A DNA stretch of 64,000 bases from assembly GCA_047456315.1 (NCBI GenBank), contig CP179889.1, positions 448,776-512,775 of the forward strand, in the 5' to 3' direction. The translations under genes were made by a program, and so were the position numbers. Numbering within the stretch: the first letter of the stretch is position 1; each line of letters starts with the position of its first letter. Source of the stretch: Candidatus Nealsonbacteria bacterium. Lineage in GTDB: Bacteria > Patescibacteriota > Minisyncoccia > Minisyncoccales > JANBVM01. This document shows, piece after piece, positions 1 through 64,000 of the stretch. A model generated the notes under the pieces. That model was not told the DNA's origin. It made no database searches and saw only the letters and a program-made list of their open reading frames with translations.

Positions 1-810
1 GAGGATATTAATATTGAAAACTTTAAAGAACGACTAATAGCTGAAAAAGAAATAATGGAGGCAGCTAATGCTATAATTGCCACCAGTCCCCCAGAGAAAA
101 GAGATATTATGCATTATTATGACTTCAAGTTAGAGGATAAAATAAAAATTATTCCTTGCGGTGTTAATCTTAAACGTTTTAGAAAAATAAACTTTGAAAA
201 TGCTAGAGATTATATTAATCATTTTTCCAAAGAAGATAAAATCATCTTATACATTGGACGAATAGATTGGCGCAAAGGAATTGAAACACTGATTAAAGCT
301 TTTCCCTTAGTTTTAAAAAGACTGCCTAAATTAAATTTAAATGTTATGGTTGTAGGTGGAAAAATCGGCAAAAGGGGTAATGTATCTGATAAAAAAGAAA
401 TTAGCCGATTAAAAAATATAGCTAAAGAATTAAATATTGAAAAAAGAGTCTTATTTTTAGGCAGAAGAGACCAGAAAAGACTCCGTTATTATTATTCAGC
501 TGGTGATATCTTTGTAACCCCTCCTTATTATGAACCATTTGGTATGACAGTATTAGAGGCAATGCGTTGCGGCCTGCCTGTAATTGCTTCAAATGTAGGT
601 GGACTTTCCTATATCATCAAAAACAGACGAACAGGAATCTTTTTCCCACCAGGAAATCATAAAATTCTTGCAAGAAAAATCATCCTGCTTTTTGAAAATA
701 AAAGGCTAAGAAATAAATTAACTAAAAAGGCTGAAGAAATGGTGAAAGAAAACTATAGCTGGACAAAAGTTTCTTCAGATGTAGCAAAATTATACCAAGA
801 ATTAATATGA
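1..810 (+). CDS. Glycosyltransferase family 4 (GT-B fold), C-terminal part; 5' end outside the window
   Basis: Frame is open from base 1 (EDINIENFKERLIAEKEI precedes the first Met at 55). C-terminal GT4 pattern EPFGMTVLEAMRCGLPVIASNVGG. Confidence 0.8.
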   Translation, partial: EDINIENFKERLIAEKEIMEAANAIIATSPPEKRDIMHYYDFKLEDKIKIIPCGVNLKRFRKINFENARDYINHFSKEDKIILYIGRIDWRKGIETLIKAFPLVLKRLPKLNLNVMVVGGKIGKRGNVSDKKEISRLKNIAKELNIEKRVLFLGRRDQKRLRYYYSAGDIFVTPPYYEPFGMTVLEAMRCGLPVIASNVGGLSYIIKNRRTGIFFPPGNHKILARKIILLFENKRLRNKLTKKAEEMVKENYSWTKVSSDVAKLYQELI

Positions 811-1895
811 AAATAGTTCAAATAGCGCCATTTGAAGAAAGTGTTCCTCCAAAGAAATATGGTGGAGTTGAATTAGTGATATATAATATCGTCCAAGAAT
901 TAGTTAAAAAAGGCCATCAGGTTTATCTTATAGCTTCTGGTGACTCTCAAACAAAAGCAAAATTATTGCCGGTATTCCCAAAAGCTCTCCGAACTTACAC
1001 TGAAGCTCAGGATATGAAAACAAGAGATTCTCTAAAATTTATTGGCGTTGGTAAAATACTTGAACATCTAAAAGATATTGATGCTGATATTATTCATAAT
1101 CATTTAGGCTGGCGATTACTTCCTTTTTCTCCTATTATAAAAGTACCGATTGTCACTACTCTTCATGGTCCACTTCATATTGACTATCAAAAATTAGTTT
1201 ACGGTAAATTCAAGAAAGCTAAATATATCTCAATTTCCAAAAATCAAAAAGAACCATTTCCAAGTCTTAATTATGTTGGTACTGTTTATAATGGAATTGA
1301 TTTAAAAAAATTCCAATTTTCAGAAAAAGCAAAAGATTATTTAGCATTTTTAGGCAGAATGTCTCCAGAAAAAGGCCCTGTTGAAGCAATAAAATCAGCA
1401 AAGAAAAGTGGCTTTAAATTAAAAATAGCGGCGAAAGTTGATGTTGTTGACAAAGATTTTTTTAAAACAAAAGTCAGTCCTTTAATTGACCGCAAACAAA
1501 TTGATTTTCTGGGAGAAGTAAGCCATAAAAGAAAAGTGGAGCTTCTGAAAAATGCAAAAGCTCTTCTATGCCCTATTCAATGGAGAGAACCTTTTGGGCT
1601 TTTCTTTATTGAAGCTATGGCATGTGGAACGCCTGTAATTGCTTTTAATCGTGGTTCAGTGCCAGAAATAATTAAAGACGGAGAAACTGGTTTTATAGTT
1701 GCCCCTTTTAATAAAAAAGCTAAGCCAAATATAGAAGGATTTGTAAAAGCAATAAAAAAGATTTATCAAATGCCAGAGACTGAATACAAAAAAATGCGGT
1801 ATAATTGCCGTAAACATGTTGAGAAAAATTTTAGTTTAGAAAAAATGACTAGTGAATATGAAAAGATATATTCTAGAATTCTAAAAAAGTTATAA
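807..1895 (+). CDS. Glycosyltransferase family 4
   Basis: 362 aa. GGVELVIYN N-terminal motif and EPFGLFFIEAMACGTPVIAFNRGSVPEII..GETG C-terminal GT4 motif. 4-nt overlap with the upstream GT gene. Confidence 0.8.
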   Translation: MKIVQIAPFEESVPPKKYGGVELVIYNIVQELVKKGHQVYLIASGDSQTKAKLLPVFPKALRTYTEAQDMKTRDSLKFIGVGKILEHLKDIDADIIHNHLGWRLLPFSPIIKVPIVTTLHGPLHIDYQKLVYGKFKKAKYISISKNQKEPFPSLNYVGTVYNGIDLKKFQFSEKAKDYLAFLGRMSPEKGPVEAIKSAKKSGFKLKIAAKVDVVDKDFFKTKVSPLIDRKQIDFLGEVSHKRKVELLKNAKALLCPIQWREPFGLFFIEAMACGTPVIAFNRGSVPEIIKDGETGFIVAPFNKKAKPNIEGFVKAIKKIYQMPETEYKKMRYNCRKHVEKNFSLEKMTSEYEKIYSRILKKL

Positions 1896-1916
1896 TTTTT
1901 CAAATCAGATTTCTCA

Positions 1917-1941
1917 AAAGCCTCATAACTTGGCTTTTTCT
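1917..1941 (+). terminator. Intrinsic terminator after the GT pair
   Basis: Stem AAAGCC (1917-1922) / GGCTTT (1932-1937), 9-nt loop, followed by a T-rich tract. Confidence 0.5.
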
Positions 1942-2076
1942 ATTGGGATGAGATAAATGAAACAGTAAAAAAAATACCCTAGTTATATTTAACAGGGTAA
2001 TTTTACATCTTTAGTCGCTGTAAAATTTTTTCCCCTAATCTTAAAGTTTCCATCAATTTTTCTGGCGGAGGCTCTT

Positions 2077-2814
2077 TTAGCGCCTGATTATGGTTCCCAC
2101 AAGGTATTTATCAGATACTCTTGAGAATGTCTCTCCATCTTTTGCACACTGAGAGAGTTCTTCCACATCAATGGTTATTTCTAACTTCCCGCATTTCAAT
2201 GTTACATCATTGATATCAGGTTCTTGCGGAGTAGACCCCCCGGAAACAGTACAAACAATCTGGTCTTTTTTATATCCTTTCAATCCAACAAAAGTGCCAT
2301 CAGCCATATTGTAAAGGTCCTTTTCAAAACCTCTATCTAACAAAAAAGACTCAACGCTGTCATACTGCTCGCTTGATATTCTATTGGCCTCAAAACCATT
2401 TCCTTCTATATCCACTTCTTCTATTTTTGGATCTACTTTAACTACCCATTTAAAATCAACTGGTTGTTCTTCTGAAAAATCTATCCCAGTTTCTTGTTTA
2501 AGGTCTTCAAGAAGATTTGAAATTTCATCCAAAGATACGCATTCACTTCCATCAAAACATTTATCAGGTCCGCAATCGCAAATCTTTACCTGATGACTAT
2601 TATCTGGTGAACAACCACAAGGACCAATAAGGCACAGGTTAGGAAAATCACCAGTTGCTTTACAACACAATGATGTGGAGATTGTTCCTCCAGAGTCTAC
2701 ACAGGCTTGTTCTATTTCTGTTAGCTCTTCGGACATTGATTGATAAAACCAATAACCTAATCCTGCTACAATTCCAATTATTATAAGAATGATTGCAATG
2801 ATTGTTTTAGACAT
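2077..2814 (-). CDS. Membrane-anchored or secreted Cys-rich protein, unknown function
   Basis: 245 aa. N-terminal hydrophobic anchor IIAIILIIIGIVAGLGYWF, then a Cys-dense module (CVDSGG..LCCKATGDFPNLCLIGPCGCSPD..CDCGPDKCFDGSEC). Preceded by an ECF-type promoter. Confidence 0.65.
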   Translation of the reverse strand: MSKTIIAIILIIIGIVAGLGYWFYQSMSEELTEIEQACVDSGGTISTSLCCKATGDFPNLCLIGPCGCSPDNSHQVKICDCGPDKCFDGSECVSLDEISNLLEDLKQETGIDFSEEQPVDFKWVVKVDPKIEEVDIEGNGFEANRISSEQYDSVESFLLDRGFEKDLYNMADGTFVGLKGYKKDQIVCTVSGGSTPQEPDINDVTLKCGKLEITIDVEELSQCAKDGETFSRVSDKYLVGTIIRR

Positions 2815-2856
2815 ATTATTTTTAAAAATTAAGTTTTTATATATTTTTCGACTCCT

Positions 2857-2893
2857 CTACTTAATATAACGATTGAAAGAGAAAAAGGTAACA
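2857..2893 (-). promoter_or_regulatory. ECF-type promoter GTTACC-N15-CGTTAT
   Basis: Minus-strand hexamers at 2887-2892 and 2866-2871, about 51 nt upstream of the start at 2814. Same architecture as three other sites in the window. Confidence 0.55.
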
Positions 2894-2985
2894 CTGTTGT
2901 AGAGTTTTTCAAACTCCTCCAAATTTCCTTTTTTGCATTGCTCAACAATTTCTTGCTCCATTACTGTATCCTACACTATCTTGAA

Positions 2986-3017
2986 GCAAAAAGCAGGGAT
3001 AAGAGCCCTGCTTTTTG
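2986..3017 (-). terminator. Intrinsic terminator after the chagasin-like gene
   Basis: Stem AGCAGGG (2992-2998) / CCCTGCT (3006-3012), flanked by A and T runs. Confidence 0.55.
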
Positions 3018-3022
3018 TAATC

Positions 3023-3589
3023 CTACTTGATTATCACTTTGTAGGTCAGGATTTTAATCGGTTCTCCCACCCAAGATCTCTCGTAAGAAAACCTTATTTC
3101 TACATCTCCTTTTTTCAGAGTAAGGAATTTGAAAAATTCTTGCCCTCCGACGCCAAAGGGAACTTCTATCTCTGACTCTTCTGAGCCTTCAATTCCTACA
3201 ACTCCTTCATCGATTTGATTCTGCACCAATTGTTCTTGAGCCTGATTGCTGTCAATAATGTCTCTTGCTCCATCCGAAGCGCCAGGCGATTGAATTCTCC
3301 CCTTTTCCAAAGACATTGACATTCTTGTATTTTCCTGAAAATCAGGGACATAATTTTTTTCAATCAGTTGAAGATAGTTTTGATCAAACTCTATTGTCCA
3401 CTGATAGCCAGTAGTAAGATTGGCCTCCAAAACTATTTCAAAGTCCTCGCCAACCTCCTTTTCTATTATTTGAATGCCGGCGTCTCTTGTGCTTTCTGTT
3501 GCTGGAGCAACGATATAATGGTTTGCTCCGTAGCTTACACCGACAACAATAAGCAATGAAATAAAGACAGTAATGATTAACTTTAACAT
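3023..3589 (-). CDS. Chagasin-family (I42) cysteine-peptidase inhibitor-like secreted protein
   Basis: 188 aa with a signal/anchor helix. NLTTGYQW matches the chagasin NPTTGYxW motif. C-terminal GVGGQEFFKFLTLKKGDVEIRFSYERSW matches the family's G.G...F.F.....G...I.F.Y.R.W pattern. Confidence 0.7.
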   Translation of the reverse strand: MLKLIITVFISLLIVVGVSYGANHYIVAPATESTRDAGIQIIEKEVGEDFEIVLEANLTTGYQWTIEFDQNYLQLIEKNYVPDFQENTRMSMSLEKGRIQSPGASDGARDIIDSNQAQEQLVQNQIDEGVVGIEGSEESEIEVPFGVGGQEFFKFLTLKKGDVEIRFSYERSWVGEPIKILTYKVIIK

Positions 3590-3629
3590 GTTTTTTTAAT
3601 AATTAATTATATACATCTTAATGACCTTT

Positions 3630-3666
3630 CTACTTAATATTACGATTGAGAGAGAGAAAGGTAACA
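3630..3666 (-). promoter_or_regulatory. ECF-type promoter GTTACC-N15-CGTAAT
   Basis: Hexamers at 3660-3665 and 3639-3644, about 49 nt upstream of the start at 3589. The 37-nt block is near-identical to 2857-2893. Confidence 0.55.
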
Positions 3667-3692
3667 AAAAAACCGCCTTTTTGGCGATTTTT
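3664..3692 (-). terminator. Intrinsic terminator
   Basis: Minus-strand ATCGCC-AAAAA-GGCGGT hairpin followed by a T7 run. Confidence 0.55.
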
Positions 3693-3694
3693 AT

Positions 3695-3712
3695 GCCTCT
3701 CGGTCTCTCGAA
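3695..3712 (-). repeat. 18-nt conserved motif ahead of a terminator, copy A (TTCGAGAGACCGAGAGGC on the minus strand)
   Basis: Plus strand GCCTCTCGGTCTCTCGAA. Related copies at 7824-7841 and 30673-30690, each immediately 5' of a terminator on the minus strand. Confidence 0.6.
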
Positions 3713-3766
3713 AGCCTCACAACTTGGCTCCCCTGGTGGGACGATGTTCGAACCTGTTTGGCTGCC

Positions 3767-3997
3767 TTATAGCTCTATTACTTTATCGCTAAACATAGAC
3801 TCTATCTTTATTTTACCTGTTCCAGAAACTACCTTTCCAATAATATCTGTATCTAACTCAGTAACAACATTATCAGCATCTTTGGAAGAAACCGACAAGA
3901 TAAAACCTATGCCACAATTAAATGTCTTATACATTTCCTCGTCAGAAACCCCTCTTTTGTATAATTCTTTAAAGATATTCTGCGGTTCTAATTTATG
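3767..3997 (-). pseudogene. purM: 3' remnant of purM (AIR synthetase); C-terminal ~76 codons only
   Basis: Minus-frame translation HKLEPQNIFKELYKRGVSDEEMYKTFNCGIGFILSVSSKDADNVVTELDTDIIGKVVSGTGKIKIESMFSDKVIEL*. The EEM.rTFNCGiGm block is the conserved PurM C-terminus. There is no upstream PurM sequence; the frame hits a stop at the end of the neighbouring gene (4002). Confidence 0.65.
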
Positions 3998-4001
3998 AGT
4001 T

Positions 4002-4744
4002 CTATTTTTTAATTAAATTAGTTGCTATTTCTAATCGTCCTTTAAAATTTTTCTGTGTACGACCTTGCCCGTAAAAACATGGAGAAACTATACATTTTTT
4101 ACCTTTAATTAAAAGGGGTCTTCCGCTTTCAACGACGGAAGCATAATCTTTATTTTGATTTAAAAGATATAATGGTTGTCTTCCTAGAAGAATAATCAAG
4201 TCTGGATTGCAAAATTCTATTTCGGCTTCTATCAACTCCTTACTCTTTTGCCTGTCAAAATTCCTATTTTTCCAAGAGCCTTCTTTATAAACCTTTGATG
4301 CGTCTGTCATATATAAAAGACCAAAGTCTATCCCCCATTCGGCTAATTGATTTCTTATTTTGTTCCAGCTATTAAACGAAAATGGCTTTTCTATATCTAA
4401 TTGATCAGTATATTCTTTATATTTATCCTTATTATTAATAACAGGCATGAGGTGGGTTAAAAGAATTATACTTCCCGCATCTTCTATAAAGAATCTTGAC
4501 CCACTATTAAAATACGAAAACCCAATTCGTCAGTGAAAAACTTTTTACCCCACCATAGTAAATCCACACCTCTTTGTGTGGGTTTATAGTCTTGATACGA
4601 AAGAAATATTTCTAAATCTTTACTGTAGTGATTCTTGGGAAACATTCTTTGAAAAACCTTTACAGGTGAACAATCATTGTAACAACTTTTGGGATATATT
4701 TTATATTTAGCAAAAAGTTGTGCTAATTCGCTGATTTTTTTCAT
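4002..4744 (-). pseudogene. Split gene, possibly UDG-superfamily-like (tentative); frameshifted
   Basis: ORFs 4484..4744 (ends ILIVGQDSL*) and 4002..4448 lie on the same strand. Both frames are open across about 4484-4520, so a single +/-1 shift would join them. The GQDS and IILLGRQP strand motifs weakly recall uracil-DNA glycosylase-like folds. Confidence 0.35.
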
Positions 4745-4759
4745 ATTTTAATTTTATTT

Positions 4760-4966
4760 TTATAAAACAAATGAAGCAGTATAAAAAGAAAGTTGATACC
4801 ATTTTTCTATTGAATAATTGCCTTTTCTGACAAACACATCAATTTTACCTTCTCGACCTGCCCAAATTTTCTTCTCTAGTTTCACCCTATATCCTAACCT
4901 CTCAAGATTTCTTTTAATTTCCTCTTGAATCTTCCGATGGTCAGTTGCCTTAACATCTAAAAGATT
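4760..4966 (-). pseudogene. Restriction-endonuclease-fold fragment (HsdR N-terminal-like), no start codon
   Basis: 68-codon open frame without ATG: NLLDVKATDHRKIQEEIKRNLERLGYRVKLEKKIWAGREGKIDVFVRKGNYSIEKW.. The pattern L..LGY...E......G.iDv......iE.K is typical of PD-(D/E)XK restriction-type domains. Confidence 0.35.
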
Positions 4967-5060
4967 TTTTATTAAAAAAATTATTTAGGTTTCAACTAAA
5001 TGCTTTATCTAAAATTACTTGCTCTCCTATTTTTTTGTTGGCCAATTAGATTTCATAAAT

Positions 5061-6008
5061 TTATACAGTAAAACTCGCCCTCCTTACACTGGGAGTATAT
5101 AGCTTGGAAAAATCTACATTAAGAAAGTTGCCCAAAGAAAACTTTTCGCCAATCTTTTCTTCTAAAAGCGTATGCCTTCTTGTGTCAATGATCGTCTTTA
5201 TCATTACATATACTAGAATACACTCCTCGTAATCTCTTTGAAAGTCAAAAGGTTTTTGGGCTCTTAAAATCCGACCCGTTGGTACCATTTTTCCTTCTCC
5301 ATTCTTCTTCTTTTGTTCTTCAAGGAAAGTAATGCAATCCTCAGAAGAACCAAGTGAGTGCATTTTCTTACTACCAGTTAAACCTATAGCTATGGCAAAA
5401 GGAGCGTTATAGAATCGCAACGAATGCTTGTAAGCGTTATATTCTCCTCTATCTGTAAAATCGTGCGCAAATATTAAAAGAAGCTTTTTAATGTTCTCCA
5501 GATTTTTCTTCCACTCCCCATCATTTAGTCTTGTTGAATAGATAAAGTAAAAAATCCATCTTAATAACGGAATTTCTATTTTCTTACCTTCTATCTCGGT
5601 TTTTATTTTCTCCGTAAAAATCTCTGAAGAATTAGTTATCTTTTCTATTCTTTTGTAAGTTTCAGAATAAAAGGGTGTATTTCTGTCATTCGAGAAAGTA
5701 AGAGCTACCCACAAATCTCTATTATCATGCTTTGATATAGCGAAAATAATTTCAAAGAGCGTTTCTATCATTTGAAAATACAAAAAATGCAATTCAGTTC
5801 GAATAGTACGCTTGAAATCCCCATCTATTGTTTCTTCCGTATTTTTTATCAAACTTGATTTAAGCTGATCAAAATCATCATGAGAGTTTTTTAAAAGCAT
5901 TATCCTGTATAGCCAATAGTCCGGATCATACATCCGATAAAATTCCTTTTGAAGATTGTCCAAATCGTTTACAGTAAAAGTCTTTAATTTTTTCTTTGGT
6001 ATGTGCAT
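5061..6008 (-). CDS. Hypothetical protein (defence-islet context)
   Basis: 315-aa ORF with no recognisable motif. N-terminus MHIPKKKLKTF echoes the repeated WPTKKL module. Confidence 0.55.
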   Translation of the reverse strand: MHIPKKKLKTFTVNDLDNLQKEFYRMYDPDYWLYRIMLLKNSHDDFDQLKSSLIKNTEETIDGDFKRTIRTELHFLYFQMIETLFEIIFAISKHDNRDLWVALTFSNDRNTPFYSETYKRIEKITNSSEIFTEKIKTEIEGKKIEIPLLRWIFYFIYSTRLNDGEWKKNLENIKKLLLIFAHDFTDRGEYNAYKHSLRFYNAPFAIAIGLTGSKKMHSLGSSEDCITFLEEQKKKNGEGKMVPTGRILRAQKPFDFQRDYEECILVYVMIKTIIDTRRHTLLEEKIGEKFSLGNFLNVDFSKLYTPSVRRASFTV

Positions 6009-6070
6009 ACTTTATAAATTTTCTCCTAATTTTTTTGTTGGGTAAATTGACTTCATAACTTTAAGATGGT

Positions 6071-7042
6071 TTATAAGACACACGCATTACATTTTCCTTC
6101 AATAATTCCTTTATACCTTGCTTTATCTATGATTTTAGTTCTTATTTTCTCGTTTAATTCCTCACTTTGTTTTGCAAGGGTTTCAGTTTCTTCATAAAAT
6201 TTCCTTATTTTTTCTATTATTTTAGGAGAATCTCGTAATTTTTTAATAAAATCCTTTGCTACAGCTTCGGATATCATGTTCCCTTGTATCACTAATCCTG
6301 CACCACCCCAAGAGAGTTCAAAGAATTCTCCGCTTCCTCCTAGCCCTCCTAATTCTGAACTTGATTTACGGACAATAGACACAGTTGCTTCTCCGCTTGG
6401 AAAGTCAGTTAAAATTTTCCTTAAAGTAAAAGTAATCATCCGTTGATAATAAGCGCACGGCGGATTATAAGAAGGGGAACAAGAAGGAAGTTTTATTTCT
6501 TTTTTAGCTCCTTCGTTGAGTTCTTTAATAAAAGTTTTAAGTTTGTCATTATATTTATTTACGGAATCTTTCCACTTTTGATATTCACTATATAAATGTG
6601 GGTAGCCACTTTTAAGGTGTTGGTTAATATAAAGAGGAGGATTTTCTATTCGATAGATATCCCAATACGCCCGCTCTTCTTGATCTGGTAAATTTCGTGG
6701 ATCGAGAATTAATCCCGAAACTTTTGTCAGCCACTTAGAAAAATTTTCTCCTAATCTCTCGCTGTGTGGTCTACTTAATTGAATTTTTTCAAATTTATAA
6801 TTTCGGTAAGCATAGTATGTAGTAATAAAAATTAAAACTATCGTTGATATTGCCTGAATTGCACCTGAATTTTTATTTAAAAAATCTATTTTCAAATAAA
6901 TAATACACCCAATTTCTACAACAATAATAAGAACTAAAATTATATCTATCCATTTCGGAATTTTGAATTGTAATTTTGCATTTTGCATTTTGATTTTTGA
7001 ATTTTCATCAAACCTCACTAATTTTTTTGTTGGCCAAGGCAT
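6071..7042 (-). CDS. Hypothetical membrane protein
   Basis: 323 aa. N-terminus MPWPTKKLVRF, two predicted TM helices (IDIILVLIIVVEIGCIIYL, AISTIVLIFITTYYAY), coiled-coil C-terminus. Confidence 0.55.
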   Translation of the reverse strand: MPWPTKKLVRFDENSKIKMQNAKLQFKIPKWIDIILVLIIVVEIGCIIYLKIDFLNKNSGAIQAISTIVLIFITTYYAYRNYKFEKIQLSRPHSERLGENFSKWLTKVSGLILDPRNLPDQEERAYWDIYRIENPPLYINQHLKSGYPHLYSEYQKWKDSVNKYNDKLKTFIKELNEGAKKEIKLPSCSPSYNPPCAYYQRMITFTLRKILTDFPSGEATVSIVRKSSSELGGLGGSGEFFELSWGGAGLVIQGNMISEAVAKDFIKKLRDSPKIIEKIRKFYEETETLAKQSEELNEKIRTKIIDKARYKGIIEGKCNACVL

Positions 7043-7168
7043 AATGTTATTTTCTTAAGAATTTCTTTATTTTCTTTCTTAATCGGCTTAATTCCTCAAA
7101 TTCTCGTTTATGTAATTTGCTTTGTTTGTTAACTAACCAAATAAATAGACTTTACCCCACCCCGCTAC

Positions 7169-7765
7169 TCACTGTTTTTTCTCTGCTAAGCGTATATATT
7201 TAATAAGTCTAAAACCATCAATTAGTTCAATAGGCTTATCTTCTGTAAATTGCTTAGCTTCAAGCGTAAATTTGTTTGTGGTTATAAAGTATCCTTTACC
7301 ATCAGCTAAATGGTCAGCAATAGCTCCGTAAAACTCTCTTAGTGCCACTACGCCAACCTTTGAGCTAGTATATTTCTTACATTGAATATAATGTTTGATG
7401 CCGTCTTTTTCGGCAATCACATCAATTCCGCCATTGATGTGAGCACCAGTCACTTTTGTTTTGTATCCGAGCCTTGAAAATAAATCAGCAATATATTGCT
7501 CAAATTCCCCAAAATTCATTCCTTGCAGCCAATGCAATAATTCTCTATCAGAACGCCACCGCTTGCCTTTCTTAAATTTTGCTTTTTTCCAAAAAGTACT
7601 ACCAACAAAGATAATTATAACAACAGCGGCTCCGTATGTAACCCAGTGCCAAAAATTAGCCCTATCTGTAAACCACAGAAGAAGTACATAGATAATATAA
7701 AAAATGCCCAACCTCCACAAAGTATCAAGAACAATATCGCTTAATGAATTTTTTCTTCTTGCCAT
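7169..7765 (-). CDS. Membrane-anchored Mrr-like restriction endonuclease domain protein
   Basis: 198 aa with two N-terminal TM helices. FEQYIADLFSRLGYKTKVTG...GGIDVIAEKDG..HYIQCKKY matches the Mrr_cat D-(D/E)xK core. Confidence 0.7.
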   Translation of the reverse strand: MARRKNSLSDIVLDTLWRLGIFYIIYVLLLWFTDRANFWHWVTYGAAVVIIIFVGSTFWKKAKFKKGKRWRSDRELLHWLQGMNFGEFEQYIADLFSRLGYKTKVTGAHINGGIDVIAEKDGIKHYIQCKKYTSSKVGVVALREFYGAIADHLADGKGYFITTNKFTLEAKQFTEDKPIELIDGFRLIKYIRLAEKKQ

Positions 7766-7794
7766 ATAATTTTTAGTATCACTATTATTCTACC

Positions 7795-7822
7795 AAAAAA
7801 CCGCCTAATTGGCGATTTTTTG
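7795..7822 (-). terminator. Intrinsic terminator downstream of tRNA-Gln
   Basis: Minus-strand AATCGCC-AATTA-GGCGGTT hairpin plus a T run. Close sequence relative of the 3664-3692 terminator. Confidence 0.55.
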
Positions 7823-7823
7823 T

Positions 7824-7841
7824 GCCTCTCGGTCACTCGAA
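7824..7841 (-). repeat. 18-nt conserved motif, copy B
   Basis: Plus strand GCCTCTCGGTCACTCGAA. Lies 16-33 nt 3' of tRNA-Gln on the minus strand and directly 5' of the terminator. Confidence 0.6.
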
Positions 7842-7856
7842 CTGCGCTCAACGATG

Positions 7857-7927
7857 CTGCGGGGCTAGGATTCGAACCTAGATCGAGCACTTCAAAGGCG
7901 CTTGTCCTACCATTAGACGACCCCGCA
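7857..7927 (-). tRNA. tRNA-Gln (anticodon TTG)
   Basis: Hand-folded cloverleaf: acceptor TGCGGGG/CCCCGCA, D arm GTCTAATGGTAGGAC, anticodon stem AGCGC/GTGCT with loop CTTTGAA, T arm CTAGG-TTCGAAT-CCTAG. No encoded CCA. Confidence 0.9.
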
Positions 7928-7934
7928 ATGCGTT

Positions 7935-9059
7935 TTAAACGTTTAAAAACTCTACCACCTCTACTACTGCCAATTCCAAAGGCAACTGTGGTATTGAAGC
8001 ATATCTTATCTTATTTTGAGCTTCAAGAAAAGTGCTTAAAATTTTTCTTAAATCTTCTTGCTCAAACAATGACATTTGCTTTTTAAGCACAACTATTTCT
8101 TCCTTTGTCAAACCAGTCAAATAATCTTCTGAACTCACAGGATTCCCCTCCCCCATTATTTTCAAAATCAATCCTTTTCTCAAATAATTAATCAAACTTT
8201 TAGAAAATTCTTCTAAATCCAAACCCTTCTCACTAACTTCATTTAAATAATGAATAGCTTCAAAAGTTTTTTTATTACTCAAAAAACCAGTAAATTTACT
8301 GACCATTTCAATTTCCACCAATCCTAATAAATCCTTAATATCTTCAGCTTTAATTTCATTTTTAGAACCATCATAAAGAATTGCAACCTGATTTAACAAA
8401 CCTTCAGCATCTCTCATAGCGCCTGAAGAATTTAAAGCAATTAATTCCAGAGCTGGTTCTCCAATCTTAATGTTTTCTTTTTTTGAAAGAATCAACAATC
8501 TTTTAATAATTTCAGGTAAAGTGGATTTTCTAAAATCAAACCTCTGGCATCTTGAAATGATTGTTGAAATCATTTTATGAATCTCTGTTGTAGCTAAAAC
8601 AAAAATAGCATGAGCTGGAGGCTCTTCCAGTGTTTTTAAAAGCGCATTAGCTGCTTCTTTAGTTAATTGATGAGATTCATCAATTATAAATACTTTGTAC
8701 TTTGATTTTGTTGGAGAAAACCTAATTCCGTCTTTTAACTCCCTTATATCATCAATTCCCCTATGGGATGCTGCATCAATTTCAATTAAATCCATTGCCT
8801 GTCCTTTCACAATTTCATTACAAGAAGAGCACTTGTTGCAGGGTTCAAATTGTCCTTGCTTTCTGTTTTCACAATTAACAGCCTTAGCCAACAAACGAGC
8901 TATTGTTGTTTTTCCTGTTCCTTTTGGCCCGGAAAACAAATAAGCATGAGAAACCGTTTCAGAAGAAATTGCATTAGTTAATGTTTTAACAACATGTTGC
9001 TGGCCAATAATTTCAGCAAAGGTCTGAGGACGATATTTACGATATAAAACGAGAGTCAT
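7935..9059 (-). CDS. dnaX: DNA polymerase III subunit gamma/tau (short form)
   Basis: 374 aa. YRPQTFAEIIGQ, Walker A GPKGTGKTT, zinc module CNKCSSC, DExH-like IIDESHQL, SRC sensor ISRCQRF. Confidence 0.9.
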   Translation of the reverse strand: MTLVLYRKYRPQTFAEIIGQQHVVKTLTNAISSETVSHAYLFSGPKGTGKTTIARLLAKAVNCENRKQGQFEPCNKCSSCNEIVKGQAMDLIEIDAASHRGIDDIRELKDGIRFSPTKSKYKVFIIDESHQLTKEAANALLKTLEEPPAHAIFVLATTEIHKMISTIISRCQRFDFRKSTLPEIIKRLLILSKKENIKIGEPALELIALNSSGAMRDAEGLLNQVAILYDGSKNEIKAEDIKDLLGLVEIEMVSKFTGFLSNKKTFEAIHYLNEVSEKGLDLEEFSKSLINYLRKGLILKIMGEGNPVSSEDYLTGLTKEEIVVLKKQMSLFEQEDLRKILSTFLEAQNKIRYASIPQLPLELAVVEVVEFLNV

Positions 9060-9063
9060 TTTT

Positions 9064-9660
9064 CTATTTTTTAAATACTATGAATTTGTAACCCAGGAAG
9101 TTCCAGACAAAACCAGTAAAAACAGCAGTCATATTTGCAGCACTTGCCCACATCCTTTCGCTTACTCCGAATCTTACGCCAATAATGTTTAGCACAATAT
9201 AAATAACCGTGGTGTGGATTAAAAGCCCTCCAATCGTTATAAGGAAAAACTGCGCTGCCTCTTTGGTTTTATTCTCAGTATCCTTTTTTTGAAAAGTCCA
9301 GAATTTATTCCAAAAGTATGAATTTACTGCTCCACAACTGAAAGATACAGTTTTAAACAAAACAGGCAGCCAGCCAGAAGTAATGGAAAAAAACCATATT
9401 AAGCAATCAAATACTCCCATATCAATGGAACTATTTAATATTCCAACCAAAAACGATTTTCCAAATTGTATAAGAGTGCGAGTTCTTTTAAAAACAGTTT
9501 CTAAAACCCAGACGCCCAGTAAAGACAAAACAGGTAGAAATACTGGAAAATATTTTAATACTTGCTCAGGAAGAATTCCTGTAAAAAGGGCAACATTGGG
9601 CAAGATAAGTCCACATACTAAACCAATGATTAGAGAAGCTAAAATATCTGCTTTTTTCAT
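9064..9660 (-). CDS. GtrA-family membrane protein
   Basis: 198 aa with four TM helices. Terminal WNFLGYKFIVF motif is typical of GtrA-like proteins. Confidence 0.65.
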   Translation of the reverse strand: MKKADILASLIIGLVCGLILPNVALFTGILPEQVLKYFPVFLPVLSLLGVWVLETVFKRTRTLIQFGKSFLVGILNSSIDMGVFDCLIWFFSITSGWLPVLFKTVSFSCGAVNSYFWNKFWTFQKKDTENKTKEAAQFFLITIGGLLIHTTVIYIVLNIIGVRFGVSERMWASAANMTAVFTGFVWNFLGYKFIVFKK

Positions 9661-9766
9661 TAAGCCATATTATCATAAATTTAAGAAAAATCAAAGCAAA
9701 AAACATTAACAAAAGATTAAAAATTTATATTTTTTAAATAAAAAAAAGAGCTGGATTATTTGCTCT

Positions 9767-10663
9767 TTAATACGTATATAGTAAGTTAAATTTCTCTAAT
9801 TCTTTAGCCCGAGTTCGTAATGTCACTTCAGTTACACCATTAGCTTTGGCTATCTCTTTCTGGGTTTTCTTTTCTCCATTATTTTTGCAGAGGAGATATA
9901 AAAGGCCTGCTATTAATCCTTTTACACTTTTACCCGAAAAATCTTCTTTTATCTCAGTAAATATCTTTAAGGTTAGTTTTTGAGTTTTTATAGAAATGCC
10001 AGTAGTTTCTGAAACAGTGGAGATGTATTTTGCCAAGTTTTGAGACTGCTTCTTTTGTTCAAATATTTTAATTAAATTTGCATACTCTCTAAAAATAGAT
10101 TTCAGTCTGATTTGAGTGAGCTTTGAAATCTCTTTTATTGGATTTGGATTTCCTTCTTTTTTATAGAGAAAGCAAAAAGCAGCTGCCCCCAACACTCTAA
10201 AACTTTTACCACGAGCATCAACTTTTTTCAGAACTTTTGTAAAAAATAACTTAAGTTCTTTTTTAAACACATTTGTGATTCTAAATTCGGGTGAAATTTG
10301 ACGTAAAACTTGATTAAGTTCTATTATTGCAGCTTGTAGTCTCCTTTCTTCATTATCTTTAAAACCACTATACTTTCGTAATCTTCCCATTGTGGACCGC
10401 GTTATGGAAGGAATTTCATTTCCTGAAGAATCAAGGTTTTTACGATCTATATAGCTTCCTAGGTTTCCATAGTGGGTTATGGTTCTTACAGGATATTCTG
10501 GACCATGGCCTTTTTGTTTTATACCTCCCTTTAAATCTATTTCTTTGTATGAGACCACAAGACCGCATCTTGGACAAACGGTTTGGGCTTCTTTTTCCTG
10601 TAAAATTAGATTTTTATTTTCGCATTCTGGACATATTTCAGTAAAATCAATCATTTGCATCAC
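9767..10663 (-). CDS. Transcription factor B / TFIIB-like protein (archaeal-type), full length
   Basis: 298 aa. N-terminal Zn ribbon CPECENKNLILQEKEAQTVCPRCGLVV; linker MGRLRKY; cyclin repeat 1 ARGKSFRVLGAAAFCFLYKKEGNPNPIKEIS; cyclin repeat 2 with HTH FSGKSVKGLIAGLLYLLCKNNGEKKTQKEIAKANGVTEVTLRTRAKELEK. Collinear with archaeal TFB along its whole length, judged from the Pyrococcus TFB sequence as I recall it. Confidence 0.8.
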   Translation of the reverse strand: MMQMIDFTEICPECENKNLILQEKEAQTVCPRCGLVVSYKEIDLKGGIKQKGHGPEYPVRTITHYGNLGSYIDRKNLDSSGNEIPSITRSTMGRLRKYSGFKDNEERRLQAAIIELNQVLRQISPEFRITNVFKKELKLFFTKVLKKVDARGKSFRVLGAAAFCFLYKKEGNPNPIKEISKLTQIRLKSIFREYANLIKIFEQKKQSQNLAKYISTVSETTGISIKTQKLTLKIFTEIKEDFSGKSVKGLIAGLLYLLCKNNGEKKTQKEIAKANGVTEVTLRTRAKELEKFNLLYTY

Positions 10664-10730
10664 TTATTCTTTTTTAAAAGTATTATATATAAATCATATA
10701 ACGTTTCTTAGTGTAATAAATTTCTTAATT

Positions 10731-10758
10731 TTGTCAAATAGTTAAAATTTATTATAAT
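10731..10758 (+). promoter_or_regulatory. Sigma-70-type promoter for cysS (TTGTCA-N16-TATAAT)
   Basis: TTGTCA at 10731-10736, TATAAT at 10753-10758, 18 nt upstream of the ATG at 10776. Confidence 0.45.
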
Positions 10759-10775
10759 AAACCCAGATATAATCT

Positions 10776-12182
10776 ATGTTAAAATTATACAACACATTAA
10801 CTCGTAAAAAAGAAGCTTTTAAGCCCTTTAAAAAAGGAAGGGCTGGGCTTTATACTTGCGGCATCACAGCTTATTGGTTTCCACACATTGGAAATTTAAG
10901 AACCTATCTTTTTGAAGACATTTTAAAAAGAGTTCTCAATTACAACAAGTATAAAGTAAAACACGTAATGAATATTACTGATGTAGGTCATTTAACTTCT
11001 GATGCTGATACAGGGGAGGATAAAATGATAAAAGCTTTAAAAAGAGAAGGAAAAAAAATGAACGAAAAATCAATACTTGAAATCGCTGATTTTTACACAA
11101 AAGCTTTTAAAAAAGATTTAAAAAACTTGAATATTATAGAACCAGATATCTGGTGCAAGGCAACAAAACACATCAAAGAGCAGATTGACATGATTAAAAA
11201 GCTTTTGAAAAACGGTTATGCTTATGAAACAGAAGAAGCAGTATATTTTGACACTTTAAAGTTTAAAGATTACGCAAAATTGGCAAAGTTAAATTTAAAA
11301 GGATTAAAAGAAGGCGCAAGAGCTGAAAAAAGAACAAATAAAAAAAATCCAACAGATTTTGCTTTGTGGTTGAAGCTTGTTGGAGAGCACAAAAATCACA
11401 TTATGAACTGGGATTCTCCTTGGAGCAAGGGTTTTCCAGGCTGGCATATTGAATGTTCAGCAATGAGTATAAAATATTTAGGAAAAGAATTTGATATTCA
11501 CTGCGGAGGAATTGACCATATTCCTATCCATCACACCAATGAAAGAGCTCAGAATATTGGCGCATACAATCATCCAGTAGTAAAAATATGGCTTCATGGA
11601 GAGTTTTTAATTTTAAAAAAAGGCAAAATGGCAAAATCAGAAGGAAACATTGTTATCTTAGATGAGTTAATTAAAAAAGGGTTTGACCCCCTTGCCTATC
11701 GTTACTTAACTCTTAATGCCCATTATCGTTCAAAACTTACTTTTTCCTGGAAAATCTTAGAGTCAGCCCAGAATGCGCTGGAGAATTTATATGAAAAAGT
11801 AAGAGAATTAAAGAAAAACAAAGGTAAAAAATCAAACAAGAAAAAATTTAATAAGTACAAGAATAAATTCCTGGAATATATAAATGACGATTTAAATATT
11901 CCTAATGCATTAGCCCTAACTTGGAACTTAATTAAGGATAAAGATTTATCAAACAAAGATAAATACAGGCTTTTACTTGATTCTGATAAAGTTTTTGGCT
12001 TAGAACTAGATAAAGTAAAAGAAATAAGAATTCCTCAAAAAGTAAAAGATTTAGTTAAAAAAAGAGAAGAATTTAGAAAAAAAGATGATTGGAAAAAATC
12101 TGATGAATTAAGAAAACAAATTGAAGATATGGGATATAAGATTGAGGATACTGAAAAAGGACCAAAACTAAAAAAACTTTAA
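10776..12182 (+). CDS. cysS: Cysteine--tRNA ligase
   Basis: 468 aa. Class I HIGH variant (FPHIGNLRTY), GWHIECSAM zinc site, KMAKSEGN (KMSKS). Confidence 0.92.
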   Translation: MLKLYNTLTRKKEAFKPFKKGRAGLYTCGITAYWFPHIGNLRTYLFEDILKRVLNYNKYKVKHVMNITDVGHLTSDADTGEDKMIKALKREGKKMNEKSILEIADFYTKAFKKDLKNLNIIEPDIWCKATKHIKEQIDMIKKLLKNGYAYETEEAVYFDTLKFKDYAKLAKLNLKGLKEGARAEKRTNKKNPTDFALWLKLVGEHKNHIMNWDSPWSKGFPGWHIECSAMSIKYLGKEFDIHCGGIDHIPIHHTNERAQNIGAYNHPVVKIWLHGEFLILKKGKMAKSEGNIVILDELIKKGFDPLAYRYLTLNAHYRSKLTFSWKILESAQNALENLYEKVRELKKNKGKKSNKKKFNKYKNKFLEYINDDLNIPNALALTWNLIKDKDLSNKDKYRLLLDSDKVFGLELDKVKEIRIPQKVKDLVKKREEFRKKDDWKKSDELRKQIEDMGYKIEDTEKGPKLKKL

Positions 12183-13402
12183 CTTTCTTCCATCACTTTT
12201 TCCACCCATTCCAAAATGTCTTTGGTTAGTAATTTCTTAAAAGTATTTTCTAAAAAAAAGCCATTATTTTTCTTATGAGATTTGTATTTTCGACAAACTT
12301 TATAAAAATCTAAAATCTGGTTTGTAATAGTTTGCCAGGAATATTGTTTTACTTCTTCAATCCCCTTACTCGAAACTTTCTCTCTTAAGCCAGGGTTTTT
12401 AATTAAAATCTCTATTTTTTTAGCAAGTGATTTGTAATCCTTTGGTTTTGTTAAGAATCTTCCTGAAGACTTATTTTTTAAAACCTCTCTATACCCTTGA
12501 TTAGCAAATGCAACAACCGGTGCTCCGCAGGCCATTGCTTCTAAAAGCACTAATCCAAAACTTTCTCTATAAAGTGCAGGGCTGATAAAAACATCAGCTG
12601 TTCTATAATAAGGAGCAATACTTCCTTTTACCCTGCCTTCAAAAATCACTTCTTTAAGCTTATTATTTTTAACATACTTCTTGCATTCCGACTCTAAAGG
12701 ACCATCACCCACTATAATTAACCTTAAATTTAAAAACCTCTTATTTAAAATCTTAAAAGCTTTTAAAAGATAAATTAAACCTTTTCTTTCCTCAATTCTT
12801 CCAACAAATAAAAGATTGATTTTGCCATCGCAATATTTCTTTATTTTTGAAACATTGATGTTAAACTTATCTAGATCTATGCCATTGGAAATAACTTTTT
12901 TAGGTCCTTTGTAAGGTTTGAAATAATTCATAATCAAAGGAGCAACACCTATTACTCCATCTATTTTCCACTGACAGACTTTATTTAAAAGATACAAAAA
13001 ACCAGGGAAATTTTTTAAAACACCGCTGCCTTCCATATTAGAATGAAAGGTTAAAACATTTAAAGTATTTGAAGCTGAAGGGCTGATTAAAATCTGCAAG
13101 ATTGAAGGAAAGCCAAAATTATGAAGGTGTAAAACATTAAACTTTTCTCTTTTTAAAGTTCTTTCAATGGATATTGGATTAAAATTAATATCAAGATCAG
13201 CCTGGGTTCCGCTAAAATCAATTGGAAAAGAAGTGCCCAAAAGAATTACATCCTTGCCGTAATTCTCTGACTTTTTTCTTCTTGGAACAATGATTTTTAT
13301 TTTATGCCCTTTTTCCCTAAGATTTTTTGACAAATCCAGAATATGTCTTTTTACTCCGCCTGGCTGAGAAAAAGTATGAAAAGTGATTAATCCTATCTTC
13401 AT
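12179..13402 (-). CDS. Glycosyltransferase family 4
   Basis: 407 aa. GGVKRHILDL N-terminal motif and ESFGLVLLEAMACGAPVVAF C-terminal motif. Its stop codon overlaps the cysS stop (convergent TTAA). Confidence 0.8.
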   Translation of the reverse strand: MKIGLITFHTFSQPGGVKRHILDLSKNLREKGHKIKIIVPRRKKSENYGKDVILLGTSFPIDFSGTQADLDINFNPISIERTLKREKFNVLHLHNFGFPSILQILISPSASNTLNVLTFHSNMEGSGVLKNFPGFLYLLNKVCQWKIDGVIGVAPLIMNYFKPYKGPKKVISNGIDLDKFNINVSKIKKYCDGKINLLFVGRIEERKGLIYLLKAFKILNKRFLNLRLIIVGDGPLESECKKYVKNNKLKEVIFEGRVKGSIAPYYRTADVFISPALYRESFGLVLLEAMACGAPVVAFANQGYREVLKNKSSGRFLTKPKDYKSLAKKIEILIKNPGLREKVSSKGIEEVKQYSWQTITNQILDFYKVCRKYKSHKKNNGFFLENTFKKLLTKDILEWVEKVMEES

Positions 13403-13482
13403 AATTTAAAATTGTTTTAATAAAAGATTTTATCAAGAAAGCCAGATTCTTGCCAATTAGCTCTTCTCATGTTAAAAATTAA

Positions 13483-16122
13483 GTGAATATGGTTAATCAA
13501 CTACCAAACAAATTACCTCCTCAATCTATTGAAGCTGAGCAATCAGTATTGGGCTGCTTAATGATCGACAAGGCAACAATTATTAGGATTGCTGATTTTT
13601 TAAAACCAGAAGATTTTTACAAAAAAAGCCATCAGGAAATCTACAAGGTTTGTTTAAAGCTTTTTGAAAAAGATGAAGCAATTGATTTTTTAGCTGTCTC
13701 AAATAAATTAAAGGAAAAAGGTGTTTTTGAAGAAATTGGCGGAAACGCATATCTTACTGAGCTGATAAATACTGTTCCTACTCCAGTCAATGCTTTTAAC
13801 TACGCCAAAATAGTTTCCAAGAAAAGGGTTTTAAGGGATTTAATTGATGCCTCTTATGAAATAGGCCAGCTAGGATATGAAGAAGAAGAAGAGACAGATA
13901 CTCTTTTGGATAGAGCTGAAAGGAAAATATTCAGCATTGCCCAAAAAAGTTTATCCCAGGATTTTATACTAGTTAAAGATGACTTAGAAGAAGCGTTTGA
14001 AAGAATTGACCAATTATCAAAGCACAAAGGAGGATTAAGGGGTCTTGCCAGCGGGCTTCCTGATTTAGACAATATTTTAGCTGGTTTTCAAAAATCCGAT
14101 TTATTAATTTTAGCTGCCAGACCCAGTTTGGGAAAATCGGCGTTAGCTCTAAACTTTGCATACAATATTGCAGTTAACCAGAAAATTCCAGTTGGTATAT
14201 TTTCTTTAGAAATGTCAAAAGACCAGGTAATTGACAGGTTGATTTCAAGCATTTCTGGGGTGGACTTATGGCGACTAAGAACTGGCAGATTATCAAGCGA
14301 AGGTGAAGACAATGACTTTACGAGAATCCAGCAATCACTGGCAGTTTTATCAGATGCTCCAATCTATATTCACGACTCATTATGCTCTAATGTTTTGCAG
14401 ATGAAAGCAATGTCCAGACGACTTCAATCTAAAAAAGGGCTGGGCTTAATTATAATTGACTACTTGCAACTTATGGAACCAATGGATATAAAGGCCAATC
14501 CAGTTCAACAGGTATCTGAGAACTCACGTGCTCTAAAATCATTAGCCCGAGAGTTAAATATTCCTGTTTTAGTTGTATCACAATTATCTCGAGCGGTTGA
14601 ACAGCGCTCTCCTCAAATTCCAAGATTAGCTGATTTAAGACAATCAGGATGTTTAACCGGAGATACTCTGATTTCAAGAGCAGATAGCGGGGAACAAATT
14701 CCCATAAAAGAATTAGTGGGCAAAAGCGATATTCCAATATTTGCATTAGGACACGATTACAAATTACATATTAGAAAAATGACAAAAGTATTTTATTCTG
14801 GCAAAAAAATGGTATACGAGTTAAAAACAAGAAGTGGCAGAAAAATAAAGGCTTCTGCCAACCATCCGTTTTGGAAAACGAGCGGTTGGACACGACTTGA
14901 CGAGCTTAAAGTTGGCGACTGCATTGCCACACCTAAAGAATTAAAAATCAGTGCTGCCAAAAATGAACTATTAAGAGAGGAAATTATCCTTTTAGCTCAC
15001 CTTTTGGGTGATGGTTGCATCTTGCCGCGTCAACCCTATCACTACACCAATACCGACCAAGAAAATATTAAAGTTGTGGCTGAAACCGCTGCTAAGCTGT
15101 TTGGTATTAAACCTAAAATTGTAAAACAAAAAAACTGGTGGCATGTTTATTTAACCAGTCCTCGTCGTTTAACTCATGGGAAATATCATCCCATCACTGA
15201 ATGGTATAAATCATTAGAAATCAAAAGGGTTCGCTCTTGGGAGAAAAAGATTCCTCAAAAAGTATTCTCTTTGGACAACGAGCATTTAGCCTTATTTCTG
15301 AAGCATCTTTGGGCAACTGATGGAAGTATCACCTTAAAACCATTACGAAACAAAAAAACCCAATGCAGTATCTACTATTCAAGCACAAGCCATCAGCTGG
15401 CTGTGGGGGTCAAACATTTATTGTTAAGATTTGGTATTAGAAGTAAAATTTCCGAAAAAAGAAAAGAAAATTATCGAATTTGTTATACCGTCTCTATTTA
15501 TGGAAAAGAGCATCAGCTAAACTTTTTTGAAAAAATTGGATGTTTTGGCAAAAGAGGCAGAATTATACCGCAATTAATTGAAAAATTAAATAAAACAAAA
15601 TCAAACACCATTCTTGATGTTTGGCCCAAAGAAACTTGGCAATTTATTATCAATCCACTAAGGAAAGAGCAAGGCATATCTTGGCGCGATTTCAGCGCTG
15701 GTATTAATACCACTTATTACGGAACTGCTCTTTTAAAACATGGAATTGGAATGGAACGGATGCAAAAAATTGCTCAATATTTGCAATCATCACTTATTGT
15801 CAATATGGCGCAAGCTAATATTTTTTGGGACGAAATTGTTTCCATAAAACCCTTATGTGTGCAAAAAGTTTATGACGCTACAGTGGCAGGGCTGCACAAT
15901 TTTGTTGCTAACGGAATCATTGTCGAAAATTCAATTGAACAGGATGCGGACGTAGTTATGTTTATTTACAAAGAAGATAGGTACAGGCCTGAAACCTCAC
16001 GAAAAAATATTGCTGATTTAATTATTGCTAAGCACCGTAATGGTCCTGTTGGAAGAGTTGAATTATATTTTGATGAAGGAAGAGTGAGCTTTAGAAGCCT
16101 GGAAAAAACCTTTGAAGAGTAA
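13483..16122 (+). CDS. dnaB: Replicative DNA helicase DnaB interrupted by an intein
   Basis: 879 aa. N-terminal PPQSIEAEQSVLGC, Walker A ARPSLGKSALALN, IIIDYLQLM, extein resumes at SIEQDADVV..IAKHRNGP. GTG at 13483 or ATG at 13489 as start. Confidence 0.92.
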   Translation: MNMVNQLPNKLPPQSIEAEQSVLGCLMIDKATIIRIADFLKPEDFYKKSHQEIYKVCLKLFEKDEAIDFLAVSNKLKEKGVFEEIGGNAYLTELINTVPTPVNAFNYAKIVSKKRVLRDLIDASYEIGQLGYEEEEETDTLLDRAERKIFSIAQKSLSQDFILVKDDLEEAFERIDQLSKHKGGLRGLASGLPDLDNILAGFQKSDLLILAARPSLGKSALALNFAYNIAVNQKIPVGIFSLEMSKDQVIDRLISSISGVDLWRLRTGRLSSEGEDNDFTRIQQSLAVLSDAPIYIHDSLCSNVLQMKAMSRRLQSKKGLGLIIIDYLQLMEPMDIKANPVQQVSENSRALKSLARELNIPVLVVSQLSRAVEQRSPQIPRLADLRQSGCLTGDTLISRADSGEQIPIKELVGKSDIPIFALGHDYKLHIRKMTKVFYSGKKMVYELKTRSGRKIKASANHPFWKTSGWTRLDELKVGDCIATPKELKISAAKNELLREEIILLAHLLGDGCILPRQPYHYTNTDQENIKVVAETAAKLFGIKPKIVKQKNWWHVYLTSPRRLTHGKYHPITEWYKSLEIKRVRSWEKKIPQKVFSLDNEHLALFLKHLWATDGSITLKPLRNKKTQCSIYYSSTSHQLAVGVKHLLLRFGIRSKISEKRKENYRICYTVSIYGKEHQLNFFEKIGCFGKRGRIIPQLIEKLNKTKSNTILDVWPKETWQFIINPLRKEQGISWRDFSAGINTTYYGTALLKHGIGMERMQKIAQYLQSSLIVNMAQANIFWDEIVSIKPLCVQKVYDATVAGLHNFVANGIIVENSIEQDADVVMFIYKEDRYRPETSRKNIADLIIAKHRNGPVGRVELYFDEGRVSFRSLEKTFEE
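14650..15930 (+). mobile_element. DnaB intein with LAGLIDADG homing-endonuclease domain (427 aa)
   Basis: Starts at Cys (CLTGDTLIS) right after ..DLRQSG. Block B SANHPF. LAGLIDADG-type motifs LLAHLLGDGCI and FLKHLWATDGSI. Ends HNFVANGIIVEN followed by +1 Ser (SIEQD). Removal leaves a 452-aa DnaB. Confidence 0.88.
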
Positions 16123-16125
16123 ATT

Positions 16126-16728
16126 ATGAACTATCCGCCAAGCATTCAAAAATTAATTGATTTGTTTTCTAAATTCCCTACAGTCGGGCCAAAGACAGCT
16201 GCCCGTTTTGTTTTTTATCTTTTGAAATCTGATAAAAAAGCAGTTGATGAATTAATATTTTCTATTTCTAATTTAAAAAGAAACATTAAGACCTGTTCTT
16301 CATGCTTTAATTCTTTTGAATCAAACTCAAAAGAGCTCTGTGAAATCTGCTCTGATGCTTCAAGAGATAAAAACCAGCTCTGCATTGTTGAAAAAGAAAC
16401 TGATTTAAAAACTTTGGAAAAGATTAAAAAATACAAAGGAAGATATTTCAATTTGGGAGGAGAAATTTCACCTTTAAAAAAGCAAAAGAATAAAGAATTA
16501 AGAATCAAAGAACTCAAAAAAACAATAAAACAAAATCCTGAAATTAAAGAAATTATACTTGCCACAAACTCAACTTCTGAAGGAGAAGCAACGGCCCTTT
16601 ATTTAGAGAGAGAATTAAAAGAGTTTAATAAAAAAATCACTCGTTTGGCTCGAGGATTACCTGTTGGAAGTGAATTAGAATATGCTGACGAGGAAACTCT
16701 TAAAAGCGCTTTAGAGGAAAGGAAATAG
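16126..16728 (+). CDS. recR: Recombination protein RecR
   Basis: 200 aa. LIDLFSKFPTVGPKTAARFVFYLL HhH motif, C4 zinc finger (CSSC..CEIC), Toprim ATNSTSEGEATALY. Confidence 0.9.
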   Translation: MNYPPSIQKLIDLFSKFPTVGPKTAARFVFYLLKSDKKAVDELIFSISNLKRNIKTCSSCFNSFESNSKELCEICSDASRDKNQLCIVEKETDLKTLEKIKKYKGRYFNLGGEISPLKKQKNKELRIKELKKTIKQNPEIKEIILATNSTSEGEATALYLERELKEFNKKITRLARGLPVGSELEYADEETLKSALEERK

Positions 16729-16741
16729 CTATATTTCTATC

Positions 16742-17041
16742 TTAAAGTATCTCTACCTCAGTAAAGGGCTGTCTGTGCCCTTTTTTCACCTTATAGCGCT
16801 TGCTTGCTCTATATTTAAAAATAATAACTTTTTTATTCTTCCCCTGTTTTAATATTTTTCCAATAACTTTTGCTTGTTTAAGAAAAGGCTCTCCAATCTC
16901 TATCTTTTTCCCCTTTTCCAATAACAAAACTTCTTTAAAGGTTATTTCACTCCCCTCTTTTTTATCAATTTTCTCAATCTTTATTTTGTCTCCTGGCGAA
17001 ACAATATATTGTTTACCTCCTGTTTTTATTACTGCTAACAT
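16742..17041 (-). CDS. rplU: 50S ribosomal protein L21
   Basis: 99 aa. MLAVIKTGGKQYIVSPGDKIKIEK and HRQPFTEVEI are classic L21. Confidence 0.92.
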   Translation of the reverse strand: MLAVIKTGGKQYIVSPGDKIKIEKIDKKEGSEITFKEVLLLEKGKKIEIGEPFLKQAKVIGKILKQGKNKKVIIFKYRASKRYKVKKGHRQPFTEVEIL

Positions 17042-17042
17042 A

Positions 17043-18038
17043 TTAATCTTCTAATTGTTTAGTTTCTTTTATTTCTAATAATTTTTCAACTCTGTCTGAA
17101 AATAAGTTTAATCTTTTTTCAGAATTATCATAAGAAGAAGTTGCGTTTTTCAAATGACTACCGAGTTTCCTGAAATCATTCATCAGCTTAACAGCGTCCT
17201 GATTGATCCTGTTTAATCTTTTTAAAATCTCCTGGGTTTGTTTTGAAATCTGGGTGTCTTTAAACCACTGTTCAAACGCTCTTAAAGTCAGATAAATCGT
17301 ATTTGGAGAAGTTAAAACTATTTTCTTCTTCCATGCATAATTAGCAATCCCCTGCTCCCCTAGATTGAACATTATTTCGTAATAAATTGCCTCTGCTGGA
17401 ATATACATCAGAGCAAAATCAACTGTTCCTTCAGATGGTAAAATATATTTAGAGCTGATTTCATCAATCCTTAATTTTAAATCTTTTAAAAAGGTCTGTT
17501 GATAGCGCTTTTTCTCATCTTCTGAATTAGTATAAACCATTCTCTCAAAATTGTCTGAAGAAAACTTTGAATCTATTGGCAGCAATTTATTATTAGGAAG
17601 TTTTAACACTGCATCAACCTGCTCTCCAGAAGAAAAAGAATGCTGGCTTTCCCACAATTCAGCAGGATAGTGCTGGGTTAAAATATAGTTTAAGGAAGCT
17701 TCTCCCCATTGACCTCTTAGCTTTGGTGATTTAAAAATATCCTGAAAAGAAGAAATATTTTCTATTTTTTGATGAATTTGTTTTAAATCCTCTTGAAGAT
17801 GAGTGGTTTCTTTTGTAAACATCCTTATTTGATTATGAAGATTTTGAGAAGCTCCACTCTGGCTCTGTCTAATTTCTTTCATCTGGTTTGTCACTAAACT
17901 AGTCAAGCGGATCTCTAAATCTCTAATCGCACTGTTTTGACCCTCGTCAACATTTGATTTTTTAATATAAAGAAAAATAGCTCCTGCCCAGCCAATGAAA
18001 GCTAAAAAAATCGCGAAAATTAAAAAAGGGTCAATCAT
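17043..18038 (-). CDS. rmuC: DNA recombination protein RmuC
   Basis: 331 aa. N-terminal TM helix, coiled coil, and C-terminal nuclease-like core DFALMYIPAEAIYYE...LTSPNTIYLTLR. Confidence 0.75.
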   Translation of the reverse strand: MIDPFLIFAIFLAFIGWAGAIFLYIKKSNVDEGQNSAIRDLEIRLTSLVTNQMKEIRQSQSGASQNLHNQIRMFTKETTHLQEDLKQIHQKIENISSFQDIFKSPKLRGQWGEASLNYILTQHYPAELWESQHSFSSGEQVDAVLKLPNNKLLPIDSKFSSDNFERMVYTNSEDEKKRYQQTFLKDLKLRIDEISSKYILPSEGTVDFALMYIPAEAIYYEIMFNLGEQGIANYAWKKKIVLTSPNTIYLTLRAFEQWFKDTQISKQTQEILKRLNRINQDAVKLMNDFRKLGSHLKNATSSYDNSEKRLNLFSDRVEKLLEIKETKQLED

Positions 18039-18095
18039 TATATGTATAATTTAACCCATTGAAAGCCTTAAGTCAATAAGAAACTGAAAATGTTT

Positions 18096-19049
18096 TTATC
18101 TGAAATAAAGCTCAGCAATAATAAAAAGCACATAAATCCCAAGCAAAAACAAAGCTTCTATTGCAGTGACTTTTCGTTCACTTCTTACAAACTTTATAAA
18201 GAACAAGCAGGCAATTAAAGTAAAGACAGCTCCTATCAAATAAGGTGAAAAATCAGTAATTGTAAATGGTGAAATCATTCCAACAAGACCCAAAACCAAG
18301 GTAGCATTAATAACAATTGAGCCCATTATATCTCCAAGAATCATTGTTTTGTGGCCCATTCTAATTGCCTTTATTTCAAAAGCTATCTCGGGAAGAGAGG
18401 TTCCCAGAGCTACCAAAGATACTCCGATAACCATTAATGATAAGTTAAAAGTCTCAGCTAATTTTGAAGCTGAAAAAACAATTCCTTCAGCGCTTAGTAA
18501 AAGCATAGCGGCGGCAGCTAAAAAAATAAACATATCTTTTACAAATATTTTAAAATGATGCCATCCTTTAAACCGATTGTTAAACACTTTTCTGAATCTT
18601 TCTTCTTTAGCTATCAGTTGAACAAAATAAAAAACCAAAGCCGCCAATAAGATCATGCCGTCTTTTTTGGAAAACATACCGTCAAGTATTAATAATAAAG
18701 GCAAAAGACTGGAAAGCGCAGCATATAAAGCAGATTTTTGTAAAATCTTTCCCTTGATATATAAATTTTTACCAAGCAGGGCACCAAGCGCCACCATCAC
18801 AGTAAGAGCAACAATATTAGAACCAATAATAACTCCGAAAGGAAGTTCGGGTTTTCCAGAAATAGCTGATGTGATTCCGACAAAAAGCTCAGGCAAAGAA
18901 GTTGCAAAAGCCATTAAAAAAGAAGCTACTATAAATTCTCTTAATTTTAGAAACTGGGCAATTCTAATAAGAGCTTTAACCACCCACATCCCAGAGCGAA
19001 CTAAAATATAAGAAGAAACAATAAATATAAGAATATATATCCAGGACAT
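18096..19049 (-). CDS. Ca2+/Na+ antiporter (CaCA/YrbG family)
   Basis: 317 aa polytopic protein with two alpha-repeat motifs: ATSLPELFVGI and GTSLPEIAFEI. Confidence 0.8.
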   Translation of the reverse strand: MSWIYILIFIVSSYILVRSGMWVVKALIRIAQFLKLREFIVASFLMAFATSLPELFVGITSAISGKPELPFGVIIGSNIVALTVMVALGALLGKNLYIKGKILQKSALYAALSSLLPLLLILDGMFSKKDGMILLAALVFYFVQLIAKEERFRKVFNNRFKGWHHFKIFVKDMFIFLAAAAMLLLSAEGIVFSASKLAETFNLSLMVIGVSLVALGTSLPEIAFEIKAIRMGHKTMILGDIMGSIVINATLVLGLVGMISPFTITDFSPYLIGAVFTLIACLFFIKFVRSERKVTAIEALFLLGIYVLFIIAELYFR

Positions 19050-20200
19050 TATCGTAAAAAGTATATTAATTCATATATTATACCAAAAGCAAAGACAAAA
19101 ATTAAAGGGAAAACTAACAAGGACTTTTTTATTTCTCCTTTTTTCAACAAAAGCTTTCTATACATTAACAAAATCAAAGTTCCATCGATTCCAAGAGCTA
19201 TTGCTCCAACCAAACCTATGACACGAATAAAGCTCTGAAATCCCAAAATAAAAAGCCCTAAAGGAACAAAGCAGGTTAAAAACCAGGCTAAATTTTTTTC
19301 CATTTTAAAATCATACCAGAGAATTTTTTTAAGAGTTAGACCCAGAGCAATAAAAGAAGTGAAAGTTGTTAAAAATCCTAAAAACAAAGCCATGCTTACT
19401 ATTCCATTACCCAAATAGTCTCTTAATCCTGTTAATGCTGACTCTGTTGTTAAGGGACCTGTAATGCCCCAAATTAAATAAATAAAAAAGAGAGATATTA
19501 TTATTGGAATTATTGTAGAAATAACAATTACTTTTTTAAGCAGTCTTTTATTTTCTCCCAGTATTTCTTCGGCTTCAGGGATTAAAGCAGCTCCCCATAA
19601 AGAAAAAAGGATCGGCCCATAAGGCAAAAATAATGCTGAGAATTTAAAATCTGTTTTGAAATTAAGAGGGAAAGCTGTAAAATTACTTACGTTAATAAAA
19701 TGATTGCCGCGAAGAAAGATTGCAAACAAAATCAAAAAGAATAAAATTAATGACCAAAGCTCTATTTTAGCCACTGCTTTAATGCCAAAGAAAATTAAAA
19801 CTGCTCCTAAGAGAAAATAAAGATAGCTGTAAAAAGAAGCACTGCCTCCAAAAACTGGAAAAAGCAGGCTGTTTAAAAACTCTCCGCCCACAATAAGATA
19901 AGCCAAGATTGCTCCAGATATTCCAAAAACCGTGGAAAGCATGGTTATTTTTTTTGCCCATTCCCCCAAATGCACCTTTGCAAATCCAGGCAAACGTTTG
20001 AAGTCAGGCGTGGCTAATGACAGTTCTCCAAAAATTAAATGAATTAGCATCACAATAGCTCCTAGAACTAAGAAATAACCAAGAATCACTAGATAACCTG
20101 TTTTTGAAGCTATATAGGGCAAAGAGAATAAACCAACCCCTATAATGGTGCCTGATATTGTAGCTACTGGATAAATAATCTTTTTAAATGAATTAATCAT
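19049..20200 (-). CDS. Amino-acid-permease-like transporter (aromatic/hydroxy amino acid permease-type)
   Basis: 383 aa with about 11 TM helices. N-terminal GTIIGVGLFSLPYIASKTG motif. Confidence 0.55.
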   Translation of the reverse strand: MINSFKKIIYPVATISGTIIGVGLFSLPYIASKTGYLVILGYFLVLGAIVMLIHLIFGELSLATPDFKRLPGFAKVHLGEWAKKITMLSTVFGISGAILAYLIVGGEFLNSLLFPVFGGSASFYSYLYFLLGAVLIFFGIKAVAKIELWSLILFFLILFAIFLRGNHFINVSNFTAFPLNFKTDFKFSALFLPYGPILFSLWGAALIPEAEEILGENKRLLKKVIVISTIIPIIISLFFIYLIWGITGPLTTESALTGLRDYLGNGIVSMALFLGFLTTFTSFIALGLTLKKILWYDFKMEKNLAWFLTCFVPLGLFILGFQSFIRVIGLVGAIALGIDGTLILLMYRKLLLKKGEIKKSLLVFPLIFVFAFGIIYELIYFLR

Positions 20201-22838
20201 ATTCTTTTCTTGTTATAAAATACCATTTTGCACTTTCAATTAAAAATAATTCAACAAAACCTAATGCCAATATAATTGCCCAGTCATTAATGCTTAAAGG
20301 AACAGTTTTTAAAAAGCCTTGAAGCAAGGGGCTATAAACTGCTCCAACAAGCGCAATAATCCCAACCAGCAAAGCAATGAGCAAGAGCTTATTTGAAAAT
20401 AAATTAATGTGCCACAAGTTTTTCCTCAGGCTCTTACAGGAAAAGACATAGAACAACGAGTCAACCGTTAGAGCAGCAAAAATTATTGTTCTAATATGCT
20501 CAATATTGTATCCTGTTCGAAAAAGTAAAAGAAATATTCCTAAAAGCAAAAAATCAGTAACCAGACCGATAATAAAGATTATTGTTTTCATTTCACGAGT
20601 CAGAAGAGGCGCTTTATGGCCTTTGGGCTTCATTTTCATCAAATCATCTTCTTCTGGTTCAAAAGCCAGAGCAATATCTGGCAGACCATCTTCAATTAAA
20701 TTAACCCATAAAATCTGAACAGCTGTAATAGGCAAAGGAAAATCTAATAAAATACTAAATACAATTAAAACCACTTCTGTAAAACTATCACTTAAAAGAT
20801 AAGTAATTACTTTTCTAATATTATCTAAAACCAATCTTCCTTCCTCAACCGCTTTTATAATTATTGAAAAACTGTCATTTAAAAGAACTAGATCAGATGT
20901 TTCTTTTGCAACTTCAGTTCCAGAACCAAGCGCAATTCCAATGTCTGCTTTTTTTAAAGCTGGAGCGTCATTAATACCATCTCCTGTCATTGCTACAACT
21001 TCTCCTTTCTCCTGCCAGGCTTCAACAATTCTTGTTTTGTGTTTTGGCTCAACACGGGCATAAATTCTAATTTTTGTTAGAATTTTTTTAAATTGCTTAT
21101 TTGAAAGATTATCTAAGTCCTTCCCTTCTAAAATATTCTCTTCTTTTATTTGAAAGCCTAATTCACGAGCTACTGCTTTAGCAGTCAACTTGTGGTCGCC
21201 TGTAACAATAATTGTCCTTATTCCTGCTTGACGGCAAGTTCTTATTGCTTTTTTCACGTCTCTTCTTAAAGGGTCTTTTATGGAAATAAAGCCAACAAAA
21301 ACAAGGTTGTGAATTTCTTTTTCTAGATTTTTAGCTGTTAAATTAGTGCTCTTAATTCTTTTATAACTTGATGCTACTATTCTCAGACCTGCGCCAGTTA
21401 ACTTTTTAAGATGCTCATTAATGGTTTTAAACCTTTTTTCAGTTAATCTCAGTTTTTTACCTTTTAATTCAATAAATTTAGAGCGCTCTAAAACTTTTTC
21501 TGGCGCACCAGAGACATACAGAAATTTTCCGTCTGTTTTCTGGATTACTGCCCCAACAAATTTATTAATTGGATTAAAAGGAATTTCAGCTATTTTGCTT
21601 TTAGCAAACCTTGGACCATATGCCCTGATCCCTCTCTCAATGCCAGCCCTAAGAAGAGCCTTATCAGTAGGCCTTCCCCTAAAAATCCATTCTTCTCTCA
21701 GGTCTTTGGGATTTTCAATAAATGCTTCAGAGGTAAAAGCAGCAATTTTTAAGGGCAAAAACGCTGTTCTTTTATTCTGTTTTCCTTCTAAAATTTCACT
21801 GTTCGTTATTACCCTGTCAACCGCCATCTTCCCTTCAGTTAAGGTTGCTGTTTTGTCTGTACAAATAATTGAAGTGCTCCCCAATGTCTCAGCTGAAGAT
21901 AATTTTCTAACCAATCCTCCTTTTTTTAAAATCCTTTGCATGCCTAATGCCAGAATAACAGTCATTGCTACTGGCAATCCTTCTGGAATAGCTGCTACAG
22001 CAACTGCCACAGCAGTAATAAACATTTCAGCAAAACCAATTCCCTTTATGATTCCTTCAATAAAAATAAAGGTACAAATCAGCGCAATTATTATGCCAAC
22101 AATTCTTGAAAAGCCTGTCAATTTCTTTTGATAAGGTGTCTTTTCTTCTTTTGTTTCTTTAATCATTGTAGCTATTTTTCCAATTTCAGTTTGAGTCCCT
22201 GTTTCAACAATTAATACTTTTGCTTTTCCGTTTTCAACAATTGTTCCCATATAGACCATATTATCCCTGTCAGCCAAAGGAGTTTCTTTAGAAAACACTT
22301 CCTCTTTTTTTTCTGCTGAAAGCCATTCACCAGTTAAAGCCATTTCATTAATCTTTAAATCATTGCAAGTTATTATTCTTCCATCAGCTGGAACTATATC
22401 TCCTGGATTTAAAATAACTATATCTCCTGGCACCAGATTTTCTAAATTCACAATTTTTAAATTACCTTTTCTTAAAACTTCTGCATGATGTTCTACTATT
22501 TTTTTTAATTTTGTTAAAGCCTGAGAAGCTTTGTTTTCCTGAAAATAACCAATAATTGTATTTAAAAAAACAGCGCCAAAAATAACTATGGCATCAGTGA
22601 ACTCACCTAGCATTAAAACAACAAATCCTGCGATTACTAAAATATATGTAAGAGGGCTTTTGAATTGCTCTAAAAATATCTTAAATCTTGAAAACGGTTT
22701 TTCTTCTGGAAGCTTGTTTTCTCCGAATTCTAACTGGCGAAGCTTTACATCTTTTTCATCCAAACCCTTGGCAATACTAGTTCTTAAAGTTTTTTCTATT
22801 TCTTTTATTTTTAAATTGTGCCAAAAAAAATTAGCCAT
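20193..22838 (-). CDS. P-type cation-transporting ATPase (type II, Ca2+-ATPase-like)
   Basis: 881 aa. TGEW (TGES-type) actuator motif, phosphorylation site ICTDKTATLTEG, TGDHKLTA, MTGDGINDAPALKKADIGIA. Confidence 0.9.
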   Translation of the reverse strand: MANFFWHNLKIKEIEKTLRTSIAKGLDEKDVKLRQLEFGENKLPEEKPFSRFKIFLEQFKSPLTYILVIAGFVVLMLGEFTDAIVIFGAVFLNTIIGYFQENKASQALTKLKKIVEHHAEVLRKGNLKIVNLENLVPGDIVILNPGDIVPADGRIITCNDLKINEMALTGEWLSAEKKEEVFSKETPLADRDNMVYMGTIVENGKAKVLIVETGTQTEIGKIATMIKETKEEKTPYQKKLTGFSRIVGIIIALICTFIFIEGIIKGIGFAEMFITAVAVAVAAIPEGLPVAMTVILALGMQRILKKGGLVRKLSSAETLGSTSIICTDKTATLTEGKMAVDRVITNSEILEGKQNKRTAFLPLKIAAFTSEAFIENPKDLREEWIFRGRPTDKALLRAGIERGIRAYGPRFAKSKIAEIPFNPINKFVGAVIQKTDGKFLYVSGAPEKVLERSKFIELKGKKLRLTEKRFKTINEHLKKLTGAGLRIVASSYKRIKSTNLTAKNLEKEIHNLVFVGFISIKDPLRRDVKKAIRTCRQAGIRTIIVTGDHKLTAKAVARELGFQIKEENILEGKDLDNLSNKQFKKILTKIRIYARVEPKHKTRIVEAWQEKGEVVAMTGDGINDAPALKKADIGIALGSGTEVAKETSDLVLLNDSFSIIIKAVEEGRLVLDNIRKVITYLLSDSFTEVVLIVFSILLDFPLPITAVQILWVNLIEDGLPDIALAFEPEEDDLMKMKPKGHKAPLLTREMKTIIFIIGLVTDFLLLGIFLLLFRTGYNIEHIRTIIFAALTVDSLFYVFSCKSLRKNLWHINLFSNKLLLIALLVGIIALVGAVYSPLLQGFLKTVPLSINDWAIILALGFVELFLIESAKWYFITRKEYD

Positions 22839-22913
22839 TGAGATATTTTAACTTAAAAGCCAAACAAAAAAAAGTCCGTGCCTAAAGACTTTTTAATCAA
22901 TGTCTAGATTTTG

Positions 22914-22985
22914 TGGCCCCAAGGGGAATCGAACCCCTGTTACTTGATTGAGAATCAGGCGTCCTGGCCGCTAGACGATGGGGCC
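22914..22985 (-). tRNA. tRNA-Glu (anticodon CTC)
   Basis: Acceptor GGCCCCA/TGGGGCC, D arm GTCTAGCGGCCAGGAC, anticodon loop TTCTCAA (one C-A mismatch in the stem), T arm AGGGG-TTCGATT-CCCCT. No CCA. Confidence 0.85.
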
Positions 22986-23042
22986 ATTTTCATGAATTAT
23001 CCTATCATAAGTTTTTTAATTTGAAAACAAAATTTACACCAG

Positions 23043-24086
23043 TTATAGCCTGATTTCTTTAATAATTTCTTTCATTTTCATTTCACCTGAGCCATCAACC
23101 AGGACAATATCCCCTTCTTTGATTTGGTTTTGAAGCTCTAACTTCCCCTCTTTAATTGTGTCAAATTCAAATATCTTTTCAGCTTTCATTCCTTTTTCAA
23201 ACGCACCTTTTGCAATGAACTTAGCGCGCTGGCCAAACACAAACAATAAATCAGCATTTTTGACAACCCTTTCGCCTATTGCTTCATGAGCTTCAATTGT
23301 ATACTTTCCTATTCCCATAACATCACCCAGCACTGCAATCTTTTGCTTATAGTCCTGAACTTTTCCCAGGGTTTCAATTGCTTCAACCATTGAAAAAACA
23401 CTGGCTGACTTACTGTCATCTAAAATCCATGAGTTTTTAATGCCCTTAATCAAACTCATTCTGCCAGCAAGCGGCTGATAATTTTTAAGCGCTTCTGATA
23501 TTTCTATTAAATTCAAATCAAAAATAGTAGCAGCACAACCAGCAGCCAAAGAAGAATAAATCTGCTCTTTACCAAATGTTTTCTTCAGCCAGACAGGGAC
23601 AATTTTTCCTTTGTAATTTATCTTAAAATTAGTTCCTCTATTTACTTTAATATCACTGGCTTTGAAGCCAGCCTCTTTCTGCAATCCAAAAGTCAAGGTG
23701 TTGATTTTTTTAGAATCCCCTATCTCTCTTACAGTTTCATCATCAAAATTTAAAACTAAATTAACATTTTCTGGTAAATCCTTTACTAATTCTTTTGTGT
23801 TTTTAATTAATTCCCTTTCTCCAGAGAAAAAATCAATCTCATAAGGTATATCACCAATATTGCTTACCACTAGAATAGCATTTTCAGAATTTCTCAAGAA
23901 AAATTCATAATCAGATATTTTTTTATCCTCTACTTCAAACATTAAAATATCTTTTCCAATTTTAAAACGTAAAGCCAGTATTTGTTTTAGCGCATTGAAA
24001 ACACTTTTTCTTGTTTTACCCGTTATAATAACAACTTTTTGTTTTTGAAAAGAAAACTTAATTTTAGAAATAATATTACTGTTCAT
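23043..24086 (-). CDS. Mur ligase family protein, short MurF-like
   Basis: 347 aa. Reduced P-loop IITGKTRKS, central and C-terminal Mur ligase-like segments (AVLGDVMGIGKYTIEAHEAIG). Lacks the usual N-terminal domain. Sits in the dcw cluster. Confidence 0.55.
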   Translation of the reverse strand: MNSNIISKIKFSFQKQKVVIITGKTRKSVFNALKQILALRFKIGKDILMFEVEDKKISDYEFFLRNSENAILVVSNIGDIPYEIDFFSGERELIKNTKELVKDLPENVNLVLNFDDETVREIGDSKKINTLTFGLQKEAGFKASDIKVNRGTNFKINYKGKIVPVWLKKTFGKEQIYSSLAAGCAATIFDLNLIEISEALKNYQPLAGRMSLIKGIKNSWILDDSKSASVFSMVEAIETLGKVQDYKQKIAVLGDVMGIGKYTIEAHEAIGERVVKNADLLFVFGQRAKFIAKGAFEKGMKAEKIFEFDTIKEGKLELQNQIKEGDIVLVDGSGEMKMKEIIKEIRL

Positions 24087-25722
24087 AATCAGGTGGAATT
24101 TGATAATAATTAATAATATATTCAGCTAAATTCCTGAAAGCAGGAACAGTAGAGTATTCTGCAGTTCTAGTTTTAGGATTATCAAGCTTTATCAAAGCCA
24201 GAAACTGAGGATTAAAAGCAGGAACAAAACCAGCAAAAGTCTGAACTGTTTTATCAGAATACCCTTCTTTTTTAATTCCTAGAGCTGAATAAGAAACCTG
24301 GGCTGTTCCTGTTTTTCCAGCAATAAAGTATCCTGGGATTCTTGTGGCTTTAGCAAAACCATTTTCAACCACACTAACAAGCATTGCAGTTAACTGAGAT
24401 GCAGTTTTCGAAGAAATAACTGCCTCTTCTAACTTGTCTGGTTTTACTTCCTCAATTCTCCCATCAGAAAACACAAGCTTTTCAACCAGATGCGGAGTTA
24501 TTAGTTTTCCACCATTAGCAATAGCGCAATATGATATTACCAGCTGAATTGGTGTCATCTCAATTCCCTGGCCAAAAGACGCTGTTGCTAGGTTAATATC
24601 TCTTGCTGTTCTTAATTCTCTGTTTTGCGAATAAACCTCCTGAATATCAATGCCTGTGGACTCAAAGAAGCCAAACTTATCAATATATTTTAAAAACAAA
24701 TTAGGGCCAAGCTCTCTTTGAACAAAAATAGCGCCAGTATTAATTGATTTTTCAAGCACCTCAGTCATGGTAGGATCATACTCATCATAAACCCTCTTGT
24801 CGTAGTTATGAATAGTATCACTACCAATTGTTATTGAACCTGTATCAGTATAAGTTGTTTTAGGCGTTACTTTTTCTTCTTCCAGAGCTGCAGCCATTGT
24901 GATTGGTTTAAATACTGAACCTGGCTCAAATAACCCCTGAGTTGCCCTATTTTTAAAAACCTCTAAATTACCAGCCCTGGCATACTCTTCATAATAATTG
25001 GGGTCAAAACCATCCATATCTGCCATGGCTAAGATTTTTCCAGAGCTTGGCTCTATTACAATAATCTGGCCTCCTTCAATATCTAAATCATGCTTTGCTT
25101 TTTCCAGAATCTTTTCTGCCTGATACTGGATATTGTAATCAATTGTTAAAAGCAAACTAGTTCCTTTTATTTTATCCTCAAAGCCCTCTTCTCCCATTAA
25201 ACTCTGGTGATAGAACTGCTCCAAACCATACTGACCTGTTCCTTCTGCGCCCAAAAAACCAATTAATTGAGAAGCCAGTTCTTCCTGAGGATAGTATCTT
25301 TCTTTTTGCTCGCTAACAAAAACTCCTTCTAGATTTAGATTCCTCACTGCTTCACCTTGTTCTGGGTCCAGCTTTCTTTTAATTAAAGAGTAAGAAGTAT
25401 TGAGATTTATTTTCTCTAGAATAAAATCATAATCCAGACCAAGAGTTTGACTTAAACTTTCTGCAGCTTGTTCAGTATTTTCAATTTTTTTAGGATTAAT
25501 AAAAACAAAAGGCAGATCAATATTAATAGCTAAAGGTTCGTCTCCTTTAAGAAAAACCTCTCCTCTTTCACCGCGAAACTCATTAAAAGAGGCAAAAAGC
25601 CCCTGGGACAAGGCCTTGTTTAAATCACCTTCCAAAATCTGAAGAAAAACCAAGCGGCTAATAACAGCCGCTGAAACTAAGAAAAAAAGTATAAAAATTA
25701 GATTGACTCTCCAGTTCTTCAT
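24076..25722 (-). CDS. ftsI: Peptidoglycan D,D-transpeptidase FtsI / class B PBP
   Basis: 548 aa. N-terminal TM helix, SVFK (SxxK), SIN (SxN), KTGTA (KTG) motifs. Confidence 0.88.
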   Translation of the reverse strand: MKNWRVNLIFILFFLVSAAVISRLVFLQILEGDLNKALSQGLFASFNEFRGERGEVFLKGDEPLAINIDLPFVFINPKKIENTEQAAESLSQTLGLDYDFILEKINLNTSYSLIKRKLDPEQGEAVRNLNLEGVFVSEQKERYYPQEELASQLIGFLGAEGTGQYGLEQFYHQSLMGEEGFEDKIKGTSLLLTIDYNIQYQAEKILEKAKHDLDIEGGQIIVIEPSSGKILAMADMDGFDPNYYEEYARAGNLEVFKNRATQGLFEPGSVFKPITMAAALEEEKVTPKTTYTDTGSITIGSDTIHNYDKRVYDEYDPTMTEVLEKSINTGAIFVQRELGPNLFLKYIDKFGFFESTGIDIQEVYSQNRELRTARDINLATASFGQGIEMTPIQLVISYCAIANGGKLITPHLVEKLVFSDGRIEEVKPDKLEEAVISSKTASQLTAMLVSVVENGFAKATRIPGYFIAGKTGTAQVSYSALGIKKEGYSDKTVQTFAGFVPAFNPQFLALIKLDNPKTRTAEYSTVPAFRNLAEYIINYYQIPPDYEQ

Positions 25723-25735
25723 TTAGGCATTAAAA

Positions 25736-26032
25736 TTATGGTCTTGCGATTGAGCTTTCTATTATCTTTATATATTTTACATTATTTGTCTTTACAAAAC
25801 CACTGTTTTTTGCCAGCACCTGGTCAATGTGCGACAAAGAGTTCATTTTTGAAAAATCTATGTCCAAAAACTTATTGTTTTTTGAAAGAGAAACCAGTTC
25901 TTTTTTATAAACCCTGACTAAATATTTATCTCTGGCCAGAACTCCTACCTGAATAACATAAATAACCATTAATGATAATATTAAAACAAGACTGAGAATC
26001 AAAGGGTTTTTTAAAGCAATTGTTTTAGTCAT
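25736..26032 (-). CDS. FtsL-like cell-division membrane protein
   Basis: 98-aa single-TM protein between rsmH and ftsI; call rests on conserved dcw order. Confidence 0.5.
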   Translation of the reverse strand: MTKTIALKNPLILSLVLILSLMVIYVIQVGVLARDKYLVRVYKKELVSLSKNNKFLDIDFSKMNSLSHIDQVLAKNSGFVKTNNVKYIKIIESSIARP

Positions 26033-26039
26033 ATATTTT

Positions 26040-26909
26040 TTAAATTTTTACTGCCGCTCGAAGCTTAGCGCTTCTTGAACGAGGATTATTAATTATTTCC
26101 GATTTACTCGCTGTTATTGGTTTCTTTGTCAAAATTTCAAGTTTTTCTTTAGAATGTTTTTTAAAAAAATTCTTAACAATTCTGTCCTCTAAAGAATGAA
26201 ATGAAATTACCACTATTCTTCCTTGTTTTTCTAAAACCTCTAATGCTTGAGGTAATGCTTCTTTTAAGTTATTAAGCTCATCATTTACAGCAATTCTTAA
26301 TGCCTGGAATGTTTTTGTTGCAAAATGGATTCTTTTATATCTGTAGTAAGAAGGAACAGCTCTTTTAATTATTTCAATCAAATCAAATGTTGTTTTAATT
26401 GGCTTTATTCTTCTTTGATTTACAATCTGATTGCTTATTCTTCTGCTGAACCTTTCTTCTCCATACTTTTTTAATATTTCTTCAATTTCTTTTTCTTTCC
26501 ATTTATTTACAATCTCTTGGGCTGTAAGTTCTGAATCAGTACTGTATCTCATATCAAGCAGCTCATTTTTTTTAAAGCTGAATCCCCTGCCAGAATCTTC
26601 TATGTGCCAGCTTAAAAATCCCAGGTCAAACAAAATTCCAGAAACAGGTTTAAAATTATTATTCTTAACAATTTCTTTTAAATTTTTAAAGGAATCATTT
26701 ACTAAAACTAATCTTTTTATCTTTCTTATAATCAGCCCCTCATATATTTCATTATCCAGCTCTATTCCTAAGACTTTTCCATTGGGTTTATTCTTTTTTA
26801 AAACTTCTAAACTGTGCCCTGCCTGCCCTATTGTACTGTCAATAAAATTCTCATTTGTTTTCGGGTCTAAATATTCTATAACTTCTTTTTTAAGAACACT
26901 TTTGTGCAT
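26040..26909 (-). CDS. rsmH: 16S rRNA (cytosine1402-N4)-methyltransferase
   Basis: 289 aa. HKSVLKKEVIEYL, DSTIGQAGHS, GILFDLGFLSWHIED, ISFHSLEDRIVK. Confidence 0.92.
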   Translation of the reverse strand: MHKSVLKKEVIEYLDPKTNENFIDSTIGQAGHSLEVLKKNKPNGKVLGIELDNEIYEGLIIRKIKRLVLVNDSFKNLKEIVKNNNFKPVSGILFDLGFLSWHIEDSGRGFSFKKNELLDMRYSTDSELTAQEIVNKWKEKEIEEILKKYGEERFSRRISNQIVNQRRIKPIKTTFDLIEIIKRAVPSYYRYKRIHFATKTFQALRIAVNDELNNLKEALPQALEVLEKQGRIVVISFHSLEDRIVKNFFKKHSKEKLEILTKKPITASKSEIINNPRSRSAKLRAAVKI

Positions 26910-27383
26910 TTATATTCCTAGTTCTTCTAATTTAGATGCCATATCTCCTACATCTTTTTCAGTTTTCTGCTTATAGGTATTCCACTTTGTTTTATCCCAA
27001 ACCTCAATTCTGTTAGATAATCCCAAGATAACCACTTCTTTTTTAAGTCCTGCATATTTTTTCAAATAATCAGGAATTAATATTCTTCCTAACTTATCAA
27101 GATTTATATCTACTGCTCCAGCTAACATAATTCTTACAAATCCCCTAGCATCAATTTTACTGGTTGGTAAATTTTCAAGTTTCTTAGCTAGTTTGCTCCA
27201 TTCTGTGGTTGGATAAACAACTAAACAAGTATCGATGCCTTTTGTAACAATCGCTTTTCTTCCTAAACTGTTTCTAAACTTAGATGGTATGGCTAATCTT
27301 TTCTTGTGATCTATTGTGTATGAATATTCACCAATAAACATAGTTATCCACAGAGATGGGTACTTATTAACATACTTATCCAC
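26910..27383 (-). CDS. mraZ: Transcriptional regulator MraZ
   Basis: Contains MFIGEYSYTIDHKKRLAIPSKFR and a second SpoVT/AbrB-like half (DKLGRILIP). The true start is probably the internal Met at 27341 (MFIGEY). Confidence 0.88.
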   Translation of the reverse strand: MDKYVNKYPSLWITMFIGEYSYTIDHKKRLAIPSKFRNSLGRKAIVTKGIDTCLVVYPTTEWSKLAKKLENLPTSKIDARGFVRIMLAGAVDINLDKLGRILIPDYLKKYAGLKKEVVILGLSNRIEVWDKTKWNTYKQKTEKDVGDMASKLEELGI

Positions 27384-27466
27384 AATTCCCCACCTGTGTA
27401 TATTTTATCTTTAAAAATATATATAGGTCAAGCAAAAATTAGTTTATGTTAAAATGAATATAAAAA

Positions 27467-27494
27467 CTGTGGTTTTTCCACAGGAAATCCACAG
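27467..27494 (-). promoter_or_regulatory. Candidate MraZ operator (CTGTGG repeats)
   Basis: Minus strand reads CTGTGG-ATTTC-CTGTGG-AAAAA-CCACAG. Two direct copies at 11-bp spacing plus one inverted copy, about 85-110 nt upstream of mraZ. Confidence 0.4.
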
Positions 27495-27567
27495 TTATTA
27501 GATGCTCTATTTAAAAATCTATATAAAAAACCGCCTTTAAGACGATTTTTAACTTTAACGACTGATT

Positions 27568-28041
27568 TTACTCTTTATTTCGTAATTTATTTAATTGTTC
27601 AGAAACCTTTTCACTGTGTTTTTTTGTAGCTTCAGCTAAATTTTTCAAAAGGTGTTTTAATTCTACTGAATCTCCCTCAAAGACTTCAAGACATTTTCTC
27701 TCTATTAAGGAGCTCTCTAAATAATAAGCTGTAGATAAAGCGTTGATCGGCAATAGCTTTTTGAATTTGGCTTCTGATATTTGTTTGTTTACTTCACCTA
27801 AAAATGTCTTTATTGCTTCCAGTCTGAATCTATCCTCATTAAAAAAAGCTGAGCCTTTTTTAGTCCTGTCCCGAAGATTACGTATCCAATTAGCGTGAAC
27901 TGTTTCGTCTTGTGACAAGCCCAACCAAAATTCTTTATCATCAGGAAACTTTTCACTGTATATTTTATACAATTCACTCAACGCTTCTTCGTTGTCTATT
28001 AACCCTTCTATTGCCTCGTTTTGATACTCTTTTAATTCCAT
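27568..28041 (-). CDS. Ferritin-like four-helix-bundle protein (tentative)
   Basis: 157 aa, all-helical. Possible di-metal ligand pair motifs (SQDETVHANW, LESSLIERK, AEATKKH). Confidence 0.35.
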   Translation of the reverse strand: MELKEYQNEAIEGLIDNEEALSELYKIYSEKFPDDKEFWLGLSQDETVHANWIRNLRDRTKKGSAFFNEDRFRLEAIKTFLGEVNKQISEAKFKKLLPINALSTAYYLESSLIERKCLEVFEGDSVELKHLLKNLAEATKKHSEKVSEQLNKLRNKE

Positions 28042-28081
28042 AGATTTATCTTATTTTATTTTAACAAAAAATCATTATCAA

Positions 28082-28107
28082 AACAAACCCGCATTTTTGC
28101 GGGTTTG
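28082..28107. terminator. Bidirectional intrinsic terminator
   Basis: Stem ACAAACCCGC / GCGGGTTTGT with loop ATTTTT, flanked by A and T runs. Confidence 0.6.
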
Positions 28108-28153
28108 TTATACACTGTTTTGCCAACGGTTTTTATTAGAAACAAAAGCAAAA

Positions 28154-29422
28154 TTATTCTTTTTCTATTGATGTTACAATATTGCTTCCCAAATCTATGG
28201 TAATCCAGTAATTTTCTCCTGTGCTTTCTTTTTCTAAAACTACAGTAACGGTCTCTATTCTTATTTCTGTCATTGTCTCAGTTTTAGTGATAATTGGTTT
28301 TGACCTGATAATTTCAAGAATCTCATAATCATTATCCTTTAATAAATCTTTAATTCTCTCATCTTTCTCGCCAATATCCTTTAGCATTGCCGCAAACATT
28401 TCTTTTTCAGTACCACTTCCAGGTCCGCTTGATTGACCCTCGCTTATTATTATTCCTTCATCAGGTAGGGATGTCTTAGTTCCATCCGGCTCAAGATAAA
28501 ACTTGGGCTTAATAGGATAAGGATATTCTAATTCGGGTTTTTCAATTCTACCTCCTGTTGAAAATGATACTGCTCCTTCCACTTTACCTGTAGTAAGATT
28601 AACCGTGATTATATCCTGATATTCATTGGACTTGAAAATCACATTGGCTCTTTTATCTTCTTTCAGGTCCGCGGAAGTAACTTCCATTCCTCCGTCAACA
28701 AGATCTTCATTCAGCCGAAGTTTAAGTTTAAGAGGAGGCACTGGCTTGACGATTATTTCTCTCTCTTCTAAATCAGAAATCATCTCCTGAATCTTTGGCT
28801 CGGTTTTGGCAATCTCAATTGCTCTGGCTTCTTCCTCTGCAGTTAAGGGAGAGATATTAATCTGCATTTCTTCAATCAATTCAAGTTTTTCTACTTTCTT
28901 TGCTTTAAGGTCTATTTCAGCAACCGAACCAGAAGATTCTATTATTTCGCCTGTTTTAGGATCTTGATAGACGATGTAAAATTGTCCGGGTCCGCGTATA
29001 CCTAAAGCGCTTGAGTCAGTTGCCTCTTCTATAGAGAGAGCTTTTTCTTCTAAGCCAAAAACAGGGGGCAATTTCTCCTCAGGAAGAGTAAGCAGAACAT
29101 AAGCTTTACCATCCTGTAGTTTTACTTCTTTAATCTCCACTCCGTAATCTTCTATTAATTGTTGAATCTGAGGATCATTTTTAGCGATTTCCATAGCTCT
29201 GGCTATCTGCAGTTTTGGCTGGATTATTGTAAAGCCTACAACTAAAATTAAAGCTAAAGCAACGCCAGCAGGAATTAATCTTTTTGTATAAAACATAATA
29301 GTTTTCTTCTTAAAATACCCAGAGTTAAGCAAGTCCATATTTAACCGATGTTGATGGCTTTGAATTTCAATATTTGGAGTTTTAACTTTCTCTAGTTTTT
29401 TAATTAAATCTTTCTTTTTCAT
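28154..29422 (-). CDS. Anti-sigma-factor-like membrane protein with PepSY-like extracytoplasmic repeats
   Basis: 422 aa. Short cytoplasmic N-terminus, single TM helix (LIPAGVALALILVVGFTII), three repeats of the type A.EIAK..P.IQ..I......TG.(I/V). Lies immediately downstream of the ECF sigma gene. Confidence 0.6.
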   Translation of the reverse strand: MKKKDLIKKLEKVKTPNIEIQSHQHRLNMDLLNSGYFKKKTIMFYTKRLIPAGVALALILVVGFTIIQPKLQIARAMEIAKNDPQIQQLIEDYGVEIKEVKLQDGKAYVLLTLPEEKLPPVFGLEEKALSIEEATDSSALGIRGPGQFYIVYQDPKTGEIIESSGSVAEIDLKAKKVEKLELIEEMQINISPLTAEEEARAIEIAKTEPKIQEMISDLEEREIIVKPVPPLKLKLRLNEDLVDGGMEVTSADLKEDKRANVIFKSNEYQDIITVNLTTGKVEGAVSFSTGGRIEKPELEYPYPIKPKFYLEPDGTKTSLPDEGIIISEGQSSGPGSGTEKEMFAAMLKDIGEKDERIKDLLKDNDYEILEIIRSKPIITKTETMTEIRIETVTVVLEKESTGENYWITIDLGSNIVTSIEKE

Positions 29423-29494
29423 AAACTCTAGATATTTAATAATTATTTTTACCTTTTTTTGACCTTTATGAGCATTTTACAATACTCTATAAAC

Positions 29495-29522
29495 ATAACG
29501 CATTAAGTCAAAAAAGGTTGCG
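29495..29522 (-). promoter_or_regulatory. ECF-type promoter GCAACC-N15-CGTTAT
   Basis: Hexamers at 29516-29521 and 29495-29500, 72 nt upstream of the anti-sigma start, directly after the sigma stop codon. Confidence 0.5.
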
Positions 29523-30071
29523 TTAATTTATTAATTTTCTTAATTTTTCTAAACCACGGTGTAATAAAGATTTTATTGTCCCCTCTTTTTTTCCTAAAAT
29601 TTCACCAATTTCTTTAATTTTCTTTTTTTCAAGAAATCTTAATACAATTACTTCCTGATACTTAATAGGAAGCTTAGAAATTTTTTCTTGAAGCATTAAA
29701 AAGTCCTGATGTTTTTTTAATTCTTGCTCAGCTTCAATAATTTCAGTAAAGGGATTTGAAAGCGCAACTGGTTCTGGAATTTTCTCTAAAGAAACTTTAT
29801 ATTTATTTTTCCTAAAGTAATTAGCAATTTCATTATTCACAATTTTATAAAGCCAGGCCGAAAAAGAAATGTTTTTCCAACGGAATTGCCAGAGTTTCTT
29901 TAAGGCCTTAAAAAATGTTTCTGAGGTTATGTCCTGAGCAATCTCTAAATTGGCTGTTCTTTTTAAGGCATAACCAAAAATCCTGGAATAATGCTCATTA
30001 TAAAGCTTAGCAAAAGCCTTCGGGTCTTTTTGGGCTTTTTTGACTAATTCTCTCTCTTTTTCTAAATTCAT
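29523..30071 (-). CDS. RNA polymerase sigma factor, ECF (group 4) subfamily
   Basis: 182 aa. Region 2 (FAKLYNEHYSRIFGYALKRT..AQDITSETF) and region 4 HTH (YQEVIVLRFLEKKKIKEIGEILGKKEGTIKSLLHRGLEKLR). Confidence 0.88.
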   Translation of the reverse strand: MNLEKERELVKKAQKDPKAFAKLYNEHYSRIFGYALKRTANLEIAQDITSETFFKALKKLWQFRWKNISFSAWLYKIVNNEIANYFRKNKYKVSLEKIPEPVALSNPFTEIIEAEQELKKHQDFLMLQEKISKLPIKYQEVIVLRFLEKKKIKEIGEILGKKEGTIKSLLHRGLEKLRKLIN

Positions 30072-30108
30072 ATCTAAAATAAAAAGGATTTTCCGCCTTT
30101 ATTTCAGT

Positions 30109-30136
30109 ATAACGCAGAAAATCCTAAAAAGTTGCA
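30109..30136 (-). promoter_or_regulatory. ECF-type promoter GCAACT-N15-CGTTAT (putative autoregulation)
   Basis: Hexamers at 30130-30135 and 30109-30114, 37 nt upstream of the sigma start. Confidence 0.5.
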
Positions 30137-30268
30137 TTTAATTTTATTCAGAAAGCAATTTAACACTACCTTCTCGAACCGCCGAGACAATGAGCGCAGT
30201 TATCAAATCCTTTTTTATGAGCATCAATAAGATTCGTAAATTTCACTTTATTAGCATTCTTAACTAAT

Positions 30269-30548
30269 TCAAGCCATGGCAGCACGTTTCATAAAAAAAG
30301 TCAAAAATGAACTGGAGCGACAAAAAATCATTGCTGAAAACAATACGACTGGAATTAAAAGAAGATACTGAGTTTTAAATAATTTCTGTTGAAACTTTTT
30401 AGTTAAAATTAAAGAAAAAATAATTAGAATTAAAATAAAAACAAAAAATGCAACACCCCACTGGTTTTCCATAAAATAAATAATCAACGAGCAGACCCAA
30501 AATCACTGCAAAAGAAATTAAATAATATTTTTTATTCTCTTTTTTCAT
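30269..30548 (-). pseudogene. Decayed membrane-protein gene (frameshifted and truncated)
   Basis: ATG at 30548 opens MKKENKKYYLISFAVILGLLVDYLFYGKP.., which stops after ~49 codons. The hydrophobic sequence continues in another frame as listed ORF 30269..30487, which ends prematurely. Confidence 0.3.
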
Positions 30549-30647
30549 TTCTTCTTCTTTAAAATAGATTATTTTATTTTTTTTATAGAGATAATTTATC
30601 TACTTTCAAAATAACCTCTTTTTTGAGAAAGTGCAAGACAAAATTAA

Positions 30648-30668
30648 AAACCCGAAATATCGGGTTAA
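30648..30668 (-). terminator. Intrinsic terminator
   Basis: Minus-strand AACCCGATATTTCGGGTT hairpin followed by TTTTT. Confidence 0.55.
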
Positions 30669-30672
30669 TAAT

Positions 30673-30690
30673 GCATCTCGGTCTCTCGAA
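30673..30690 (-). repeat. 18-nt conserved motif, copy C
   Basis: Plus strand GCATCTCGGTCTCTCGAA. Here it pairs with the adjacent CCGAG to form a CTCGGT/ACCGAG hairpin. Confidence 0.6.
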
Positions 30691-30703
30691 CCGAGCACTA
30701 ACC

Positions 30704-30727
30704 TGCTCCAGCGACAGGACTCGAACC
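30704..30727 (-). other. Orphan tRNA 3'-end-like fragment (T loop plus acceptor 3' strand)
   Basis: Minus strand GGTTCGAGTCCTGTCGCTGGAGCA resembles T-loop/T-stem/acceptor/discriminator. No matching 5' half (TCCAGCG) upstream. Confidence 0.45.
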
Positions 30728-30737
30728 AATAACAATA

Positions 30738-33296
30738 TTAAGGATTAACTATTAATTTAAAATCTTTTGGTTCTAATTCCACTCTATCCCCTCTTTTAAT
30801 TTCATTAGAGAGCAGGGCTTTAGCAAACACATTACCAATTTTATCCTGAATAACTCTATTCATTTGCCTTGCTCCAAATCTTGTATCATAGCTTAAATCA
30901 ACTATTTTTCGTTTAAGTTCATCTGTTATAATAAACTCAATATCTTTTTTGGCTAAATTTTTCTTTAACTTATTAAGCAATAACTCTGAAATATCTAAAA
31001 GATTTTCCTTGCTTAAAGCTTTAAATAAAACAACAGCATCAAAACGATTAATAAACTCTGGTCTGAATATCCTTTTTTTAAATAGATAGTTTATAAGGTC
31101 CTCTCTAATATCTTCCATTTTTTTATTCTCTTTTAATGCATCTAAAATTATTAAATATCCAGCATTAGAAGTGGCAATAATAATCGTGTTTTTAAAATTA
31201 ACCTTTCTTCCCAAGCCATCAGTAATATACCCTTCATCTAAAACCTGCAAAAACAGATTCAAAATATTGGGATGAGCTTTTTCTATTTCATCTAATAAGA
31301 CCAAAGAAAATGGATTTTCTACCACTTTAGTTGTTAATAGTCCTTCCCGGCCAGTAGAACCAATCAGTCGCGATATATCTGAGATTTCTTGGAACTCTGA
31401 CATATCTAATCTAATCATTTTCTCTTCTTTACCAAAATAAATTTCAGTCAAGGATTTAGCTGTTTCAGTTTTCCCTACTCCTGTTGGTCCTAAAAACAGA
31501 AATGCTCCCATTGGTCCTTTTCTGATAGTAACCTCTGTTCTGGCCCTTCTTAACGCCTCTGCCACCTCTCTAACTGCAGTTTCCTGGTTAATGATTCTTT
31601 TATGAATCAATTCCTCTAAATTAAGAAGTTTTTCTTTTTCTTTTGATTCAACCTCGCCCACAGGAATTTCAGTTCTCTCAGACACAATTTTAGCAACATG
31701 TTTCGGTAAAACTGTCTTTTCTTTTATTTGAGAAACATAAGAAACCACGTCATCTAACAGGTCAATTGCTTTTTCAGGAAAAGGAGCATCAGCAAAATAC
31801 TTATCAGAAAAATTAATAATATCCCGCATTGCTGGATAAGAAATAAACTGCTTATACTTTACCTCTTTTAAAGGAACTAAATTCTCTAAAACAATTAAAG
31901 ATTCTTGTTTTGTGATTTCCTTTACTTCAACCTTTTCAAAAAAAGACAAAATTGAAGGATTCTCTTCAATATATTTATGAAGACCAGCAAAGCTAGTAAT
32001 AGCTATGACTTGAAATTGAGATAGGTTTAAGAATGAGCTTATCACGCTTGTTATATCAAGCGCTCCTGGCCGTTTTACTCCGCCAACAAAATTATGAAAA
32101 TCATTAATAACTAAAATCACATTGCCAGCTGAGACAGCTTCATTAAACATTAAGTTTAAAATATCTCCAGCAGCTTGAGCGCTCTGGGCTTGAGTTAACA
32201 AGGACGGCAAATCAATCTCTATTAATCTTTTATGATTTAATTCTTTTGATATTTCTCCAAAAACACTTCTTTTAGCAAAGGCCTCAACTATACTTTTTCT
32301 TCCGCTTCCAGGCTTGCCAACAAGCAATATATTGTTTTGCTTTTCTTTTGCCAAAATCCTTTCTACTGCTTTCATTTCTGTCTCATGACCAATTATTTTG
32401 GCAAATCCTCCTCTTGCTATTTCTGATAAATCAACAGAGAACTTATCTAAATCAACAGTATAACCAACTGTCCATTCCTTGCCCAAAGAACCAAGCTTAA
32501 GCAGATTTTTCCACTCCCAGAACCTTTTTTTCTGAGATATATTTTGTTCGATTCTCTCCAGCCAATTAACTAAATTATCAATATCTTTTGCTTTTAAATT
32601 GTTATTAATTAAAATTTCTTTAAAAACCAGATTGTTTTTTGACAAAGAAAAGATTATATCACCAAGCTCAATTCTTTGATGGTTTCTTTTTTGAGCAATT
32701 TCCAAGGCCTCTAAAATTGATACTTTAAAATCTTGACTATAGCTTTCTTTAAAAGCGCTCTTATCAATTGTTTTAATTGTTTTCAGCAGCATTTCTCGAA
32801 TTTCCTTAATATCAAAAAGAGCTCTTGAAAAAATAAAGTTTAAACCAAGATTATTCTTTAATAATTGATAAAGCAAAATAGATGAATTAACTTCAGAAAT
32901 CTTTTTTGATCTGGCAAATTTAACAGATTCAGAAACTGCCCTAGATGCTTCAAATCCTAAAAACTCTGCTAAATTATATTTCCCAGGATTCAAAGCTACT
33001 TGCTTAATAGTTGCTTTTAGCTTTGGTTTTTTAAGAAACTCTAAAAATGAGCTTTTAATGTTTGAAATTATACTGAGTGTTAAGAATAAGATTGAAAAAC
33101 CAACTAATCTTCTGGCAAAAACCCATGAAGCGCTTCCAGGTAAAAAGGAATTGATTAAAGCTAAAAACGAAGCAATAAATAAAACCATGAACAACTTTCT
33201 AAATATGCTTCTATACCTAAAAAGAATGCTTCTTTCTAAAGCTACTGCCTCATAAATTTCACTTTCTTTTAAATTAAATTGAAAGTCTAATGCCAT
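30738..33296 (-). CDS. Membrane-anchored Clp/Hsp100-family AAA+ protein (two NBDs, NBD1 degenerate)
   Basis: 852 aa with two N-terminal TM helices, then Clp_N-like repeats. NBD1 Walker A is GKPGSGRKS and Walker B is VINDFH (consensus GEPGVGKT / IDELH). NBD2 is canonical (GPTGVGKTE, LLDEIEKAH). No long M-domain or IGF-type loop seen. Confidence 0.8.
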   Translation of the reverse strand: MALDFQFNLKESEIYEAVALERSILFRYRSIFRKLFMVLFIASFLALINSFLPGSASWVFARRLVGFSILFLTLSIISNIKSSFLEFLKKPKLKATIKQVALNPGKYNLAEFLGFEASRAVSESVKFARSKKISEVNSSILLYQLLKNNLGLNFIFSRALFDIKEIREMLLKTIKTIDKSAFKESYSQDFKVSILEALEIAQKRNHQRIELGDIIFSLSKNNLVFKEILINNNLKAKDIDNLVNWLERIEQNISQKKRFWEWKNLLKLGSLGKEWTVGYTVDLDKFSVDLSEIARGGFAKIIGHETEMKAVERILAKEKQNNILLVGKPGSGRKSIVEAFAKRSVFGEISKELNHKRLIEIDLPSLLTQAQSAQAAGDILNLMFNEAVSAGNVILVINDFHNFVGGVKRPGALDITSVISSFLNLSQFQVIAITSFAGLHKYIEENPSILSFFEKVEVKEITKQESLIVLENLVPLKEVKYKQFISYPAMRDIINFSDKYFADAPFPEKAIDLLDDVVSYVSQIKEKTVLPKHVAKIVSERTEIPVGEVESKEKEKLLNLEELIHKRIINQETAVREVAEALRRARTEVTIRKGPMGAFLFLGPTGVGKTETAKSLTEIYFGKEEKMIRLDMSEFQEISDISRLIGSTGREGLLTTKVVENPFSLVLLDEIEKAHPNILNLFLQVLDEGYITDGLGRKVNFKNTIIIATSNAGYLIILDALKENKKMEDIREDLINYLFKKRIFRPEFINRFDAVVLFKALSKENLLDISELLLNKLKKNLAKKDIEFIITDELKRKIVDLSYDTRFGARQMNRVIQDKIGNVFAKALLSNEIKRGDRVELEPKDFKLIVNP

Positions 33297-33669
33297 GATA
33301 AATTCCTAAGATTAAAAAAACAGGTAAAACCAGCCAAGCCGCTAAAACAAAAACACCAAAAACCAAAATGAAAATTTCTGAGATAATGCCAATTATTATT
33401 AAAACGCTTCTGGGAATAAACCCAAGCACTCTAGAAATTAAATTAGAAAAAGCAACCTCAGCATATTTTCCCAAATCAAATGATTTTGGATAAAACCATC
33501 TATAATTTCTCCAGGGAGAAAAAAGTGTTTTTAAAAGCAAGCCAACAGAAAAATAATTTAATCCAAATCTAAGATAATTACCCCATCCTTTTAAAATACT
33601 TTTTGGAGCTTCAATAAAATGCCACCAAATATATTTTAAAACAGTATTTTGCTTTATAATTTTTATCAT
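33274..33669 (-). CDS. Small membrane protein
   Basis: 131 aa with about 3 TM helices. Overlaps the Clp-like gene by 23 nt. Confidence 0.6.
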   Translation of the reverse strand: MIKIIKQNTVLKYIWWHFIEAPKSILKGWGNYLRFGLNYFSVGLLLKTLFSPWRNYRWFYPKSFDLGKYAEVAFSNLISRVLGFIPRSVLIIIGIISEIFILVFGVFVLAAWLVLPVFLILGIYHGIRLSI

Positions 33670-34004
33670 TTTTTAATTAAGTTAACTCCTAAACCAGCAA
33701 CTTTACTTCCACCAAGCATTAAAACACCTGCTCCTATTGTCCAGACAATTAAATTTAAAAACTGGGGCAAGCTTTCAAGCGGCAACATATTAGCCAGCTG
33801 CTGGGATATCATTTCTCCAAACTGATCAGGATTTGTGGGAAGACCTCCTTGTCCAGAGGTTTTAGGTTTTTCAATATTTAAACTAATAATCTCTGGTGCT
33901 GATGCTTTCCCGGTAAAGATATTATATGTGTGATAAATTGTCAAAACTATTATTGAAATGCCAATTATAAATATTAACCAGCCAATTATCTTAGTTGTAT
34001 CCAT
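33666..34004 (-). CDS. Small membrane protein
   Basis: 112 aa with 2 TM helices. 4-nt overlap with the downstream gene. Confidence 0.6.
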   Translation of the reverse strand: MDTTKIIGWLIFIIGISIIVLTIYHTYNIFTGKASAPEIISLNIEKPKTSGQGGLPTNPDQFGEMISQQLANMLPLESLPQFLNLIVWTIGAGVLMLGGSKVAGLGVNLIKK

Positions 34005-34042
34005 GCTTTTAATATATTATTTATTATTAATATATTTTACTG

Positions 34043-35032
34043 TTATTTTTTAACTCTTGCAAAACGATACTTTTTAAACTGATCTTTAAAAAATCTAAAT
34101 CTCGAGTAACCCTCTTCTCTTAGTATTTTTTCAATAGCACTCTTCTGCTGCGGGTCAAACTCAAGATAAATAACACCTTGCTTTTTTAAAAATATCCTGG
34201 CAAGGCCTAAAAACTTTCTAATATGGTTTAGCCCTTTTTGACCTGAAAAAAGAGCTTTCTGAGGTTCATACTCTAAAACTGAATCCCCTACTTCATCTGT
34301 TCTTTGCTTAGCCACATAAGGAGGATTAGCAAAAATATAGGCATATTTTTTATTCTTTAATCCTTTGAACAAATCTGACTGATATATCTCATATCTTTGA
34401 GAAAGAACTTTATTTAGTTTCAAATTTATTCTGATCTGCTCAAGAGCTTTTTTATCAATATCAGAAAAATCTACACTGCTTGTTTTAATCTTCTTTAAAA
34501 CAGCAACACCAATACATCCAGAACCGGCAAACATGTCTAAAACCTTTAAATCTTTTGTTTGTTTAATTTCCTTGATTGCTTTTTTAACCCAAAACTCTGT
34601 TTCAATCCTTGGGATAAAAACTTTTTTTGATAAATCAATCTCACAATTTAAGAATTTTACCCTTCCTTTAGTATATTCTTCAGGAATATCAGCTTTGAAA
34701 TCATGCTTTAATTCCCATAAAATATCTTCTGGTATTGGAGGCGGCTGTCTTTTTGGACTTATTCCAGGATAACGCCAGGCAGTAATAATTTTTGTTATTC
34801 TCTTATACTTCTGATACATTAACCAGATTTCAGTAGGATGTTTCTTTGTTCCAGTTTTCTCCATTACTGCCACAGTTTTTGGGGCAATTCCAAGCTCTTT
34901 TCTGTCTGGGTTACGCAGCACTCTTTTCAATCGGTTTTCAGATAAGCGATAATATCTCATTTTATCTCTAACATGCCTTGTCCAATAAAATCTCTCTTGT
35001 TGAGAAATAAGTTTCATAATTATAAGATTCAA
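34043..35032 (-). CDS. prmC: Release-factor glutamine N5-methyltransferase (PrmC/HemK core) fused to a DUF4258-like N-terminal domain
   Basis: 329 aa. C-terminal part: FIPRIETE, VLDMFAGSGCIGVA, IFANPPYV. The N-terminal ~100 aa (FYWTRHVRDKMRYYRLSENRLKRVLRNPD..IWLMYQ..ITAWRY) resembles small DUF4258-type proteins. Confidence 0.75.
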   Translation of the reverse strand: MNLIIMKLISQQERFYWTRHVRDKMRYYRLSENRLKRVLRNPDRKELGIAPKTVAVMEKTGTKKHPTEIWLMYQKYKRITKIITAWRYPGISPKRQPPPIPEDILWELKHDFKADIPEEYTKGRVKFLNCEIDLSKKVFIPRIETEFWVKKAIKEIKQTKDLKVLDMFAGSGCIGVAVLKKIKTSSVDFSDIDKKALEQIRINLKLNKVLSQRYEIYQSDLFKGLKNKKYAYIFANPPYVAKQRTDEVGDSVLEYEPQKALFSGQKGLNHIRKFLGLARIFLKKQGVIYLEFDPQQKSAIEKILREEGYSRFRFFKDQFKKYRFARVKK

Positions 35033-35854
35033 CTATTCCAATAAAAGCTCTGCCTCTTTAACCAGTTTATCTAGTTCCTTTGACGATAGATTCAGTTTTT
35101 TAACAAGCTGGTTTAAAGAAAGATCTAAAAGGTTTAAAACAAGCATCATTTTCTTCTCTGCAAAAATATTCTTAAAGTGGGGCTTAAAAGAAGGAAGAAT
35201 GGTAATAGGATAAAGATTGTATTCTTCTATCATATACTCAAGCCCTTTGCCTCTTGGATATTTCCAGCCCAAAAGACCAACACCGTAACACTCACAATAA
35301 TTAATTGCCTCACTGGTAAATTTAGCATTTGTTACTATTATTGTTTTTGAGTTCTTAAATTTAGGATTATTTGAAATATCTAAAAACCTTGCGTAATTAT
35401 ATAGTGCCACCTTTAAATCAACTCTTGCTCCAGCAGAAGTATGATATTTGCATTCACCAAGGTGAAACAGCTTGTCTTTTTGAGCCAAGAAATCTATTTC
35501 ATATGATGATATACATTTACCAGCTATAATTTGATTGGTTTTTACTTTAAAACCATTTCTTGAAAAAATCTCAGCAATGTATTTTTCAAAATCAAAACCA
35601 CTGGGACCAAGCCTTCTCATGGCCTGTTTTAAAGAAAACTTCATTGACGCAGCTGGAGATTCTTTTAAAAGCTTTTTGACGAGCCTATATATCTCAGAGG
35701 TTTTAATTTCAGGGTAAATCTTTTTTTCAATATCATGAGCAATTCTTTTTGCCAACTTATCTGAAGCTCCTGCTCTTTTTGAAGAACGATATACTTTATC
35801 AAAAGAGAAAAGTTCTTTCTCTCTTCTTGCATTAACTACGTAAATTTTTTTCAT
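35033..35854 (-). CDS. ATP-cone domain protein with restriction-endonuclease (Mrr_cat-like) domain
   Basis: 273 aa. N-terminal ATP-cone pattern (IYVVNARREKELFSFDKVYRS..), then FEKYIAEIFSRNGFKV...YEIDFLAQKD..LGECKYH. Confidence 0.65.
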   Translation of the reverse strand: MKKIYVVNARREKELFSFDKVYRSSKRAGASDKLAKRIAHDIEKKIYPEIKTSEIYRLVKKLLKESPAASMKFSLKQAMRRLGPSGFDFEKYIAEIFSRNGFKVKTNQIIAGKCISSYEIDFLAQKDKLFHLGECKYHTSAGARVDLKVALYNYARFLDISNNPKFKNSKTIIVTNAKFTSEAINYCECYGVGLLGWKYPRGKGLEYMIEEYNLYPITILPSFKPHFKNIFAEKKMMLVLNLLDLSLNQLVKKLNLSSKELDKLVKEAELLLE

Positions 35855-36422
35855 TAACGAGTTTATCTTTAATTTTTTTTAAAATACAAACAAAAAGCAT
35901 TGATAAGAATGCTCCAAAAACAACATCTTTAGGAAAATGAAAGCCAGTATAAATTACTGTAAATCCAACTAAAAATGCCAGAACCAAGAAAAACCAGCTT
36001 AGTTTGTCTTTTTTTTCAATAAAAAAAGCCAGGGCCAGACCAAAAGCAAGCATTGTGGTAGTAGAAGGAAAAGAATACTGGCTCATGTGCCAGGGCCCAA
36101 CAATTCTTACGTCAGGGAGTATCATGTATGGCCTTGGCATTTTAAAAATAAGTTTTACTAAATTGCCAATAATATAACAAAAACCTCCTGAAAATAAAGT
36201 AAAAAATCCTGAAATATCTTTTTTAAAAACAAATAATATTCCAGGAATTATTCCCATTAAAAGGAATAAAGGAATAAAGATATATAAGACAATGAAGTCC
36301 AGAACCGGACTAGCCAAGTTCTGGTTAATAAATAAAAACAAAACTTCGTTATTAGTTATTATTAAAAAAATCATTAATCCAACGAGAAGTCCAATAAAGA
36401 TTTTATTAGTAGAATTATTCAT
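35832..36422 (-). CDS. PAP2-family membrane phosphatase
   Basis: 196 aa. KMPRP (Kx6RP), FPSTT (PSGH-like), TGFHFPKDV (SRx5Hx3D-like). Confidence 0.7.
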   Translation of the reverse strand: MNNSTNKIFIGLLVGLMIFLIITNNEVLFLFINQNLASPVLDFIVLYIFIPLFLLMGIIPGILFVFKKDISGFFTLFSGGFCYIIGNLVKLIFKMPRPYMILPDVRIVGPWHMSQYSFPSTTTMLAFGLALAFFIEKKDKLSWFFLVLAFLVGFTVIYTGFHFPKDVVFGAFLSMLFVCILKKIKDKLVNEKNLRS

Positions 36423-36594
36423 CTTGTTTTTGCTGCTTTTTTTAGCAAACCCTACTATATATAAGTTTCCCAGTTTTTTCTCATAAGCTTTTTCCGGCTT
36501 ATAACAAAAACTCTCATGCTCTTTAAGACATTTTACTTTGTATTTAACTTATTGTAAAATCAATTAGAACATTAGTTCTAGAGAGGAATAAAAA

Positions 36595-37017
36595 TTGAAA
36601 ATAAGTACAAAAATAGATGTTCTTGGGCTCGATCTGGACAATACCCTAACTTTCAGAATACGCGGAAAATTACCTTGGTGGTGCTTTACGCCTCTAATGC
36701 CATTTTTAATGTTATTACCGCCAAATAGATTAATACTTAATATGCTTAGAGAATTTAGAGAGTCTGGTGGTGAGATCGTTATTATTTCATCAAGGCCCAG
36801 GTTTTTCATAAAATTTTCAGAGCTATGGTTAAGGCATTACAAAGTTCCTTATTGTAAAATAAGATGTGTGGGTTTCATTCACAGAAGTCAGAAAAAACTA
36901 CAAGTTATTCGCAAAGAAAACATTAAATGTTTTATTGATGATGATTGTACAGTAAGAAATTTCCTAAAAAAAAATGAGCCTCTTATTAAAATATTAGATC
37001 CTTTCATTATGGTGTAA
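36595..37017 (+). CDS. HAD-superfamily hydrolase-like protein
   Basis: 140 aa. LGLDLDNTLT (DxDxT), IISSRP, FIDDD. TTG start with GAGAGG Shine-Dalgarno 9 nt upstream. Confidence 0.6.
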   Translation: MKISTKIDVLGLDLDNTLTFRIRGKLPWWCFTPLMPFLMLLPPNRLILNMLREFRESGGEIVIISSRPRFFIKFSELWLRHYKVPYCKIRCVGFIHRSQKKLQVIRKENIKCFIDDDCTVRNFLKKNEPLIKILDPFIMV

Positions 37018-37046
37018 AATACACCACTTTTTTTTAAAATTATCCA

Positions 37047-38244
37047 TTAACCTTTGTATTTTTCTAAAGCAATTTTTAACACATTCATTGCCTCTTTCAT
37101 TTTTGGCGCTGACAGAACAAAAGCAATCCTTACCTCGTCTTTGCCTAATCCCTTGCTGGCATAAAAACCAGCAGCAGGAGCCAGCATCACTGTTTTACCT
37201 TTGTATGAAAACTTGGTTAAAAGCCACTTGGTAAAATTCTCAGCACTTTTAACAGGAAGCTTAACTGTAATATAAAAAGCTCCTTTTGGTTTTGAACACT
37301 GGGCTCCAGGAATCTTTTGAAGCCCTTCAAAAACAGCATCTCTTCTTTTTTTATACTCTTTAACAATCTTTCTGGTGTAAGCTTTTGAGTTTAATAAAAG
37401 CGGTACTGTTGCTAATTGTTCAATCATTGGCGAGGATAACCGGGCCTGAGCAAATTTAGTTACTCCAGCAATAACATCTTTATTCTTTGAAGCTAAACAT
37501 CCTATTCTCACGCCACAAGCGCTAAATCTTTTGGAAATACTGTCAAGTATAACTGTTCTTGAACGGGCTTTTGGAAAATCCATTACTGAGTAATGTTTTT
37601 CTCCATCATAAACAAATTCACGATAGACCTCATCAGCTAAAATAAATAGATTATGTTTTATAGCAATATCAATAATCATTTGAAGCTCTTTCCTGGAATA
37701 AACAGTGCCAGTCGGATTAGAAGGATTACAAATTAAAATAGCTTTTGTCTTTCTGCTTATTTTCTTTTCAATAACAGCTCTTTTTGGCAAATGAAATCCA
37801 GTACTGACTAAGGTTCTGACAGGCGCTAATTTTACCCCTGCCATAGCCCCAAAACCATTATAATTGATAAAATGGCTCAAACACAATCACTTCATCACCT
37901 GGATCACAGACTGCAGCTAAAGCAAAGAAAATTGCTTCACTTCCAGCAATTGTAACAATGATTTCAGATTCATCAAAATTAATGCCAAATTCTTTAAAAT
38001 ACTTTCTCCAGGCAGATTTCACCTCAGGAATTCCATTAGAAGGAGTGTATCGTATTATCTTTTCATTAAAATTCTTAATCTTGTTTAATATCTGAGAAGG
38101 TGTTTTTAAGTCAGGCTGGCCAATATGAAGCTCAAAAACATCTAATCCTCTTTTTTTAGCAAGCTGAAGCAAAGGAACAAACTTTCTTATTGGTGATAAA
38201 GGTGCATTAATTGCCCTTAAAGAAGTTTTTAATTTTTTAACCAT
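37047..38244 (-). pseudogene. Class I/II (aspartate-type) aminotransferase, frameshifted
   Basis: N-terminal ORF 37858..38244 ends ..VIVFEPFYQL*. The C-terminal ORF continues NYNGFGAMAGVK.. in another frame and carries the PLP lysine block SISKRFSACGVRIG. The junction TTTTATCAATTATAATGG shows a 1-nt frame offset. Confidence 0.7.
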
Positions 38245-38251
38245 AAATTAT

Positions 38252-38827
38252 TTATTCTTTAACTTTAAAAGGCTCGCCATGACCAGGATAAATCATCATA
38301 TTTGGTTTTAATAATGCTGATAATCTTTTTAATGAATTCTGCATTTGCTCATCTGAACCGCCAGGTAAATCAGTTCTTCCATAACCATTTTCAAAAAGCG
38401 TATCACCAGTAAAAATAAAATTATTACCCAGCAAACAAATGCCTCCAGGAGTATGTCCAGGCGTATGTATAACCTCTAAAAGAACATTGCCAATCTTTAT
38501 CTTATCTTTTTCTTTTAAAAATTCATCTGCCTGGCAATTATTAAATTGTTTTTCTTTTTCATGAATTAAAATTTTAGCATTTGTTTGTTTTTTAACCTCT
38601 GGCACAGCTAAAATATGATCAGGGTGACAATGTGTAATTATGATTTGTTTTGGGCTTGCTTTTAACTGCTTGATTTCATTCAAAATCCTTTCTGCCTCAT
38701 CTCCAGGATCAATAATAGCTAATTCATTCTCTGAAACCAATAAATAACAATTAGCTTTCAGTTCGCCCACTACAAGATGTTTAATTTTCATTGGTTCGCT
38801 CTGGTCTCTTTCTTTTACTAAAAACAA
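38252..38827 (-). CDS. MBL-fold metallo-hydrolase (glyoxalase II-like)
   Basis: THCHPDH motif, HTPGHTPG, GDTLF. Likely start at the internal Met (MKIKHLVVG). Confidence 0.8.
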   Translation of the reverse strand: MFLVKERDQSEPMKIKHLVVGELKANCYLLVSENELAIIDPGDEAERILNEIKQLKASPKQIIITHCHPDHILAVPEVKKQTNAKILIHEKEKQFNNCQADEFLKEKDKIKIGNVLLEVIHTPGHTPGGICLLGNNFIFTGDTLFENGYGRTDLPGGSDEQMQNSLKRLSALLKPNMMIYPGHGEPFKVKE

Positions 38828-39005
38828 AAATATAAAGAATTTCTAATACAGCCAGGGTATTAAGTACAATTAAGACCACAAACCATTTTCTATGATTGTT
38901 TTTTACCGCTCTCCATAAAGCAACTACTTTCCAAGGAAGCGTCCAAAGAGTAATCAAGAAAATTATCCATGGGTTAGCAAGTAAAAATAAAGTTAATTCA
39001 TCCAT
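38781..39005 (-). CDS. Small membrane protein
   Basis: 74 aa with two TM helices. Confidence 0.5.
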   Translation of the reverse strand: MDELTLFLLANPWIIFLITLWTLPWKVVALWRAVKNNHRKWFVVLIVLNTLAVLEILYIFVFSKRKRPERTNEN

Positions 39006-39006
39006 A

Positions 39007-39786
39007 TTAATGTATCTCGTAGGTTATTATGACAGTGCTCTGAATTAAATTCTCTCCAGTCTCAATTTCAGGAGCCGCCCCGCCAAGACCATAGGCCTCT
39101 TTAAGACCATAGAAAATTGGAGAAACTGCGCTTTCACTAAAATTAGTAATTCTTCCCAGCCCTACTCCTAATTGTTGCGTTAATTCTTTAGCTTTTAATT
39201 TAGCTTTGTCGATTGCAATCTCTCTAGCTTGTTTTTTTAATTCATCTTCATCATCAAATGTAAACTCTAAGCTACCTACTCCAGTAGCACCAGCATCAGT
39301 GGCTCCTTCAATCAAAGTGCCTATTTTTAACATATCCCTTATTTTAACCTCTAAGGATTGGGTTACTTCATAACCAACCAAAACACGCTGGCCAACAGGA
39401 GGATAAGAAAATTCAGAACCATTGCGCCACTCATAACGAGGGCTTATTCTAAAAGTGGTTGTTTTTAAATCTTTATCTTCAACTCCAGAGTTTTTTAAAA
39501 ACTCAATAATCTTGTTCATGCTTTCACTATTTTTGGTCAAAGCATCAGCAGCAGCTTTCTCTTCAGAAACTACTGAAAAGCTAATTAAAGCTAAATCAGG
39601 TTTAGCATATACTTCGCCTATTGCTGAAACACTGATTGTGCTTTGAACATCCTGTCCAATATATTTTCCTTTTTTAAATTCATTGATAGTAAGCATTCCC
39701 ACAAATAAAATTAAAACTATTAAAAAAATATTCAATAGTTTTTTCTTGTCCTTTATTTCAGGATGCTTTATATAATCTGTGTTCAT
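39007..39786 (-). CDS. SIMPL-domain (DUF541) protein
   Basis: 259 aa. Signal anchor, ISVSAIGEVYAKPDLALISFSV and C-terminal patterns typical of SIMPL / 26-kDa periplasmic proteins. Confidence 0.7.
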   Translation of the reverse strand: MNTDYIKHPEIKDKKKLLNIFLIVLILFVGMLTINEFKKGKYIGQDVQSTISVSAIGEVYAKPDLALISFSVVSEEKAAADALTKNSESMNKIIEFLKNSGVEDKDLKTTTFRISPRYEWRNGSEFSYPPVGQRVLVGYEVTQSLEVKIRDMLKIGTLIEGATDAGATGVGSLEFTFDDEDELKKQAREIAIDKAKLKAKELTQQLGVGLGRITNFSESAVSPIFYGLKEAYGLGGAAPEIETGENLIQSTVIITYEIH

Positions 39787-39866
39787 ATTATTGACAATTA
39801 TTTAATTAAACAAAACGACTTTTTTATTTATGGATTTATATTATATCACTTCTTTAAAATAACAAA

Positions 39867-40002
39867 CTACCAGGTCAGCTTAAAATCATGATGCTTGCCG
39901 CCCTTAAAAACACACTCTGTTTCAATACAGATCACTGGGCTTCTAACTATCATTTTCACCAAGCTCCTGGACTTTTTCTTTTGTTAAAATATCTTCTACC
40001 AT
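39867..40002 (-). pseudogene. Collapsed third copy of the tandem 200-aa paralogue family
   Basis: ATGGTAGAAGATATT start overlaps the stop of the upstream copy exactly as at the 40592-40598 junction. About 17 N-terminal codons (VEDILTKEKVQELGEN) join out of frame to the last ~31 codons (LVKMIVRSPVICIETECVFKGGKHHDFKLTW*). Confidence 0.6.
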
Positions 40003-40598
40003 TTTATTAAAAATTCATGATAGTTATCACCTTTAAAAGGACACTTGGTTTCTTCACAAGTTATCTCGCCTCTTAGGACCATTCTCATCACACTATAGAT
40101 ATATCCTTTCATACTCAAGCAGTGATAAGGGTGAAGTTTAAAATTCTTGATTCTTAGAACAGCATATTTTTCCTCCTTATTTAATTCAACCATTTCCAGA
40201 TCTCCAATAGAATAAAGTTTTCTCCATATCTTTGGGGCTGCCTTGGCAGCTGATTCAATGGAAACAAAATACTTCATGAAAAGTCTTAAAATTAAAGAAA
40301 GTTTTGAATTAAACTCTCCTAATTCTTCAAACTCCCTATCAGTAAAATTAAACAGTTTTTTAATCACTAAAAAAAGAATTACCTCTAGACCCACTGGATA
40401 AAACTCCATGTTTCTCATTTTTTCATAATTTATTGGATAACCAAGGTTTCTCATTTCATCTTCAATTTTCTTTAGAGCTTCTTTGCCTTTTTTATCAATT
40501 ACATAATCAATATCACCTTTAATTGAAATTCCTCTTGTTTCTCCTTTCATTTTCATTAACTCATCAGCTATTTTTTTTGTAATAATATCTTCTACCAT
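39996..40598 (-). CDS. Paralogue 2 of a 200-aa putative ligand-binding protein (V4R/DUF2378-like, tentative)
   Basis: 200 aa. C-terminus HCLSMKGYIYSVMRMVLRGEITCEETKCPFKGDNYHEFLIKW recalls V4R-type domains. Roughly half of positions are identical to the upstream copy by eye. Confidence 0.6.
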   Translation of the reverse strand: MVEDIITKKIADELMKMKGETRGISIKGDIDYVIDKKGKEALKKIEDEMRNLGYPINYEKMRNMEFYPVGLEVILFLVIKKLFNFTDREFEELGEFNSKLSLILRLFMKYFVSIESAAKAAPKIWRKLYSIGDLEMVELNKEEKYAVLRIKNFKLHPYHCLSMKGYIYSVMRMVLRGEITCEETKCPFKGDNYHEFLIKW

Positions 40599-41191
40599 TT
40601 TATTAAAAACTGATGATAATTATCACCTTTAAAAGGACACTTGGTTTCTTTACAGTCAGTATCTTTATTAACAACCATTTTAACCACATTGGCAAAATAT
40701 CCTTCAAGCATCCGGCAATGAGGTGAATGAATCTTAAAATTTTTAATCTCTAAAACAACATATTTTTCTTCTTCGTTTAGCTCTGTAACTTTAAAATATC
40801 CTATATTGTAATACTTTCTCCACATAATTGGCGCTTTCTGAGCTATTACCTGCATAGAAACAAAATATTTCATAAAAAGCTTAACAATCAAAGAAATCTT
40901 TGACTGATACTCACCTATTTCTCTTAACTTTTCATCACTAAGATTAAAAAGCTCTCTTACAACTAAAAGCGTTACAGCTTCCAGTCCTATTGGATAAAAA
41001 CTCATTGGCTTCATACTCTTATACTTTACTATCTGACCAAGCTCTGCCATCTTATCTTCTACTTTCTTAAAAACCTCTTCTCCTTTTTCCTCAACAACAA
41101 ACTGAACATGACTTTTAGGAGCAATCCCCCTCACCTCTCCTTTGATTTTCATCAATTCATCAGCTATTTTTTTTGTAATTTTTTCTTCCAT
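40592..41191 (-). CDS. Paralogue 1 of a 200-aa putative ligand-binding protein (V4R/DUF2378-like, tentative)
   Basis: 199 aa. C-terminus HCRMLEGYFANVVKMVVNKDTDCKETKCPFKGDNYHQFLIKW. 7-nt overlap with paralogue 2. Confidence 0.6.
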   Translation of the reverse strand: MEEKITKKIADELMKIKGEVRGIAPKSHVQFVVEEKGEEVFKKVEDKMAELGQIVKYKSMKPMSFYPIGLEAVTLLVVRELFNLSDEKLREIGEYQSKISLIVKLFMKYFVSMQVIAQKAPIMWRKYYNIGYFKVTELNEEEKYVVLEIKNFKIHSPHCRMLEGYFANVVKMVVNKDTDCKETKCPFKGDNYHQFLIKW

Positions 41192-41198
41192 TTAAATA

Positions 41199-41966
41199 TT
41201 AAAAAAGAGTTAAATGAGTTTTAGTCATATTAGGATAGTTTTTGATCTGTGAGAGCTGCTGCCTATTGGAAAGCTCCCATAATCTCTTGGCTGCTAAAAA
41301 CATATTTAAAAAAGACCTGTGATTGTCTACTTTTTTTAACTGGCAACTTCCTATAAAAGAATTAAAATCATGTCTGCAGAATCTTTTTCCTCTTTTAATA
41401 CTAATATCGCCCAGCTTATTTCTTTTTTCTGCACCGCAAATCTTGCATTTTTGATACTGATCAATTTTTAAAATCCAATGAGTTTTGGCTTTTTTCTTTG
41501 TCTTTTCATTATATGCATTAAAGTATGCAGCAGTTTGAATAAAATGATCATCCCAGATATCTCTCGAAGTCTTCAAGTCCACAATTCCAAGCTTGCCATT
41601 AATCTCAGCCAGAACATCAAATGTTCCAGCATAAGTATTCTGCTTGCTGAAAACCCTTTTCTCAATACTTAAAGGTTTAACTTTGTTAATACTAAGCCAA
41701 TCTAAAAAAGCCTGTATTGAGGGCCGGATATTTGGTTTAATCTCGGGATTCTTTTTTAAAAGTATTTTCTCAATTGTTTCATGAATAAGAATTCCCCAAC
41801 CAGTAATTTTCTTTCTTTTTCTTTGCATTGCAATAAAGCTCGGCTGATTAGCCAGCCATATTTCAAGCCCAGGCTTTGCAATAATATTGCAAATTGAGGT
41901 CACTCTTGGATACCACAATCCATCAATTTCATATCCATTGTTTTTTTGAAAAAGTTTAGGACTCAT
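41199..41966 (-). CDS. PD-(D/E)XK nuclease (RecB/Cas4-like exonuclease fold) with an inserted Cys cluster
   Basis: 255 aa. GILIHETIE, YAGTFDVLAE, GIVDLKTS (DxK), QTAAYFNAY (QxxxY). Extra CKICGAEK...FCRH module. Confidence 0.7.
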   Translation of the reverse strand: MSPKLFQKNNGYEIDGLWYPRVTSICNIIAKPGLEIWLANQPSFIAMQRKRKKITGWGILIHETIEKILLKKNPEIKPNIRPSIQAFLDWLSINKVKPLSIEKRVFSKQNTYAGTFDVLAEINGKLGIVDLKTSRDIWDDHFIQTAAYFNAYNEKTKKKAKTHWILKIDQYQKCKICGAEKRNKLGDISIKRGKRFCRHDFNSFIGSCQLKKVDNHRSFLNMFLAAKRLWELSNRQQLSQIKNYPNMTKTHLTLF

Positions 41967-41975
41967 ATTTAAGAT

Positions 41976-42016
41976 TTTATCAAAAAACCGCCAGATTGAC
42001 TAATCTGACGACTTTT
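41976..42016 (-). terminator. Intrinsic terminator after rlmN
   Basis: Imperfect hairpin GTCGTCAGATT..AATCTGGCGG followed by a T run on the minus strand. Confidence 0.45.
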
Positions 42017-42031
42017 TTAAAAAATAATCTT

Positions 42032-43024
42032 CTATTCACCTGCTAATTGACCGCAAGCAGCTTTAATATCCTGGCCAAAACTATATCTTTGGCTCACTTT
42101 AACTTTTGCTTTTTCTAAAATCTCTTTAAATTTTTTAATTCTTGAAGGACTGGATGCTTTAAAATCTCCTGTTGGATTATAACTGATCAAATTAACCAAG
42201 TAAAGTGGTTTTTTCATTATCTTTATTAATTGCCTGGCATGCTCGTCCTTGTCATTAATATCCTTTATCATCATATATTCAAACATTACCTTACGCCTAG
42301 TTTTAATTACATAATCATCAACTGCTTTTAAAACTTTTGAAATTGAATAATTTTTATTAACTGGCATAATCTTAACGCGCAGCTTATCATTTGGCGCATG
42401 TAAAGATATGGCTAAATTTATTCTAAGATTTTCTTTGCTTAATTTCTGAATTCCTTCAACAATTCCAGCAGTTGAGATTGAAAAACTTCTTGCTCCTAAA
42501 TTAAATCCATCTTTGTCATTTAAAGTCCTAATTGAACTAATAACATTATCGTAATTTAAAAAGGGCTCACCCATTCCCATAAAAACTATATTGCTTATCT
42601 TCTGTCTCTTCTTTTTTAAATGTCTGGCAAAAAATAATACCTGATTTACAATTTCATAATCTTTTAAATTTCTCTTAAACCCCATTTTTCCTGTGGCGCA
42701 GAATACACAACCCAGAGCACAGCCAACCTGAGAAGAAACACAAACTGTATTTCTTTTGTCAACATGTTTCATGAGCACTGATTCGATTTTTAAACCATCG
42801 CTTAATTTAATTAAAGCTTTAATGGTCTTTTTATTCTTAGAAACAAAAGTCTTGACTTTAATCTCTAAAGAACATTTTTTATCTAGCTTTTCTCTTAAAA
42901 GTGGCGGAAATGATGTGGCTTGATTCCAGTTTTCTATCAAATTAAAAAAAACAAGTCTTTTTGCTTGTTTTAAGCGGTAGCTTGGCTGAGATTTCAAAAC
43001 TTTTTTTACACAAGAAAAATCCAT
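42032..43024 (-). CDS. rlmN: 23S rRNA/tRNA (adenine-C2)-methyltransferase RlmN (radical SAM)
   Basis: 330 aa. CVSSQVGCALGCVFCATG, GMGEPFLNYD, C-terminal CGQL. Confidence 0.9.
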   Translation of the reverse strand: MDFSCVKKVLKSQPSYRLKQAKRLVFFNLIENWNQATSFPPLLREKLDKKCSLEIKVKTFVSKNKKTIKALIKLSDGLKIESVLMKHVDKRNTVCVSSQVGCALGCVFCATGKMGFKRNLKDYEIVNQVLFFARHLKKKRQKISNIVFMGMGEPFLNYDNVISSIRTLNDKDGFNLGARSFSISTAGIVEGIQKLSKENLRINLAISLHAPNDKLRVKIMPVNKNYSISKVLKAVDDYVIKTRRKVMFEYMMIKDINDKDEHARQLIKIMKKPLYLVNLISYNPTGDFKASSPSRIKKFKEILEKAKVKVSQRYSFGQDIKAACGQLAGE

Positions 43025-43245
43025 TATTTATCAACTTTAAAAATCTTGTTTCTTTGTTTGAATCCCTTAATCAACCTTATTTTTGACTGAGGAATTTTAA
43101 AATACGAAGATAAAACTAAAATTAATTTCTTGTTTGCCTTTCCTTTTTCTGGTTTTTCTTTTATCTTTATCTCAAAACTATTATCAGCAGTTTTTGTTAT
43201 TTTCTCTTTTTTGGAACTGGGAAAAACCTTTACCCTAACAAGCAT
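43024..43245 (-). CDS. DUF167 (YggU-like) protein
   Basis: 73 aa. KGKANKKLILVLSSYFKIPQSKIRLIKGFKQRNKI is the family pattern. Confidence 0.7.
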   Translation of the reverse strand: MLVRVKVFPSSKKEKITKTADNSFEIKIKEKPEKGKANKKLILVLSSYFKIPQSKIRLIKGFKQRNKIFKVDK

Positions 43246-43281
43246 AAATTAATTCTGCATTTTTTAGCACTGTAAAATTTG

Positions 43282-43563
43282 TTAATGTTTTATTTCAAAA
43301 CTATTAAATTCTCCCCTGTATTCCTGCCAATCAACCTTAAAATCTGAAACCTTGGCAAGAAGTGGTCCTTTCTTAATCCAATTAACTATTTTCTCTACTG
43401 TGTCCTTTTCTCCTTCAAAAACAGCTTCAACTTTACCATTATTTAGGTTTCTAACCCATCCTGAAACTCCAAACTTTCCAGCTTGTTTGGCAGTGTCTTG
43501 TCTGAAATATACTCCCTGTACCCTGCCTGAAACAATAATATGAGCCCTTATCTTTTCTTCCAT
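43282..43563 (-). CDS. acyP: Acylphosphatase
   Basis: 93 aa. VSGRVQGVYFR and GWVRNLNNGKVEAVFEG signatures. Confidence 0.88.
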   Translation of the reverse strand: MEEKIRAHIIVSGRVQGVYFRQDTAKQAGKFGVSGWVRNLNNGKVEAVFEGEKDTVEKIVNWIKKGPLLAKVSDFKVDWQEYRGEFNSFEIKH

Positions 43564-43566
43564 ACA

Positions 43567-43689
43567 CTAAAAACCACGCAAGATTTTCATTATTATATAA
43601 AAAATTGCACCAATAAACACTATAATAAGTAAAACTATCAAAAAATTAAATACTGCCAGGTCAAGAATATTAACAATTATATCTAACAT
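43567..43689 (-). CDS. Possible 40-aa hydrophobic peptide
   Basis: Unlisted small ORF MLDIIVNILDLAVFNFLIVLLIIVFIGAIFYIIMKILRGF*, ending 4 nt before the acyP start. Confidence 0.3.
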   Translation of the reverse strand: MLDIIVNILDLAVFNFLIVLLIIVFIGAIFYIIMKILRGF

Positions 43690-43706
43690 ATTTTAATTTT
43701 ATTAAA

Positions 43707-44039
43707 TTATAATAATTTTATTTGCCTGAACGCTTTAACAATTTCCAGTGATTTCTTTTTTCCTTTATTTGTCAGGGCAAAAGCTATCTGAGGCCCTCCT
43801 TTAACTAAACCTTTTTTTCTTAAATCTCTTAAGGGCCTATCTAATTTTCTGCTGTCAGGCCATCTGGGATACTTTAGAAAAGCAAAGGTTTTTGGAAATA
43901 ATCTGAAGCATTCACTTACTAAATCTTCAAAACCACACTCTTGATATTTACCTTTTATTGAGTGTATTGCAAAAATAATCAAATCATTAATTGCAATCTT
44001 AGTATAGAGCTCTTCATCAAAAGAAATTTTCTTTTTCAT
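43707..44039 (-). CDS. Hypothetical protein
   Basis: 110-aa ORF with a basic C-terminus. No motif recognised. Confidence 0.5.
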   Translation of the reverse strand: MKKKISFDEELYTKIAINDLIIFAIHSIKGKYQECGFEDLVSECFRLFPKTFAFLKYPRWPDSRKLDRPLRDLRKKGLVKGGPQIAFALTNKGKKKSLEIVKAFRQIKLL

Positions 44040-44131
44040 TCTTTTCTGATGGTTATTCTATTTTAATCATTACATTTCCGCACTGTTTTGTAAACCTGAA
44101 TCACGCATTGCTAAAGACTAAAATATGTATG

Positions 44132-44203
44132 TGGGCGCATCTGGAATTGAACCAGAGACCTCTATCGTGTGAAGATAGCGCTCTACCACTAAGCCATGCG
44201 CCC
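44132..44203 (-). tRNA. tRNA-Val (anticodon CAC)
   Basis: Acceptor GGGCGCA/TGCGCCC, D arm GCTTAGTGGTAGAGC, anticodon stem CTATC/GATAG with loop TTCACAC, T arm TCTGG-TTCAATT-CCAGA. No CCA. Confidence 0.9.
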
Positions 44204-44262
44204 AATCTATAAATATTAATAAATTTCATAAGATGAGTAAAGTTTGTTAAAATAGGTATAAT

Positions 44263-46290
44263 ATGAAGGTTTTTGAGTTTCACTTTAATCCTAAATTAAA
44301 AGAGGATTTAGTTCTTGATAGTTTTTGCTATGAACCGGAAAGCTCTTATGAGAAAAAACTGGGAAGCTTATATATAGTGGGGCTTTTAAAAAACACGCTG
44401 CCAAAAAACAAACGCTTATTAAAAAGATTAGCAGAAGTTATAAAAGAAAAATATTACAGCTCAAGAACTGGCAGCGCTGAAAGGGCTTTAAAATCAAGCT
44501 TAAAAGAAGCTAATAAGTTTTTGAATAATATATCCAAGTCAGGAGATGTGAGCTGGTTGGGAAATCTGGATTTTTTCATTCTCTCAATCAAGGATTCAAA
44601 GCTTAATTTTGCCAAGGTTGGAGATATTAAACCTATTTTGATAAGAGCAAAACAGATTACAAATATTGATGAAAAAGTTCAAATTGAAGATATAGAGCCA
44701 TATCCTTTAAAGGTGTTCTCAAATATTGTTTCTGGCAAGTTAGCTGAAAAAGACCTTGTTATTGTTTTAACTCAAGATGTCTTTGAATTATTCAAACAAG
44801 AGAAAACATTAATCAAAATAGCTAAATTAGAATATTTTAACGACAAGCAATTCAAAGATATTTTAAATGGTCAAAAGAATAACTTAAATGAAATCAGTGG
44901 TATTTTCTTATTGATACAATTTATAAAAGAAAATTTCACCGGGAAAAAACAAACAATATCCCAAAAGGACTTAGAAAAGTTTTCTTTTAAAAAGATATTT
45001 GCTCCTGTTTTAAAGATTTTTCAAAAACTACCCAAAAGACCATTTAATATTAAAATTAAAATCAAAACTAAAAAAATAAAAAAAGGGTTGAAAGGTATAA
45101 AAATTCCTAGAATCAAATTCAGAGCGCCAGAGTTCAATATTAAGATTTTTAAAAAAGCTTTTTCTTTATTAAAACTAAAAAAAACAAAAAGGAAAAAGAG
45201 TTTATTAAACCAGAACTTAGTTTTAATATTGGGATTAATAATTCTTTTAATTTTTGGTTTTGCTTATTCAAAGTTTGAGCAAAATAGAAAAATGAAAATC
45301 TATAGTGAACAATTAGAAGAAATTCAAAGAAAATTACAGCTCTCAGAAAGCTTTCTCATTTTAAAAGATATAAGTCCAGAAGCCTTTCAGAAAGCAAACC
45401 TTCTTTTAGAAGAAAGTTGGAATAAAATACTGCCCATAACAAAAGATTTGTCTCTGCTGCCAAAAGATTTTACAAATCAAATTCTTGAATTAAAAAATGA
45501 AATCTCAGATAAGCTTTTAAAGCTGAATAAATTAGAGCAGATTGAAAACCCTGAATTTGTGTTTGAATTTAATAGATTTGATTTTGTACCCCACAGCCTT
45601 TTCTCAAACAATAGCAATATTTATTTTTTCAACCCTTATTCAAAAAACATATATGATTTTAATGAAAAAAGAATTATTGAAATTAACGAGATTATTAGCT
45701 CAGCTACCAAGCTTAATGATTCAATCTTATTTTTCTCAAAACCAGACAAGTTAATAATTTTAAAAAACAACGAGATTTTAAGATCAGAAATTCAAATCCC
45801 CTATCCAGATTTTGAATTCAATAATTTAGTTTCTTTTTACAATAACCTGTATTTTTTAGATAAAAAAACAGGTAAAATAATTAAGTATGAATTTCTAAAC
45901 AACCTTAATTGGAATAGACCTATTTCTTGGTTAAATCAAAAAGAAGATAAAACCATTGAATCTGATTCAATGGCAATTGATTCTTCTATCTGGATTTTAA
46001 AAGATAACTCTATATATAAATATTACAAAGGCAAGCTTCAAAAGGAGATTGAAATTAGTATTTTTCCAGAACCAAAAGATTTCACTAAAATTTACACCTC
46101 ATCTAATCTCCCTTATTTATATCTTTTAGAGCCTGTTCAAAAAAGAATTGTTGTTCTTAATAAAAACGGCCAAATAATAAAACAATTTCAGAGTGAAAAA
46201 TTTAATAACTTGCTTGATTTTACGATTTCTGAAAATAAAAACATTTTATATATTTTAAACGGATTATTAGTGTACAAAATAGAATTATAA
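44263..46290 (+). CDS. Large hypothetical membrane protein
   Basis: 675 aa: N-terminal globular domain, basic linker (KIKIKTKKIKKG..), one TM helix (LVLILGLIILLIFGFAY), and a C-terminal domain with beta-rich repeats. Confidence 0.6.
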   Translation: MKVFEFHFNPKLKEDLVLDSFCYEPESSYEKKLGSLYIVGLLKNTLPKNKRLLKRLAEVIKEKYYSSRTGSAERALKSSLKEANKFLNNISKSGDVSWLGNLDFFILSIKDSKLNFAKVGDIKPILIRAKQITNIDEKVQIEDIEPYPLKVFSNIVSGKLAEKDLVIVLTQDVFELFKQEKTLIKIAKLEYFNDKQFKDILNGQKNNLNEISGIFLLIQFIKENFTGKKQTISQKDLEKFSFKKIFAPVLKIFQKLPKRPFNIKIKIKTKKIKKGLKGIKIPRIKFRAPEFNIKIFKKAFSLLKLKKTKRKKSLLNQNLVLILGLIILLIFGFAYSKFEQNRKMKIYSEQLEEIQRKLQLSESFLILKDISPEAFQKANLLLEESWNKILPITKDLSLLPKDFTNQILELKNEISDKLLKLNKLEQIENPEFVFEFNRFDFVPHSLFSNNSNIYFFNPYSKNIYDFNEKRIIEINEIISSATKLNDSILFFSKPDKLIILKNNEILRSEIQIPYPDFEFNNLVSFYNNLYFLDKKTGKIIKYEFLNNLNWNRPISWLNQKEDKTIESDSMAIDSSIWILKDNSIYKYYKGKLQKEIEISIFPEPKDFTKIYTSSNLPYLYLLEPVQKRIVVLNKNGQIIKQFQSEKFNNLLDFTISENKNILYILNGLLVYKIEL

Positions 46291-46337
46291 TTAATTGTTT
46301 CTATATAGATAAAAAAAGAAGGAGTCATTTTCTCCTC

Positions 46338-47012
46338 TTATGCTTTGTCCTTTATGTGAGCATTTCTCATCATTTCTTCTGTAACCCCTATGATTTTCAT
46401 CAATCTTGCTATTACTGCATTTAAAAATGTTGCAGTAATAATTTCAAAGAAAGTCCCTAGTGGAAATGCTTCAGATTGTTTTATTAATTGAGTTGTAAGA
46501 TAACTTTGAGTCTGTTGTTTACGTTTTTCTATAACTGCATTCTTTTCCGGTAAACATATAACTATGTCAGCGTATTCTTTTGCTAAAATTGATGTTGCGT
46601 CATAGGTAATTAAAATAACTTTAACATTAGGTATTTTTTCTTTTTTTAAAGTCTCGCAACGAGCTACATTTGTATCAGTGGTTCCAGATCCAGAAACCAC
46701 TAGTATTAAATCTCCTTCAGAGATTGCAGGAGTAGTAAACCCAACTTGCCCACTAGCATAAGCAGTAATGTCTATGTGGACTAATCGCATAAGAAAGGGC
46801 CAAAGAGCCTGAAGAGCTGAACGACCCTCAGCAATACCCACCACTTTTTTTCCAGCTTTACGCACATCTAGAATGGCGGCTATTAATTTATACACCTCTT
46901 GTTGCGACTCCTTAATAATTTCTATGCCAACCTTAGCCATATCAATCAATTCTGACATTGATGCTACAATTTGCAAAATTTCCTCTTGGTTTTGCTCTTT
47001 CATAAATTCCAT
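46338..47012 (-). CDS. SIS-domain sugar-phosphate isomerase-like protein
   Basis: 224 aa. VVGIAEGRSAL and DLILVVSGSGTTDTNV are SIS-domain motifs. Confidence 0.65.
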   Translation of the reverse strand: MEFMKEQNQEEILQIVASMSELIDMAKVGIEIIKESQQEVYKLIAAILDVRKAGKKVVGIAEGRSALQALWPFLMRLVHIDITAYASGQVGFTTPAISEGDLILVVSGSGTTDTNVARCETLKKEKIPNVKVILITYDATSILAKEYADIVICLPEKNAVIEKRKQQTQSYLTTQLIKQSEAFPLGTFFEIITATFLNAVIARLMKIIGVTEEMMRNAHIKDKA

Positions 47013-47136
47013 AATCCTTCACTTCGTAATGATGTAAGAAGCTACTTTCTTCTTAACAGATATTTTAAAAGTAATCAAATGATTCTTCTTTGATAAATCT
47101 CACCACTATGATATAACAACAAAAAGAGAAGAAACT

Positions 47137-48318
47137 ATGTATGTCGTACCATTAAATCGGAAAATCTCTAAAATCGAAATCAATGAAAAAGAAATGGCAA
47201 GATTAATGCCAGAAAACATTGCAAAGGTTTTTGGGATTTTAGCTCAAACAAAAAATATACTTATTAAAGGAGGGCTTGCTAGAGCAGTATTAAGTCAAAT
47301 TCTTAAAAATGAAGAAAAGATTGAAAAAAACCGGGCCCTAGATAATGCCTGGGAAAAACCTTCTGATATTGATCTAATTCTTTCTTTTATTGGAACAAAA
47401 AGAAAAAACCTGCCACTTTTAAACAGAAAGATTATAGGATTAATAGAAAAACTGAAAAAAACAGGATTTGAATTAAACAACCGTGACATAGAGCTAATAA
47501 AAGGCAGTTTTAAAAACGAAAAAATAATCAGAAAGATTTTAGAAACCAGAGACATAACTATTAATGAAGTGGCGCTAGTGCCAGAAGAAAGGAGCTGGCT
47601 TCTTTATTATACCGATAAAGCACATAGAGACCTTATAAATTCAGTTGCAATGCTCACAATCAACAATCCCTCTACAATACGCTATGACTATGGCAGACTC
47701 GTAGCAAGTCCTTATGGAATAATCAGATTAACCAGGTTTTTAATTGAAGACAAGGTCAAGAATATTTATCTGCCAAACTGGTGGATAGAAAGAAACAATC
47801 AAGAAGCTAAAAAAACAGGCAGGCCTAAGCTTGGAAGCTATGGTCTTCTTTTAGCCGAAAGATATGTTAATGCTTCAAAGCTCCAATCAAAACTCATAAA
47901 AATCCTTAATCTCTTCAAACTCACTGATTCAAAAGACTTCAACCAGTATAAAAAAGAACAGAAGCAATCGTTTAAAAAGTACAGTGGTCAAGAGTTTCAA
48001 TTAAGACCAGAAACTTCTTTTGAAGAGCTCCAGAAAGCATTGACTAAAAAAAGTGAAAGGCATACAGACAGAAGAAGAGAAAGAAAGGAGCTAAGAACAG
48101 TATGTTCTCATTTTATAGAATCCTTTATTTGTACTCGCTGCCACAAAGAATGCAAAATCAAGTATTGCATAAAATGCAATAAAATTGAGATAATTCCTAA
48201 AAAAGAAAAGAAAGCAGCCCACCTTTATTATCTGTTCTGCAATGAAACATTTATAAAGGCGGACCGCTACTGGGACAAACAGGGTTTTTACCCTCAGTTC
48301 CCAGATAAGGCCGAATAA
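47137..48318 (+). CDS. Nucleotidyltransferase-fold protein, distantly class II CCA-adding/poly(A) polymerase-like, with a C-terminal Cys-rich module
   Basis: 393 aa. IKGGLARAVL, PSDIDLIL (DxD) and RDITINEVAL (RDxTxN) in the expected order but with longer spacers. C-terminus CSHFIESFICTRCHKECKIKYCIKCNK. Confidence 0.4.
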   Translation: MYVVPLNRKISKIEINEKEMARLMPENIAKVFGILAQTKNILIKGGLARAVLSQILKNEEKIEKNRALDNAWEKPSDIDLILSFIGTKRKNLPLLNRKIIGLIEKLKKTGFELNNRDIELIKGSFKNEKIIRKILETRDITINEVALVPEERSWLLYYTDKAHRDLINSVAMLTINNPSTIRYDYGRLVASPYGIIRLTRFLIEDKVKNIYLPNWWIERNNQEAKKTGRPKLGSYGLLLAERYVNASKLQSKLIKILNLFKLTDSKDFNQYKKEQKQSFKKYSGQEFQLRPETSFEELQKALTKKSERHTDRRRERKELRTVCSHFIESFICTRCHKECKIKYCIKCNKIEIIPKKEKKAAHLYYLFCNETFIKADRYWDKQGFYPQFPDKAE

Positions 48319-48322
48319 AGCT

Positions 48323-48763
48323 TTATTTTAATTCTACCTTAGCACCAGCTGCTGCAAATTTCTTTTTAATCTCTTCTGCTTCTTCTTTTTTAACGTTTTC
48401 TTTAACAACCTGTTCCCCTGAAGCTGCAGCATCAACTATGTCTTTGGAGTCCTTAAGCCCTTTCTGAGTAACATCCCTCACTACTTTAATAACATCAATC
48501 TTTTTCTCACCCACACCAGTTAAAACAATATTAAATACTGATTTTTCTTCAACAGGTGAAGCATCTTGAGCTCCAGCAACTGGAGCAGCAGCTATCATTT
48601 GAGGAACAGCTGAAACGCCGAACTTCTTCTCAAGAATCTTTACCAAGTCAGCTAATTCTAAAACACTCATTTTTTCAATCTCCCCCACTAAGCTCTTGAA
48701 TTTAGCAGGAACCTTAACTTTCTCTTCCTCTTTCTTTTCTTCTTGTTTTTTTTCTTCAGTCAT
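48323..48763 (-). CDS. rplL: 50S ribosomal protein L7/L12 (N-terminally extended)
   Basis: 146 aa. MSVLELADLVKILEKKFGV and C-terminal KVVRDVTQKGLKDSKDIVD...AEEIKKKFAAAGAKVELK. Confidence 0.92.
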   Translation of the reverse strand: MTEEKKQEEKKEEEKVKVPAKFKSLVGEIEKMSVLELADLVKILEKKFGVSAVPQMIAAAPVAGAQDASPVEEKSVFNIVLTGVGEKKIDVIKVVRDVTQKGLKDSKDIVDAAASGEQVVKENVKKEEAEEIKKKFAAAGAKVELK

Positions 48764-48768
48764 ATTAA

Positions 48769-49281
48769 TTATTTTTTAATTGCGCTTAATACATAAACTA
48801 GACCTTTTAAGTTGCCTTCTAAAACTCTAACAAAATTTGATACTGGAGCTAATATGCTTCCAGTTAATCTTGCTAAAAGCTCTTGTCTTGAAGGAATCTC
48901 AGCTAAAGATATAAAATCCTGAGCTGACTTGAATTGATTTTCAAAAAATCCGCCTAAAATCTTTAAATTAGGATTCTTTTTACTGAACTGATAAACAAGC
49001 TTAGCAGCAGAAAGCTCGTCTTTATAACCAAAAACCATACCAATTTCACCCTTTAGTTTATCAATCTCTGACTTCAGTCCTGAATCCTTTAGAGCCAAGG
49101 TAATTAATGTCTTTTTTGCAACCTTTAACTGATTACCTGTTTTTTTAAGACTCTTTCTTAACTCAAACATATCCTCTACTTTTAAACCAGTAAAATCAAT
49201 AAAAATTATTGTTTTCTGTTTTTTAATTTTTTCTATTAAACTTTCTAGTATTTTTTTCTTTTCTTCTTTTGTTTTTGCCAT
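48769..49281 (-). CDS. rplJ: 50S ribosomal protein L10
   Basis: 170 aa. Position upstream of rplL plus L10 patterns (FIDFTGLKVEDMFELRKSLKK). Confidence 0.9.
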   Translation of the reverse strand: MAKTKEEKKKILESLIEKIKKQKTIIFIDFTGLKVEDMFELRKSLKKTGNQLKVAKKTLITLALKDSGLKSEIDKLKGEIGMVFGYKDELSAAKLVYQFSKKNPNLKILGGFFENQFKSAQDFISLAEIPSRQELLARLTGSILAPVSNFVRVLEGNLKGLVYVLSAIKK

Positions 49282-49317
49282 TTTCTTACTTTATTAAAAT
49301 AAAAAATCCGTGTTTAA

Positions 49318-49387
49318 CCACAGACTAAAAAGTATGCAAAATTTGCCTTATCCTTGGCAGGTCTTACAGATCGCCTGCTGTCTGTGG
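49318..49387 (-). ncRNA. Structured 5' leader of rplJ (candidate L10 leader)
   Basis: CCACAGAC...GTCTGTGG closes a ~70-nt hairpin with an inner GCAGG/CCTGC helix, 37-106 nt upstream of the rplJ start. Confidence 0.5.
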
Positions 49388-49427
49388 ATGATTATAGTAT
49401 ATATTCTTTTAAAAAACCTGTCAATCT

Positions 49428-50453
49428 TTATTTTAAATATATGGCTTTAGCAATATTATGCTCCTCTAGGGTTCTGCTGAATATGGTTTTACCATCTAGA
49501 GCAGAAAGATAATACCAGTAATCACTGGCCTCAGGATAAATTGCCGCTAAAATACTTTCAATTCCTGGATTAGATATAGGGCCCAGTGGCAGCCCCCTGT
49601 ATTTATAGGTGTTGTATAAAGAATCAATCTCAGTTTCTTCTTTTGATATTTTGACTGTTTTTTTACCAGTAATATATACTATTGTAGCGTCAACATGCAA
49701 GCCAATGCTATTTTCCAATCTTTTCCATAAAATACCAGAAACTATTTTTTTATCCTCTAAAGTTTTAACTTCTTTTTCAATCAAAGATGCCATTGTTATA
49801 ATTTCAAACATTGACTTGTCTTGTTCTTGAATCTCTCTTCTTAAATCTTCTGTTAATTTCTTGTTAAAATTATCAAGCATTCTTCTAATAATCTCTTCTA
49901 GCTCTATACCTGGAACTGTTTCATAAGTATCTGGAAAAAGATAACCCTCTAAGCTAATATTCTTAGGTTTATCTTTTAAAAATTCATAATCAACACTAAA
50001 ATTTTTTGGTTTTGGCAAGTCAGTAGTTACTGAATAATTACCAACTAATTCAAACAATTCTTCTGCCTGAAACATGCCCTGGTTTTCAAAATACCAGGCA
50101 ATATCTCTTAAGTTCCAGCCCTCAGGGATTGTTATTGTGATTTTTGCAGTATCTCCTTTAATTATCTTATCTGCTACCTTAACAATATTCATTGAATTGT
50201 TGAAAAAATATTCTCCTGCTTGGAGCTTGGTCTGGCTCATTTTCAATAGAACATAAAAATCAAAAAATAATCTGCTCTTTATAATGCCCTCATCTTCTAG
50301 CTTATTTGCTATCTGAAAAAGATTCTCTCCTTTTTCAACTAAAAATAATTTATCCTGTTTGTCAGATAAATCTTTGGGCATAAATAATGCCTGAAAAATA
50401 ACAAATAAAAAAACAATTATTACTAATGTTATTGTTCTTTTTTTAGTAATCAT
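49428..50453 (-). CDS. mltG: Endolytic murein transglycosylase MltG (YceG-like)
   Basis: 341 aa. N-terminal TM helix, ASLIEKE, YNTYKYRGLPLGPISNPG. Confidence 0.88.
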   Translation of the reverse strand: MITKKRTITLVIIVFLFVIFQALFMPKDLSDKQDKLFLVEKGENLFQIANKLEDEGIIKSRLFFDFYVLLKMSQTKLQAGEYFFNNSMNIVKVADKIIKGDTAKITITIPEGWNLRDIAWYFENQGMFQAEELFELVGNYSVTTDLPKPKNFSVDYEFLKDKPKNISLEGYLFPDTYETVPGIELEEIIRRMLDNFNKKLTEDLRREIQEQDKSMFEIITMASLIEKEVKTLEDKKIVSGILWKRLENSIGLHVDATIVYITGKKTVKISKEETEIDSLYNTYKYRGLPLGPISNPGIESILAAIYPEASDYWYYLSALDGKTIFSRTLEEHNIAKAIYLK

Positions 50454-51069
50454 TATTGTCAGTTATTAAAGGCACAAAAGCAAAGCCTGGATATTCATTT
50501 TCCTCAAATTCATTTTCAGATAATTTCTCGAAAACCCAGATTGAATTCTTAATCGGAGTAACAATTCTCCCTTTCACTTTAAGTTGTTTTTTCCAGGCCA
50601 AAGGAATCTTTTGAGCTGAAGCTGAAGCTAAAATTCTATCAAAAGGCGCTTCCTTCTTATAACCTTTTGAGCCATCAGTACAGATAAATTCTGCAATTCC
50701 TTTTTTAACAAAACTATATTTAGAGGCATTCTTCTCGCCAAAATCCCTTAATTCCTTCACAAGCTCAATGGCAATAATCTTACCCTTCTCACCCACTATT
50801 TCAGAAAGCAATGCTGTTGTCCAGCCAGAACCAGAACCAACATCTAATATCTTATTATTCTTTTCGGGCTGAAGATGCTCTAACATAAAAGCAACAACCA
50901 GTGGCTGGGATATTGTCTGGCCATATCCTATGGGTAAAGCTCCATTTAATTCAGCCAGATTTTTTGAATCTTCAGGCAAGAAATCAATTCTTTTAATTTT
51001 TTTAAAAGCCTTAATGATTTCCGGAGTTTTAAGCCATCCCTGTTTAATTAAGTTAGTAATTAAAGCCAT
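50443..51069 (-). CDS. pcm: Protein-L-isoaspartate O-methyltransferase
   Basis: 208 aa. GYGQTISQPLVVAFMLE, ILDVGSGSGWTTALL. Confidence 0.88.
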   Translation of the reverse strand: MALITNLIKQGWLKTPEIIKAFKKIKRIDFLPEDSKNLAELNGALPIGYGQTISQPLVVAFMLEHLQPEKNNKILDVGSGSGWTTALLSEIVGEKGKIIAIELVKELRDFGEKNASKYSFVKKGIAEFICTDGSKGYKKEAPFDRILASASAQKIPLAWKKQLKVKGRIVTPIKNSIWVFEKLSENEFEENEYPGFAFVPLITDNNDY

Positions 51070-51090
51070 GTAATTATATGGATTATTTTA

Positions 51091-51125
51091 TCAAAAAACT
51101 ACCCACCTCGTCGAGGTGAGTAGTA
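51091..51125 (-). terminator. Intrinsic terminator
   Basis: 12-bp stem CTACTCACCTCG/CGAGGTGGGTAG (one mismatch) followed by T6 on the minus strand. Confidence 0.6.
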
Positions 51126-51143
51126 TTTTTTACACAATATTCC

Positions 51144-51881
51144 TTATCTTCGGAACCAGCTAAATAACCGTTCAAATATTCCTTTAATCTGTTTTTCAGC
51201 TTGCGCTAATCCTTTTAATCTATTTTGCTCTGACTCTATATTATCTATTTGTTCTTGTAAAAGGGTTTCTACTTCTGCTTCACAATCACAAGATTCTTTC
51301 AATAATTTGAGTTCTTGGATTCTTTCTAAATTTTGCTCTACTTCCTGCTCTATAAATTCTGCAGACTCTTTATCTCCTCCTATAAAGAATTTTATGATGC
51401 TATTTTTAGTTTGGATTTTTTCTTCTTTTTCTATTGTTGCCTGAACAGAGTTGTCAAACTCTCTGGCAATTTGGGATAGCTTCGGACCAATTCCACCCAC
51501 TAAATCTTCCATGGCAAGCAAAGAATGGACTGCTAATTTTACCTGATTTTGGTTTTGATAAACTTCTTGCTGCTGCTTTTTTAACTGCTGTATTTCCTGA
51601 TTCATCTCCTGCTGTTTTTCCTGTATCATATTTTTTAATTCAAGCGCAGTACCAGCTTTTAATTGTTCTTTTTGTTGAACCATTATATTCTCCTCCTCTT
51701 CCTGATCCTGTGTTTCTTGTTCTGTTTGTATTTGCTGGCCTTGGTCAGTATCTTGACCCTCTTGTCCTGATTCAGAATTTCCATTACCCGCTTCTTGTTC
51801 GTGAGAGGACTGAGCACCAACAATTAGAGCCACTGAAGTAATGAGAATAAAAACTAATAAAAAAGTAATTATTTTCTTCAT
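51144..51881 (-). CDS. Secreted Gln/Glu-rich coiled-coil protein
   Basis: 245 aa. Signal peptide MKKIITFLLVFILITSVALIVGAQS, low-complexity Q/E-rich helical sequence. Confidence 0.6.
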   Translation of the reverse strand: MKKIITFLLVFILITSVALIVGAQSSHEQEAGNGNSESGQEGQDTDQGQQIQTEQETQDQEEEENIMVQQKEQLKAGTALELKNMIQEKQQEMNQEIQQLKKQQQEVYQNQNQVKLAVHSLLAMEDLVGGIGPKLSQIAREFDNSVQATIEKEEKIQTKNSIIKFFIGGDKESAEFIEQEVEQNLERIQELKLLKESCDCEAEVETLLQEQIDNIESEQNRLKGLAQAEKQIKGIFERLFSWFRR

Positions 51882-52003
51882 ATCTTTGTAATTGAATTAT
51901 TTATTGATTAAAACCTTTTACTCATAATATTATAACAAGCCCATACTTGCAAATCTGATTATAGTTCATTAGAGTTCTTGAAAAATTAGCTTTAGTTTTC
52001 AGA

Positions 52004-52438
52004 ATGAAATTAAAATTGCTTGCTTGTAAATATTTAAAAATGTTAAAAAAAAGAAGTATGAAAAAAAAGATATTCAAAACAAAAAATAGCGAGGTCTGGG
52101 TTGAAAATAAAATAATAATAATAAAGGTATGGGGAAAACTAGGTAAAGAAGATGTAAAACGAATAGATGAAGCAGGAGATGAGATAAGGAAAAATTTAAA
52201 TGAGTTTGGAATAATTGTAGATATTTCAAGAATGACAAAATCGGATTCATCGGTAAGAACGCTCATGGCTGAAGAATCATATCTCGTGAAAAAGATTAAA
52301 GGGAAGGTTGCATTAGTTTATAATAATCCTGTGGCAAGAGTAATTGGTTCATTTTTTTTGAAAATAAACAAGCCAGCCCTTAAAATAAAACTATTTCCTA
52401 CTATTGAAAAAGCTAAGGAGTGGATAGAGGAAAAATAA
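52004..52438 (+). CDS. STAS/SpoIIAA-like small protein (tentative)
   Basis: 144 aa (start uncertain; MKKKIF at an internal Met is possible). The alternating beta/alpha pattern IIIIKVWGKL..IIVDISRMTK..KVALVYNNPV resembles STAS-like folds. Confidence 0.45.
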   Translation: MKLKLLACKYLKMLKKRSMKKKIFKTKNSEVWVENKIIIIKVWGKLGKEDVKRIDEAGDEIRKNLNEFGIIVDISRMTKSDSSVRTLMAEESYLVKKIKGKVALVYNNPVARVIGSFFLKINKPALKIKLFPTIEKAKEWIEEK

Positions 52439-52440
52439 AG

Positions 52441-52740
52441 TTAATTAGAATAAAGTGAAGATTTCTTAATAATTATTTTATAAATATTCTCAATAAAATC
52501 ACCTCCAGCATAACCAATAATAAAGCTTAAAGCTGGAGTAAACATACCCTCCAAAGTAAAACCAATATTTTTAACTGCATAAGTTGATAAAAATCCAATT
52601 ATTCCGGAAATTATTACTGTGCCTAAAAAGTACTCTACTTTAAAGGGCACGTTTTTATATGAAAACTGGTGTTTTACAAATCCCATTAGTCCCCTAACTG
52701 CTCCACCTATAAACCCTGCACCTAAAATTAAATAAGTCAT
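52441..52740 (-). CDS. Small membrane protein
   Basis: 99 aa with 3 TM helices and Gly-rich helices. Confidence 0.55.
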   Translation of the reverse strand: MTYLILGAGFIGGAVRGLMGFVKHQFSYKNVPFKVEYFLGTVIISGIIGFLSTYAVKNIGFTLEGMFTPALSFIIGYAGGDFIENIYKIIIKKSSLYSN

Positions 52741-52884
52741 AGTTTTAAAATTAAATTAATCTCTTTTTATTTTATACCAAATACAAGATACAGTATACAG
52801 CATACCAAATACGAACTACTCAAAAAAACTTTAATCTGACTTTTATATTGATATTAAATGGAATATATTCATAGGAACCTTCCG

Positions 52885-52968
52885 TTAAGAGTACTGGTGT
52901 TTTGTAAAACCCATCAATCCCCTCACTGCTCCTCCTAAGAAACCTGATGATAAAATTAAATAGCTCAT
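52885..52968 (-). pseudogene. Truncated duplicate of the 5' end of gene 52441..52740
   Basis: MSYLILSSGFLGGAVRGLMGFTKHQYS* versus MTYLILGAGFIGGAVRGLMGFVKHQFS... DNA similarity is visible over ~85 nt. Confidence 0.55.
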
Positions 52969-52990
52969 ATATTATTATAAGATTAATTAA

Positions 52991-54217
52991 TTATTCTAAC
53001 CTTCTTAATGCTTCCACTGGTTTTAATTTTGCAGCCTGTCTGGCTGGAAAAAATCCTGCCAAACAACCAACTAAAAAAGAAAAGACTAAGCCAAAAACAA
53101 TCAAACCAGTGCTTATAGATGCTTTAAAATAGAATATAGGATGAACCTGTCCATACATTTCAATCATTCTGGCAAAACCAATACCTAATAATGTTCCCCC
53201 CACTCCCCCGCCAAAACCAATAATTGCAGCTTCGAATAGGAAGATAGATAACACAGCTGCATTCTTAGCGCCAACAGCTTTCATAATTCCTATCTCTCTA
53301 GTTCTTTCTCTTACTGAAGTAAACATTGTATTTGTTATCCCAATACCCCCAACAATAATAGCAATACCGGCAAAAGCTATTATGGCTAATTGAATAACAG
53401 ATAATATATTACCTGCAATATCACCAATAGCATCAGAAGTAATAACACTGAAATCTGCCTCATCAGTGCCAACCCTTCTTTTTCTTGTTTTTTGAAGACT
53501 CTCTTTAATATTCTCAGCTGTTTCATCTAAAGAAACGCCTTCTTCAATCTTTACCATAGCCATCTGAGCGCTTCCTCTTTTTTCTCCAGTTAAACCCTGA
53601 TAAATAGGCATGTCTATATAAACCGCACTGTCATCAGTCCTGCTTCCCAAAGAATTTAATATTCCTACTATTTCAAAAGTCCTGCCTTTAATTACTGCCT
53701 CTGAATCAATTTCAACCTCTTTTTCAAATATTTCATAAGCTACTTGCTGTCCAATTATAATTTCTCGTTTGCCAATAACTGGCCATCTTCCTTCAGCCAG
53801 ACTCCAGCCCTGATAATTCTTTAAAAGTTCTAAACCTTGCTCCCAGGGAATGCCTGTTAAAAGAACCTGCTTGCCTTGCTCTTGATATCTCATAACACTG
53901 CTTGTATAAGACATTGTAAGAACTTCTTCTACTCCTTCTGTTTTTTTAATAGCATCAATATCCTCTTTTTCCAACTTCTCACCTCCCATCATAGCTATCA
54001 AAGGATTAGAAATATCACCAGGTATTACAAAAATCATTTCTCCTCCTAAGGATTTTAATTGCTGTGTAATACTGGCTTTAATACCTTCTGATAAAGACAA
54101 CAAACTAATAATTAAAAATACTCCTATCACAATACCAAAAATAGTAAGCCAGCTTCTTAAGGACCTAGTTCTAAGGTTTCTTATGGCAATATAGAAATAT
54201 TCTTTCATTTCTTCCAT
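52991..54217 (-). CDS. ABC transporter permease (MacB/FtsX type)
   Basis: 408 aa. N-terminal TM helix, large extracytoplasmic domain, C-terminal FtsX-like 3-TM bundle (RTREIGIMKAVGA). Confidence 0.85.
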   Translation of the reverse strand: MEEMKEYFYIAIRNLRTRSLRSWLTIFGIVIGVFLIISLLSLSEGIKASITQQLKSLGGEMIFVIPGDISNPLIAMMGGEKLEKEDIDAIKKTEGVEEVLTMSYTSSVMRYQEQGKQVLLTGIPWEQGLELLKNYQGWSLAEGRWPVIGKREIIIGQQVAYEIFEKEVEIDSEAVIKGRTFEIVGILNSLGSRTDDSAVYIDMPIYQGLTGEKRGSAQMAMVKIEEGVSLDETAENIKESLQKTRKRRVGTDEADFSVITSDAIGDIAGNILSVIQLAIIAFAGIAIIVGGIGITNTMFTSVRERTREIGIMKAVGAKNAAVLSIFLFEAAIIGFGGGVGGTLLGIGFARMIEMYGQVHPIFYFKASISTGLIVFGLVFSFLVGCLAGFFPARQAAKLKPVEALRRLE

Positions 54218-54918
54218 AAAAACTTGGATGCTTTTTGATGATTAACCATAATCTTACCATCTTTAATGTTTAATATCGTTTTACTATAATCAGCAATATT
54301 AGGGTCATGGGTTACAACAATAATTGTTTTTTTCTCTTTTTTATGAAATGTTTTTAAAAGTTCCATGATTTTTTTACCAGTCACTGAATCCAAATTACCA
54401 GTTGGCTCATCAGCAATAACAAGCTCTGGATCATTGGCAAAAGCTCTGGCTATGGCAACTCTTTGTTTTTCACCGCCTGAAAGCTCAGCTGGCTGATGAT
54501 TGATTCTTTTCTCCAGACCAACAGATGTTAAAAGCTCTTTTGCTCTTTTTTTCCTTTGTTCCAGTGTTTTTCCCTGAAAAATCATTGGCAGCATTACATT
54601 CTCAATAGCTGTTAAGTGGGCCAGTAAATTAAATTCCTGAAATACAAAACCAATAGTTTCCCCTCTGAGCTGAGATAGCTGATCTTCTGTTAGCTTTGAA
54701 ACATCTTTTCCCTTTAAAACAACTTTGCCTTTGGTTGGAATATCCAAGCAACCTATCATATTTAAAAGGGTTGATTTGCCAGAACCTGATGGCCCCATAA
54801 TACTTACAAAATCGCCTCGAGTAATATCGAGGCTTACTCCTTTTAAAGCTGTTAATTCTACTTTTCCTAACTGATAGACCTTCCAGACATTATTTAGTTT
54901 AATAACTTTTTCTGACAT
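54205..54918 (-). CDS. ABC transporter ATP-binding protein (MacB/LolD type)
   Basis: 237 aa. [34 protein letters not shown]. Confidence 0.9.
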
Positions 54919-56583
54919 TTAAGGTAAAATAACTTGCTCACCCTGCTCAAGCCCAGAAATAACTTCTACAAGATTATTAGTTCCTTTAAGACCAATCTCT
55001 ATTTCACGTTCTGTAATCTGATTCTGTTCTAAAACTTGAACTGTTATTTTTCCATTTTTCTTTCTCAATGATTTTTCCGGGATAGCTAAAACATTTTCCC
55101 TCACATCAATTGTAATCATTAAATCAGCAGTCATCCCTGGTTTTATTCCGCTTGGCGCTTGTTCTAAAGAAATAGAAACTTCATAATAAACTACTCCATC
55201 AATCATTTTCTCAGCCGGGTCAATGGAAATAACTTTTCCCTTTAATCTCTCTTCAGGAAAAGCAACCAAAGAAATATCTACTGTATTGCCAACATCCATC
55301 TTAGCTACATCTTCTTCATAGATATCTACCTCTATACTAAAGGGATCAGCAGGAAGAATTGTTATCACAGCATCTTTTAATACTGATTGCACCAATTCCC
55401 CTACTCTTTTTTCAATTTTAATAATTTGTCCGTTAACAGGCGCTTTTAATATTGTGTCTTCAATCTGATTTTGTAAAAGCCAGACCTGAGCCTGAGCCCG
55501 TTTAACCTGGGCCTGATATAAATTAATGTCTTCTTGTCTTGGAGAAGCAGTTAGCTTTGCTAAATCATCTTGAGCTGCTTTTAAGCTTCCTTGAGCAGTG
55601 TTTATTTTGGCTTGATAGGTATTAATATTAACAGTATTGTTTAGTTTTGTTGAAGAAATAGTTTGCTGGGAATTAACAATGTTTGTGAGGGCTGTATTAA
55701 TATATCCTCTCTGTGTATCCAGTATTGATTTATCAGCAGAAGAAACTATGGCCTGGTAATTAGCTGTCTCGCAATTGTCCCTTATAAGCTTTAATGCATC
55801 AAAAACATCACTTAGTGCTTGTTTCATAAGAGACAAGGCAATATCAATATCTTCACTCGCCTCAGTGTCTTTAACTGTGTTTACGAATGGCTCAACTTCA
55901 TCTAAAGCATCTCTTATCTTGTCCTCATTTTCCCTTACTCTGATTGATTCTTGGTCATTAGCATAAAAATAGGTTCTCTGGATTAAATCTACAGCATTTA
56001 AACTGTTTGTTATTTTTAAATATGAATCATCTAAAATATTTAAAGCATCTTCATAAGCTGCATTTAAACTCTCTTCTCCCTGTGCTTTGATATCTTCCAG
56101 GGTTTGATTGGCAGTATCAAGAGCAATCTGGGCATTATCAACAGCAGTTTGATTGACCTGAATTTCCTGGGAAGTTGCACCAGCAATCAGTTTATCAAGC
56201 TGAGCTTGATAGAGTTGCAGGCTTGCCTGGGCTTCACTTAATTGAATACTTAACTGAGTATTTTCCAGCTTTGCTAAAACATCTTTTTCTTCAACCTGTT
56301 CACCCACGCTGATGTAAATCTTTTCAAGTATGCCCAAAGTTTTAAAACCAAGCTCAATCTGCTCTCCTTTTTTAATCTGGCCTGTTTCTGAAACATCTTC
56401 AATTACAGTAGCAATTTCAGCTTTGGCAAATTCAAGGTCATCTTGTTTCTTTTTAAAAATAGTTCTGCTAAGAATAATTACTAAAAATAAAACAATGATT
56501 ACGATTGCAATTATTTTTTTTCTTTGCATCTTCATATCAATTATTTTAACATATTTGAGACCTGTGGAAAATTGATTTACCAA
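54919..56583 (-). CDS. HlyD-family periplasmic adaptor (membrane fusion) protein
   Basis: 554 aa (the start may be an internal Met, MKMQRKK). TM anchor, lipoyl-like half motifs, long coiled-coil hairpin, beta-barrel C-terminus. Confidence 0.8.
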   Translation of the reverse strand: MVNQFSTGLKYVKIIDMKMQRKKIIAIVIIVLFLVIILSRTIFKKKQDDLEFAKAEIATVIEDVSETGQIKKGEQIELGFKTLGILEKIYISVGEQVEEKDVLAKLENTQLSIQLSEAQASLQLYQAQLDKLIAGATSQEIQVNQTAVDNAQIALDTANQTLEDIKAQGEESLNAAYEDALNILDDSYLKITNSLNAVDLIQRTYFYANDQESIRVRENEDKIRDALDEVEPFVNTVKDTEASEDIDIALSLMKQALSDVFDALKLIRDNCETANYQAIVSSADKSILDTQRGYINTALTNIVNSQQTISSTKLNNTVNINTYQAKINTAQGSLKAAQDDLAKLTASPRQEDINLYQAQVKRAQAQVWLLQNQIEDTILKAPVNGQIIKIEKRVGELVQSVLKDAVITILPADPFSIEVDIYEEDVAKMDVGNTVDISLVAFPEERLKGKVISIDPAEKMIDGVVYYEVSISLEQAPSGIKPGMTADLMITIDVRENVLAIPEKSLRKKNGKITVQVLEQNQITEREIEIGLKGTNNLVEVISGLEQGEQVILP

Positions 56584-56675
56584 ATTTCCAATTATGCTTT
56601 ACAATATACTAATACCTTAAAGGTCGAATGCAATTGTCTTTGCTTTAAGAAATATAATCATTATTTTATTTTAAT

Positions 56676-56996
56676 ATGGTAGACATAGCCACCTTACTCA
56701 AAGTCTCCCAGATGAAGTGGATTATTACTCTGATTGCAGTTGATGTTTTACTAGGAATTGTTGCTTCTCTTATGAGAAAGGATTTTCGTTTAGGAAAAAT
56801 TGCTAATTTCATGTTTAAACCTGTTTTAGCATATGTTCTTGGTTTTGGAATCTTGCTTTTGGTCCCTAGCGCAATACCTTCACTAGCCATGATAACTCAA
56901 GCTGCATATATTCTTGTAATCTTGGCCTTAACTGGCTCAATTTTAAATAATCTATCTAGATTAGGATTAAAATTGCCCTCGTACTTGAGAAAATAA
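56676..56996 (+). CDS. Holin-like small membrane protein (tentative)
   Basis: 106 aa with 3 TM helices. IAVDVLLGIVASLMRKDFRLGKIANF resembles the phage_holin_4-type pattern. Confidence 0.4.
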   Translation: MVDIATLLKVSQMKWIITLIAVDVLLGIVASLMRKDFRLGKIANFMFKPVLAYVLGFGILLLVPSAIPSLAMITQAAYILVILALTGSILNNLSRLGLKLPSYLRK

Positions 56997-57011
56997 TCGG
57001 GAGCGAATAAT

Positions 57012-57042
57012 AAAAAACACCGCCTGGATCGCGGTGTTTTTT
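57012..57042. terminator. Bidirectional intrinsic terminator
   Basis: Stem ACACCGC (57017-57023) / GCGGTGT (57031-57037), with A6 upstream and T6 downstream. Confidence 0.65.
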
Positions 57043-57058
57043 GTTCTCTTAAGGAAAT

Positions 57059-57391
57059 CTAAATCTTTCTTTTTTTAAAAAGAATCCTGTGCCAATCAGC
57101 ATAATTAAAAATTCCCTGAAAGATTATACCTCCTATAAACCCATAGAATAACTGATCCATCAAAGGAGAAACCTCGTATAGAAAAATTAGTCCTAAAGCT
57201 AAGGCGCCCATTAACCAATGATGAAAATGAAACTTAAAACTCCCAATACCAAAAACTACAGAGCCAATCTTTCCAGATAAAAAGCGGGCCAGCAAATAAC
57301 CAAAAACTCCTCCAAAAAAAATCTTCAAAGATAATAAAGCTACAGGAACTCCTAATAAGAATTTGGGTAATTTTAGTTTAAATTTTTTCAT
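57059..57391 (-). CDS. Small membrane protein
   Basis: 110 aa with 3-4 TM helices. Confidence 0.55.
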   Translation of the reverse strand: MKKFKLKLPKFLLGVPVALLSLKIFFGGVFGYLLARFLSGKIGSVVFGIGSFKFHFHHWLMGALALGLIFLYEVSPLMDQLFYGFIGGIIFQGIFNYADWHRILFKKRKI

Positions 57392-57475
57392 GAATTAATT
57401 TTACAATAATTGGAATAAATTATCAAATTCCGGCACAGGGGCTCGTAGAGGATGTCGAAACTATTTTAATATAAA

Positions 57476-58450
57476 CTACAATCTAATTTCTTTCTCTAAC
57501 CATTCAATGTGCTGGGTTTTTCTTTTCCAGAAAACATCTTCCCAAATATAATGAAAAGCTAATTTTTCCCAACCAGCGTATCTTTTTTTAAAAAAATTAA
57601 GAATCCTTTTAGCAGAAACTAATTTCTTGTTAAATAACAATTTAGACATTATTTTCTGCTCCCAAGGAGGAATAGTTTCTAAAGCATCATAATGATAAAA
57701 ATCTTCGAACAACAAATATTCTACAGAAGCTGGCCCAATTCCATAAAGTTTTAAGGCTTGTTTTTTTAATTCCTCCCTATCCATTGTTCTCATTTTAAAT
57801 TCATTAATTGCGTGTTTTTTAAATTGTGAACTCATACTTTTTAAAAACTTAGCCCTATAACCCAATTTCAAATCTCTTAAAACTTGTTCTAAAACTTTAT
57901 CTATTGCTTTTGGTTCCCAAAAAGTAGAAAGCGTTTTGTTATTAAACTTTACTTTTTTACCAAATCTATCAAATAAATTCTCAAGCATTTGAACAGAACG
58001 CCTAACAATAGCATTTTGTAAAACAACGTATATAATAAGAGTTTCATAAAAAGAATTAGCAGCCGCTGGCTTCATTCCTTTCCATTTTTTAATTAAAGGA
58101 CTCAAGAATTTATCATTTTTAAATTTCTTTGAGAATTCAGAAATATCTGATTTCAAATTAAACCTCCATTCTACTTCTTCAATTAAGCTTTTTTTATATT
58201 TTTCTGATAAAGCTTCTTTAGAATACACATTAAGCTTTATCTTTGGACTATTCACTATTCCTTTATTCTCAAATTTTAATCCTAAGTACTCCCCTTTCCA
58301 TAACATTGTTATCCAATATTTTCCCTTAGACCAATCATTATCTGATGAGGGAAAATGAGATGGCTTATGTACGGTTGCATTAAAATTATATGGAGAAACA
58401 GGATTTAATATAATTGAAAAACTTTTTTTCAGATTAATTATCTTTTTCAT
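57476..58450 (-). CDS. HhH-GPD superfamily DNA glycosylase (AlkA/Ogg-like)
   Basis: 324 aa. Helix-hairpin-helix LYGIGPASVEYLL followed by an acidic residue region. Size and architecture are typical. Confidence 0.65.
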   Translation of the reverse strand: MKKIINLKKSFSIILNPVSPYNFNATVHKPSHFPSSDNDWSKGKYWITMLWKGEYLGLKFENKGIVNSPKIKLNVYSKEALSEKYKKSLIEEVEWRFNLKSDISEFSKKFKNDKFLSPLIKKWKGMKPAAANSFYETLIIYVVLQNAIVRRSVQMLENLFDRFGKKVKFNNKTLSTFWEPKAIDKVLEQVLRDLKLGYRAKFLKSMSSQFKKHAINEFKMRTMDREELKKQALKLYGIGPASVEYLLFEDFYHYDALETIPPWEQKIMSKLLFNKKLVSAKRILNFFKKRYAGWEKLAFHYIWEDVFWKRKTQHIEWLEKEIRL

Positions 58451-58498
58451 AATTATACTTTACCAAAAAACCGCTCAAAGAGCGATTTCCTGAAATTG

Positions 58499-58572
58499 CA
58501 GGGGCGGAGGGACTTGAACCCCCAGTATGCTTCTTTTGGAGAGAAGTGGTTTGCCAGTTAACCGACGCCCCC
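58499..58572 (-). tRNA. tRNA-Trp (anticodon CCA)
   Basis: Acceptor GGGGGCG/CGCCCCT (G1-U72), D arm GGTTAACTGGCAAACC, anticodon stem CTTCT/AGAAG with loop CTCCAAA, T arm GGGGG-TTCAAGT-CCCTC. Terminator hairpin follows at about 58458-58490. Confidence 0.88.
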
Positions 58573-58592
58573 TTATTAGTCAAAATATTATC

Positions 58593-58943
58593 CTATTTTT
58601 CCTCTTCATTCCAGTCTATTCTTGTTCCGCCTCTTCGGGCATTTTTAAAATCAAATCCTTGAGGATATCTTTTTTTAAGCTTTTTAATATTTTCTTCTAA
58701 AACTTCTTCTAAGTCCCAGTCAAAAAAATTACAAATCATTGCAACATACCACATCGTATCTCCAAGATTTTCTTTTATACCGTCTGTCTGGTCGTTGTTA
58801 TGGGAAAAGGTTTTCTTAATACAGCCAGCAAGATCTCCTGCTTCACCCGCAATGCCCAAACCCCAGGTTAGTATTTCTTTTTCTTTGTTCTTGAATTTTT
58901 GTCCAGTTGTTTTACAAAGCTTCTGGTATTCTTTTAAATTCAT
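58593..58943 (-). CDS. MazG-like nucleoside triphosphate pyrophosphohydrolase
   Basis: 116 aa. GIAGEAGDLAGCIKK and LGDTMWYVAMI...EEVLEENIKKLKKRY. Confidence 0.8.
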   Translation of the reverse strand: MNLKEYQKLCKTTGQKFKNKEKEILTWGLGIAGEAGDLAGCIKKTFSHNNDQTDGIKENLGDTMWYVAMICNFFDWDLEEVLEENIKKLKKRYPQGFDFKNARRGGTRIDWNEEEK

Positions 58944-58948
58944 ATGAA

Positions 58949-59113
58949 TTATTTTTTTGATTCTTTATGGACTGTGTGTTTTCTACACCACTTACAATAT
59001 TTTTTCAACTCTAATTTTTCTCCAATCATTTTCTTGGATTTTTGTGTGTAATAATTAATCCTTTTACATTCTTGACACTTCATTTTTACTAATTGTTTTT
59101 TCTTTTTTGCCAT
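58949..59113 (-). CDS. rpmG: 50S ribosomal protein L33
   Basis: Unlisted 54-aa [57 protein letters not shown], with the L33 zinc-ribbon pattern. Confidence 0.88.
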
Positions 59114-59138
59114 ACTTATAATATTTGAATTAATTATG

Positions 59139-59211
59139 AGCCGAGAACGAGGATCGAACTCGTGACCTTTTCTTTACCATAGAAATGCTCTACCAACTGA
59201 GCTATCTCGGC
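59139..59211 (-). tRNA. tRNA-Thr (anticodon GGT)
   Basis: Acceptor GCCGAGA/TCTCGGC, D arm GCTCAGTTGGTAGAGC, anticodon stem TTTCT/AGAAA with loop ATGGTAA, T arm ACGAG-TTCGATC-CTCGT. Confidence 0.9.
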
Positions 59212-59219
59212 ATCATAAG

Positions 59220-59301
59220 TGGGTGGTGAGGGACTTGCACCCCCGAAGTCCGAAGACGTCAGATTTACAGTCTGATGCGATAGCTGCTCCGCCAACCACC
59301 C
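59220..59301 (-). tRNA. tRNA-Tyr (anticodon GTA), long variable arm
   Basis: Acceptor GGGTGGT/ACCACCC, anticodon loop CTGTAAA, variable arm CGTCTTCGGACTTC, T arm GGGGG-TGCAAGT-CCCTC. Confidence 0.9.
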
Positions 59302-59444
59302 TATTTCAGAATCATTTTAACACAAATTAATTCTTTTTTCCATCCTTAAAATATTAATATTTTATCATTGATTTTCATAAAAAAAATAGGACTATTAAGT
59401 CCTTTTTTGAAAGAGAGGGAGGAAATAAGGCCTAAGCCCCACCA

Positions 59445-61670
59445 TTAGTGTTTTCTTTTCAAAACCACGATTACAACCATTGCAATAATTGCAATAATCG
59501 GCGCAAAAAGTGGAAACGCTACACCTATAGAAGCTGGATTCCCAGAATTATCATTGTTGTTTACGGTCACAATCACCGTATCTGTAGCAGAATTACCAAG
59601 TAAATCCCGAACAACAATTGTATAATCATATGAACCAGAAAGTAATCCATCGACATTAATTGTTATTGGAATGCCAGAAGTCCAAACACCAGAAGTAATT
59701 TCTATGTCATTTCTGTAGATAGTATAGGTGTGAGGATTGTCATCGGTAACGAACCAAGTTATGTTGTGATTTGTTGTTCCTTGTTTATAAGTGATGTCAT
59801 CAGGGCTGTCCAGAACCGGAGGAATAGTATCTCTCACAACAATTACTACAGGAACAGAAACCGACACATCTCCATCAATATCAGTTACGGTTAGGATCAC
59901 TGTGTATTTTCCAGGAACAGTAAACTGATGCACTGGGCTCTGAACAGTCGAATTTGCTAAACTATCTCCAAAGTTCCATTGGTAAACTAATGGCATCTTT
60001 CCACCAGTAGTTGTATCATTGAATTCGACACTCTCACCCGCTGCAATATCTGTAGCATTGACGCTAAAGGATGCTATCAAAATCAGAATACAAGTATTAT
60101 TGTATATATTGTTGTTTTCTCCGAAGTCCTTTAGACACCCATCACTGTTTTTTATCAAAGAATTACTAAAAATCTCGTTGTAATCGGAAGAACTAAGATA
60201 GATACCGTAACCAAAGTTCCTTGCGCAGATATTTTCAGTTATGATGTTGTAGTCGGAAGCCCAAAGATGCATGCCATCATTATCGTTGCCTGTACAATTA
60301 TTCCCTGTTACGATATTGTAGTTGGAAAAGTGGAAATAAATACCATTATTAGAATTCCCTGTACAATTGTTTCCAGTGACAGTGTGGTAACCCTGGTTTC
60401 CTAAGAAAATACCGCTGTCACTATTGTTCATGCAGTTATTTTTCCTTACCGTGTTATTATAACCCCCTACAGAGATACCGCTATCATAAATACCCTCGCC
60501 ATTATCCGTGCAGTTATTCCCCATAACAGTATTGTGACTAGACATCTCAAGAAGGACACCATCATTAGAGTTCATTGAACAGGTGTTGCCAGTTATATTA
60601 TTATAGTCAGAATCCCAATAGAAATGAATACCAGCACCAGAATTCCCTGTACAATTGTTTCCAATAACAATGTTATAACTTGAACTCTTGCCATAGATAC
60701 CAGCTTCATAGTGAATACCACGATTGCCCGTGCAGTGATTGCTTCTTAGGATATTATGGTTAGATTCTTTAAGATATATGCCGCTGTCAGAGTTCCTTGC
60801 ACAGGTATTTTCAGTCAAGATATTGTGGTTAGAATAATAGTAGAGATAAATACCATAACCATTATCTGTGCAGATGTTGTCTGTTACATTGTTGTAGCCA
60901 GAGTAGTGAAGATAGATGCCGAAATAATTGTCTGCGCAGGTGTTGTTAATTATAGTGTTGCAGTTAGAGTATTCAAGAAGGATGCCGTAACGATAATTAT
61001 TTGTGCAGGTGTTGTTGATTATAGTATTATTGTTGGAGCAGTAGAGATAGATGCCGCGATGATCATTGTATGCGCAGATATTGTTAACTACAGTGTTATT
61101 GTCGGAGTAGTAAAGATAGATGCCGGAACCATAATTGTTTGCATAATTGTTTACACATGTGTTGTTAACTATAATGTTACAGTTGGAGTAGTATAGAAGG
61201 ATGCCGTAATAACCATTATCTTTATTTTTGCAGGTGTTGTTGATTATTGTCCCGTTTCCTACATAATGCAATCCAATTCCTGCACCTCCATAATTAAAAA
61301 CTGTACAGTTCTCAATTCGGAAGTATTCCATAGTATTATTGATGAAAATACCGTATTCACTGCTGGCGTTAATAACCAAATCTTGGATAATATACGGATC
61401 GTTGTAGGTGCCTGAACCAGTACACCAATCGTATGTTGCACACGTCTCAGACCAATTGCCATCCACATAAATTCCAGTATTAGTAATCGTGCTCATAGAA
61501 GGAATCTTAGTAATCGTAAATCTAGATACGTCTGTAGAACTTTCAACAATGTTCCCTATCGGATAACCAATAGGTATCAACAGAAAAAGCATTATCATAG
61601 TCCATAGAAGCGCTATTTCACCAATGTTTTTTCCTCTTATCTTTCTTATTAGTTTTTTCAAAATTATCAA
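59445..61670 (-). CDS. Large surface protein: right-handed beta-helix (PbH1/NosD-like) repeats, PKD domain, Ig-like domain, C-terminal TM anchor
   Basis: 741 aa. Signal anchor, then more than 15 repeats of the type NNTC..N...GI.L..S..N.I..N. PKD block YQWNFGDS...HQFTVPGKYTVILTVTD. C-terminal hydrophobic helix plus KRKH. Very rich in N-x-S/T sequons. Confidence 0.8.
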   Translation of the reverse strand: MIILKKLIRKIRGKNIGEIALLWTMIMLFLLIPIGYPIGNIVESSTDVSRFTITKIPSMSTITNTGIYVDGNWSETCATYDWCTGSGTYNDPYIIQDLVINASSEYGIFINNTMEYFRIENCTVFNYGGAGIGLHYVGNGTIINNTCKNKDNGYYGILLYYSNCNIIVNNTCVNNYANNYGSGIYLYYSDNNTVVNNICAYNDHRGIYLYCSNNNTIINNTCTNNYRYGILLEYSNCNTIINNTCADNYFGIYLHYSGYNNVTDNICTDNGYGIYLYYYSNHNILTENTCARNSDSGIYLKESNHNILRSNHCTGNRGIHYEAGIYGKSSSYNIVIGNNCTGNSGAGIHFYWDSDYNNITGNTCSMNSNDGVLLEMSSHNTVMGNNCTDNGEGIYDSGISVGGYNNTVRKNNCMNNSDSGIFLGNQGYHTVTGNNCTGNSNNGIYFHFSNYNIVTGNNCTGNDNDGMHLWASDYNIITENICARNFGYGIYLSSSDYNEIFSNSLIKNSDGCLKDFGENNNIYNNTCILILIASFSVNATDIAAGESVEFNDTTTGGKMPLVYQWNFGDSLANSTVQSPVHQFTVPGKYTVILTVTDIDGDVSVSVPVVIVVRDTIPPVLDSPDDITYKQGTTNHNITWFVTDDNPHTYTIYRNDIEITSGVWTSGIPITINVDGLLSGSYDYTIVVRDLLGNSATDTVIVTVNNNDNSGNPASIGVAFPLFAPIIAIIAMVVIVVLKRKH

Positions 61671-61799
61671 CTCCTTTTTATTTTTTAAAAGATCAAGCTC
61701 AAGTTATTTTTTAAATGAGCCAATATTGTACTATGCAAGAAATCAAAAACCTTGTCAATATCGCGACAAGGTTGAAATTAATGCTTTTTTCAAAATAAA

Positions 61800-61858
61800 A
61801 ACTTGATTCAAATAAGGCGAGGAATCAAGTTTTAGGACAGGTTAAGCCTGTCCTAACC
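61800..61858 (-). terminator. Tandem hairpins after trmD
   Basis: TAGGACAGG/CCTGTCCTA and CTTGATTC/GAATCAAG stems; the second is followed by T5 on the minus strand. Confidence 0.5.
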
Positions 61859-62587
61859 TTATTGCTGACTACCTATTGCTTTTTTATATTTATCTCTCCA
61901 CTTTTCAATTTCTTTGTGATTTCCTGAGATTAAAACTTTTGGAATTTTCCATTTTTTAGGGCTTTTTACTTTAATGCTGGCTTTTGGTTTAAAAACCTCA
62001 GGTCTTGTATATTGAGGATATTCAATAAATCCTTTTTCTTTTGTGATTCTTTCTTTTAAAAGCTCTTTTTTTCCTAAAACTCCGGGAATCAATCTTGAAA
62101 CAGATTCAATAACAACCATTGCTGGCAGCTCTCCTCCCATTAAATCATAATCCCCTATAGATAATTCCATATCAGCAATATGTTTAGCCACTCTTTCATC
62201 AACACCCTCATAACGCCCGCAAATCATAATAATCTCATCAAGCTTGGATAAATTATAGGCTAATTTCTGATCAAGCTTTTTTCCCCGAGGCGTAAAAAGA
62301 ATAATCTTTTTTTTCTTAGCTTTTGATTTTTTTAAAATTTCCTCTACAGCTTTAAAAATTGGCTCAACTTTAAAAACCATGCCCAGTCCCCCGCCATAAG
62401 GCCTGTCGTCAACTGTTTGATGTTTATCAGTGGTCCATTTCCTTAAATTATGAACCTTAATTTTGATAAGCTTCTTTTTCAAAGCCCTGTCAATTAAACT
62501 ATCTGATAAATAAGAGTTAAATATATCAGGGAAAATTGTAATTATATTAAATTTAATCATATTTTTAAACAAAAACAGCACTATCAC
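61859..62587 (-). CDS. trmD: tRNA (guanine37-N1)-methyltransferase
   Basis: FNIITIFPDIF, DDRPYGGGLGMV, CGRYEGVDERV, GDYDLMGGELPAMVVIESV. Likely start at the internal Met (MIKFNII). Confidence 0.92.
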   Translation of the reverse strand: MIVLFLFKNMIKFNIITIFPDIFNSYLSDSLIDRALKKKLIKIKVHNLRKWTTDKHQTVDDRPYGGGLGMVFKVEPIFKAVEEILKKSKAKKKKIILFTPRGKKLDQKLAYNLSKLDEIIMICGRYEGVDERVAKHIADMELSIGDYDLMGGELPAMVVIESVSRLIPGVLGKKELLKERITKEKGFIEYPQYTRPEVFKPKASIKVKSPKKWKIPKVLISGNHKEIEKWRDKYKKAIGSQQ

Positions 62588-62629
62588 ACTAATAATAGCA
62601 CTGCTTTTGTTAGTAGTAAATCTTTAGAT

Positions 62630-62944
62630 TTACAATTTCAAATCACTGAGTTCTTCTCCGGCTGATGGAGCTTTTCTCTCTCGAGCACGAGACCCTTCTG
62701 GTTCTTCAATCTTTAAGTTCACTCTAGCGTGATTCTTAAGACCAACAATTCTAACCAGGTTTCTAATAGCTCGAGCAGTAGATCCAGCCTTACCAATAAT
62801 CTGACCCATGTCTTCAGGGTTTACTTTCAAAGAAAGTAAAACTCCCATTTCATCAACCTTACGGTCAACTTTAACATCATCTGGGTTATCAACTAAGGCC
62901 TTAACAATAAACTCAAGAAATTCTTGATCGCTTGATTTTGCCAT
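62630..62944 (-). CDS. KH-domain RNA-binding protein (YlqC/UPF0109-like)
   Basis: 104 aa. GxxG loop IIGKAGSTARAIR. Conserved position between rpsP and trmD. Confidence 0.8.
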   Translation of the reverse strand: MAKSSDQEFLEFIVKALVDNPDDVKVDRKVDEMGVLLSLKVNPEDMGQIIGKAGSTARAIRNLVRIVGLKNHARVNLKIEEPEGSRARERKAPSAGEELSDLKL

Positions 62945-63146
62945 ATTATCAATCAGTAAAAATTTTTCTTTCAGTAGCCCGACCTTTCAGCCTACTTCTC
63001 CATCAATCATTCGGAGCATCGGCCAAACAGATATATTTGCTACTTATTTAAAATTTTAATGATTTTAAGGATTTTGTCAATGGCTATTGAAAACATAAAA
63101 GCTCGTTATAAAAACGAGTTTTATGCATGAGCTATTTGTAAAAAAA

Positions 63147-63713
63147 TTATTCTTTTTTCTCTTCTATTTCTTCGGGTTTTGATTCTTTTTCAGACTCTTC
63201 TTTCTTCTCCTCAATTTTTTCTTCTGCTTTCTCTTCCTCAACTTCTTTCTCTTTCACTTCTTCTTTTTGCTCTGGAGCTTCCTTTCCTGGCTTTTCTACT
63301 TTAGGTTCAGGTTCCTTTTTTCCCTCTTCAACCTTTTCTTTTTTTGGTTCTTCAGCTTTTTCTTCCTTTATTTCTTCTGGCTTCCCTTCATCTTTTTTAG
63401 CTTCAGCTGAAACTGGAACTTCTTCTTTTTTCTCTTCTTTTTTCTTTGACTTTTTATGCTTTGATATTTTTTCTCCTTCAATAATCTTTTCTGAAACCAG
63501 TAAATTATGAACGGTTTCTGATGGCTGAGCGCCGACTGAAAGCCAATATTTAATTCTTTCTTTTTTTAAACCCTTTTGCTTGATTAATGGATTCCAAAAA
63601 CCAACCTCTTCTACAAAGCGACCGCTCTTGGGAGGGTTTTTCTTATCAGTTACAACAATTTTAAATGCTGGCTGATTTTTTTTACCTATTCTAAATAATC
63701 TAATAACTAACAT
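63147..63713 (-). CDS. rpsP: 30S ribosomal protein S16 with a ~100-aa Lys/Glu-rich C-terminal extension
   Basis: N-terminus MLVIRLFRIGKKNQPAFKIVVTD...GFWNP is S16. The tail is a KKEEKKEE-type low-complexity sequence. Confidence 0.9.
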   Translation of the reverse strand: MLVIRLFRIGKKNQPAFKIVVTDKKNPPKSGRFVEEVGFWNPLIKQKGLKKERIKYWLSVGAQPSETVHNLLVSEKIIEGEKISKHKKSKKKEEKKEEVPVSAEAKKDEGKPEEIKEEKAEEPKKEKVEEGKKEPEPKVEKPGKEAPEQKEEVKEKEVEEEKAEEKIEEKKEESEKESKPEEIEEKKE

Positions 63714-63718
63714 ATTTT

Positions 63719-64000
63719 TTATTCTTTTTCTAAAGCGTTTCGGGCTGCTTCTTCTTCGGCTTCCTGTTTTGAAGAACCATCACCTTTAGCTATTAATTTT
63801 TTCTCTAAGAACACACCAATAACAAAGTGCTTAACATGGTCAGGACCCCACTCCTTTAATACCTTATATAAAGGAGTAATGCCTGTTTTTTCCTGAGCCT
63901 TTTCCTGAAAGCGTGACTTAGCATCCTTATAAAGCCCCTTTTCAATAATCTCAGGCAATTCTTTTATTAAATTCTTTTTAATAAACTCTTTAGCAGCATC
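63719..64000 (-). CDS. rnc: Ribonuclease III, C-terminal part (dsRBD); 5' end outside the window
   Basis: Frame is open to base 64000. dsRBD pattern DAKSRFQEKAQEK..PLYKVLKEWGPDHVKHFVIGV......GDGSSKQEAEEEAARNAL. Confidence 0.85.
   Translation of the reverse strand, partial: DAAKEFIKKNLIKELPEIIEKGLYKDAKSRFQEKAQEKTGITPLYKVLKEWGPDHVKHFVIGVFLEKKLIAKGDGSSKQEAEEEAARNALEKE

Follow-up and report, generated by a model that had tools for sequence, protein, structure and literature searches.

In the E. coli operon rpoE-rseABC a sigma-E promoter is located before rpoE, and rseA is preceded by a further promoter that depends on sigma-E. For Bacillus subtilis it is said, going back to Qiu and Helmann in 2001, that the promoters of sigma-W, sigma-X and sigma-M are related and differ by a few bases, such as CGTA against CGAC in the -10 element. 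For Candidatus Nealsonbacteria and related Parcubacteria we know of no genetics and of almost no described regulation. A literature search on ECF with Patescibacteria, ECF with DUF333 and chagasin with sigma factor brought up nothing relevant. In general, ECF sigma factors usually autoregulate, and their promoters are mostly orthogonal and can be predicted with position weight matrices (PWMs) (PMC7826278, PMC3817407).

Here we analyzed a 64,000-nucleotide stretch of a Candidatus Nealsonbacteria genome, referred to as the window. A first-pass annotation had proposed that one ECF-type promoter motif, present four times, connects a single ECF sigma factor with a chagasin-like cysteine-protease inhibitor and a Cys-rich protein encoded far away. 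The comparison with other genomes favors a different reading, to which we assign a probability of roughly 80%: the four sites would represent two ECF promoter classes, A and B, belonging to two ECF sigma families, ECF1 and ECF2, and ECF2 would since have been deleted here. This would correct a plausible but wrong regulon assignment, in which a degenerate consensus had merged two ECF systems.

Four promoter sites in the window and their sequence classes

The pattern GYWACY-N15-CGTWAT matches the window at exactly four places (2866-2892, 3639-3665, 29495-29521 and 30109-30135), all of them on the minus strand and in 5' intergenic DNA. The chance expectation is 0.02 matches and four or more were reached in none of 100 dinucleotide-preserving shuffles; these figures apply to a pattern composed post hoc, whose Y and W positions are exactly those that separate the two motif classes. 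A search with one mismatch added only one site. At all four sites the motif, the coordinates of its hexamers and the 15-nt spacing agreed with the first-pass annotation, as did the range of 37-72 nt to the start codon: the -10 hexamer precedes the ATG by 51 nt at P_B2, 49 nt at P_B1, 72 nt at P_A2 and 37 nt at P_A1. The chagasin, Cys-rich and ECF sigma genes lie downstream as described there, and the fourth gene encodes a 422-aa membrane protein. The two promoters before the supposed target genes, P_B1 and P_B2, are indeed nearly identical: over the stretch TGTTACC to AAGTAGA they have 35 of 38 bases in common, and in the alignment out to the ATG 67 of 84 columns are identical. The ECF-type reading of all four sites is likewise supported at the level of sequence. 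An Rfam search of the window found tRNAs only, and a sigma-70 promoter scan of the window found nothing beyond shuffle expectation.

Two of the sites (30109-30135 and 29495-29521) follow the class A motif TGCAAC[CT]TTTT-N11-GCGTTAT, which is kept 5' of ECF1 orthologues and of a membrane partner gene in about 20 other genomes. P_A1 (TGCAACTTTTTAGGATTTTCTGCGTTAT, 30109-30136, minus strand) is located 37 nt 5' of the start codon of ECF1 (29523-30071, minus strand). ECF1 has 182 aa with the domains Sigma70_r2 (Pfam, 3e-16) and Sigma70_r4_2 (1e-15), and with 101.9 bits for TIGR02937 (cutoff 42.9) it belongs to the ECF superfamily. Its sequence is that of XOB40943.1 of Candidatus Nealsonbacteria (100% identity), and a paralogue, XOB41404, is 91% identical. 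P_A2 (CGCAACCTTTTTTGACTTAATGCGTTAT, 29495-29522, minus strand) begins 1 nt past the stop codon of ECF1; its distance to the partner gene (28154-29422, minus strand) is 72 nt. Among 24 orthologous loci the P_A1-type motif precedes ECF1 at N16 in 17 and at N17 in one more (L019), and the P_A2-type motif precedes the partner gene in 20; the ECF1 orthologues with class A promoters are 46-81% identical to ECF1. At four loci (L003, L004, L007 and L008) the partner gene is displaced from ECF1 and the class A promoter stays with it. Both class A sites show the AAC-N16-CGT arrangement of autoregulatory ECF promoters. At the sigma gene and the gene that follows it, the first-pass annotation is borne out: these are promoters of the autoregulatory type, kept in orthologous loci.

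The partner is a single-pass membrane protein of 422 aa, assigned by its synteny with ECF1 and by a separate class A promoter in orthologous loci. It has a short cytoplasmic N-terminus with the conserved sequence M..EDLIKKLEN.KTP... and one transmembrane helix, and it evolves fast (dN/dS 0.51). No match was found in Pfam or NCBIfam, including their anti-sigma domains; from its conserved adjacency to the sigma gene, this topology and the N-terminal motif we regard the protein as a presumptive anti-sigma factor. In the proposed mechanism class A would be the autoregulatory promoter of ECF1, one copy driving the sigma gene and the other driving the partner.

The remaining two sites (3639-3665 and 2866-2892) follow the class B motif TGTTACCTTT-N12-CGT[AT]AT, which can also be written TGTTAC[CT]TTT-N12-CGT[AT]. 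This motif accompanies ECF2, a second ECF family with 32% identity to ECF1. It is found directly 5' of ECF2 in 19 of 21 orthologues from metagenome contigs (47-61% identical), in 17 cases at N16, once at N17 (L087) and once before a small upstream ORF (L100); the two contigs without it end less than 125 nt upstream of ECF2. In other genomes class B is placed directly 5' of its cognate sigma gene, of which the window retains only a stub. The -35 element of class B shows TAC instead of AAC, and the -10 regions of P_B1 and P_B2 read TCGT[AT]AT where ECF1-linked sites show GCGTTAT. The region 4 recognition helices differ consistently as well, with GTIKSLLHRG in ECF1 and ANCKMIFSR in ECF2. The best NCBIfam model, the BldN-like TIGR02952, gave 120.4 bits for ECF1 and 129.4 bits for ECF2 against a cutoff of 206.45, and all other NCBIfam models for named ECF groups were likewise below cutoff.

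PWMs trained on other genomes only, PWM-A for class A and PWM-B for class B, divide the four sites into two and two; each matrix finds exactly two sites in the window. With PWM-A the class A sites scored 35.2 bits (P_A2) and 35.0 bits (P_A1), and the class B sites scored 14.0 bits (P_B2), inside the shuffle range with its maximum of 16.1, and 0.5 bits (P_B1). With PWM-B the class B sites scored 27.8 bits (P_B2) and 25.9 bits (P_B1) against a shuffle maximum of 12.4, and the class A sites -2.0 and 1.6 bits; for both matrices the training-site expression fixes G..AC-N16-C[GA]T, and only the remaining columns are free evidence. In the training sets GCAAC is present in 30 of the 32 ECF1-linked sites of other genomes, GAAAC in two and GTTAC in none; the class B sites show GTTAC in 16 of 16 and GCAAC in none. 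At the fourth -10 position T is invariant in class A, P_B1 has an A there, and P_B2 reads CGTTAT. Both classes have in common the AC-N16-CGT spacing, a T-rich start of the spacer and an AT-rich -10 tail, so that some cross-recognition between them may occur.

The chagasin cassette and the ECF2 remnant

The chagasin gene (3023-3589, minus strand) encodes a predicted secreted protein of 188 aa that is assigned to the chagasin family (Inhibitor_I42, PF09394) with an E-value of 2.5e-17 and 63.4 bits against a cutoff of 27.2. Its homologues form only 8 clusters, all on Nealsonbacteria-type contigs; a metagenome scan with the protein found no relatives, and the genome of the window carries the paralogue XOB41191. 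P_B1 (TGTTACCTTTCTCTCTCTCAATCGTAAT, 3639-3666, minus strand) lies 49 nt 5' of the start codon, behind a terminator-like hairpin with a U-run (3667-3696, minus strand; RNA fold -14.4 kcal/mol, z -5.3), which serves as the end of the purM-like gene upstream and as insulation for P_B1. This hairpin forms the left part of a cassette kept in 6 loci, in which the entire stretch of about 100 nt from the terminator to the ATG is conserved beyond the hexamers. The element upstream of P_B1 was tested as a repeat family and is not one. A sigma-70-like TATAAT is located in the leader at 3611-3606, and a second terminator-like hairpin follows the gene (2988-3016, minus strand; -14.6 kcal/mol, z -3.2). Both hairpins were missed by a consensus terminator scan and were identified by computing the RNA folds directly.

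The promoter is kept at all six chagasin loci, including the orthologues in L081, L082, L083, L111 and L112, but it is of class B and adjoins ECF2 in relatives. The order there is terminator, P_B, chagasin, ECF2 and a DUF333 membrane protein (L081, L082 and L112), followed in L082 only by the Cys-rich gene, which has a housekeeping-type promoter with an extended -10 element. The DUF333 protein shows no known anti-sigma domain in Pfam or NCBIfam and would be the presumptive anti-sigma factor of ECF2. The same hairpin as at 2988-3016 is present between chagasin and ECF2 in relatives; it is strong, and P_B may not be the main promoter of ECF2 there.

In the window, as in a second closed Candidatus Nealsonbacteria genome (L083), ECF2 and the DUF333 gene are deleted. 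The remnant (2893-2973, minus strand) consists of a sigma-70-like -10 hexamer, TAGGAT, at 2973-2968 and ECF2 codons 1-23 at 2961-2893 (MEQEIVEQCKKGNLEEFEKLYNS); its open frame continues across P_B2 and ends at a TAG at 2859-2857. A tblastn search with the L082 ECF2 detected the stub with an E-value of 1.5e-8, and direct comparison showed 20 of the first 23 residues to be identical. The blastn homology of the window to L081 and L082 stops exactly at 2893, and 3' of this junction the promoter and leader of chagasin are found once more. A misassembly at the junction was judged unlikely, since L083, whose closed genome is independent of that of the window, carries the identical stub structure.

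This second copy of the promoter is P_B2 (TGTTACCTTTTTCTCTTTCAATCGTTAT, 2866-2893, minus strand), a duplicated P_B1 that is located 51 nt 5' of the start codon of the Cys-rich gene in place of the native promoter of this gene. In the proposed course of events about 1.2 kb, comprising ECF2 from codon 24 on and the DUF333 gene, would have been lost in the lineage of the window, and a copy of P_B of about 40 nt would have taken its place. The left junction lies at ECF2 codon 23 with a microhomology of 1 nt, the right junction at an AAAGGTC box common to both leaders (7-nt homology), and the outcome would be a promoter swap before the Cys-rich gene. As a general signal the box AAAGGTC can be dismissed, with 9 matches in the window against 10.4 expected. 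The near-identity of P_B1 and P_B2 is best read as the result of this recent duplication and promoter swap and not of independent selection. The tract that carries the stub differs at 2 of 660 nt between two genomes whose ECF1 loci show a dS of 0.4-0.9. Either the event or its spread would therefore be recent, with no time for decay.

The Cys-rich gene (2077-2814, minus strand) codes for a membrane protein without a Pfam match. Its 3' end is truncated in the window (245 aa compared with 346 aa in L083 and L112), and the homology to L083 stops near position 2100. No class B promoter stands before the homologues in L082, L113 and L114; judged from these upstream regions, the Cys-rich family is not generally under a promoter of this kind.

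Possible sigma factors for the class B promoters

In the main reading sigma factors of the ECF2 family would read class B and ECF1 would not, and in relatives the protease inhibitor is the first gene behind an ECF2-type promoter. Of the ECF control postulated for the cysteine-protease inhibitor, the control itself probably holds in relatives; the sigma factor there would be ECF2 and not ECF1. The link to a distant sigma factor is not supported, since relatives carry ECF2 between the two target genes and the window has retained only a 23-codon stub of it. Which sigma factor, if any, serves class B after this loss can be read in several ways.

A serious candidate, to which we give slightly less than even odds, is that the class B sites are recently orphaned relics. 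The Cys-rich gene would then be transcribed from the TAGGAT at 2973-2968, and chagasin from the TATAAT at 3611-3606 or not at all. Both hexamers are present, the only ECF2 seen at this locus was removed by the deletion, clusters at 90% or more identity contain no close copy elsewhere, and the tract with two differences in 660 nt is consistent with a recent loss. Neither hexamer, however, forms the canonical extended -10 element (TGnTAnAAT) of the clear housekeeping promoters in these loci, and one would hardly expect a working promoter to give way to a silent one, or such an allele to occur in two lineages. The dN/dS of chagasin (0.13 compared with L083, binomial P 2e-4) also speaks against silence, and together with three intact P_B copies it hints that something still transcribes the gene. 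As decisive proof of an active P_B without ECF2 this value was rejected: the window and L083 form a recombination mosaic, which weakens the hint, and the divergence may predate the deletion.

Somewhat more doubtful, although still worth considering, is a supply in trans by an ECF2-family sigma factor elsewhere in the 647-kb genome, so that chagasin, the Cys-rich gene and XOB41191 would form a working regulon. The motif is kept across orthologues of only 47-61% identity, and a divergent copy could therefore read class B. Several ECFs occur in these genomes, among them the ECF1 paralogue XOB41404 and, in L113, a third ECF. Intact P_B cores are present in the window, L083 and L111, and in L111 a P_B-chagasin module exists without an adjacent ECF2. 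On the other side, L111 contains no ECF2 within 3-4 kb, and the ECF2 clusters at 90% or more identity cover three other closed genomes and include no member from the 647,540-bp genome of the window or the 675,639-bp genome of L083.

It is unlikely that after the loss of ECF2 and its anti-sigma factor class B was taken over by ECF1, XOB41404 or a divergent ECF, with the allele spread by recombination between diverged co-resident lineages. If this were true, a regulon would have been captured through a promoter swap in a minimal episymbiont genome, and the inhibitor and the newly re-promotered Cys-rich surface protein would answer a different signal.

Very unlikely, by our assessment, is the single regulon as first proposed, in which ECF1 (29523-30071) reads all four promoters and controls chagasin and the Cys-rich gene, or its variant in which ECF1 or its paralogue captured class B after the loss of ECF2. 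The identical spacing and shared pattern suggest it, as do the 14.0 bits of P_B2 with PWM-A, the lack of a detectable close ECF2 copy in the genome of the window, the apparent purifying selection on chagasin and the cross-talk documented among ECF subgroups with similar promoters (PMC3817407). This is opposed by the GTTAC in the promoters of both target genes, which is found in 0 of 32 ECF1-linked sites, by the A of P_B1 at an otherwise invariant T, by PWM-A scores of 0.5 bits for P_B1 and below the shuffle maximum of 16.1 for P_B2, and by the different recognition helices of the two families. In addition, class B tracks ECF2 and not ECF1 at every locus examined. A regulon connecting ECF1 with these targets is unsupported because matrices from other genomes split the sites into two and two.

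It is highly improbable that the sites are no ECF promoters at all but housekeeping promoters with an incidental likeness to ECF motifs, or sequence conserved as part of a leader or cassette. The conservation of the whole stretch of about 100 nt in chagasin cassettes and the overlap of the -10 regions with the sigma-70-like hexamers TAATAT and TATACT might suggest this. However, in distant ECF1 and ECF2 orthologues conservation is limited to the -35 block, the CGT block and the fixed distance of 16 nt between them, with variable spacer sequence; each of the two motifs goes together with one sigma family, and a TGn extended -10 is missing.

Taken together, the reading with two promoter classes provides two sigma/promoter pairs that appear well supported, ECF1 with TGCAACC-N15-GCGTTAT and ECF2 with TGTTACY-N15-CGTW. 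The position of the inhibitor behind an ECF2-type promoter in relatives is noteworthy in an ectosymbiont that lives on methanogens, and the stub with the promoter swap offers a clean natural experiment on the fate of a regulon after the loss of its sigma factor.

Comparison with described ECF systems

The biology of these loci is otherwise standard ECF autoregulation. Class A resembles known autoregulated ECF/anti-sigma operons in its AAC-type -35 element, its T-rich stretch and the distance of about 16 nt to CGT, and also in its position directly 5' of the sigma gene, its conservation in orthologues and the adjacent membrane protein. Differences are found in ECF1 and ECF2 themselves, which remain below the cutoffs of named groups, in their partners, which have no known anti-sigma domain, and in class B, which has TAC for the canonical AAC. 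As in rpoE-rseABC, the sigma gene and the putative anti-sigma gene have separate cognate promoters, P_A1 and P_A2, but the gap that contains P_A2 is intergenic and 100 nt long, and P_A2 moves along when the partner gene is relocated. As for the ECF sigma factors of B. subtilis, two ECFs of one lineage use promoters of the same architecture, which two -35 bases and the -10 flank set apart; their putative specificity is deduced here from co-occurrence. The events before the Cys-rich gene resemble promoter capture by short duplication and gene loss, with a segment of about 40 nt copied and the intervening genes deleted, and they differ from it in that the deleted genes are the very sigma/anti-sigma pair that would match the copied promoter.

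Two promoter classes among the four sites

The pattern GYWACY-N15-CGTWAT has exactly four matches in the 64-kb window (2866-2892, 3639-3665, 29495-29521 and 30109-30135), all on the minus strand, compared with 0.02 expected from shuffled sequences; allowing one mismatch added just one further site. The fourfold occurrence described in the first-pass annotation was thereby reproduced, together with the identical 15-nt spacing and the intergenic position of all sites, with a same-strand start codon 37-72 nt further downstream. The host, a Candidatus Nealsonbacteria member (Patescibacteria/CPR), has a genome of 647,540 bp. In the same order, the genes downstream encode a Cys-rich membrane protein (2077-2814), an Inhibitor_I42/chagasin protein (3023-3589; 63.4 bits), a 422-aa single-pass membrane protein without family match (28154-29422) and the ECF sigma factor ECF1 with regions r2 and r4_2 (29523-30071; TIGR02937, 101.9 bits), so that the identities proposed for the Cys-rich, chagasin and sigma genes stand.

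The four sites divide two and two between classes: class A precedes ECF1 and its membrane protein partner, class B the chagasin (P_B1) and Cys-rich (P_B2) genes. The two free -35 positions read CA in 30 and AA in 2 of 32 ECF1-linked sites, compared with TT in all 16 sites linked to a second sigma family, ECF2, and G directly precedes CGT in 24/32 class A but 0/16 class B sites; as the regular expression used for site collection fixes G..AC-N16-C[GA]T, only the remaining columns are independent evidence. A -10 tail TTAT is nearly invariant in class A only, and the region 4 recognition helix differs consistently (GTIKSLLHRG in ECF1, ANCKMIFSR in ECF2). The Y and W positions of the original pattern are exactly those that discriminate the classes. 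Both strands of the window were scanned with matrices built from sites of other genomes only. The class A matrix gave 35.2 and 35.0 bits for the class A sites (29524, 30138), 14.0 for P_B2 and 0.5 for P_B1 (highest shuffle 16.1), whereas the class B matrix gave -2.0 and 1.6, 27.8 and 25.9 bits, respectively (highest shuffle 12.4). Neither matrix detected further sites above its shuffle maximum on both strands of the 64-kb window.

The earlier proposal of a single regulon, in which ECF1 is linked as a distant sigma to the two secreted-protein genes, is not supported by these scores, and the GTTAC class tracks ECF2. Better supported by the sequence comparisons are two orthogonal ECF systems, of which the second has lost its sigma at the window locus by deletion, with a promoter swap. 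The AAC/CGT signature attributed to all four sites fits class A; in class B, TAC replaces AAC.

Class A promoters and ECF1

Scanning representative genomes with the ECF1 protein yielded 24 orthologous loci (46-81% identical). The motif TGCAAC[CT]TTTT-N11-GC[GA]TTAT precedes ECF1 at 17 of the 24 loci with N16 spacing and at one more with N17, and the class A motif is found before the partner gene, characterized by the conserved N-terminus M..EDLIKKLEN.KTP, at 20 of 24; the motif is thus conserved upstream of both orthologues. At four of these 20 loci other genes are inserted between sigma and partner and the motif is kept, indicating that the promoter travels with the partner gene. Class A shows every defining ECF-promoter feature that was open to testing, and its arrangement represents the classical signature of ECF autoregulation, a promoter conserved upstream of the sigma factor's own operon (PMC7826278, PMC3817407).

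The partner evolves much faster than ECF1 (dN 0.46, dN/dS 0.51 versus dN 0.07, dN/dS 0.17; window 28154-29422 against L084 5648-6916). A 91% identical ECF1 paralogue, XOB41404, is encoded in the same genome outside the window and has a region 4 helix of the ECF1 type.

Class B promoters, ECF2 and the promoter swap

Homologues of the chagasin-like protein were found in no more than eight clusters. At three related loci, L081 (CP179892.1), L082 and L112, the gene carries the same class B promoter as in the window (with TGTCACC as -35 in L112), followed by a hairpin, ECF2 (180 aa, 32% identical to ECF1) and an overlapping gene for a DUF333 membrane protein of 198-204 aa; in L082 alone the Cys-rich gene comes next. 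Used as query against metagenomes, ECF2 returned 21 orthologues (47-61% identical). In 19 of these TGTTAC[CT]TTTT-N11-[TA]CGT[AT] precedes the ECF2 operon, with GT[AG]GAAG at a fixed distance behind it and no adjoining chagasin gene; in the other two contigs, the upstream sequence is shorter than 125 nt. At all loci with enough downstream sequence (10 of 12 inspected), ECF2 is followed by the gene of a membrane protein whose N-terminal motif is conserved, the presumptive anti-sigma factor. Class B is an ordinary ECF-type promoter as well, except for TAC instead of AAC and for the cognate gene missing in the window.

The proteins of the ECF2 family at L081-L112 all end in a hydrophobic tail of 12-15 residues past region 4 (e.g. 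EEIVLLLILLSIYG), which may serve as a membrane tether or belong to an anti-sigma interface. A TAGAAT/TAGGAT -10 hexamer lies only 6 nt before the ECF2 ATG (window 2973-2959; L081/L082 4620-4646; L112 1895-1920) and would give a leaderless mRNA. A third ECF sigma of 179 aa is located close to a Cys-rich paralogue (L113 1-165, CP179892.1), so these relatives carry at least three ECF sigmas in genomes of roughly 0.65 Mb. The DUF333 protein has a C-terminal CGDGIC...CPEDC module resembling that of the Cys-rich protein, and some homologues of the latter (P0175, P0217, P0239, P0245) also bear an Inhibitor_I42 domain, which may point to a functional connection between the secreted proteins concerned.

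In the window, 2961-2893 encodes MEQEIVEQCKKGNLEEFEKLYNS, a stub matching residues 1-23 of the relatives' ECF2 at 20 of 23 positions when compared directly (tblastn E 1.5e-8) and preceded by ECF2's own sigma-70-like -10 hexamer TAGGAT. Homology to L081/L082 extends from upstream of P_B1 across chagasin gene and hairpin and breaks off precisely at 2893 (T of TGTTACC); a duplicate of the chagasin promoter occupies the following stretch of roughly 40 nt, and from the AAAGGTC box on (GGAGTC in the window) the native Cys-rich leader follows. A duplicated P_B has thus taken the place of about 1.2 kb, which held codons 24-180 of ECF2, the DUF333 gene and the native TGGTAGAAT-type promoter of the Cys-rich gene. 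The junctions coincide with homologies of 1 nt and about 7 nt, and a pair of template switches would account for the replacement. The near identity noticed between the two target promoters is real and reflects this duplication. That L083 (CP179890.1), a closed genome assembled independently, has the identical stub junction argues against misassembly. The promoter conserved upstream of chagasin is of class B, at L081, L082 and L112 with ECF2 nearby; since the Cys-rich homologues in L082 (native), L113 and L114 have no class B promoter, the Cys-rich gene became part of the "regulon" by a recent accident in the window lineage.

The Cys-rich protein is full length in L083 (346 aa, as in L112) but has 245 aa in the window, where the gene is truncated at its 3' end (2077-2110), the C-terminal CxxC-rich module is lost and homology stops near 2100. 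An AAAGGTC(G/A)AAAA box 7-8 nt past the -10 occurs in chagasin, ECF1-partner and Cys-rich leaders (window 3629-3623, 29467-29461; also in numerous related contigs), whether the promoter is of ECF type or has an extended -10, and forms one junction of the swap; it is not enriched in the whole window (9 matches, 10.4 expected). A conserved hairpin element of about 40 nt and CTCGGTTCGAGAGACCGAG type (3735-3697) immediately precedes the terminator that lies ahead of P_B1; L082, L083 and L112 have it too, no Rfam family matched it, and it occurs only once within the window.

Window (3712-2100) and L083 (4879-6490) share the cassette terminator-P_B-chagasin-hairpin-stub-P_B-Cys-rich in different surroundings, with purM upstream in the window and Peptidase_S66 in L083. 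The comparison is a recombination mosaic, with 25 mismatches in 3706-3357, 2 in 3356-2697 (stub included) and 23 in 2696-2100. Synonymous divergence is 0.07-0.09 in the cassette versus 0.40 for ECF1 and 0.90 for its partner, so the deletion, or its spread, is recent. Mosaic and low divergence suggest recent recombination between co-resident lineages.

Recognition of class B promoters and comparison with known systems

Among the possible states of class B in this genome, recently orphaned promoters (probability about 0.4) are only slightly ahead, in line with the recent date of the deletion; three closed Nealsonbacteria genomes (653,831, 694,748 and 661,413 bp) are represented in the ECF2 clusters at 90% identity or more, but the genomes of the window and L083 are not. 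Against this, chagasin differs between window and L083 by 10 synonymous and 5 non-synonymous changes (dN/dS 0.13, binomial P 2e-4), which hints at continued expression, although with a recent deletion and a mosaic comparison this signal may predate the deletion. Possible sigma-70-type elements (TAGGAT 2973-2968, TATAAT 3611-3606) lack the extended -10 usually seen in the clear housekeeping promoters at these loci. An unlinked sigma of the ECF2 family reading class B is nearly as probable as orphaned promoters: a 63% identical chagasin paralogue, XOB41191, lies in this genome outside the window, and its closest fetched relative, L111, has an identical P_B with no ECF2 nearby, but the absence of this genome from the same clusters speaks against it. 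Cross-talk of ECF1 at class B is improbable in view of the sub-shuffle scores of P_B1 and P_B2 with the class A matrix and the different recognition helices.

Neither sigma factor reached a named NCBIfam equivalog cutoff (best TIGR02952, 120-129 bits versus 206), no known anti-sigma domain was detected in either partner, including the ECF1 partner first annotated as anti-sigma-like, and literature searches turned up no paper that connects ECFs to Patescibacteria, DUF333 or chagasin. Both classes share the AC-N16-CGT geometry of ordinary ECF-type promoters, and two orthogonal ECF systems, the second with its sigma deleted and a promoter swap, form the better-supported reading in place of the single regulon.

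Follow-up and report, generated by a model that had tools for sequence, protein, structure and literature searches.

A conserved segment of about 35 nt, CAGGCTAGTGCTCGGTTCGAGNGACCGAGANGCAT, which contains a short hairpin, directly follows tRNA-Gln and tRNA-Asn genes in many Patescibacteria. Three copies of its core, the 18-nt motif TTCGAGWGACCGAGAKGC, are present in the window, i.e. the whole stretch of 64,000 nt of Candidatus Nealsonbacteria DNA analysed here (noted W in comparisons; L numbers are our handles for the loci compared). Our explanation for these copies, to which we give as a whole a probability of roughly 60%, combines a tRNA-flank hairpin with a role at the RNA level, and scars left by the integration of elements coding for a serine recombinase of the LSR type. 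The tRNA 3' end would be the chromosomal attB of a very large family of elements carrying an LSR and a Rep gene, and the conserved segment would lie on the far (B') side of this attB. The attP would overlap the recombinase gene of the same element at its 3' end, and the left (P) arm would imitate the T arm of the tRNA, with the GGTTC(T/G)AA box displaced 5 bp outward. Integration would then part the tRNA from its flank and create an attR junction, made of P arm and flank. In the window, copy B would be native, copy A an attR-type junction marking the distal limit of a 4.1-kb segment devoid of recombinase, and copy C a pseudo-attB or an older scar. The neighbours of the motif are thus explained by a known process, integration into tRNA genes, and the unusual part would be the agent, LSRs with an attP that mimics a T arm. 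What the compared sequences directly show is where the segment natively lies, where the P arm comes from, the 5-bp offset, a recombinase tail that stays in frame, and an orthologue for each of the three sites: L029 (B), L027 (right flank of A) and L103 (C).

A preliminary description of this DNA had placed the motif at three sites of the minus strand, and these positions proved correct (Table 1). With up to 3 mismatches allowed, the window contains 3 matches to the motif against 0.05 expected, a number that none of 100 shuffles reached, and an nhmmer profile search of the window returned the three known copies only. The motif is absent from the trailers of the other five tRNAs of the window. 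Most of what had been described around the copies was also recovered: a hairpin with a T-run 2-8 nt 3' of each copy, near-identical hairpins after A and B (a 29-nt direct repeat, 90% identity), copy B 3' of tRNA-Gln(UUG), starting 15 nt past G73, copy C behind a tRNA 3' fragment (T loop to 3' end), AGGTTCGAACATCGT directly before copy A, and a location outside coding frames, the frames running through the motif being short on both strands. Upon alignment, the similarity of the three sites extends beyond 18 nt, to about 35 nt, from the tRNA-like ..GGAGC/GCAGC onward. Two details were revised. The CATCGT common to A and B is a coincidence, since in A it corresponds to a 5-nt spacer by which the T-loop-like box of attP is moved outward, and the internal CGAGAG is the 3' strand of a hairpin and not a repeat unit. 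Finally, if an intrinsic terminator is defined as a G+C-rich hairpin followed by a T-run, the motif hairpin is not one in the three window copies, where it is followed by AT or AC and an A-run; the separate hairpin beyond the motif does correspond to this definition in all three.

Table 1. Features of the window around the three copies of the motif
Feature	Position	Strand	Evidence or remark
tRNA-Gln(UUG) gene, no encoded CCA	7856/7857..7927	-	ARAGORN; Rfam tRNA 62 bits
Copy B, 3' flank of tRNA-Gln, CATCGTTGAGCGCAG-TTCGAGTGACCGAGAGGC-AC; motif 7824-7841	7822..7856	-	'GCGCAG' inner-flank allele
Hairpin and T-run after copy B, AAAAAATCGCCAATTAGGCGGTTTTTT	7787..7821	-	fold
Accessory segment between B and A, 4.1 kb	3760..7786	-	Pfam
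P arm of LSR attP, AAACAGGTTCGAACATCGTCCCACCAGGGGAGC, T-arm mimic with 5-nt spacer	3727..3759	-	matches attP of L112/L115 and tails of P0009/P0015
Copy A, flank CAAGTTGTGAGGCT-TTCGAGAGACCGAGAGGC-AT; motif 3695-3712	3693..3726	-	sequence
R2 hairpin of copy A, GGCTTTCG/CGAGAGGC, 7/8 pairs	3695-3716	-	fold
Hairpin and T-run after copy A	3666..3692	-	90% identical to B hairpin (repeat D2)
tRNA-Asn-like 3' fragment, GGTTCGAGTCCTGTCGCTGGAG, T loop to G73	30706..30727	-	matches tRNA-Asn genes of relatives
Copy C, canonical flank CAGGTTAGTGCTCGG-TTCGAGAGACCGAGATGC-AT; motif 30673-30690	30671..30705	-	sequence
R1 hairpin of copy C, CTCGGT/ACCGAG	30677-30695	-	fold
Second-type hairpin and T-run after copy C, TTAACCCGATATTTCGGGTTTTTAA	30644..30668	-	fold

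The motif belongs to a genuine family of conserved elements that had not been filed before. When one genome per species was scanned for exact matches, 36 loci were obtained, 11 of them in low-GC Patescibacteria (Nealsonbacteria, Staskawiczbacteria, Parcubacteria and Saccharibacteria); the remaining exact genome matches were high-GC and inside coding sequence, as chance predicts. A longer pattern was found at 71 metagenome loci, all of 28-45% G+C, and a profile search with these copies brought the family to 115 copies, 107 of them distinct, from 83 sources (82 loci and the window). The family consensus is (G/C)(G/A)AGCAGGCTAGTGCTCGG-TTCGAGNGACCGAGANGC-AT, and the motif is the core of this conserved segment. 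A phage origin was rejected: four matches in IMG/VR were high-GC chance matches in coding sequence.

Mapping copies across genomes, the check proposed in the preliminary description, brought out an association with tRNA-Gln and tRNA-Asn in the low-GC Patescibacteria. The motif-bearing loci and the window together contain 31 tRNA genes, 22 of them for Gln or Asn, and such a Gln or Asn tRNA, when present in a locus, is always on the motif strand and always upstream of the motif, at a distance of 0 to 13 kb. The segment lies directly 3' of the tRNA at window copy B and in L010, L029, L045, L055, L057, L063, L091 and L108, which defines its native place. In Saccharibacteria, the motif is 27 or about 146 nt from the tRNA end. 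It is missing from the tRNA-Gln flanks of L119, L120 and L122, and hence is not universal. In L005, L067, L077, L085, L089 and L090, the segment is found 1-13 kb downstream of a tRNA whose own trailer has no motif, as an insertion between tRNA and flank would give. A tRNA at one boundary and a same-strand motif at the other are seen in the window, 4.1 kb apart, and in a dozen relatives.

The nature of the inserted DNA is clearest in L085. There, tRNA-Gln is followed by a gene for a 489-aa LSR (Resolvase, Recombinase and Zn_ribbon_recom domains), which reads toward the tRNA and ends inside it. Beyond this gene come a restriction-modification pair and other cargo, and after 9.3 kb TTTTGGTTCTAACATCGTCCCATAACCTCAGCAAC is joined to the motif. 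L085 is a complete island, with attL and attR. Homologues of its LSR number more than 3800 at E<=1e-20, and those with a source name are all labelled as Patescibacteria lineages. Most of them end in an antisense-tRNA peptide (e.g. ..EMLRDLDSNQD..LQRPLSYH), which marks an integrated copy. A minority end in ..EMLRVMDDIRTRLKLET or ..MLRAMEIFRTCLMALTNY, a DDVRT/FRT tail encoded by the P arm. Two contigs, L112 and L115, have a Rep gene beside the LSR, with neither tRNA nor motif, and carry at the recombinase 3' end AAACGGGTTCTAATGTCGTCCATGACCCGCAGCA followed by TTTCTAC..; they are free elements, and this sequence is their attP, P arm then P'. When the two L085 junctions were joined at the shared GTTGC, an in-frame recombinase of 507 aa was obtained, ending in ..CEMLLRLWDDVRTKIEIDRNMFIF and a stop codon, with the same architecture as P0009. 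The left attP arm ('type I' sequence) is found beside at least 53 of the 107 distinct motif copies, window copy A included. Recombinase genes inside the island were found in L085, L116 and L119-L122, and the LSR family also targets tRNA-Leu and tRNA-Trp. This group of LSR and Rep elements targeting tRNA 3' ends is very large, and apparently undescribed.

The geometry of these sites was then compared with that of characterised LSRs, a published hallmark of which is a box for the zinc-ribbon domain (ZD) lying 5 bp further out in attP than in attB (PMC3783163). The GGTTC(T/G)AA box is 20-27 nt from G73 in the P arms, versus 15-22 nt in the tRNA, and in the alignment of window copy A with L027 the CATCG of copy A coincides exactly with a 5-nt gap. 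On the left half, which is the one checked, the outward shift of the putative P arm thus matches the attP/attB rule. On the right half, the offset of a similar box between P' and B' is 6 nt and not 5. The shared core, GCAGCA/GGAGCA/GCAAC, would put the crossover at the tRNA 3' end. As with the att sites of LI/A118, Bxb1 and phiC31, sites are short with a small shared core and an attP box 5 bp out (PMC3783163), attL and attR of L085 are hybrids of attP and attB halves, and attP adjoins the recombinase gene in L112/L115. Two aspects would depart from this model: the target is a tRNA 3' end, and attP appears to lie inside the 3' coding end of the recombinase gene, so that integration would swap its last 12-30 residues.

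Could the motif itself serve the mobile elements? It would then be a B' half-site or accessory site, GACCGAGA being part of the flank, read by the serine recombinase and conserved through reseeding or selection by the elements, rather than for a host function. The motif does abut the crossover region, its TTCGAG at +16..+21 faces the palindromic T-loop TTCGAA at -15..-20 so that the site is roughly symmetric, attP P' arms carry a similar (C/T)(C/T)GGTTT box, and synteny breaks coincide with motif sites. However, LSR integration flanks without the motif were found in L119, L120 and L122 (tRNA-Gln), L117 (tRNA-Leu) and L118 (tRNA-Trp), and L116 has a diverged form only. As these close relatives integrate at B' flanks devoid of motif, the motif is not needed by the recombinase, and an obligatory half-site can be rejected. 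Further points against any half-site are the offset of 6 nt mentioned above, the best-conserved part of the motif, GACCGA (+23..+28), which is outside a 40-bp attB, the distance to the tRNA in Saccharibacteria, and apparently compensatory changes in the hairpin (see below), unneeded by an LSR binding double-strand DNA. We therefore hold this possibility to be unlikely.

Returning to tRNA-flank integration, the three window copies were each compared with their orthologues. Copy B is the native arrangement of tRNA-Gln and flank, with the tRNA-Gln gene (7856..7927, minus strand) forming the B half of the attachment site. L029, a locus from a complete Nealsonbacteria genome, shares with the window four genes upstream (37-83% amino-acid identity), tRNA-Gln and the motif, but its downstream genes differ; the dnaX-tRNA-Gln arrangement is orthologous in L029, L085, L119 and L120. 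The odd inner flank of copy B (..GAGCGCAG..) is a natural allele, GGCGCAGT.. being present also in the tRNA-Gln flanks of L116, L120 and L076. A promoter-like TCGCCA-17-TGGTAGAAT (scan 7815..7787, with a TG before the -10) overlaps the copy-B hairpin and faces the Mrr-like gene of the 4.1-kb segment; elsewhere, roughly one third of the copies have this module behind them. The segment contains genes for an Mrr-like restriction endonuclease, two unknown proteins that are paralogues (internal repeats D1/D3) and a UDG-like protein, and ORFs of 86 and 55 aa. This segment is not syntenic with L029.

At the other end of the segment, the left neighbour of copy A, AAACAGGTTCGAACATCGTCC..GGAGC, is the P arm of an LSR attP, and not a tRNA; read antisense, it gives a peptide resembling a recombinase tail, ..WDDVRTCLAAL followed by a stop codon. 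By its composition, P arm plus flank, copy A is an attR-type junction. Rightwards from TTCGAG, its identity with L027 is about 93%, over a stretch that spans the terminator and reaches an orthologous gene for an I42 (chagasin-type) inhibitor, and leftwards the two diverge, with a tRNA-Asn fragment next to the motif in L027 versus the P arm in the window. Despite this 93% identity of the right flank, the inner flanks (+3..+15) of copy A and L027 show about 9 differences, which suggests recombination within the repeated module of motif and terminator. No recombinase was found between B and A (Pfam, island ORFs) or in the window as a whole (tblastn with the LSR), and no attL relic was seen, so that the history of copy A has to be inferred from relatives: an element would have entered a pseudo-attB of the fragment type, its recombinase being lost afterwards. 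We considered, and rejected, a split recombinase gene of the SSV type at the island's left end, where the space is taken by the Mrr-like gene on the other strand. In the cargo of the recombinase elements fetched, no homologue of the island genes was found, except one Mrr-like match in L004, and neither of the relatives compared (L029, L027) has both flanks joined in one genome. The window, L108 and L063 each have a tRNA with its motif, plus a P arm with a motif downstream, a combination that a single LSR integration at that tRNA cannot produce.

Copy C is probably a truncated or displaced tRNA-Asn 3' end with a canonical flank, i.e. a pseudo-attB or an older scar. The tRNA-Asn-like fragment begins 10 nt past the stop codon of a ClpB-like gene, and L103 shares this junction, with a ClpB C-terminus 84% identical. 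The second-type terminator that follows copy C is also found 3' of the motif in L004, L029, L056 and L060. The proposal that these sites are scars of a tRNA-targeting integrative element is therefore upheld for the tRNA-like sequence at A, which is a P arm, and probably for C. It fails for the 18-nt motif itself, because the motif is on the host side and is absent from the attP-bearing free elements and from the flanks of related recombinases.

The copies tend to occur in clusters. At least two were present in 25 of the 83 sources (24 loci and the window), always in one orientation within a locus, and at spacings of 0.08-23 kb, for the most part 0.6-4.6 kb. In many cases they are separated by just one same-strand ORF; examples of the products encoded between copies are GH130, a GNAT acetyltransferase, BtpA, a HAD hydrolase, APH, an aminotransferase, YceG and unknowns. 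Several loci (L083, L076, L085 and L102) also contain tandem mosaic modules (..GACCGAGAGGCCTATGGCGTTAGGGCGACCGAGAGGGGTTCGAGTCCTACCGCCGGAG..). In the complete 689-kb genome CP179887.1, copies are sparse, with two exact matches and one variant copy in one of those loci, so that the density of copies in clusters is far above background. The simplest reading of this clustering, by analogy with tycheposon islands, would be accretion and decay of integrations. Such islands at tRNA genes, of the Islander type or the tycheposons of Prochlorococcus, have an intact tRNA at one end, a tRNA-like repeat at the other and accessory and defence cargo between, with decayed elements and dispersed partial tRNAs building up on the downstream side of the tRNA (bioRxiv 10.1101/2020.12.28.424599; PMC4383910). 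The present islands differ from them by an LSR in place of the usual tyrosine integrase, and by a far-end 'tRNA fragment' which is a T-arm-mimic attP arm, with its 5-bp offset, joined to a conserved host flank.

Two other readings of the clusters were considered. In the first, sites with P arm and hairpin would be the working signals of an integron-like cassette system, in which serine recombinases encoded elsewhere move cassettes in trans. Each cassette would consist of one or a few unrelated accessory genes, then P arm, hairpin and terminator-promoter, in one-orientation arrays anchored, in observed cases, at tRNA-Gln or tRNA-Asn. If true, this would explain how a tRNA can retain its motif with a P arm and motif downstream, as in the window, L108 and L063. 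The resemblance to integron attC arrays lies in the single orientation and in unrelated accessory gene(s), each followed by a structured element resembling a recombination site. Unlike attC, however, these sites are without the R''/L''-L'/R' architecture and can be accounted for as LSR attR junctions, expected to be inert unless a directionality factor is present, and we regard such a system as improbable.

In the second, to which we would give no more credit, the unit would spread autonomously, tRNA-like parts included, either as a small intergenic repeat of the MITE or BOX kind or as a portable cassette of terminator and promoter. The near-identical modules (motif, ATCGCC..GGCGG hairpin and TGGTAGAAT) seen in unrelated gene contexts of distant lineages are in line with this, as are the mosaic tandem modules and the frequency of multiple copies. 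Yet the left part of the sites is accounted for base by base by attP P arms or real tRNA 3' ends, there is one orientation per locus, which is that of the upstream tRNA where a tRNA is present, and CP179887.1 is poor in copies. Terminal inverted repeats flanking the window copies were not reported, and a scan of 3500-8000 shows the direct A/B repeat only.

As to structure, the 18-nt motif makes up the top of a short hairpin together with its 3' strand. Covariation was analysed on 25 copies lying outside the exact-match database selection, a small sample of phylogenetically related sequences. Invariant bases among the 25 copies include G at +8 and +10, TT at +16-17, and GAC and GA within GACCGA (+23..+28); T+9 and C+26 are nearly so. 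Positions +11..+15 and +29..+34 change together, CTCGG being found with GA(N)GC or GCCGC, AGCCT with AAGGC, and CGCCG with ACGGCG. In register R2 (TTCG/CGAG stem, AGNGAC loop and lower stem), 78.5% of the cells are paired across the 25 related sequences, with double changes at two pairs (CG/GC/GU at 18-35 and GC/UA at 19-34) and 15 double-change cells. This level of pairing was reached by only 2-3 of 500 shuffles and, for the same related copies, is above all slid controls. The alternative register R1 (CTCGGT/ACCGAG) was rejected as a conserved feature: neither A nor B is able to form it, and no covariation was seen for it. The canonical form of the segment folds better in R1 than in R2.

We infer that the hairpin acts in the transcript, as a 3'-trailer or 3'-UTR structure together with the following terminator, rather than as a recombinase site. 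Its sequence specificity (TTCG/CGAG stem, AGNGAC loop) makes the binding of a factor probable. The motif strand is that of the upstream ORF in 72 of 77 cases, in genomes where the gene strand bias is strong. Among the functions first proposed, that of a tRNA-trailer element stands as to the native site 3' of tRNA-Gln/Asn, and fits the apparently compensatory changes; a function in processing or stability would be conjectural. An independent small RNA is not supported, as no promoter of its own is evident and Rfam gives no match. At the gathering threshold Rfam recognised tRNAs only; relaxed searches gave no meaningful match around copy C (E<=10) and none in the composite modules of L083 (E<=1). 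We also rejected a tRNA in hidden or permuted form, a tmRNA or another known RNA, composite modules included, since neither ARAGORN nor Rfam gave a match.

About one third of the copies end 5-8 nt before a -35-like TCGCCA/TTGCCA/TTGACA, itself followed by an extended -10, as would be expected if the motif were a DNA operator or an upstream promoter element of the downstream gene. But the downstream genes are unrelated, many copies precede a different terminator or stand right before a gene, and a simple operator would not be expected to show the apparently compensatory changes of the hairpin, all of which makes this very improbable. Coding on the plus strand, as ASRSLEPSTSLL, within a recombinase C-terminus or a small ORF such as 3621-3998 (+), can be dismissed: although the two variable bases fall on third codon positions of ASRSLEPSTSLL and the frame of P-arm copies continues into a protein-like tail, that tail is the P arm (recombinase tail) and not the motif, the median length of the open frames that cross the motif is under 30 codons on either strand, and a profile of 25 antisense peptides retrieved, from 5.8 billion proteins, 17 domain-less short ORFs of 35-92 aa and no recombinase.

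Some tRNA 3' external transcribed spacers have a function of their own, e.g. 3'ETS-leuZ of E. coli. Like it, the present segment is a conserved sequence between a tRNA 3' end and a terminator; unlike it, the motif also follows protein-coding genes, and the likeness is one of position, not of a released RNA or a base-pairing target. The hairpin is thus a new candidate cis-element, common to tRNA-Gln and tRNA-Asn, two tRNAs which in many bacteria, these genomes not being implied, are charged through the amidotransferase pathway. It offers a defined target for transcript-end mapping. The flank and its P-arm partner provide a landmark for the entry and decay of serine-recombinase elements in Patescibacteria, helping to trace the limits of accessory and defence islands in genomes for which metagenomes are almost the only source, and the LSR group, with an attP within its own gene and a tail altered on integration, is relevant both to the natural history of such enzymes and to derived tools. 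As a last observation, in the L106 lineage a T-run directly follows the motif hairpin itself.

The large serine recombinases (LSRs) form a very large Patescibacteria family with >3800 homologues, and the tRNAs whose 3' ends serve them as integration sites are those for Gln, Asn, Leu and Trp. Of the 8 elements fetched, 6 have a replication-initiator gene (REP_ORF2-G2P or Phage_rep_O) ahead of the recombinase gene, and this type of Rep hints that the elements may be inovirus-like. Inovirus-like elements are reported from CPR (PMC6813254). The attachment site of the element itself (attP) is located within the 3' end of its own recombinase gene, so that the final 12-30 residues of the protein differ between the free and the integrated state.

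None of the six tRNA genes of the window encodes the 3' CCA. It is encoded by some tRNA-Asn genes of relatives (L067, L089), and this CCA is then found within the allele of the flank that is present in copy A, the attR-type junction (..GGGGAGCCAAG..).

Features in the window and on contigs or loci of relatives (L-numbers, own coordinates; L112 and L115 are free recombinase elements)
Feature	Position	Strand	Remarks
LSR family members	L085:3744-5213; L112:5534-7039; L115:4611-6125; L116-L122		
Conserved 'terminator' ATCGCCAAGAAGGCGGTTTTTTGGTAGAAT	window 7787-7815	-	also in ~1/3 of copies in other loci
Tandem mosaic modules	L083:8480-8790	-	also L076, L085, L102, L073, L081, L050
Further conserved extension 3' of some motif copies	L108:3600-3740; L083:480-620; L083:7760-7900	-	also L070
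Conserved ~250-nt stretch downstream of motif	L089:800-1100; L107:7260-7560	-; +	
Two unknown genes of the B-A segment	window 5061-6008; 6071-7042	-	315 and 323 aa
ORFs antisense through copies A and B	window 3621-3998; 7820-8086	+	125 and 88 aa
Group I intron	L107:580-786	+	Rfam RF00028, 96 bits; Patescibacteria contig
Reverse-transcriptase gene (RVT_1)	L090:3188-4111	+	

The sequence of the 'terminator' can be read as a promoter, too: a -35-like TCGCCA/TTGCCA is separated by 17 nt from an extended -10 TGGTAGAAT. One transcript may end at this module and the next one begin there. The tandem mosaics follow the order GACCGAGAGG-CCTATGGCGTTAGGGC-GACCGAGAGG-GGTTCGAGTCCTACCGCCGGAG, in which a tRNA-Asn-like fragment adjoins a partial motif, and gave neither an Rfam match nor a tRNA call. 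The conserved extension reads GGCCTCATATTTT..GTTCGAGAAAAAATYGCCCTACCCCGAYWGGAAATCGAAC, and its second half resembles a tRNA 3' end read on the opposite strand. The ~250-nt stretch (gggctgagaagccaaataaacaggtgggcggcgcaaactgctc ... gttctcagccttttt) looks structured, and had no Rfam match at gathering score. The group I intron is unrelated to the motif.

The two genes lying between copies B and A appear to be tandem paralogues, and direct repeats spaced ~1000-1034 nt are present at both their ends. The antisense ORFs are probably spurious; similar ORFs of 35-92 aa are now and then predicted at such sites by gene callers in public data. In another relative, the reverse-transcriptase gene lies within a 5.3-kb segment running from tRNA-Asn to its displaced flank.

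Follow-up and report, generated by a model that had tools for sequence, protein, structure and literature searches.

Genes and decayed sequences beside tRNA-Gln

The analyzed window is a 64,000-nucleotide stretch from a member of Candidatus Nealsonbacteria, an uncultivated CPR bacterium with a genome of ~0.65 Mb. A variable interval of ~4 kb (~3664-7855) adjoins the tRNA-Gln(UUG) gene at 7856..7927 (reverse strand), a core gene detected by ARAGORN and by the Rfam tRNA model (62 bits). All genes of this islet lie on one strand, the reverse strand, and many of them are decayed; the frameshifts described below could be assembly errors of the metagenome-assembled genome (MAG). Almost all features that a sequence-only reading of this DNA had listed were recovered, namely tRNA-Gln, an Mrr nuclease, two proteins without a family, hsdS stubs, a nuclease fragment, a UDG-like gene, a purM tail and flanking blocks. 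No integrase, excisionase, recombinase or remnant of one was present in any ORF or fragment of 3664-7855 according to the ORF list and to Pfam and other profile searches, and no hsdM, hsdR or full-length hsdS is left in the islet.

The relatives of the host were sampled within ±10 kb of dnaX. The order cysS-(TFB)-GtrA-dnaX-tRNA-Gln was kept in ~80 of them, and tRNA-Gln followed directly downstream of dnaX in 27/27 loci scanned. None of the islet proteins was encoded within 10 kb of dnaX in these ~80 relatives; the islet is not core synteny. The 85% DNA homology to the two closest relatives (L014/L015) stops at 7827, and the cargo behind tRNA-Gln differs in every relative. A clean empty site was not seen among the relatives examined; the nearest to one was L049, with p245-like and chagasin-like genes ~600 nt beyond tRNA-Gln. 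The interval as an insertion-type variable region beside a conserved dnaX-tRNA-Gln junction is supported. Its borders showed no break in composition: the GC content was 0.27-0.37 inside the islet versus 0.29-0.40 outside, with no step.

The gene at 7169..7765 (reverse strand) encodes a 198-aa membrane-anchored nuclease of the Mrr family with a PD-(D/E)xK fold, the sole islet component recognized by defence databases. Residues 81-190 matched Mrr_cat (PF04471) with an E-value of 2.9e-28, PADLOC assigned mREase_IV (4e-15), and the hydropathy profile showed two N-terminal hydrophobic helices. The catalytic motif D115...Q128-x-K130 is intact, and alignment A7 shows no variation at these three residues. 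The earlier description of a membrane-anchored Mrr-like nuclease stands, with the correction that the gene is C-terminally shorter than its closest homologues and lacks their Top1-type zinc ribbon. The protein shares Mrr_cat with an intact D...QxK motif with the Mrr-type (type IV, modification-dependent) restriction endonucleases, but carries N-terminal transmembrane helices in place of their winged-helix DNA-binding domain, and its relatives carry the zinc ribbon and pair with the 315-aa family described below.

The 315-aa protein is encoded by an intact ORF (5061..6008, reverse strand) and belongs to a widespread uncharacterized family of 433 clusters at 50% identity, with members in Patescibacteria, Elusimicrobiota, Thermodesulfobacteriota and Methanobacterium. 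The family signature is E82...Y190-N191-x2-K194-H195-x2-R198...R277, and only these residues persist across the broad family. The AF2 model was confident (pLDDT 91.5) and had no fold match in PDB or BFVD, the two structure libraries searched. As had been stated for this protein and for the intact 323-aa protein at 6071..7042, both are unrecognizable, with no match in Pfam, NCBIfam, PHROG, PADLOC or PDB sequences; neither family is in PADLOC-DB v2.0.0, and no defence-database model matched them. A profile search of PDB gave nothing at E ≤ 10, and 54 members of the 315 family scanned singly against Pfam gave only noise. This family was absent from IMG/VR, PLSDB plasmids and INPHARED phages, and an exact-sequence look-up of the window protein returned no contig on record. 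Assignment as a HEPN protein was considered and rejected: the R67-x6-H74 motif of the close homologues is not conserved family-wide, none of the 54 members had a HEPN match in Pfam, and no fold match was found.

The 323-aa ORF (6071..7042, reverse strand) probably starts at M19 (position 6988), which matches the NCBI annotation. Its product has two transmembrane helices and a helical soluble domain that ends in GKCxAC. The family is small (8 matches), and the model was mediocre (pLDDT 71), with no PDB match. The protein is unrelated to the 367-aa, 242-aa and 252-aa upstream partners seen elsewhere.

Five further features are relics of genes, all on the reverse strand. The two mini-ORFs that had been likened to the N-termini of type I specificity subunits proved to be real hsdS 5' ends, matching the hsdS start of locus L097 at the DNA level. 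Stub 1 (MKSNWPTKK*, 5027..5056) is frameshifted in an A-run and has the decayed continuation IGEQVILDKAFS; this stub at 5056 (ATGAAATCTAATTGGCCAACAAAAAAA) is all but identical with the opening of the full hsdS (MKTNWPTKKLGE...) behind the 315-aa homologue in L097. Stub 2 (MKSIYPTKKLGENL*, 6012..6056) was likewise identified by its DNA match to an hsdS start. With 9 and 14 N-terminal codons the stubs fall short of the two target-recognition domains and coiled coils that define HsdS (PF01420). The start-less nuclease-like fragment reported at 4760..4966 indeed has no start codon and is homologous to a truncated ORF behind the 315-aa homologue in L012/L013 (74% over 35 aa). It appears to be the remnant of a small PD-(D/E)xK-like nuclease: its GKIDVFVRKGN..IEKW compares with ADIVLRKGN..IEVK in the 218-aa gene that takes this position in L107, and the NCBIfam match (YraN-like) reached only an E-value of 0.01.

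The split gene at 4002..4744, which had been called possibly UDG-like, is one gene with a single frameshift near 4470-4486 (GQDSL, then EDAGS). The repaired 246-aa product aligned over 100% of its length, with up to 73% identity, with intact ~250-aa proteins of Patescibacteria. The C-terminal fragment matched PF03167 with 19.9 bits (E 8e-4), under the Pfam cut-off of 24.3, a precomputed PF03167 match was present in 5 of 72 homologues, and the gene has a motif-A-like sequence (GQDSL..ED), consistent with a pseudogene of a UDG-superfamily protein. Neighbors of this family include DUF2779, HNH and AbiU2 genes. The last relic, at 3767..4000, comprises the C-terminal ~75 codons of purM (TIGR00878 4e-11, AIRS_C weak) and matches the last ~55 PurM residues (profile positions 271-326 of 332). 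The tail that had been noted is thus real, but its description as a truncated housekeeping gene at the border was not retained: it lies inside the flanking repeats and is therefore cargo or debris.

A repeat module flanks the islet

The native trailer of tRNA-Gln (7792..7855, reverse strand) consists of a 14-nt spacer, the 19-nt motif TTCGAGTGACCGAGAGGCA (7823-7841) and a terminator-like hairpin with a T-run (7792-7820). At the other end of the islet, an orphan module (3664..3760, reverse strand) forms a direct repeat of this trailer, with a tRNA 3'-like fragment, the 19-nt motif (3694-3712) and a terminator-like hairpin (3664-3692). The tRNA 3'-like fragment has the T-loop-like GGTTCGAACATCGTCC followed by CACCAGGGGAGCCA and ends in GCCA. 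Related blocks of terminator and 18-nt motif had been proposed for both borders and were confirmed: 3664-3712 and 7792-7841 share ~90% identity, and the 18-mer occurs three times in the window versus zero expected. The best-conserved portion of the repeat is the trailer motif with the terminator, not the tRNA 3' end; the repeat extends only degenerately into the tRNA 3'-like fragment, where similarity is weak. A third orphan module lies 23 kb off, behind a clpB-like gene.

Both border blocks represent a "tRNA 3' fragment + TCGAGAGACCGAG" module that is conserved after tRNA-Gln in many relatives and whose orphan copies bracket other cargo. The typical order in the relatives is tRNA-Gln, one gene and an orphan module, and L028 has two in tandem. 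The bracketed cargo consists of unrelated non-defence single genes, such as those for a methyltransferase, a HIT protein, a membrane protein or a GIY-YIG protein, and in L015 of a short run (HAD, dCMP deaminase, NUDIX). A module variant with a T-loop 5 nt longer is common to four genomes, in each of which it stands behind different cargo genes. The 13-nt core of the module is almost invariant and its flanks are without significant covariation, a pattern that suits a DNA site bound by a protein better than a structured RNA. As a structured RNA it was rejected: RNAalifold gave only 3 pairs, which were invariant, the covariation of a 10-pair hairpin was not significant (29 of 500 shuffles reached the observed score), and folding z-scores were mostly above -2. 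The left tRNA-like remnant was not detected as a tRNA by ARAGORN at relaxed thresholds or by Rfam at E ≤ 1, and a resemblance to SRP RNA was dropped, as there was no Rfam match. An exact 16-mer scan of IMG/VR for a viral attP gave 6 matches, all in GC-rich coding sequence without a tRNA and hence chance matches.

Genomic context of the islet genes in other genomes

In five metagenome loci (L111, L113, L115, L116 and L123), an Mrr homologue with 54% identity and the zinc ribbon is encoded immediately upstream of a 315-aa homologue. The two ORFs as called overlap; the junction sequences (L113/L116) show 2-3 nt from stop to start. In the window the pair is split by a ~1.2-kb insert with the 323-aa gene (5985..7210, reverse strand), which replaces the zinc-ribbon and junction region of the ancestral Mrr-Znf + 315 pair. 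The edges were placed from blastn breakpoints against L113/L116, repeats D1 and D4 and the junction sequences. At both ends of the segment there are hsdS-start-like repeats (7002-7033 / 5968-5999 and 6029-6063 / 5029-5063). With its pair broken up and its Mrr gene shortened, the locus may be inactive here.

Other members of the 315 family lie in or beside restriction-modification (R-M) operons. In L097 a 298-aa member stands in the order RadC-HsdM-252aa-[298aa]-HsdS-NYN-HsdR, and members elsewhere have R-M systems of types I, III and IIG and an nSTAND protein as neighbors (L001, L006-8, L012, L096). Among 150 ORFs flanking the family, the top Pfam domains were Mrr_cat, Zn_ribbon_Top1, N6_Mtase, Eco57I, Methylase_S, HSDR_N, SLFN_AlbA_2 and DUF2779. 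Upstream partners were not conserved family-wide, and some contexts were not defence-like (L009 with DUF4153 and YceG; L094 with purM, thyX, glnA and dnaA). The 323-aa protein has a homologue (P0124) between hsdM and hsdS in L010/11, in the order HsdM-PBECR3-[327aa]-265aa-HsdS; the 265-aa gene is not a member of the 315 family. Genes that sit inside type I R-M operons often belong to defence systems (PMC11411939; bioRxiv 10.1101/2024.01.29.577857), and such "guilt by embedding" (Payne et al., 2024) is found for 315-family homologues in L097 and for 323-aa homologues in L010/11. The proposal that both proteins are defence candidates is borne out by these positions and by the R-M and nuclease domains that dominate the neighborhood of the 315 family.

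In about ten clusters the 315-family domain is N-terminal to long TPR arrays, TPR-S included. It thus takes the position that an effector domain usually holds in TPR-sensor/effector fusions (STAND/Avs-like logic); these fusions differ in having no NTPase domain, and the window protein is a stand-alone domain. In L009, in an unrelated context, a match of 97% identity to the window spans the 315-aa gene alone, a cassette-sized stretch. This copy, together with the two intact ORFs amid pseudogenes, suggests that transfer was recent and that selection has acted.

Interpretation of the islet

The islet is demonstrably composite: the 315-aa gene by itself recurs elsewhere with 97% identity, and the 323-aa gene was inserted within the Mrr + 315 pair, so that it is a mosaic of separately mobile pieces rather than one element. 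We consider it probable that the islet is a defence hotspot downstream of dnaX-tRNA-Gln that was built piecemeal from circulating cassettes, an ordinary kind of object with useful new candidate genes. Such cassettes would be shared by Patescibacteria with further uncultivated lineages and would for the most part travel in or beside R-M operons. The core of the islet would be a two-gene module of a membrane-anchored Mrr-type nuclease followed by a ~300-aa protein with a novel-looking predicted fold. The 1.2-kb insertion would have split this module, removed the zinc ribbon and brought in the two-helix membrane protein, which other genomes carry inside type I R-M operons, while the two hsdS starts, the nuclease fragment, the frameshifted UDG-like gene and the purM tail would be relics downstream. 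In function, the Mrr domain may cut invading, probably modified, DNA at the membrane, and the 315-aa protein, with its enzyme-like Y-N-x2-K-H-x2-R motif and TPR-array fusions in some relatives, may be a sensor or regulator of Mrr or a second effector. The "tRNA 3' fragment + TCGAGAGACCGAG + terminator" repeats may be traces of insertion or recombination events that recurred at the 3' end of tRNA-Gln.

The sequence-only reading had proposed a tRNA-associated integrated element that lost its integrase and is eroding. Its variable insertion beside the tRNA, absent at the site in ~80 relatives, its direct repeats and its decay stand; a single element does not, given the missing integrase remnant and the mosaic content. 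In detail, one tRNA-targeting element would have entered the tRNA-Gln 3' end, duplicated it as attL/attR, lost its integrase and decayed in place. As in tRNA-integrated genomic islands, the islet adjoins a tRNA and has a direct repeat of the tRNA 3' end at its far border, is absent from the relatives' site and has all its genes on one strand, and the repeats of ~50-100 nt begin on the left with the tRNA 3'-like piece ending in GCCA. It differs from such islands in its lack of integrase or excisionase and of deviant composition, and the conservation of trailer motif and terminator over the tRNA 3' end, the composite content, the housekeeping-type single genes or short run bracketed in relatives and the third orphan module all argue against it, making this origin unlikely. 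Equally improbable in our estimate is that an integron-like cassette system acting in trans uses the module as its recombination site at the tRNA-Gln of Nealsonbacteria, the islet being one or several captured cassettes. The order of anchor, one gene and orphan module, the tandem pair of L028, the near-invariant core without covarying flanks and the longer T-loop variant behind different cargo point that way; however, no recombinase was identified, the module was sampled in relatives only within ±10 kb of dnaX, and the small conserved hairpin UCG[AGAGAC]CGA, with the T-rich sequence behind it, could simply be a terminator or processing signal typical of the lineage.

We also give little credence to the 315-aa and 323-aa proteins being accessory or regulatory factors of R-M systems (for example restriction alleviation, specificity control or assembly), left over here without a function from a type I operon that was deleted. 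Both families do occur between hsdM and hsdS, hsdS stubs stand on both sides of the 315-aa gene, and hsdM, hsdR and full hsdS are all gone. The presence of 315-family members beside systems of types III and IIG, beside Mrr only, beside nSTAND, in TPR fusions and on their own nevertheless argues against a role tied to type I enzymes; the intact state of both ORFs amid pseudogenes and the 97% identical copy further speak against leftovers.

The preferred reading, a hotspot assembled from cassettes, resembles known defence islands and hotspots beside tRNA genes in being a short variable interval between core genes with nuclease and R-M-type genes, pseudogenes and direct repeats, and differs from them in its very small size (4 kb), the lack of an integrase and of a composition break, and the CPR host. 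The position of both protein families between hsdM and hsdS, of which the window keeps an hsdS start stub on either side of the 315-aa gene, is shared with R-M-embedded genes such as TgvAB of Vibrio cholerae VPI-2, PrrC and the PADLOC HEC/PDC candidates, whereas in the window the R-M operon itself is gone. Neither of the islet's two proteins resembles TgvAB, GmrSD, PrrC or any PADLOC model in sequence or structure.

CPR bacteria (Patescibacteria) have tiny genomes and few recognized defence systems beyond R-M, so that tools whose training rests on cultured bacteria miss most of their immune repertoire. Its confident predicted fold unmatched in PDB and BFVD, its recurrent coupling to Mrr, its R-M embedding and its TPR fusions make the 315 family a good, concrete and clonable candidate for a new component of defence. 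Two wider readings are conceivable, though we doubt them: that the Mrr-zinc-ribbon protein and the ~300-aa K-H-motif protein form a new two-gene anti-phage system, and that the module is an integron-like recombination site. The former would give a second component with a previously unseen fold that also serves as a stand-alone R-M cassette and as the effector head of TPR-sensor proteins. The latter would explain how genome-reduced CPR bacteria swap small cassettes without cassette-borne integrases. With integron attC sites and tRNA-targeting integrative elements the module shares a repeated ~75-nt site that brackets tandem single-gene cargo downstream of a fixed anchor; it differs from attC in being a copy of a tRNA 3' end with a 13-nt core, with no integrase found and no attC-like covarying hairpin seen. 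In either case the tRNA-Gln-linked module is a testable handle on cassette movement in these organisms.

Organization of the islet

The islet (∼3664-7855) is part of a 647,540 bp Candidatus Nealsonbacteria (CPR/Patescibacteria) contig and all of its features are carried on the minus strand, with dnaX (7935-9059) and tRNA-Gln(UUG) (7856-7927) located upstream. In transcription order, tRNA-Gln comes first; its 3' flank (7792-7855) consists of a spacer of 14 nt, a motif of 19 nt and a terminator-like hairpin. The next gene (7169-7765) encodes a protein of 198 aa in which two hydrophobic helices at the N-terminus are combined with an Mrr_cat nuclease domain (Pfam 2.9e-28; PADLOC mREase_IV 4e-15). 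Downstream of this Mrr gene lie a gene for a 323-aa protein (6071-7042; exact match to NCBI protein ACKKMW_02535), an hsdS start stub of 14 codons, a gene for a 315-aa protein (5061-6008; exact match to ACKKMW_02530), a second hsdS start stub of 9 codons, a nuclease-like fragment without a start (4760-4966), a UDG-superfamily gene with one frameshift and the last ∼75 codons of purM (TIGR00878, 4e-11). Neither the 323-aa nor the 315-aa protein had a family match. The last feature repeats the motif and terminator and has a tRNA 3'-like piece in front of them (3664-3760). As gene, domain, tRNA and repeat analyses recovered these features one by one, almost every point of the feature inventory in the sequence-only reading, which had described a decayed defence-like islet between a purM remnant and tRNA-Gln, was confirmed. 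Two direct repeats of 35 nt (5029-5063 and 6029-6063), 83% identical and exactly 1000 nt apart, are located at the 3' ends of the 315-aa and 323-aa genes and each contains an hsdS start codon region.

The tRNA-Gln site in related genomes

A DnaX scan with one genome per species yielded 80 related loci (comparison loci, including those with homologues of islet proteins, carry L-numbers). The block cysS-(TFIIB-like)-GtrA-dnaX was kept upstream in most of them, and tRNA-Gln was present 3' of dnaX in all 27 loci scanned for tRNAs. Islet proteins were encoded within 10 kb of dnaX in none of the 80. The two closest relatives, whose dnaX is 84-87% identical to that of the window, shared ∼85% DNA identity with it from position 14000 down to 7827 and nothing beyond. 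Conserved core synteny, under which the islet would recur among relatives, is contradicted by these comparisons. The cargo 3' of tRNA-Gln was different in every relative, for example HAD hydrolases, a dCMP deaminase and NUDIX in L015, or pyruvate kinase and others in L014. In the complete Nealsonbacteria genome CP179888.1 (L021), tRNA-Gln is immediately followed by a different island, of helicase/nuclease type (11585-19709), whose products are a helicase-like protein of 1191 aa, a PD-(D/E)xK-like protein and a helicase similar to PIF1/RecD. Nearest to an empty site was L049, in which ∼600 nt separate tRNA-Gln from homologues of two window genes, p245 and the chagasin-like gene. The tRNA-Gln site is a hotspot and the islet its lineage-specific cargo.

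Several further features were observed at these loci. A 71-nt remnant of the window's nuclease fragment, 89% identical, is present in L021 (19798-19868). L086 has a tRNA-Gln(UUG) (11113-11184) and, 4.3 kb downstream in the same orientation, a tRNA-Gln(CUG) (15482-15553) whose upstream sequence is common with that of the window's tRNA-Gln. Between cysS and the GtrA-like gene, the window encodes a TFIIB-like protein (9767-10663, minus strand; Pfam TFIIB repeat 2.9e-13, TFIIB zinc ribbon 4e-9) in a CPR bacterium, with homologues at the equivalent position in several relatives and three tandem copies in L016.

A repeat module linked to tRNA-Gln

The blocks flanking the islet (3664-3712 and 7792-7841) are ∼90% identical, and the chance expectation for their 18-mer is 0 occurrences. 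A third copy (30640-30737, minus strand; repeat block 30640-30690), consisting of a tRNA 3'-fragment, TTCGAGAGACCGAGATGCA and a terminator, lies 23 kb from tRNA-Gln, directly 3' of a gene for an 852-aa ClpB/ClpC-like protein. In all three window copies, sequence resembling a tRNA T-loop and acceptor 3' strand precedes the block on the minus strand, and a real tRNA is present only at the 7.8 kb copy; the third is an orphan. The same module was found in many relatives, either directly after tRNA-Gln (as in L015, L034, L060 and L072), where the tRNA 3' end is followed by ∼10 nt and a near-invariant core (TCGAGAGACCGAG), or as orphans located 0.5-5 kb downstream and invariably in the same orientation. 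The orphan modules often bracket one gene: between tRNA-Gln and the orphan lie a membrane protein in L038 (11099-12240), a HIT protein in L051 (5563-6180), an unassigned 188-aa ORF in L064 (11852-12790) and GIY-YIG in L027 (11583-12045). In L028 (2246-4100) two gene-module units, with a methyltransferase and a membrane protein, stand in tandem and look like a cassette array. A T-loop variant that is 5 nt longer (CAAACAGGTTCGAACATCGTCC) is common to the window's left copy, L028, L051 and L038, with different genes in front of it. The module copies keep a small hairpin, UCG[AGAGAC]CGA; an Rfam search matched no family, and covariation tested in the extended stem was not significant. This tRNA-Gln-linked repeat module, with variable cargo bracketed by it across Nealsonbacteria, is new.

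Because the module recurs after tRNA-Gln and in orphan copies, the repeats are consistent with insertion or recombination that took place repeatedly at the 3' end of tRNA-Gln. The islet had been proposed to be an eroding tRNA-associated integrated element that lost its integrase. Among the features that define a classical integrated island are an integrase and a composition break. No recombinase is encoded within the islet, and a step in GC content, looked for across the interval, was not seen. With both missing, the islet should not be filed in that class. It is an ordinary small defence hotspot beside a tRNA.

Mosaic origin of the islet

The islet is a mosaic, as shown by four lines of evidence. 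The 315-aa gene moves as a cassette: the segment 5051-6024, comprising the gene and ∼16 nt on each side, is 97% identical to contig L009, where its neighbours (DUF4153, YceG) are unrelated. The downstream boundary of 315-aa genes is always a TAA, 4 nt and the ATG of the next gene. In L097 this next gene is a complete hsdS; the window, L107 and L108 have an hsdS stub there, L119 has a HEPN-like gene and L009 a gene for a small membrane protein. The nuclease fragment (4760-4966) travels with the 315-aa gene; it is homologous to a truncated ORF after the 315-aa homologue in L012/13 and similar to the D...ExK region of a 218-aa nuclease at the equivalent position in L107. The UDG-like gene is a likely pseudogene of a defence-context family, the intact ∼250-aa homologues of which adjoin DUF2779, HNH, AbiU2 and SocA genes.

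In five metagenomic loci (L111, L113, L115, L116 and L123) the gene directly 5' of the 315-aa homologue was a full-length Mrr homologue, 46-54% identical to the window's protein. The two ORFs overlap as called, and the junctions in L113 and L116 have 2-3 nt between the Mrr stop and the probable start of the 315-aa gene. These Mrr homologues have the N-terminal membrane anchor seen in the window and, at the C-terminus, a zinc ribbon of the Top1 type. Where ∼190 nt would encode the zinc ribbon and junction, the window instead has a ∼1.2 kb stretch that carries the 323-aa gene and is bounded by hsdS-start-like repeats. The pair has thus been split here: the Mrr and 315-aa genes belong together, and the 323-aa gene is a later arrival that truncated Mrr. 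The recurrent Mrr-Znf + 315 gene pair is new.

The 315-aa and 323-aa protein families

The 315-aa family comprised 137 matches in a word-indexed search and 433 clusters at 50% identity in an exhaustive profile search. Its distribution is patchy (Patescibacteria, Elusimicrobiales, Thermodesulfobacteriota, Methanobacterium), and it was absent from IMG/VR, PLSDB and INPHARED. Homologues occur in RadC-HsdM-x-[315-aa homologue]-HsdS-NYN-HsdR (L097), with type I R-M beside an integrase (Methanobacterium, L006-8), with type III R-M, DUF2254, Ymh and UvrD (L001), with a type IIG methylase (L012) and in nSTAND3-[315-aa homologue]-MerR-HEPN_AbiV-serine recombinase (L096). Among 150 ORFs located at most two genes from 57 metagenomic homologues, the commonest domains were Mrr_cat, Zn_ribbon_Top1, N6_Mtase, Eco57I, Methylase_S, HSDR_N, SLFN_AlbA_2 and DUF2779. 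The AlphaFold model was confident (pLDDT 91.5, pTM 0.89), with a helical region at the N-terminus, a β-sheet and a long helix at the C-terminus; it had no structural match in the PDB or BFVD. K194 and H195 are the only residues that never vary in the broad family, and E82, Y190, N191, R198 and R277 are conserved at ≥90%, a constellation suggestive of an enzyme. In ∼10 clusters the domain is fused N-terminally to long TPR arrays, including TPR-S, which is a sensor + effector-head architecture.

The 323-aa family is small (8 matches). The protein combines two TM helices with a helical soluble domain and carries GKCxAC at its C-terminus, and one homologue lies between hsdM and hsdS (HsdM-PBECR3-[gene]-x-HsdS). 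Its structure model was mediocre (pLDDT 71) and matched nothing in the PDB. PADLOC models include neither family. Both are new, uncharacterised R-M-associated families; for the widespread one, no structural relative was detected (PDB, BFVD).

Proposed function

In published work, genes lying within type I R-M operons have often proved to be defence systems, such as TgvAB (PMC11411939), and "guilt by embedding" has given seven validated systems and 145 candidates (bioRxiv 10.1101/2024.01.29.577857). Beyond the position, mosaic structure, gene linkages and R-M association of the islet, which the comparisons demonstrate, we propose that the Mrr-Znf + 315 pair could be a defence module of two genes, in which DNA entering the cell, possibly modified, would be attacked by the membrane-anchored PD-(D/E)xK nuclease. 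The 315-aa protein would act as sensor or regulator of this nuclease, or as a second effector. The 323-aa membrane protein may be an independent R-M-embedded cassette. Since in this genome the pair has been disrupted and most of the genes around it are pseudogenes, activity of the locus may be lost in part or entirely; only the three intact ORFs, one of which has a nearly identical copy elsewhere, speak for a recent acquisition or a function still retained. Two more far-reaching readings, a new two-gene system with a new effector fold and an integron-like cassette site at tRNA-Gln, are together considered rather unlikely.

Some additional gene neighbourhoods were recorded. A second recurrent upstream partner of the 315-aa family (L005, L012, L114, L118) is a protein of 242 aa that has 2-3 TM helices at the N-terminus and an unassigned C-terminal domain with GHGTSH...HCGT; the stop of its gene overlaps the 315-homologue start. 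Genes flanking family members in L119 (3462-4067) and L097 (7240-7998) encode R-N-x3-H motifs (RNAAAH, RNAFFH), which are typical of HEPN RNases; their products matched no Pfam family. Purine-pathway genes also occur nearby, namely a purM-like AIRS/AIRS_C gene (L094, 4313-5416) and AICARFT/IMPCHase in 2 of the 150 neighbours, a notable parallel to the islet's purM remnant that may be coincidence. Elsewhere in the window (34043-35854, minus strand), a DNA/RNA methyltransferase-like gene (MTS, weak N6_Mtase/Eco57I) adjoins an ATP-cone + Mrr_cat + AF1548-like_C gene and may represent a second restriction-type locus.
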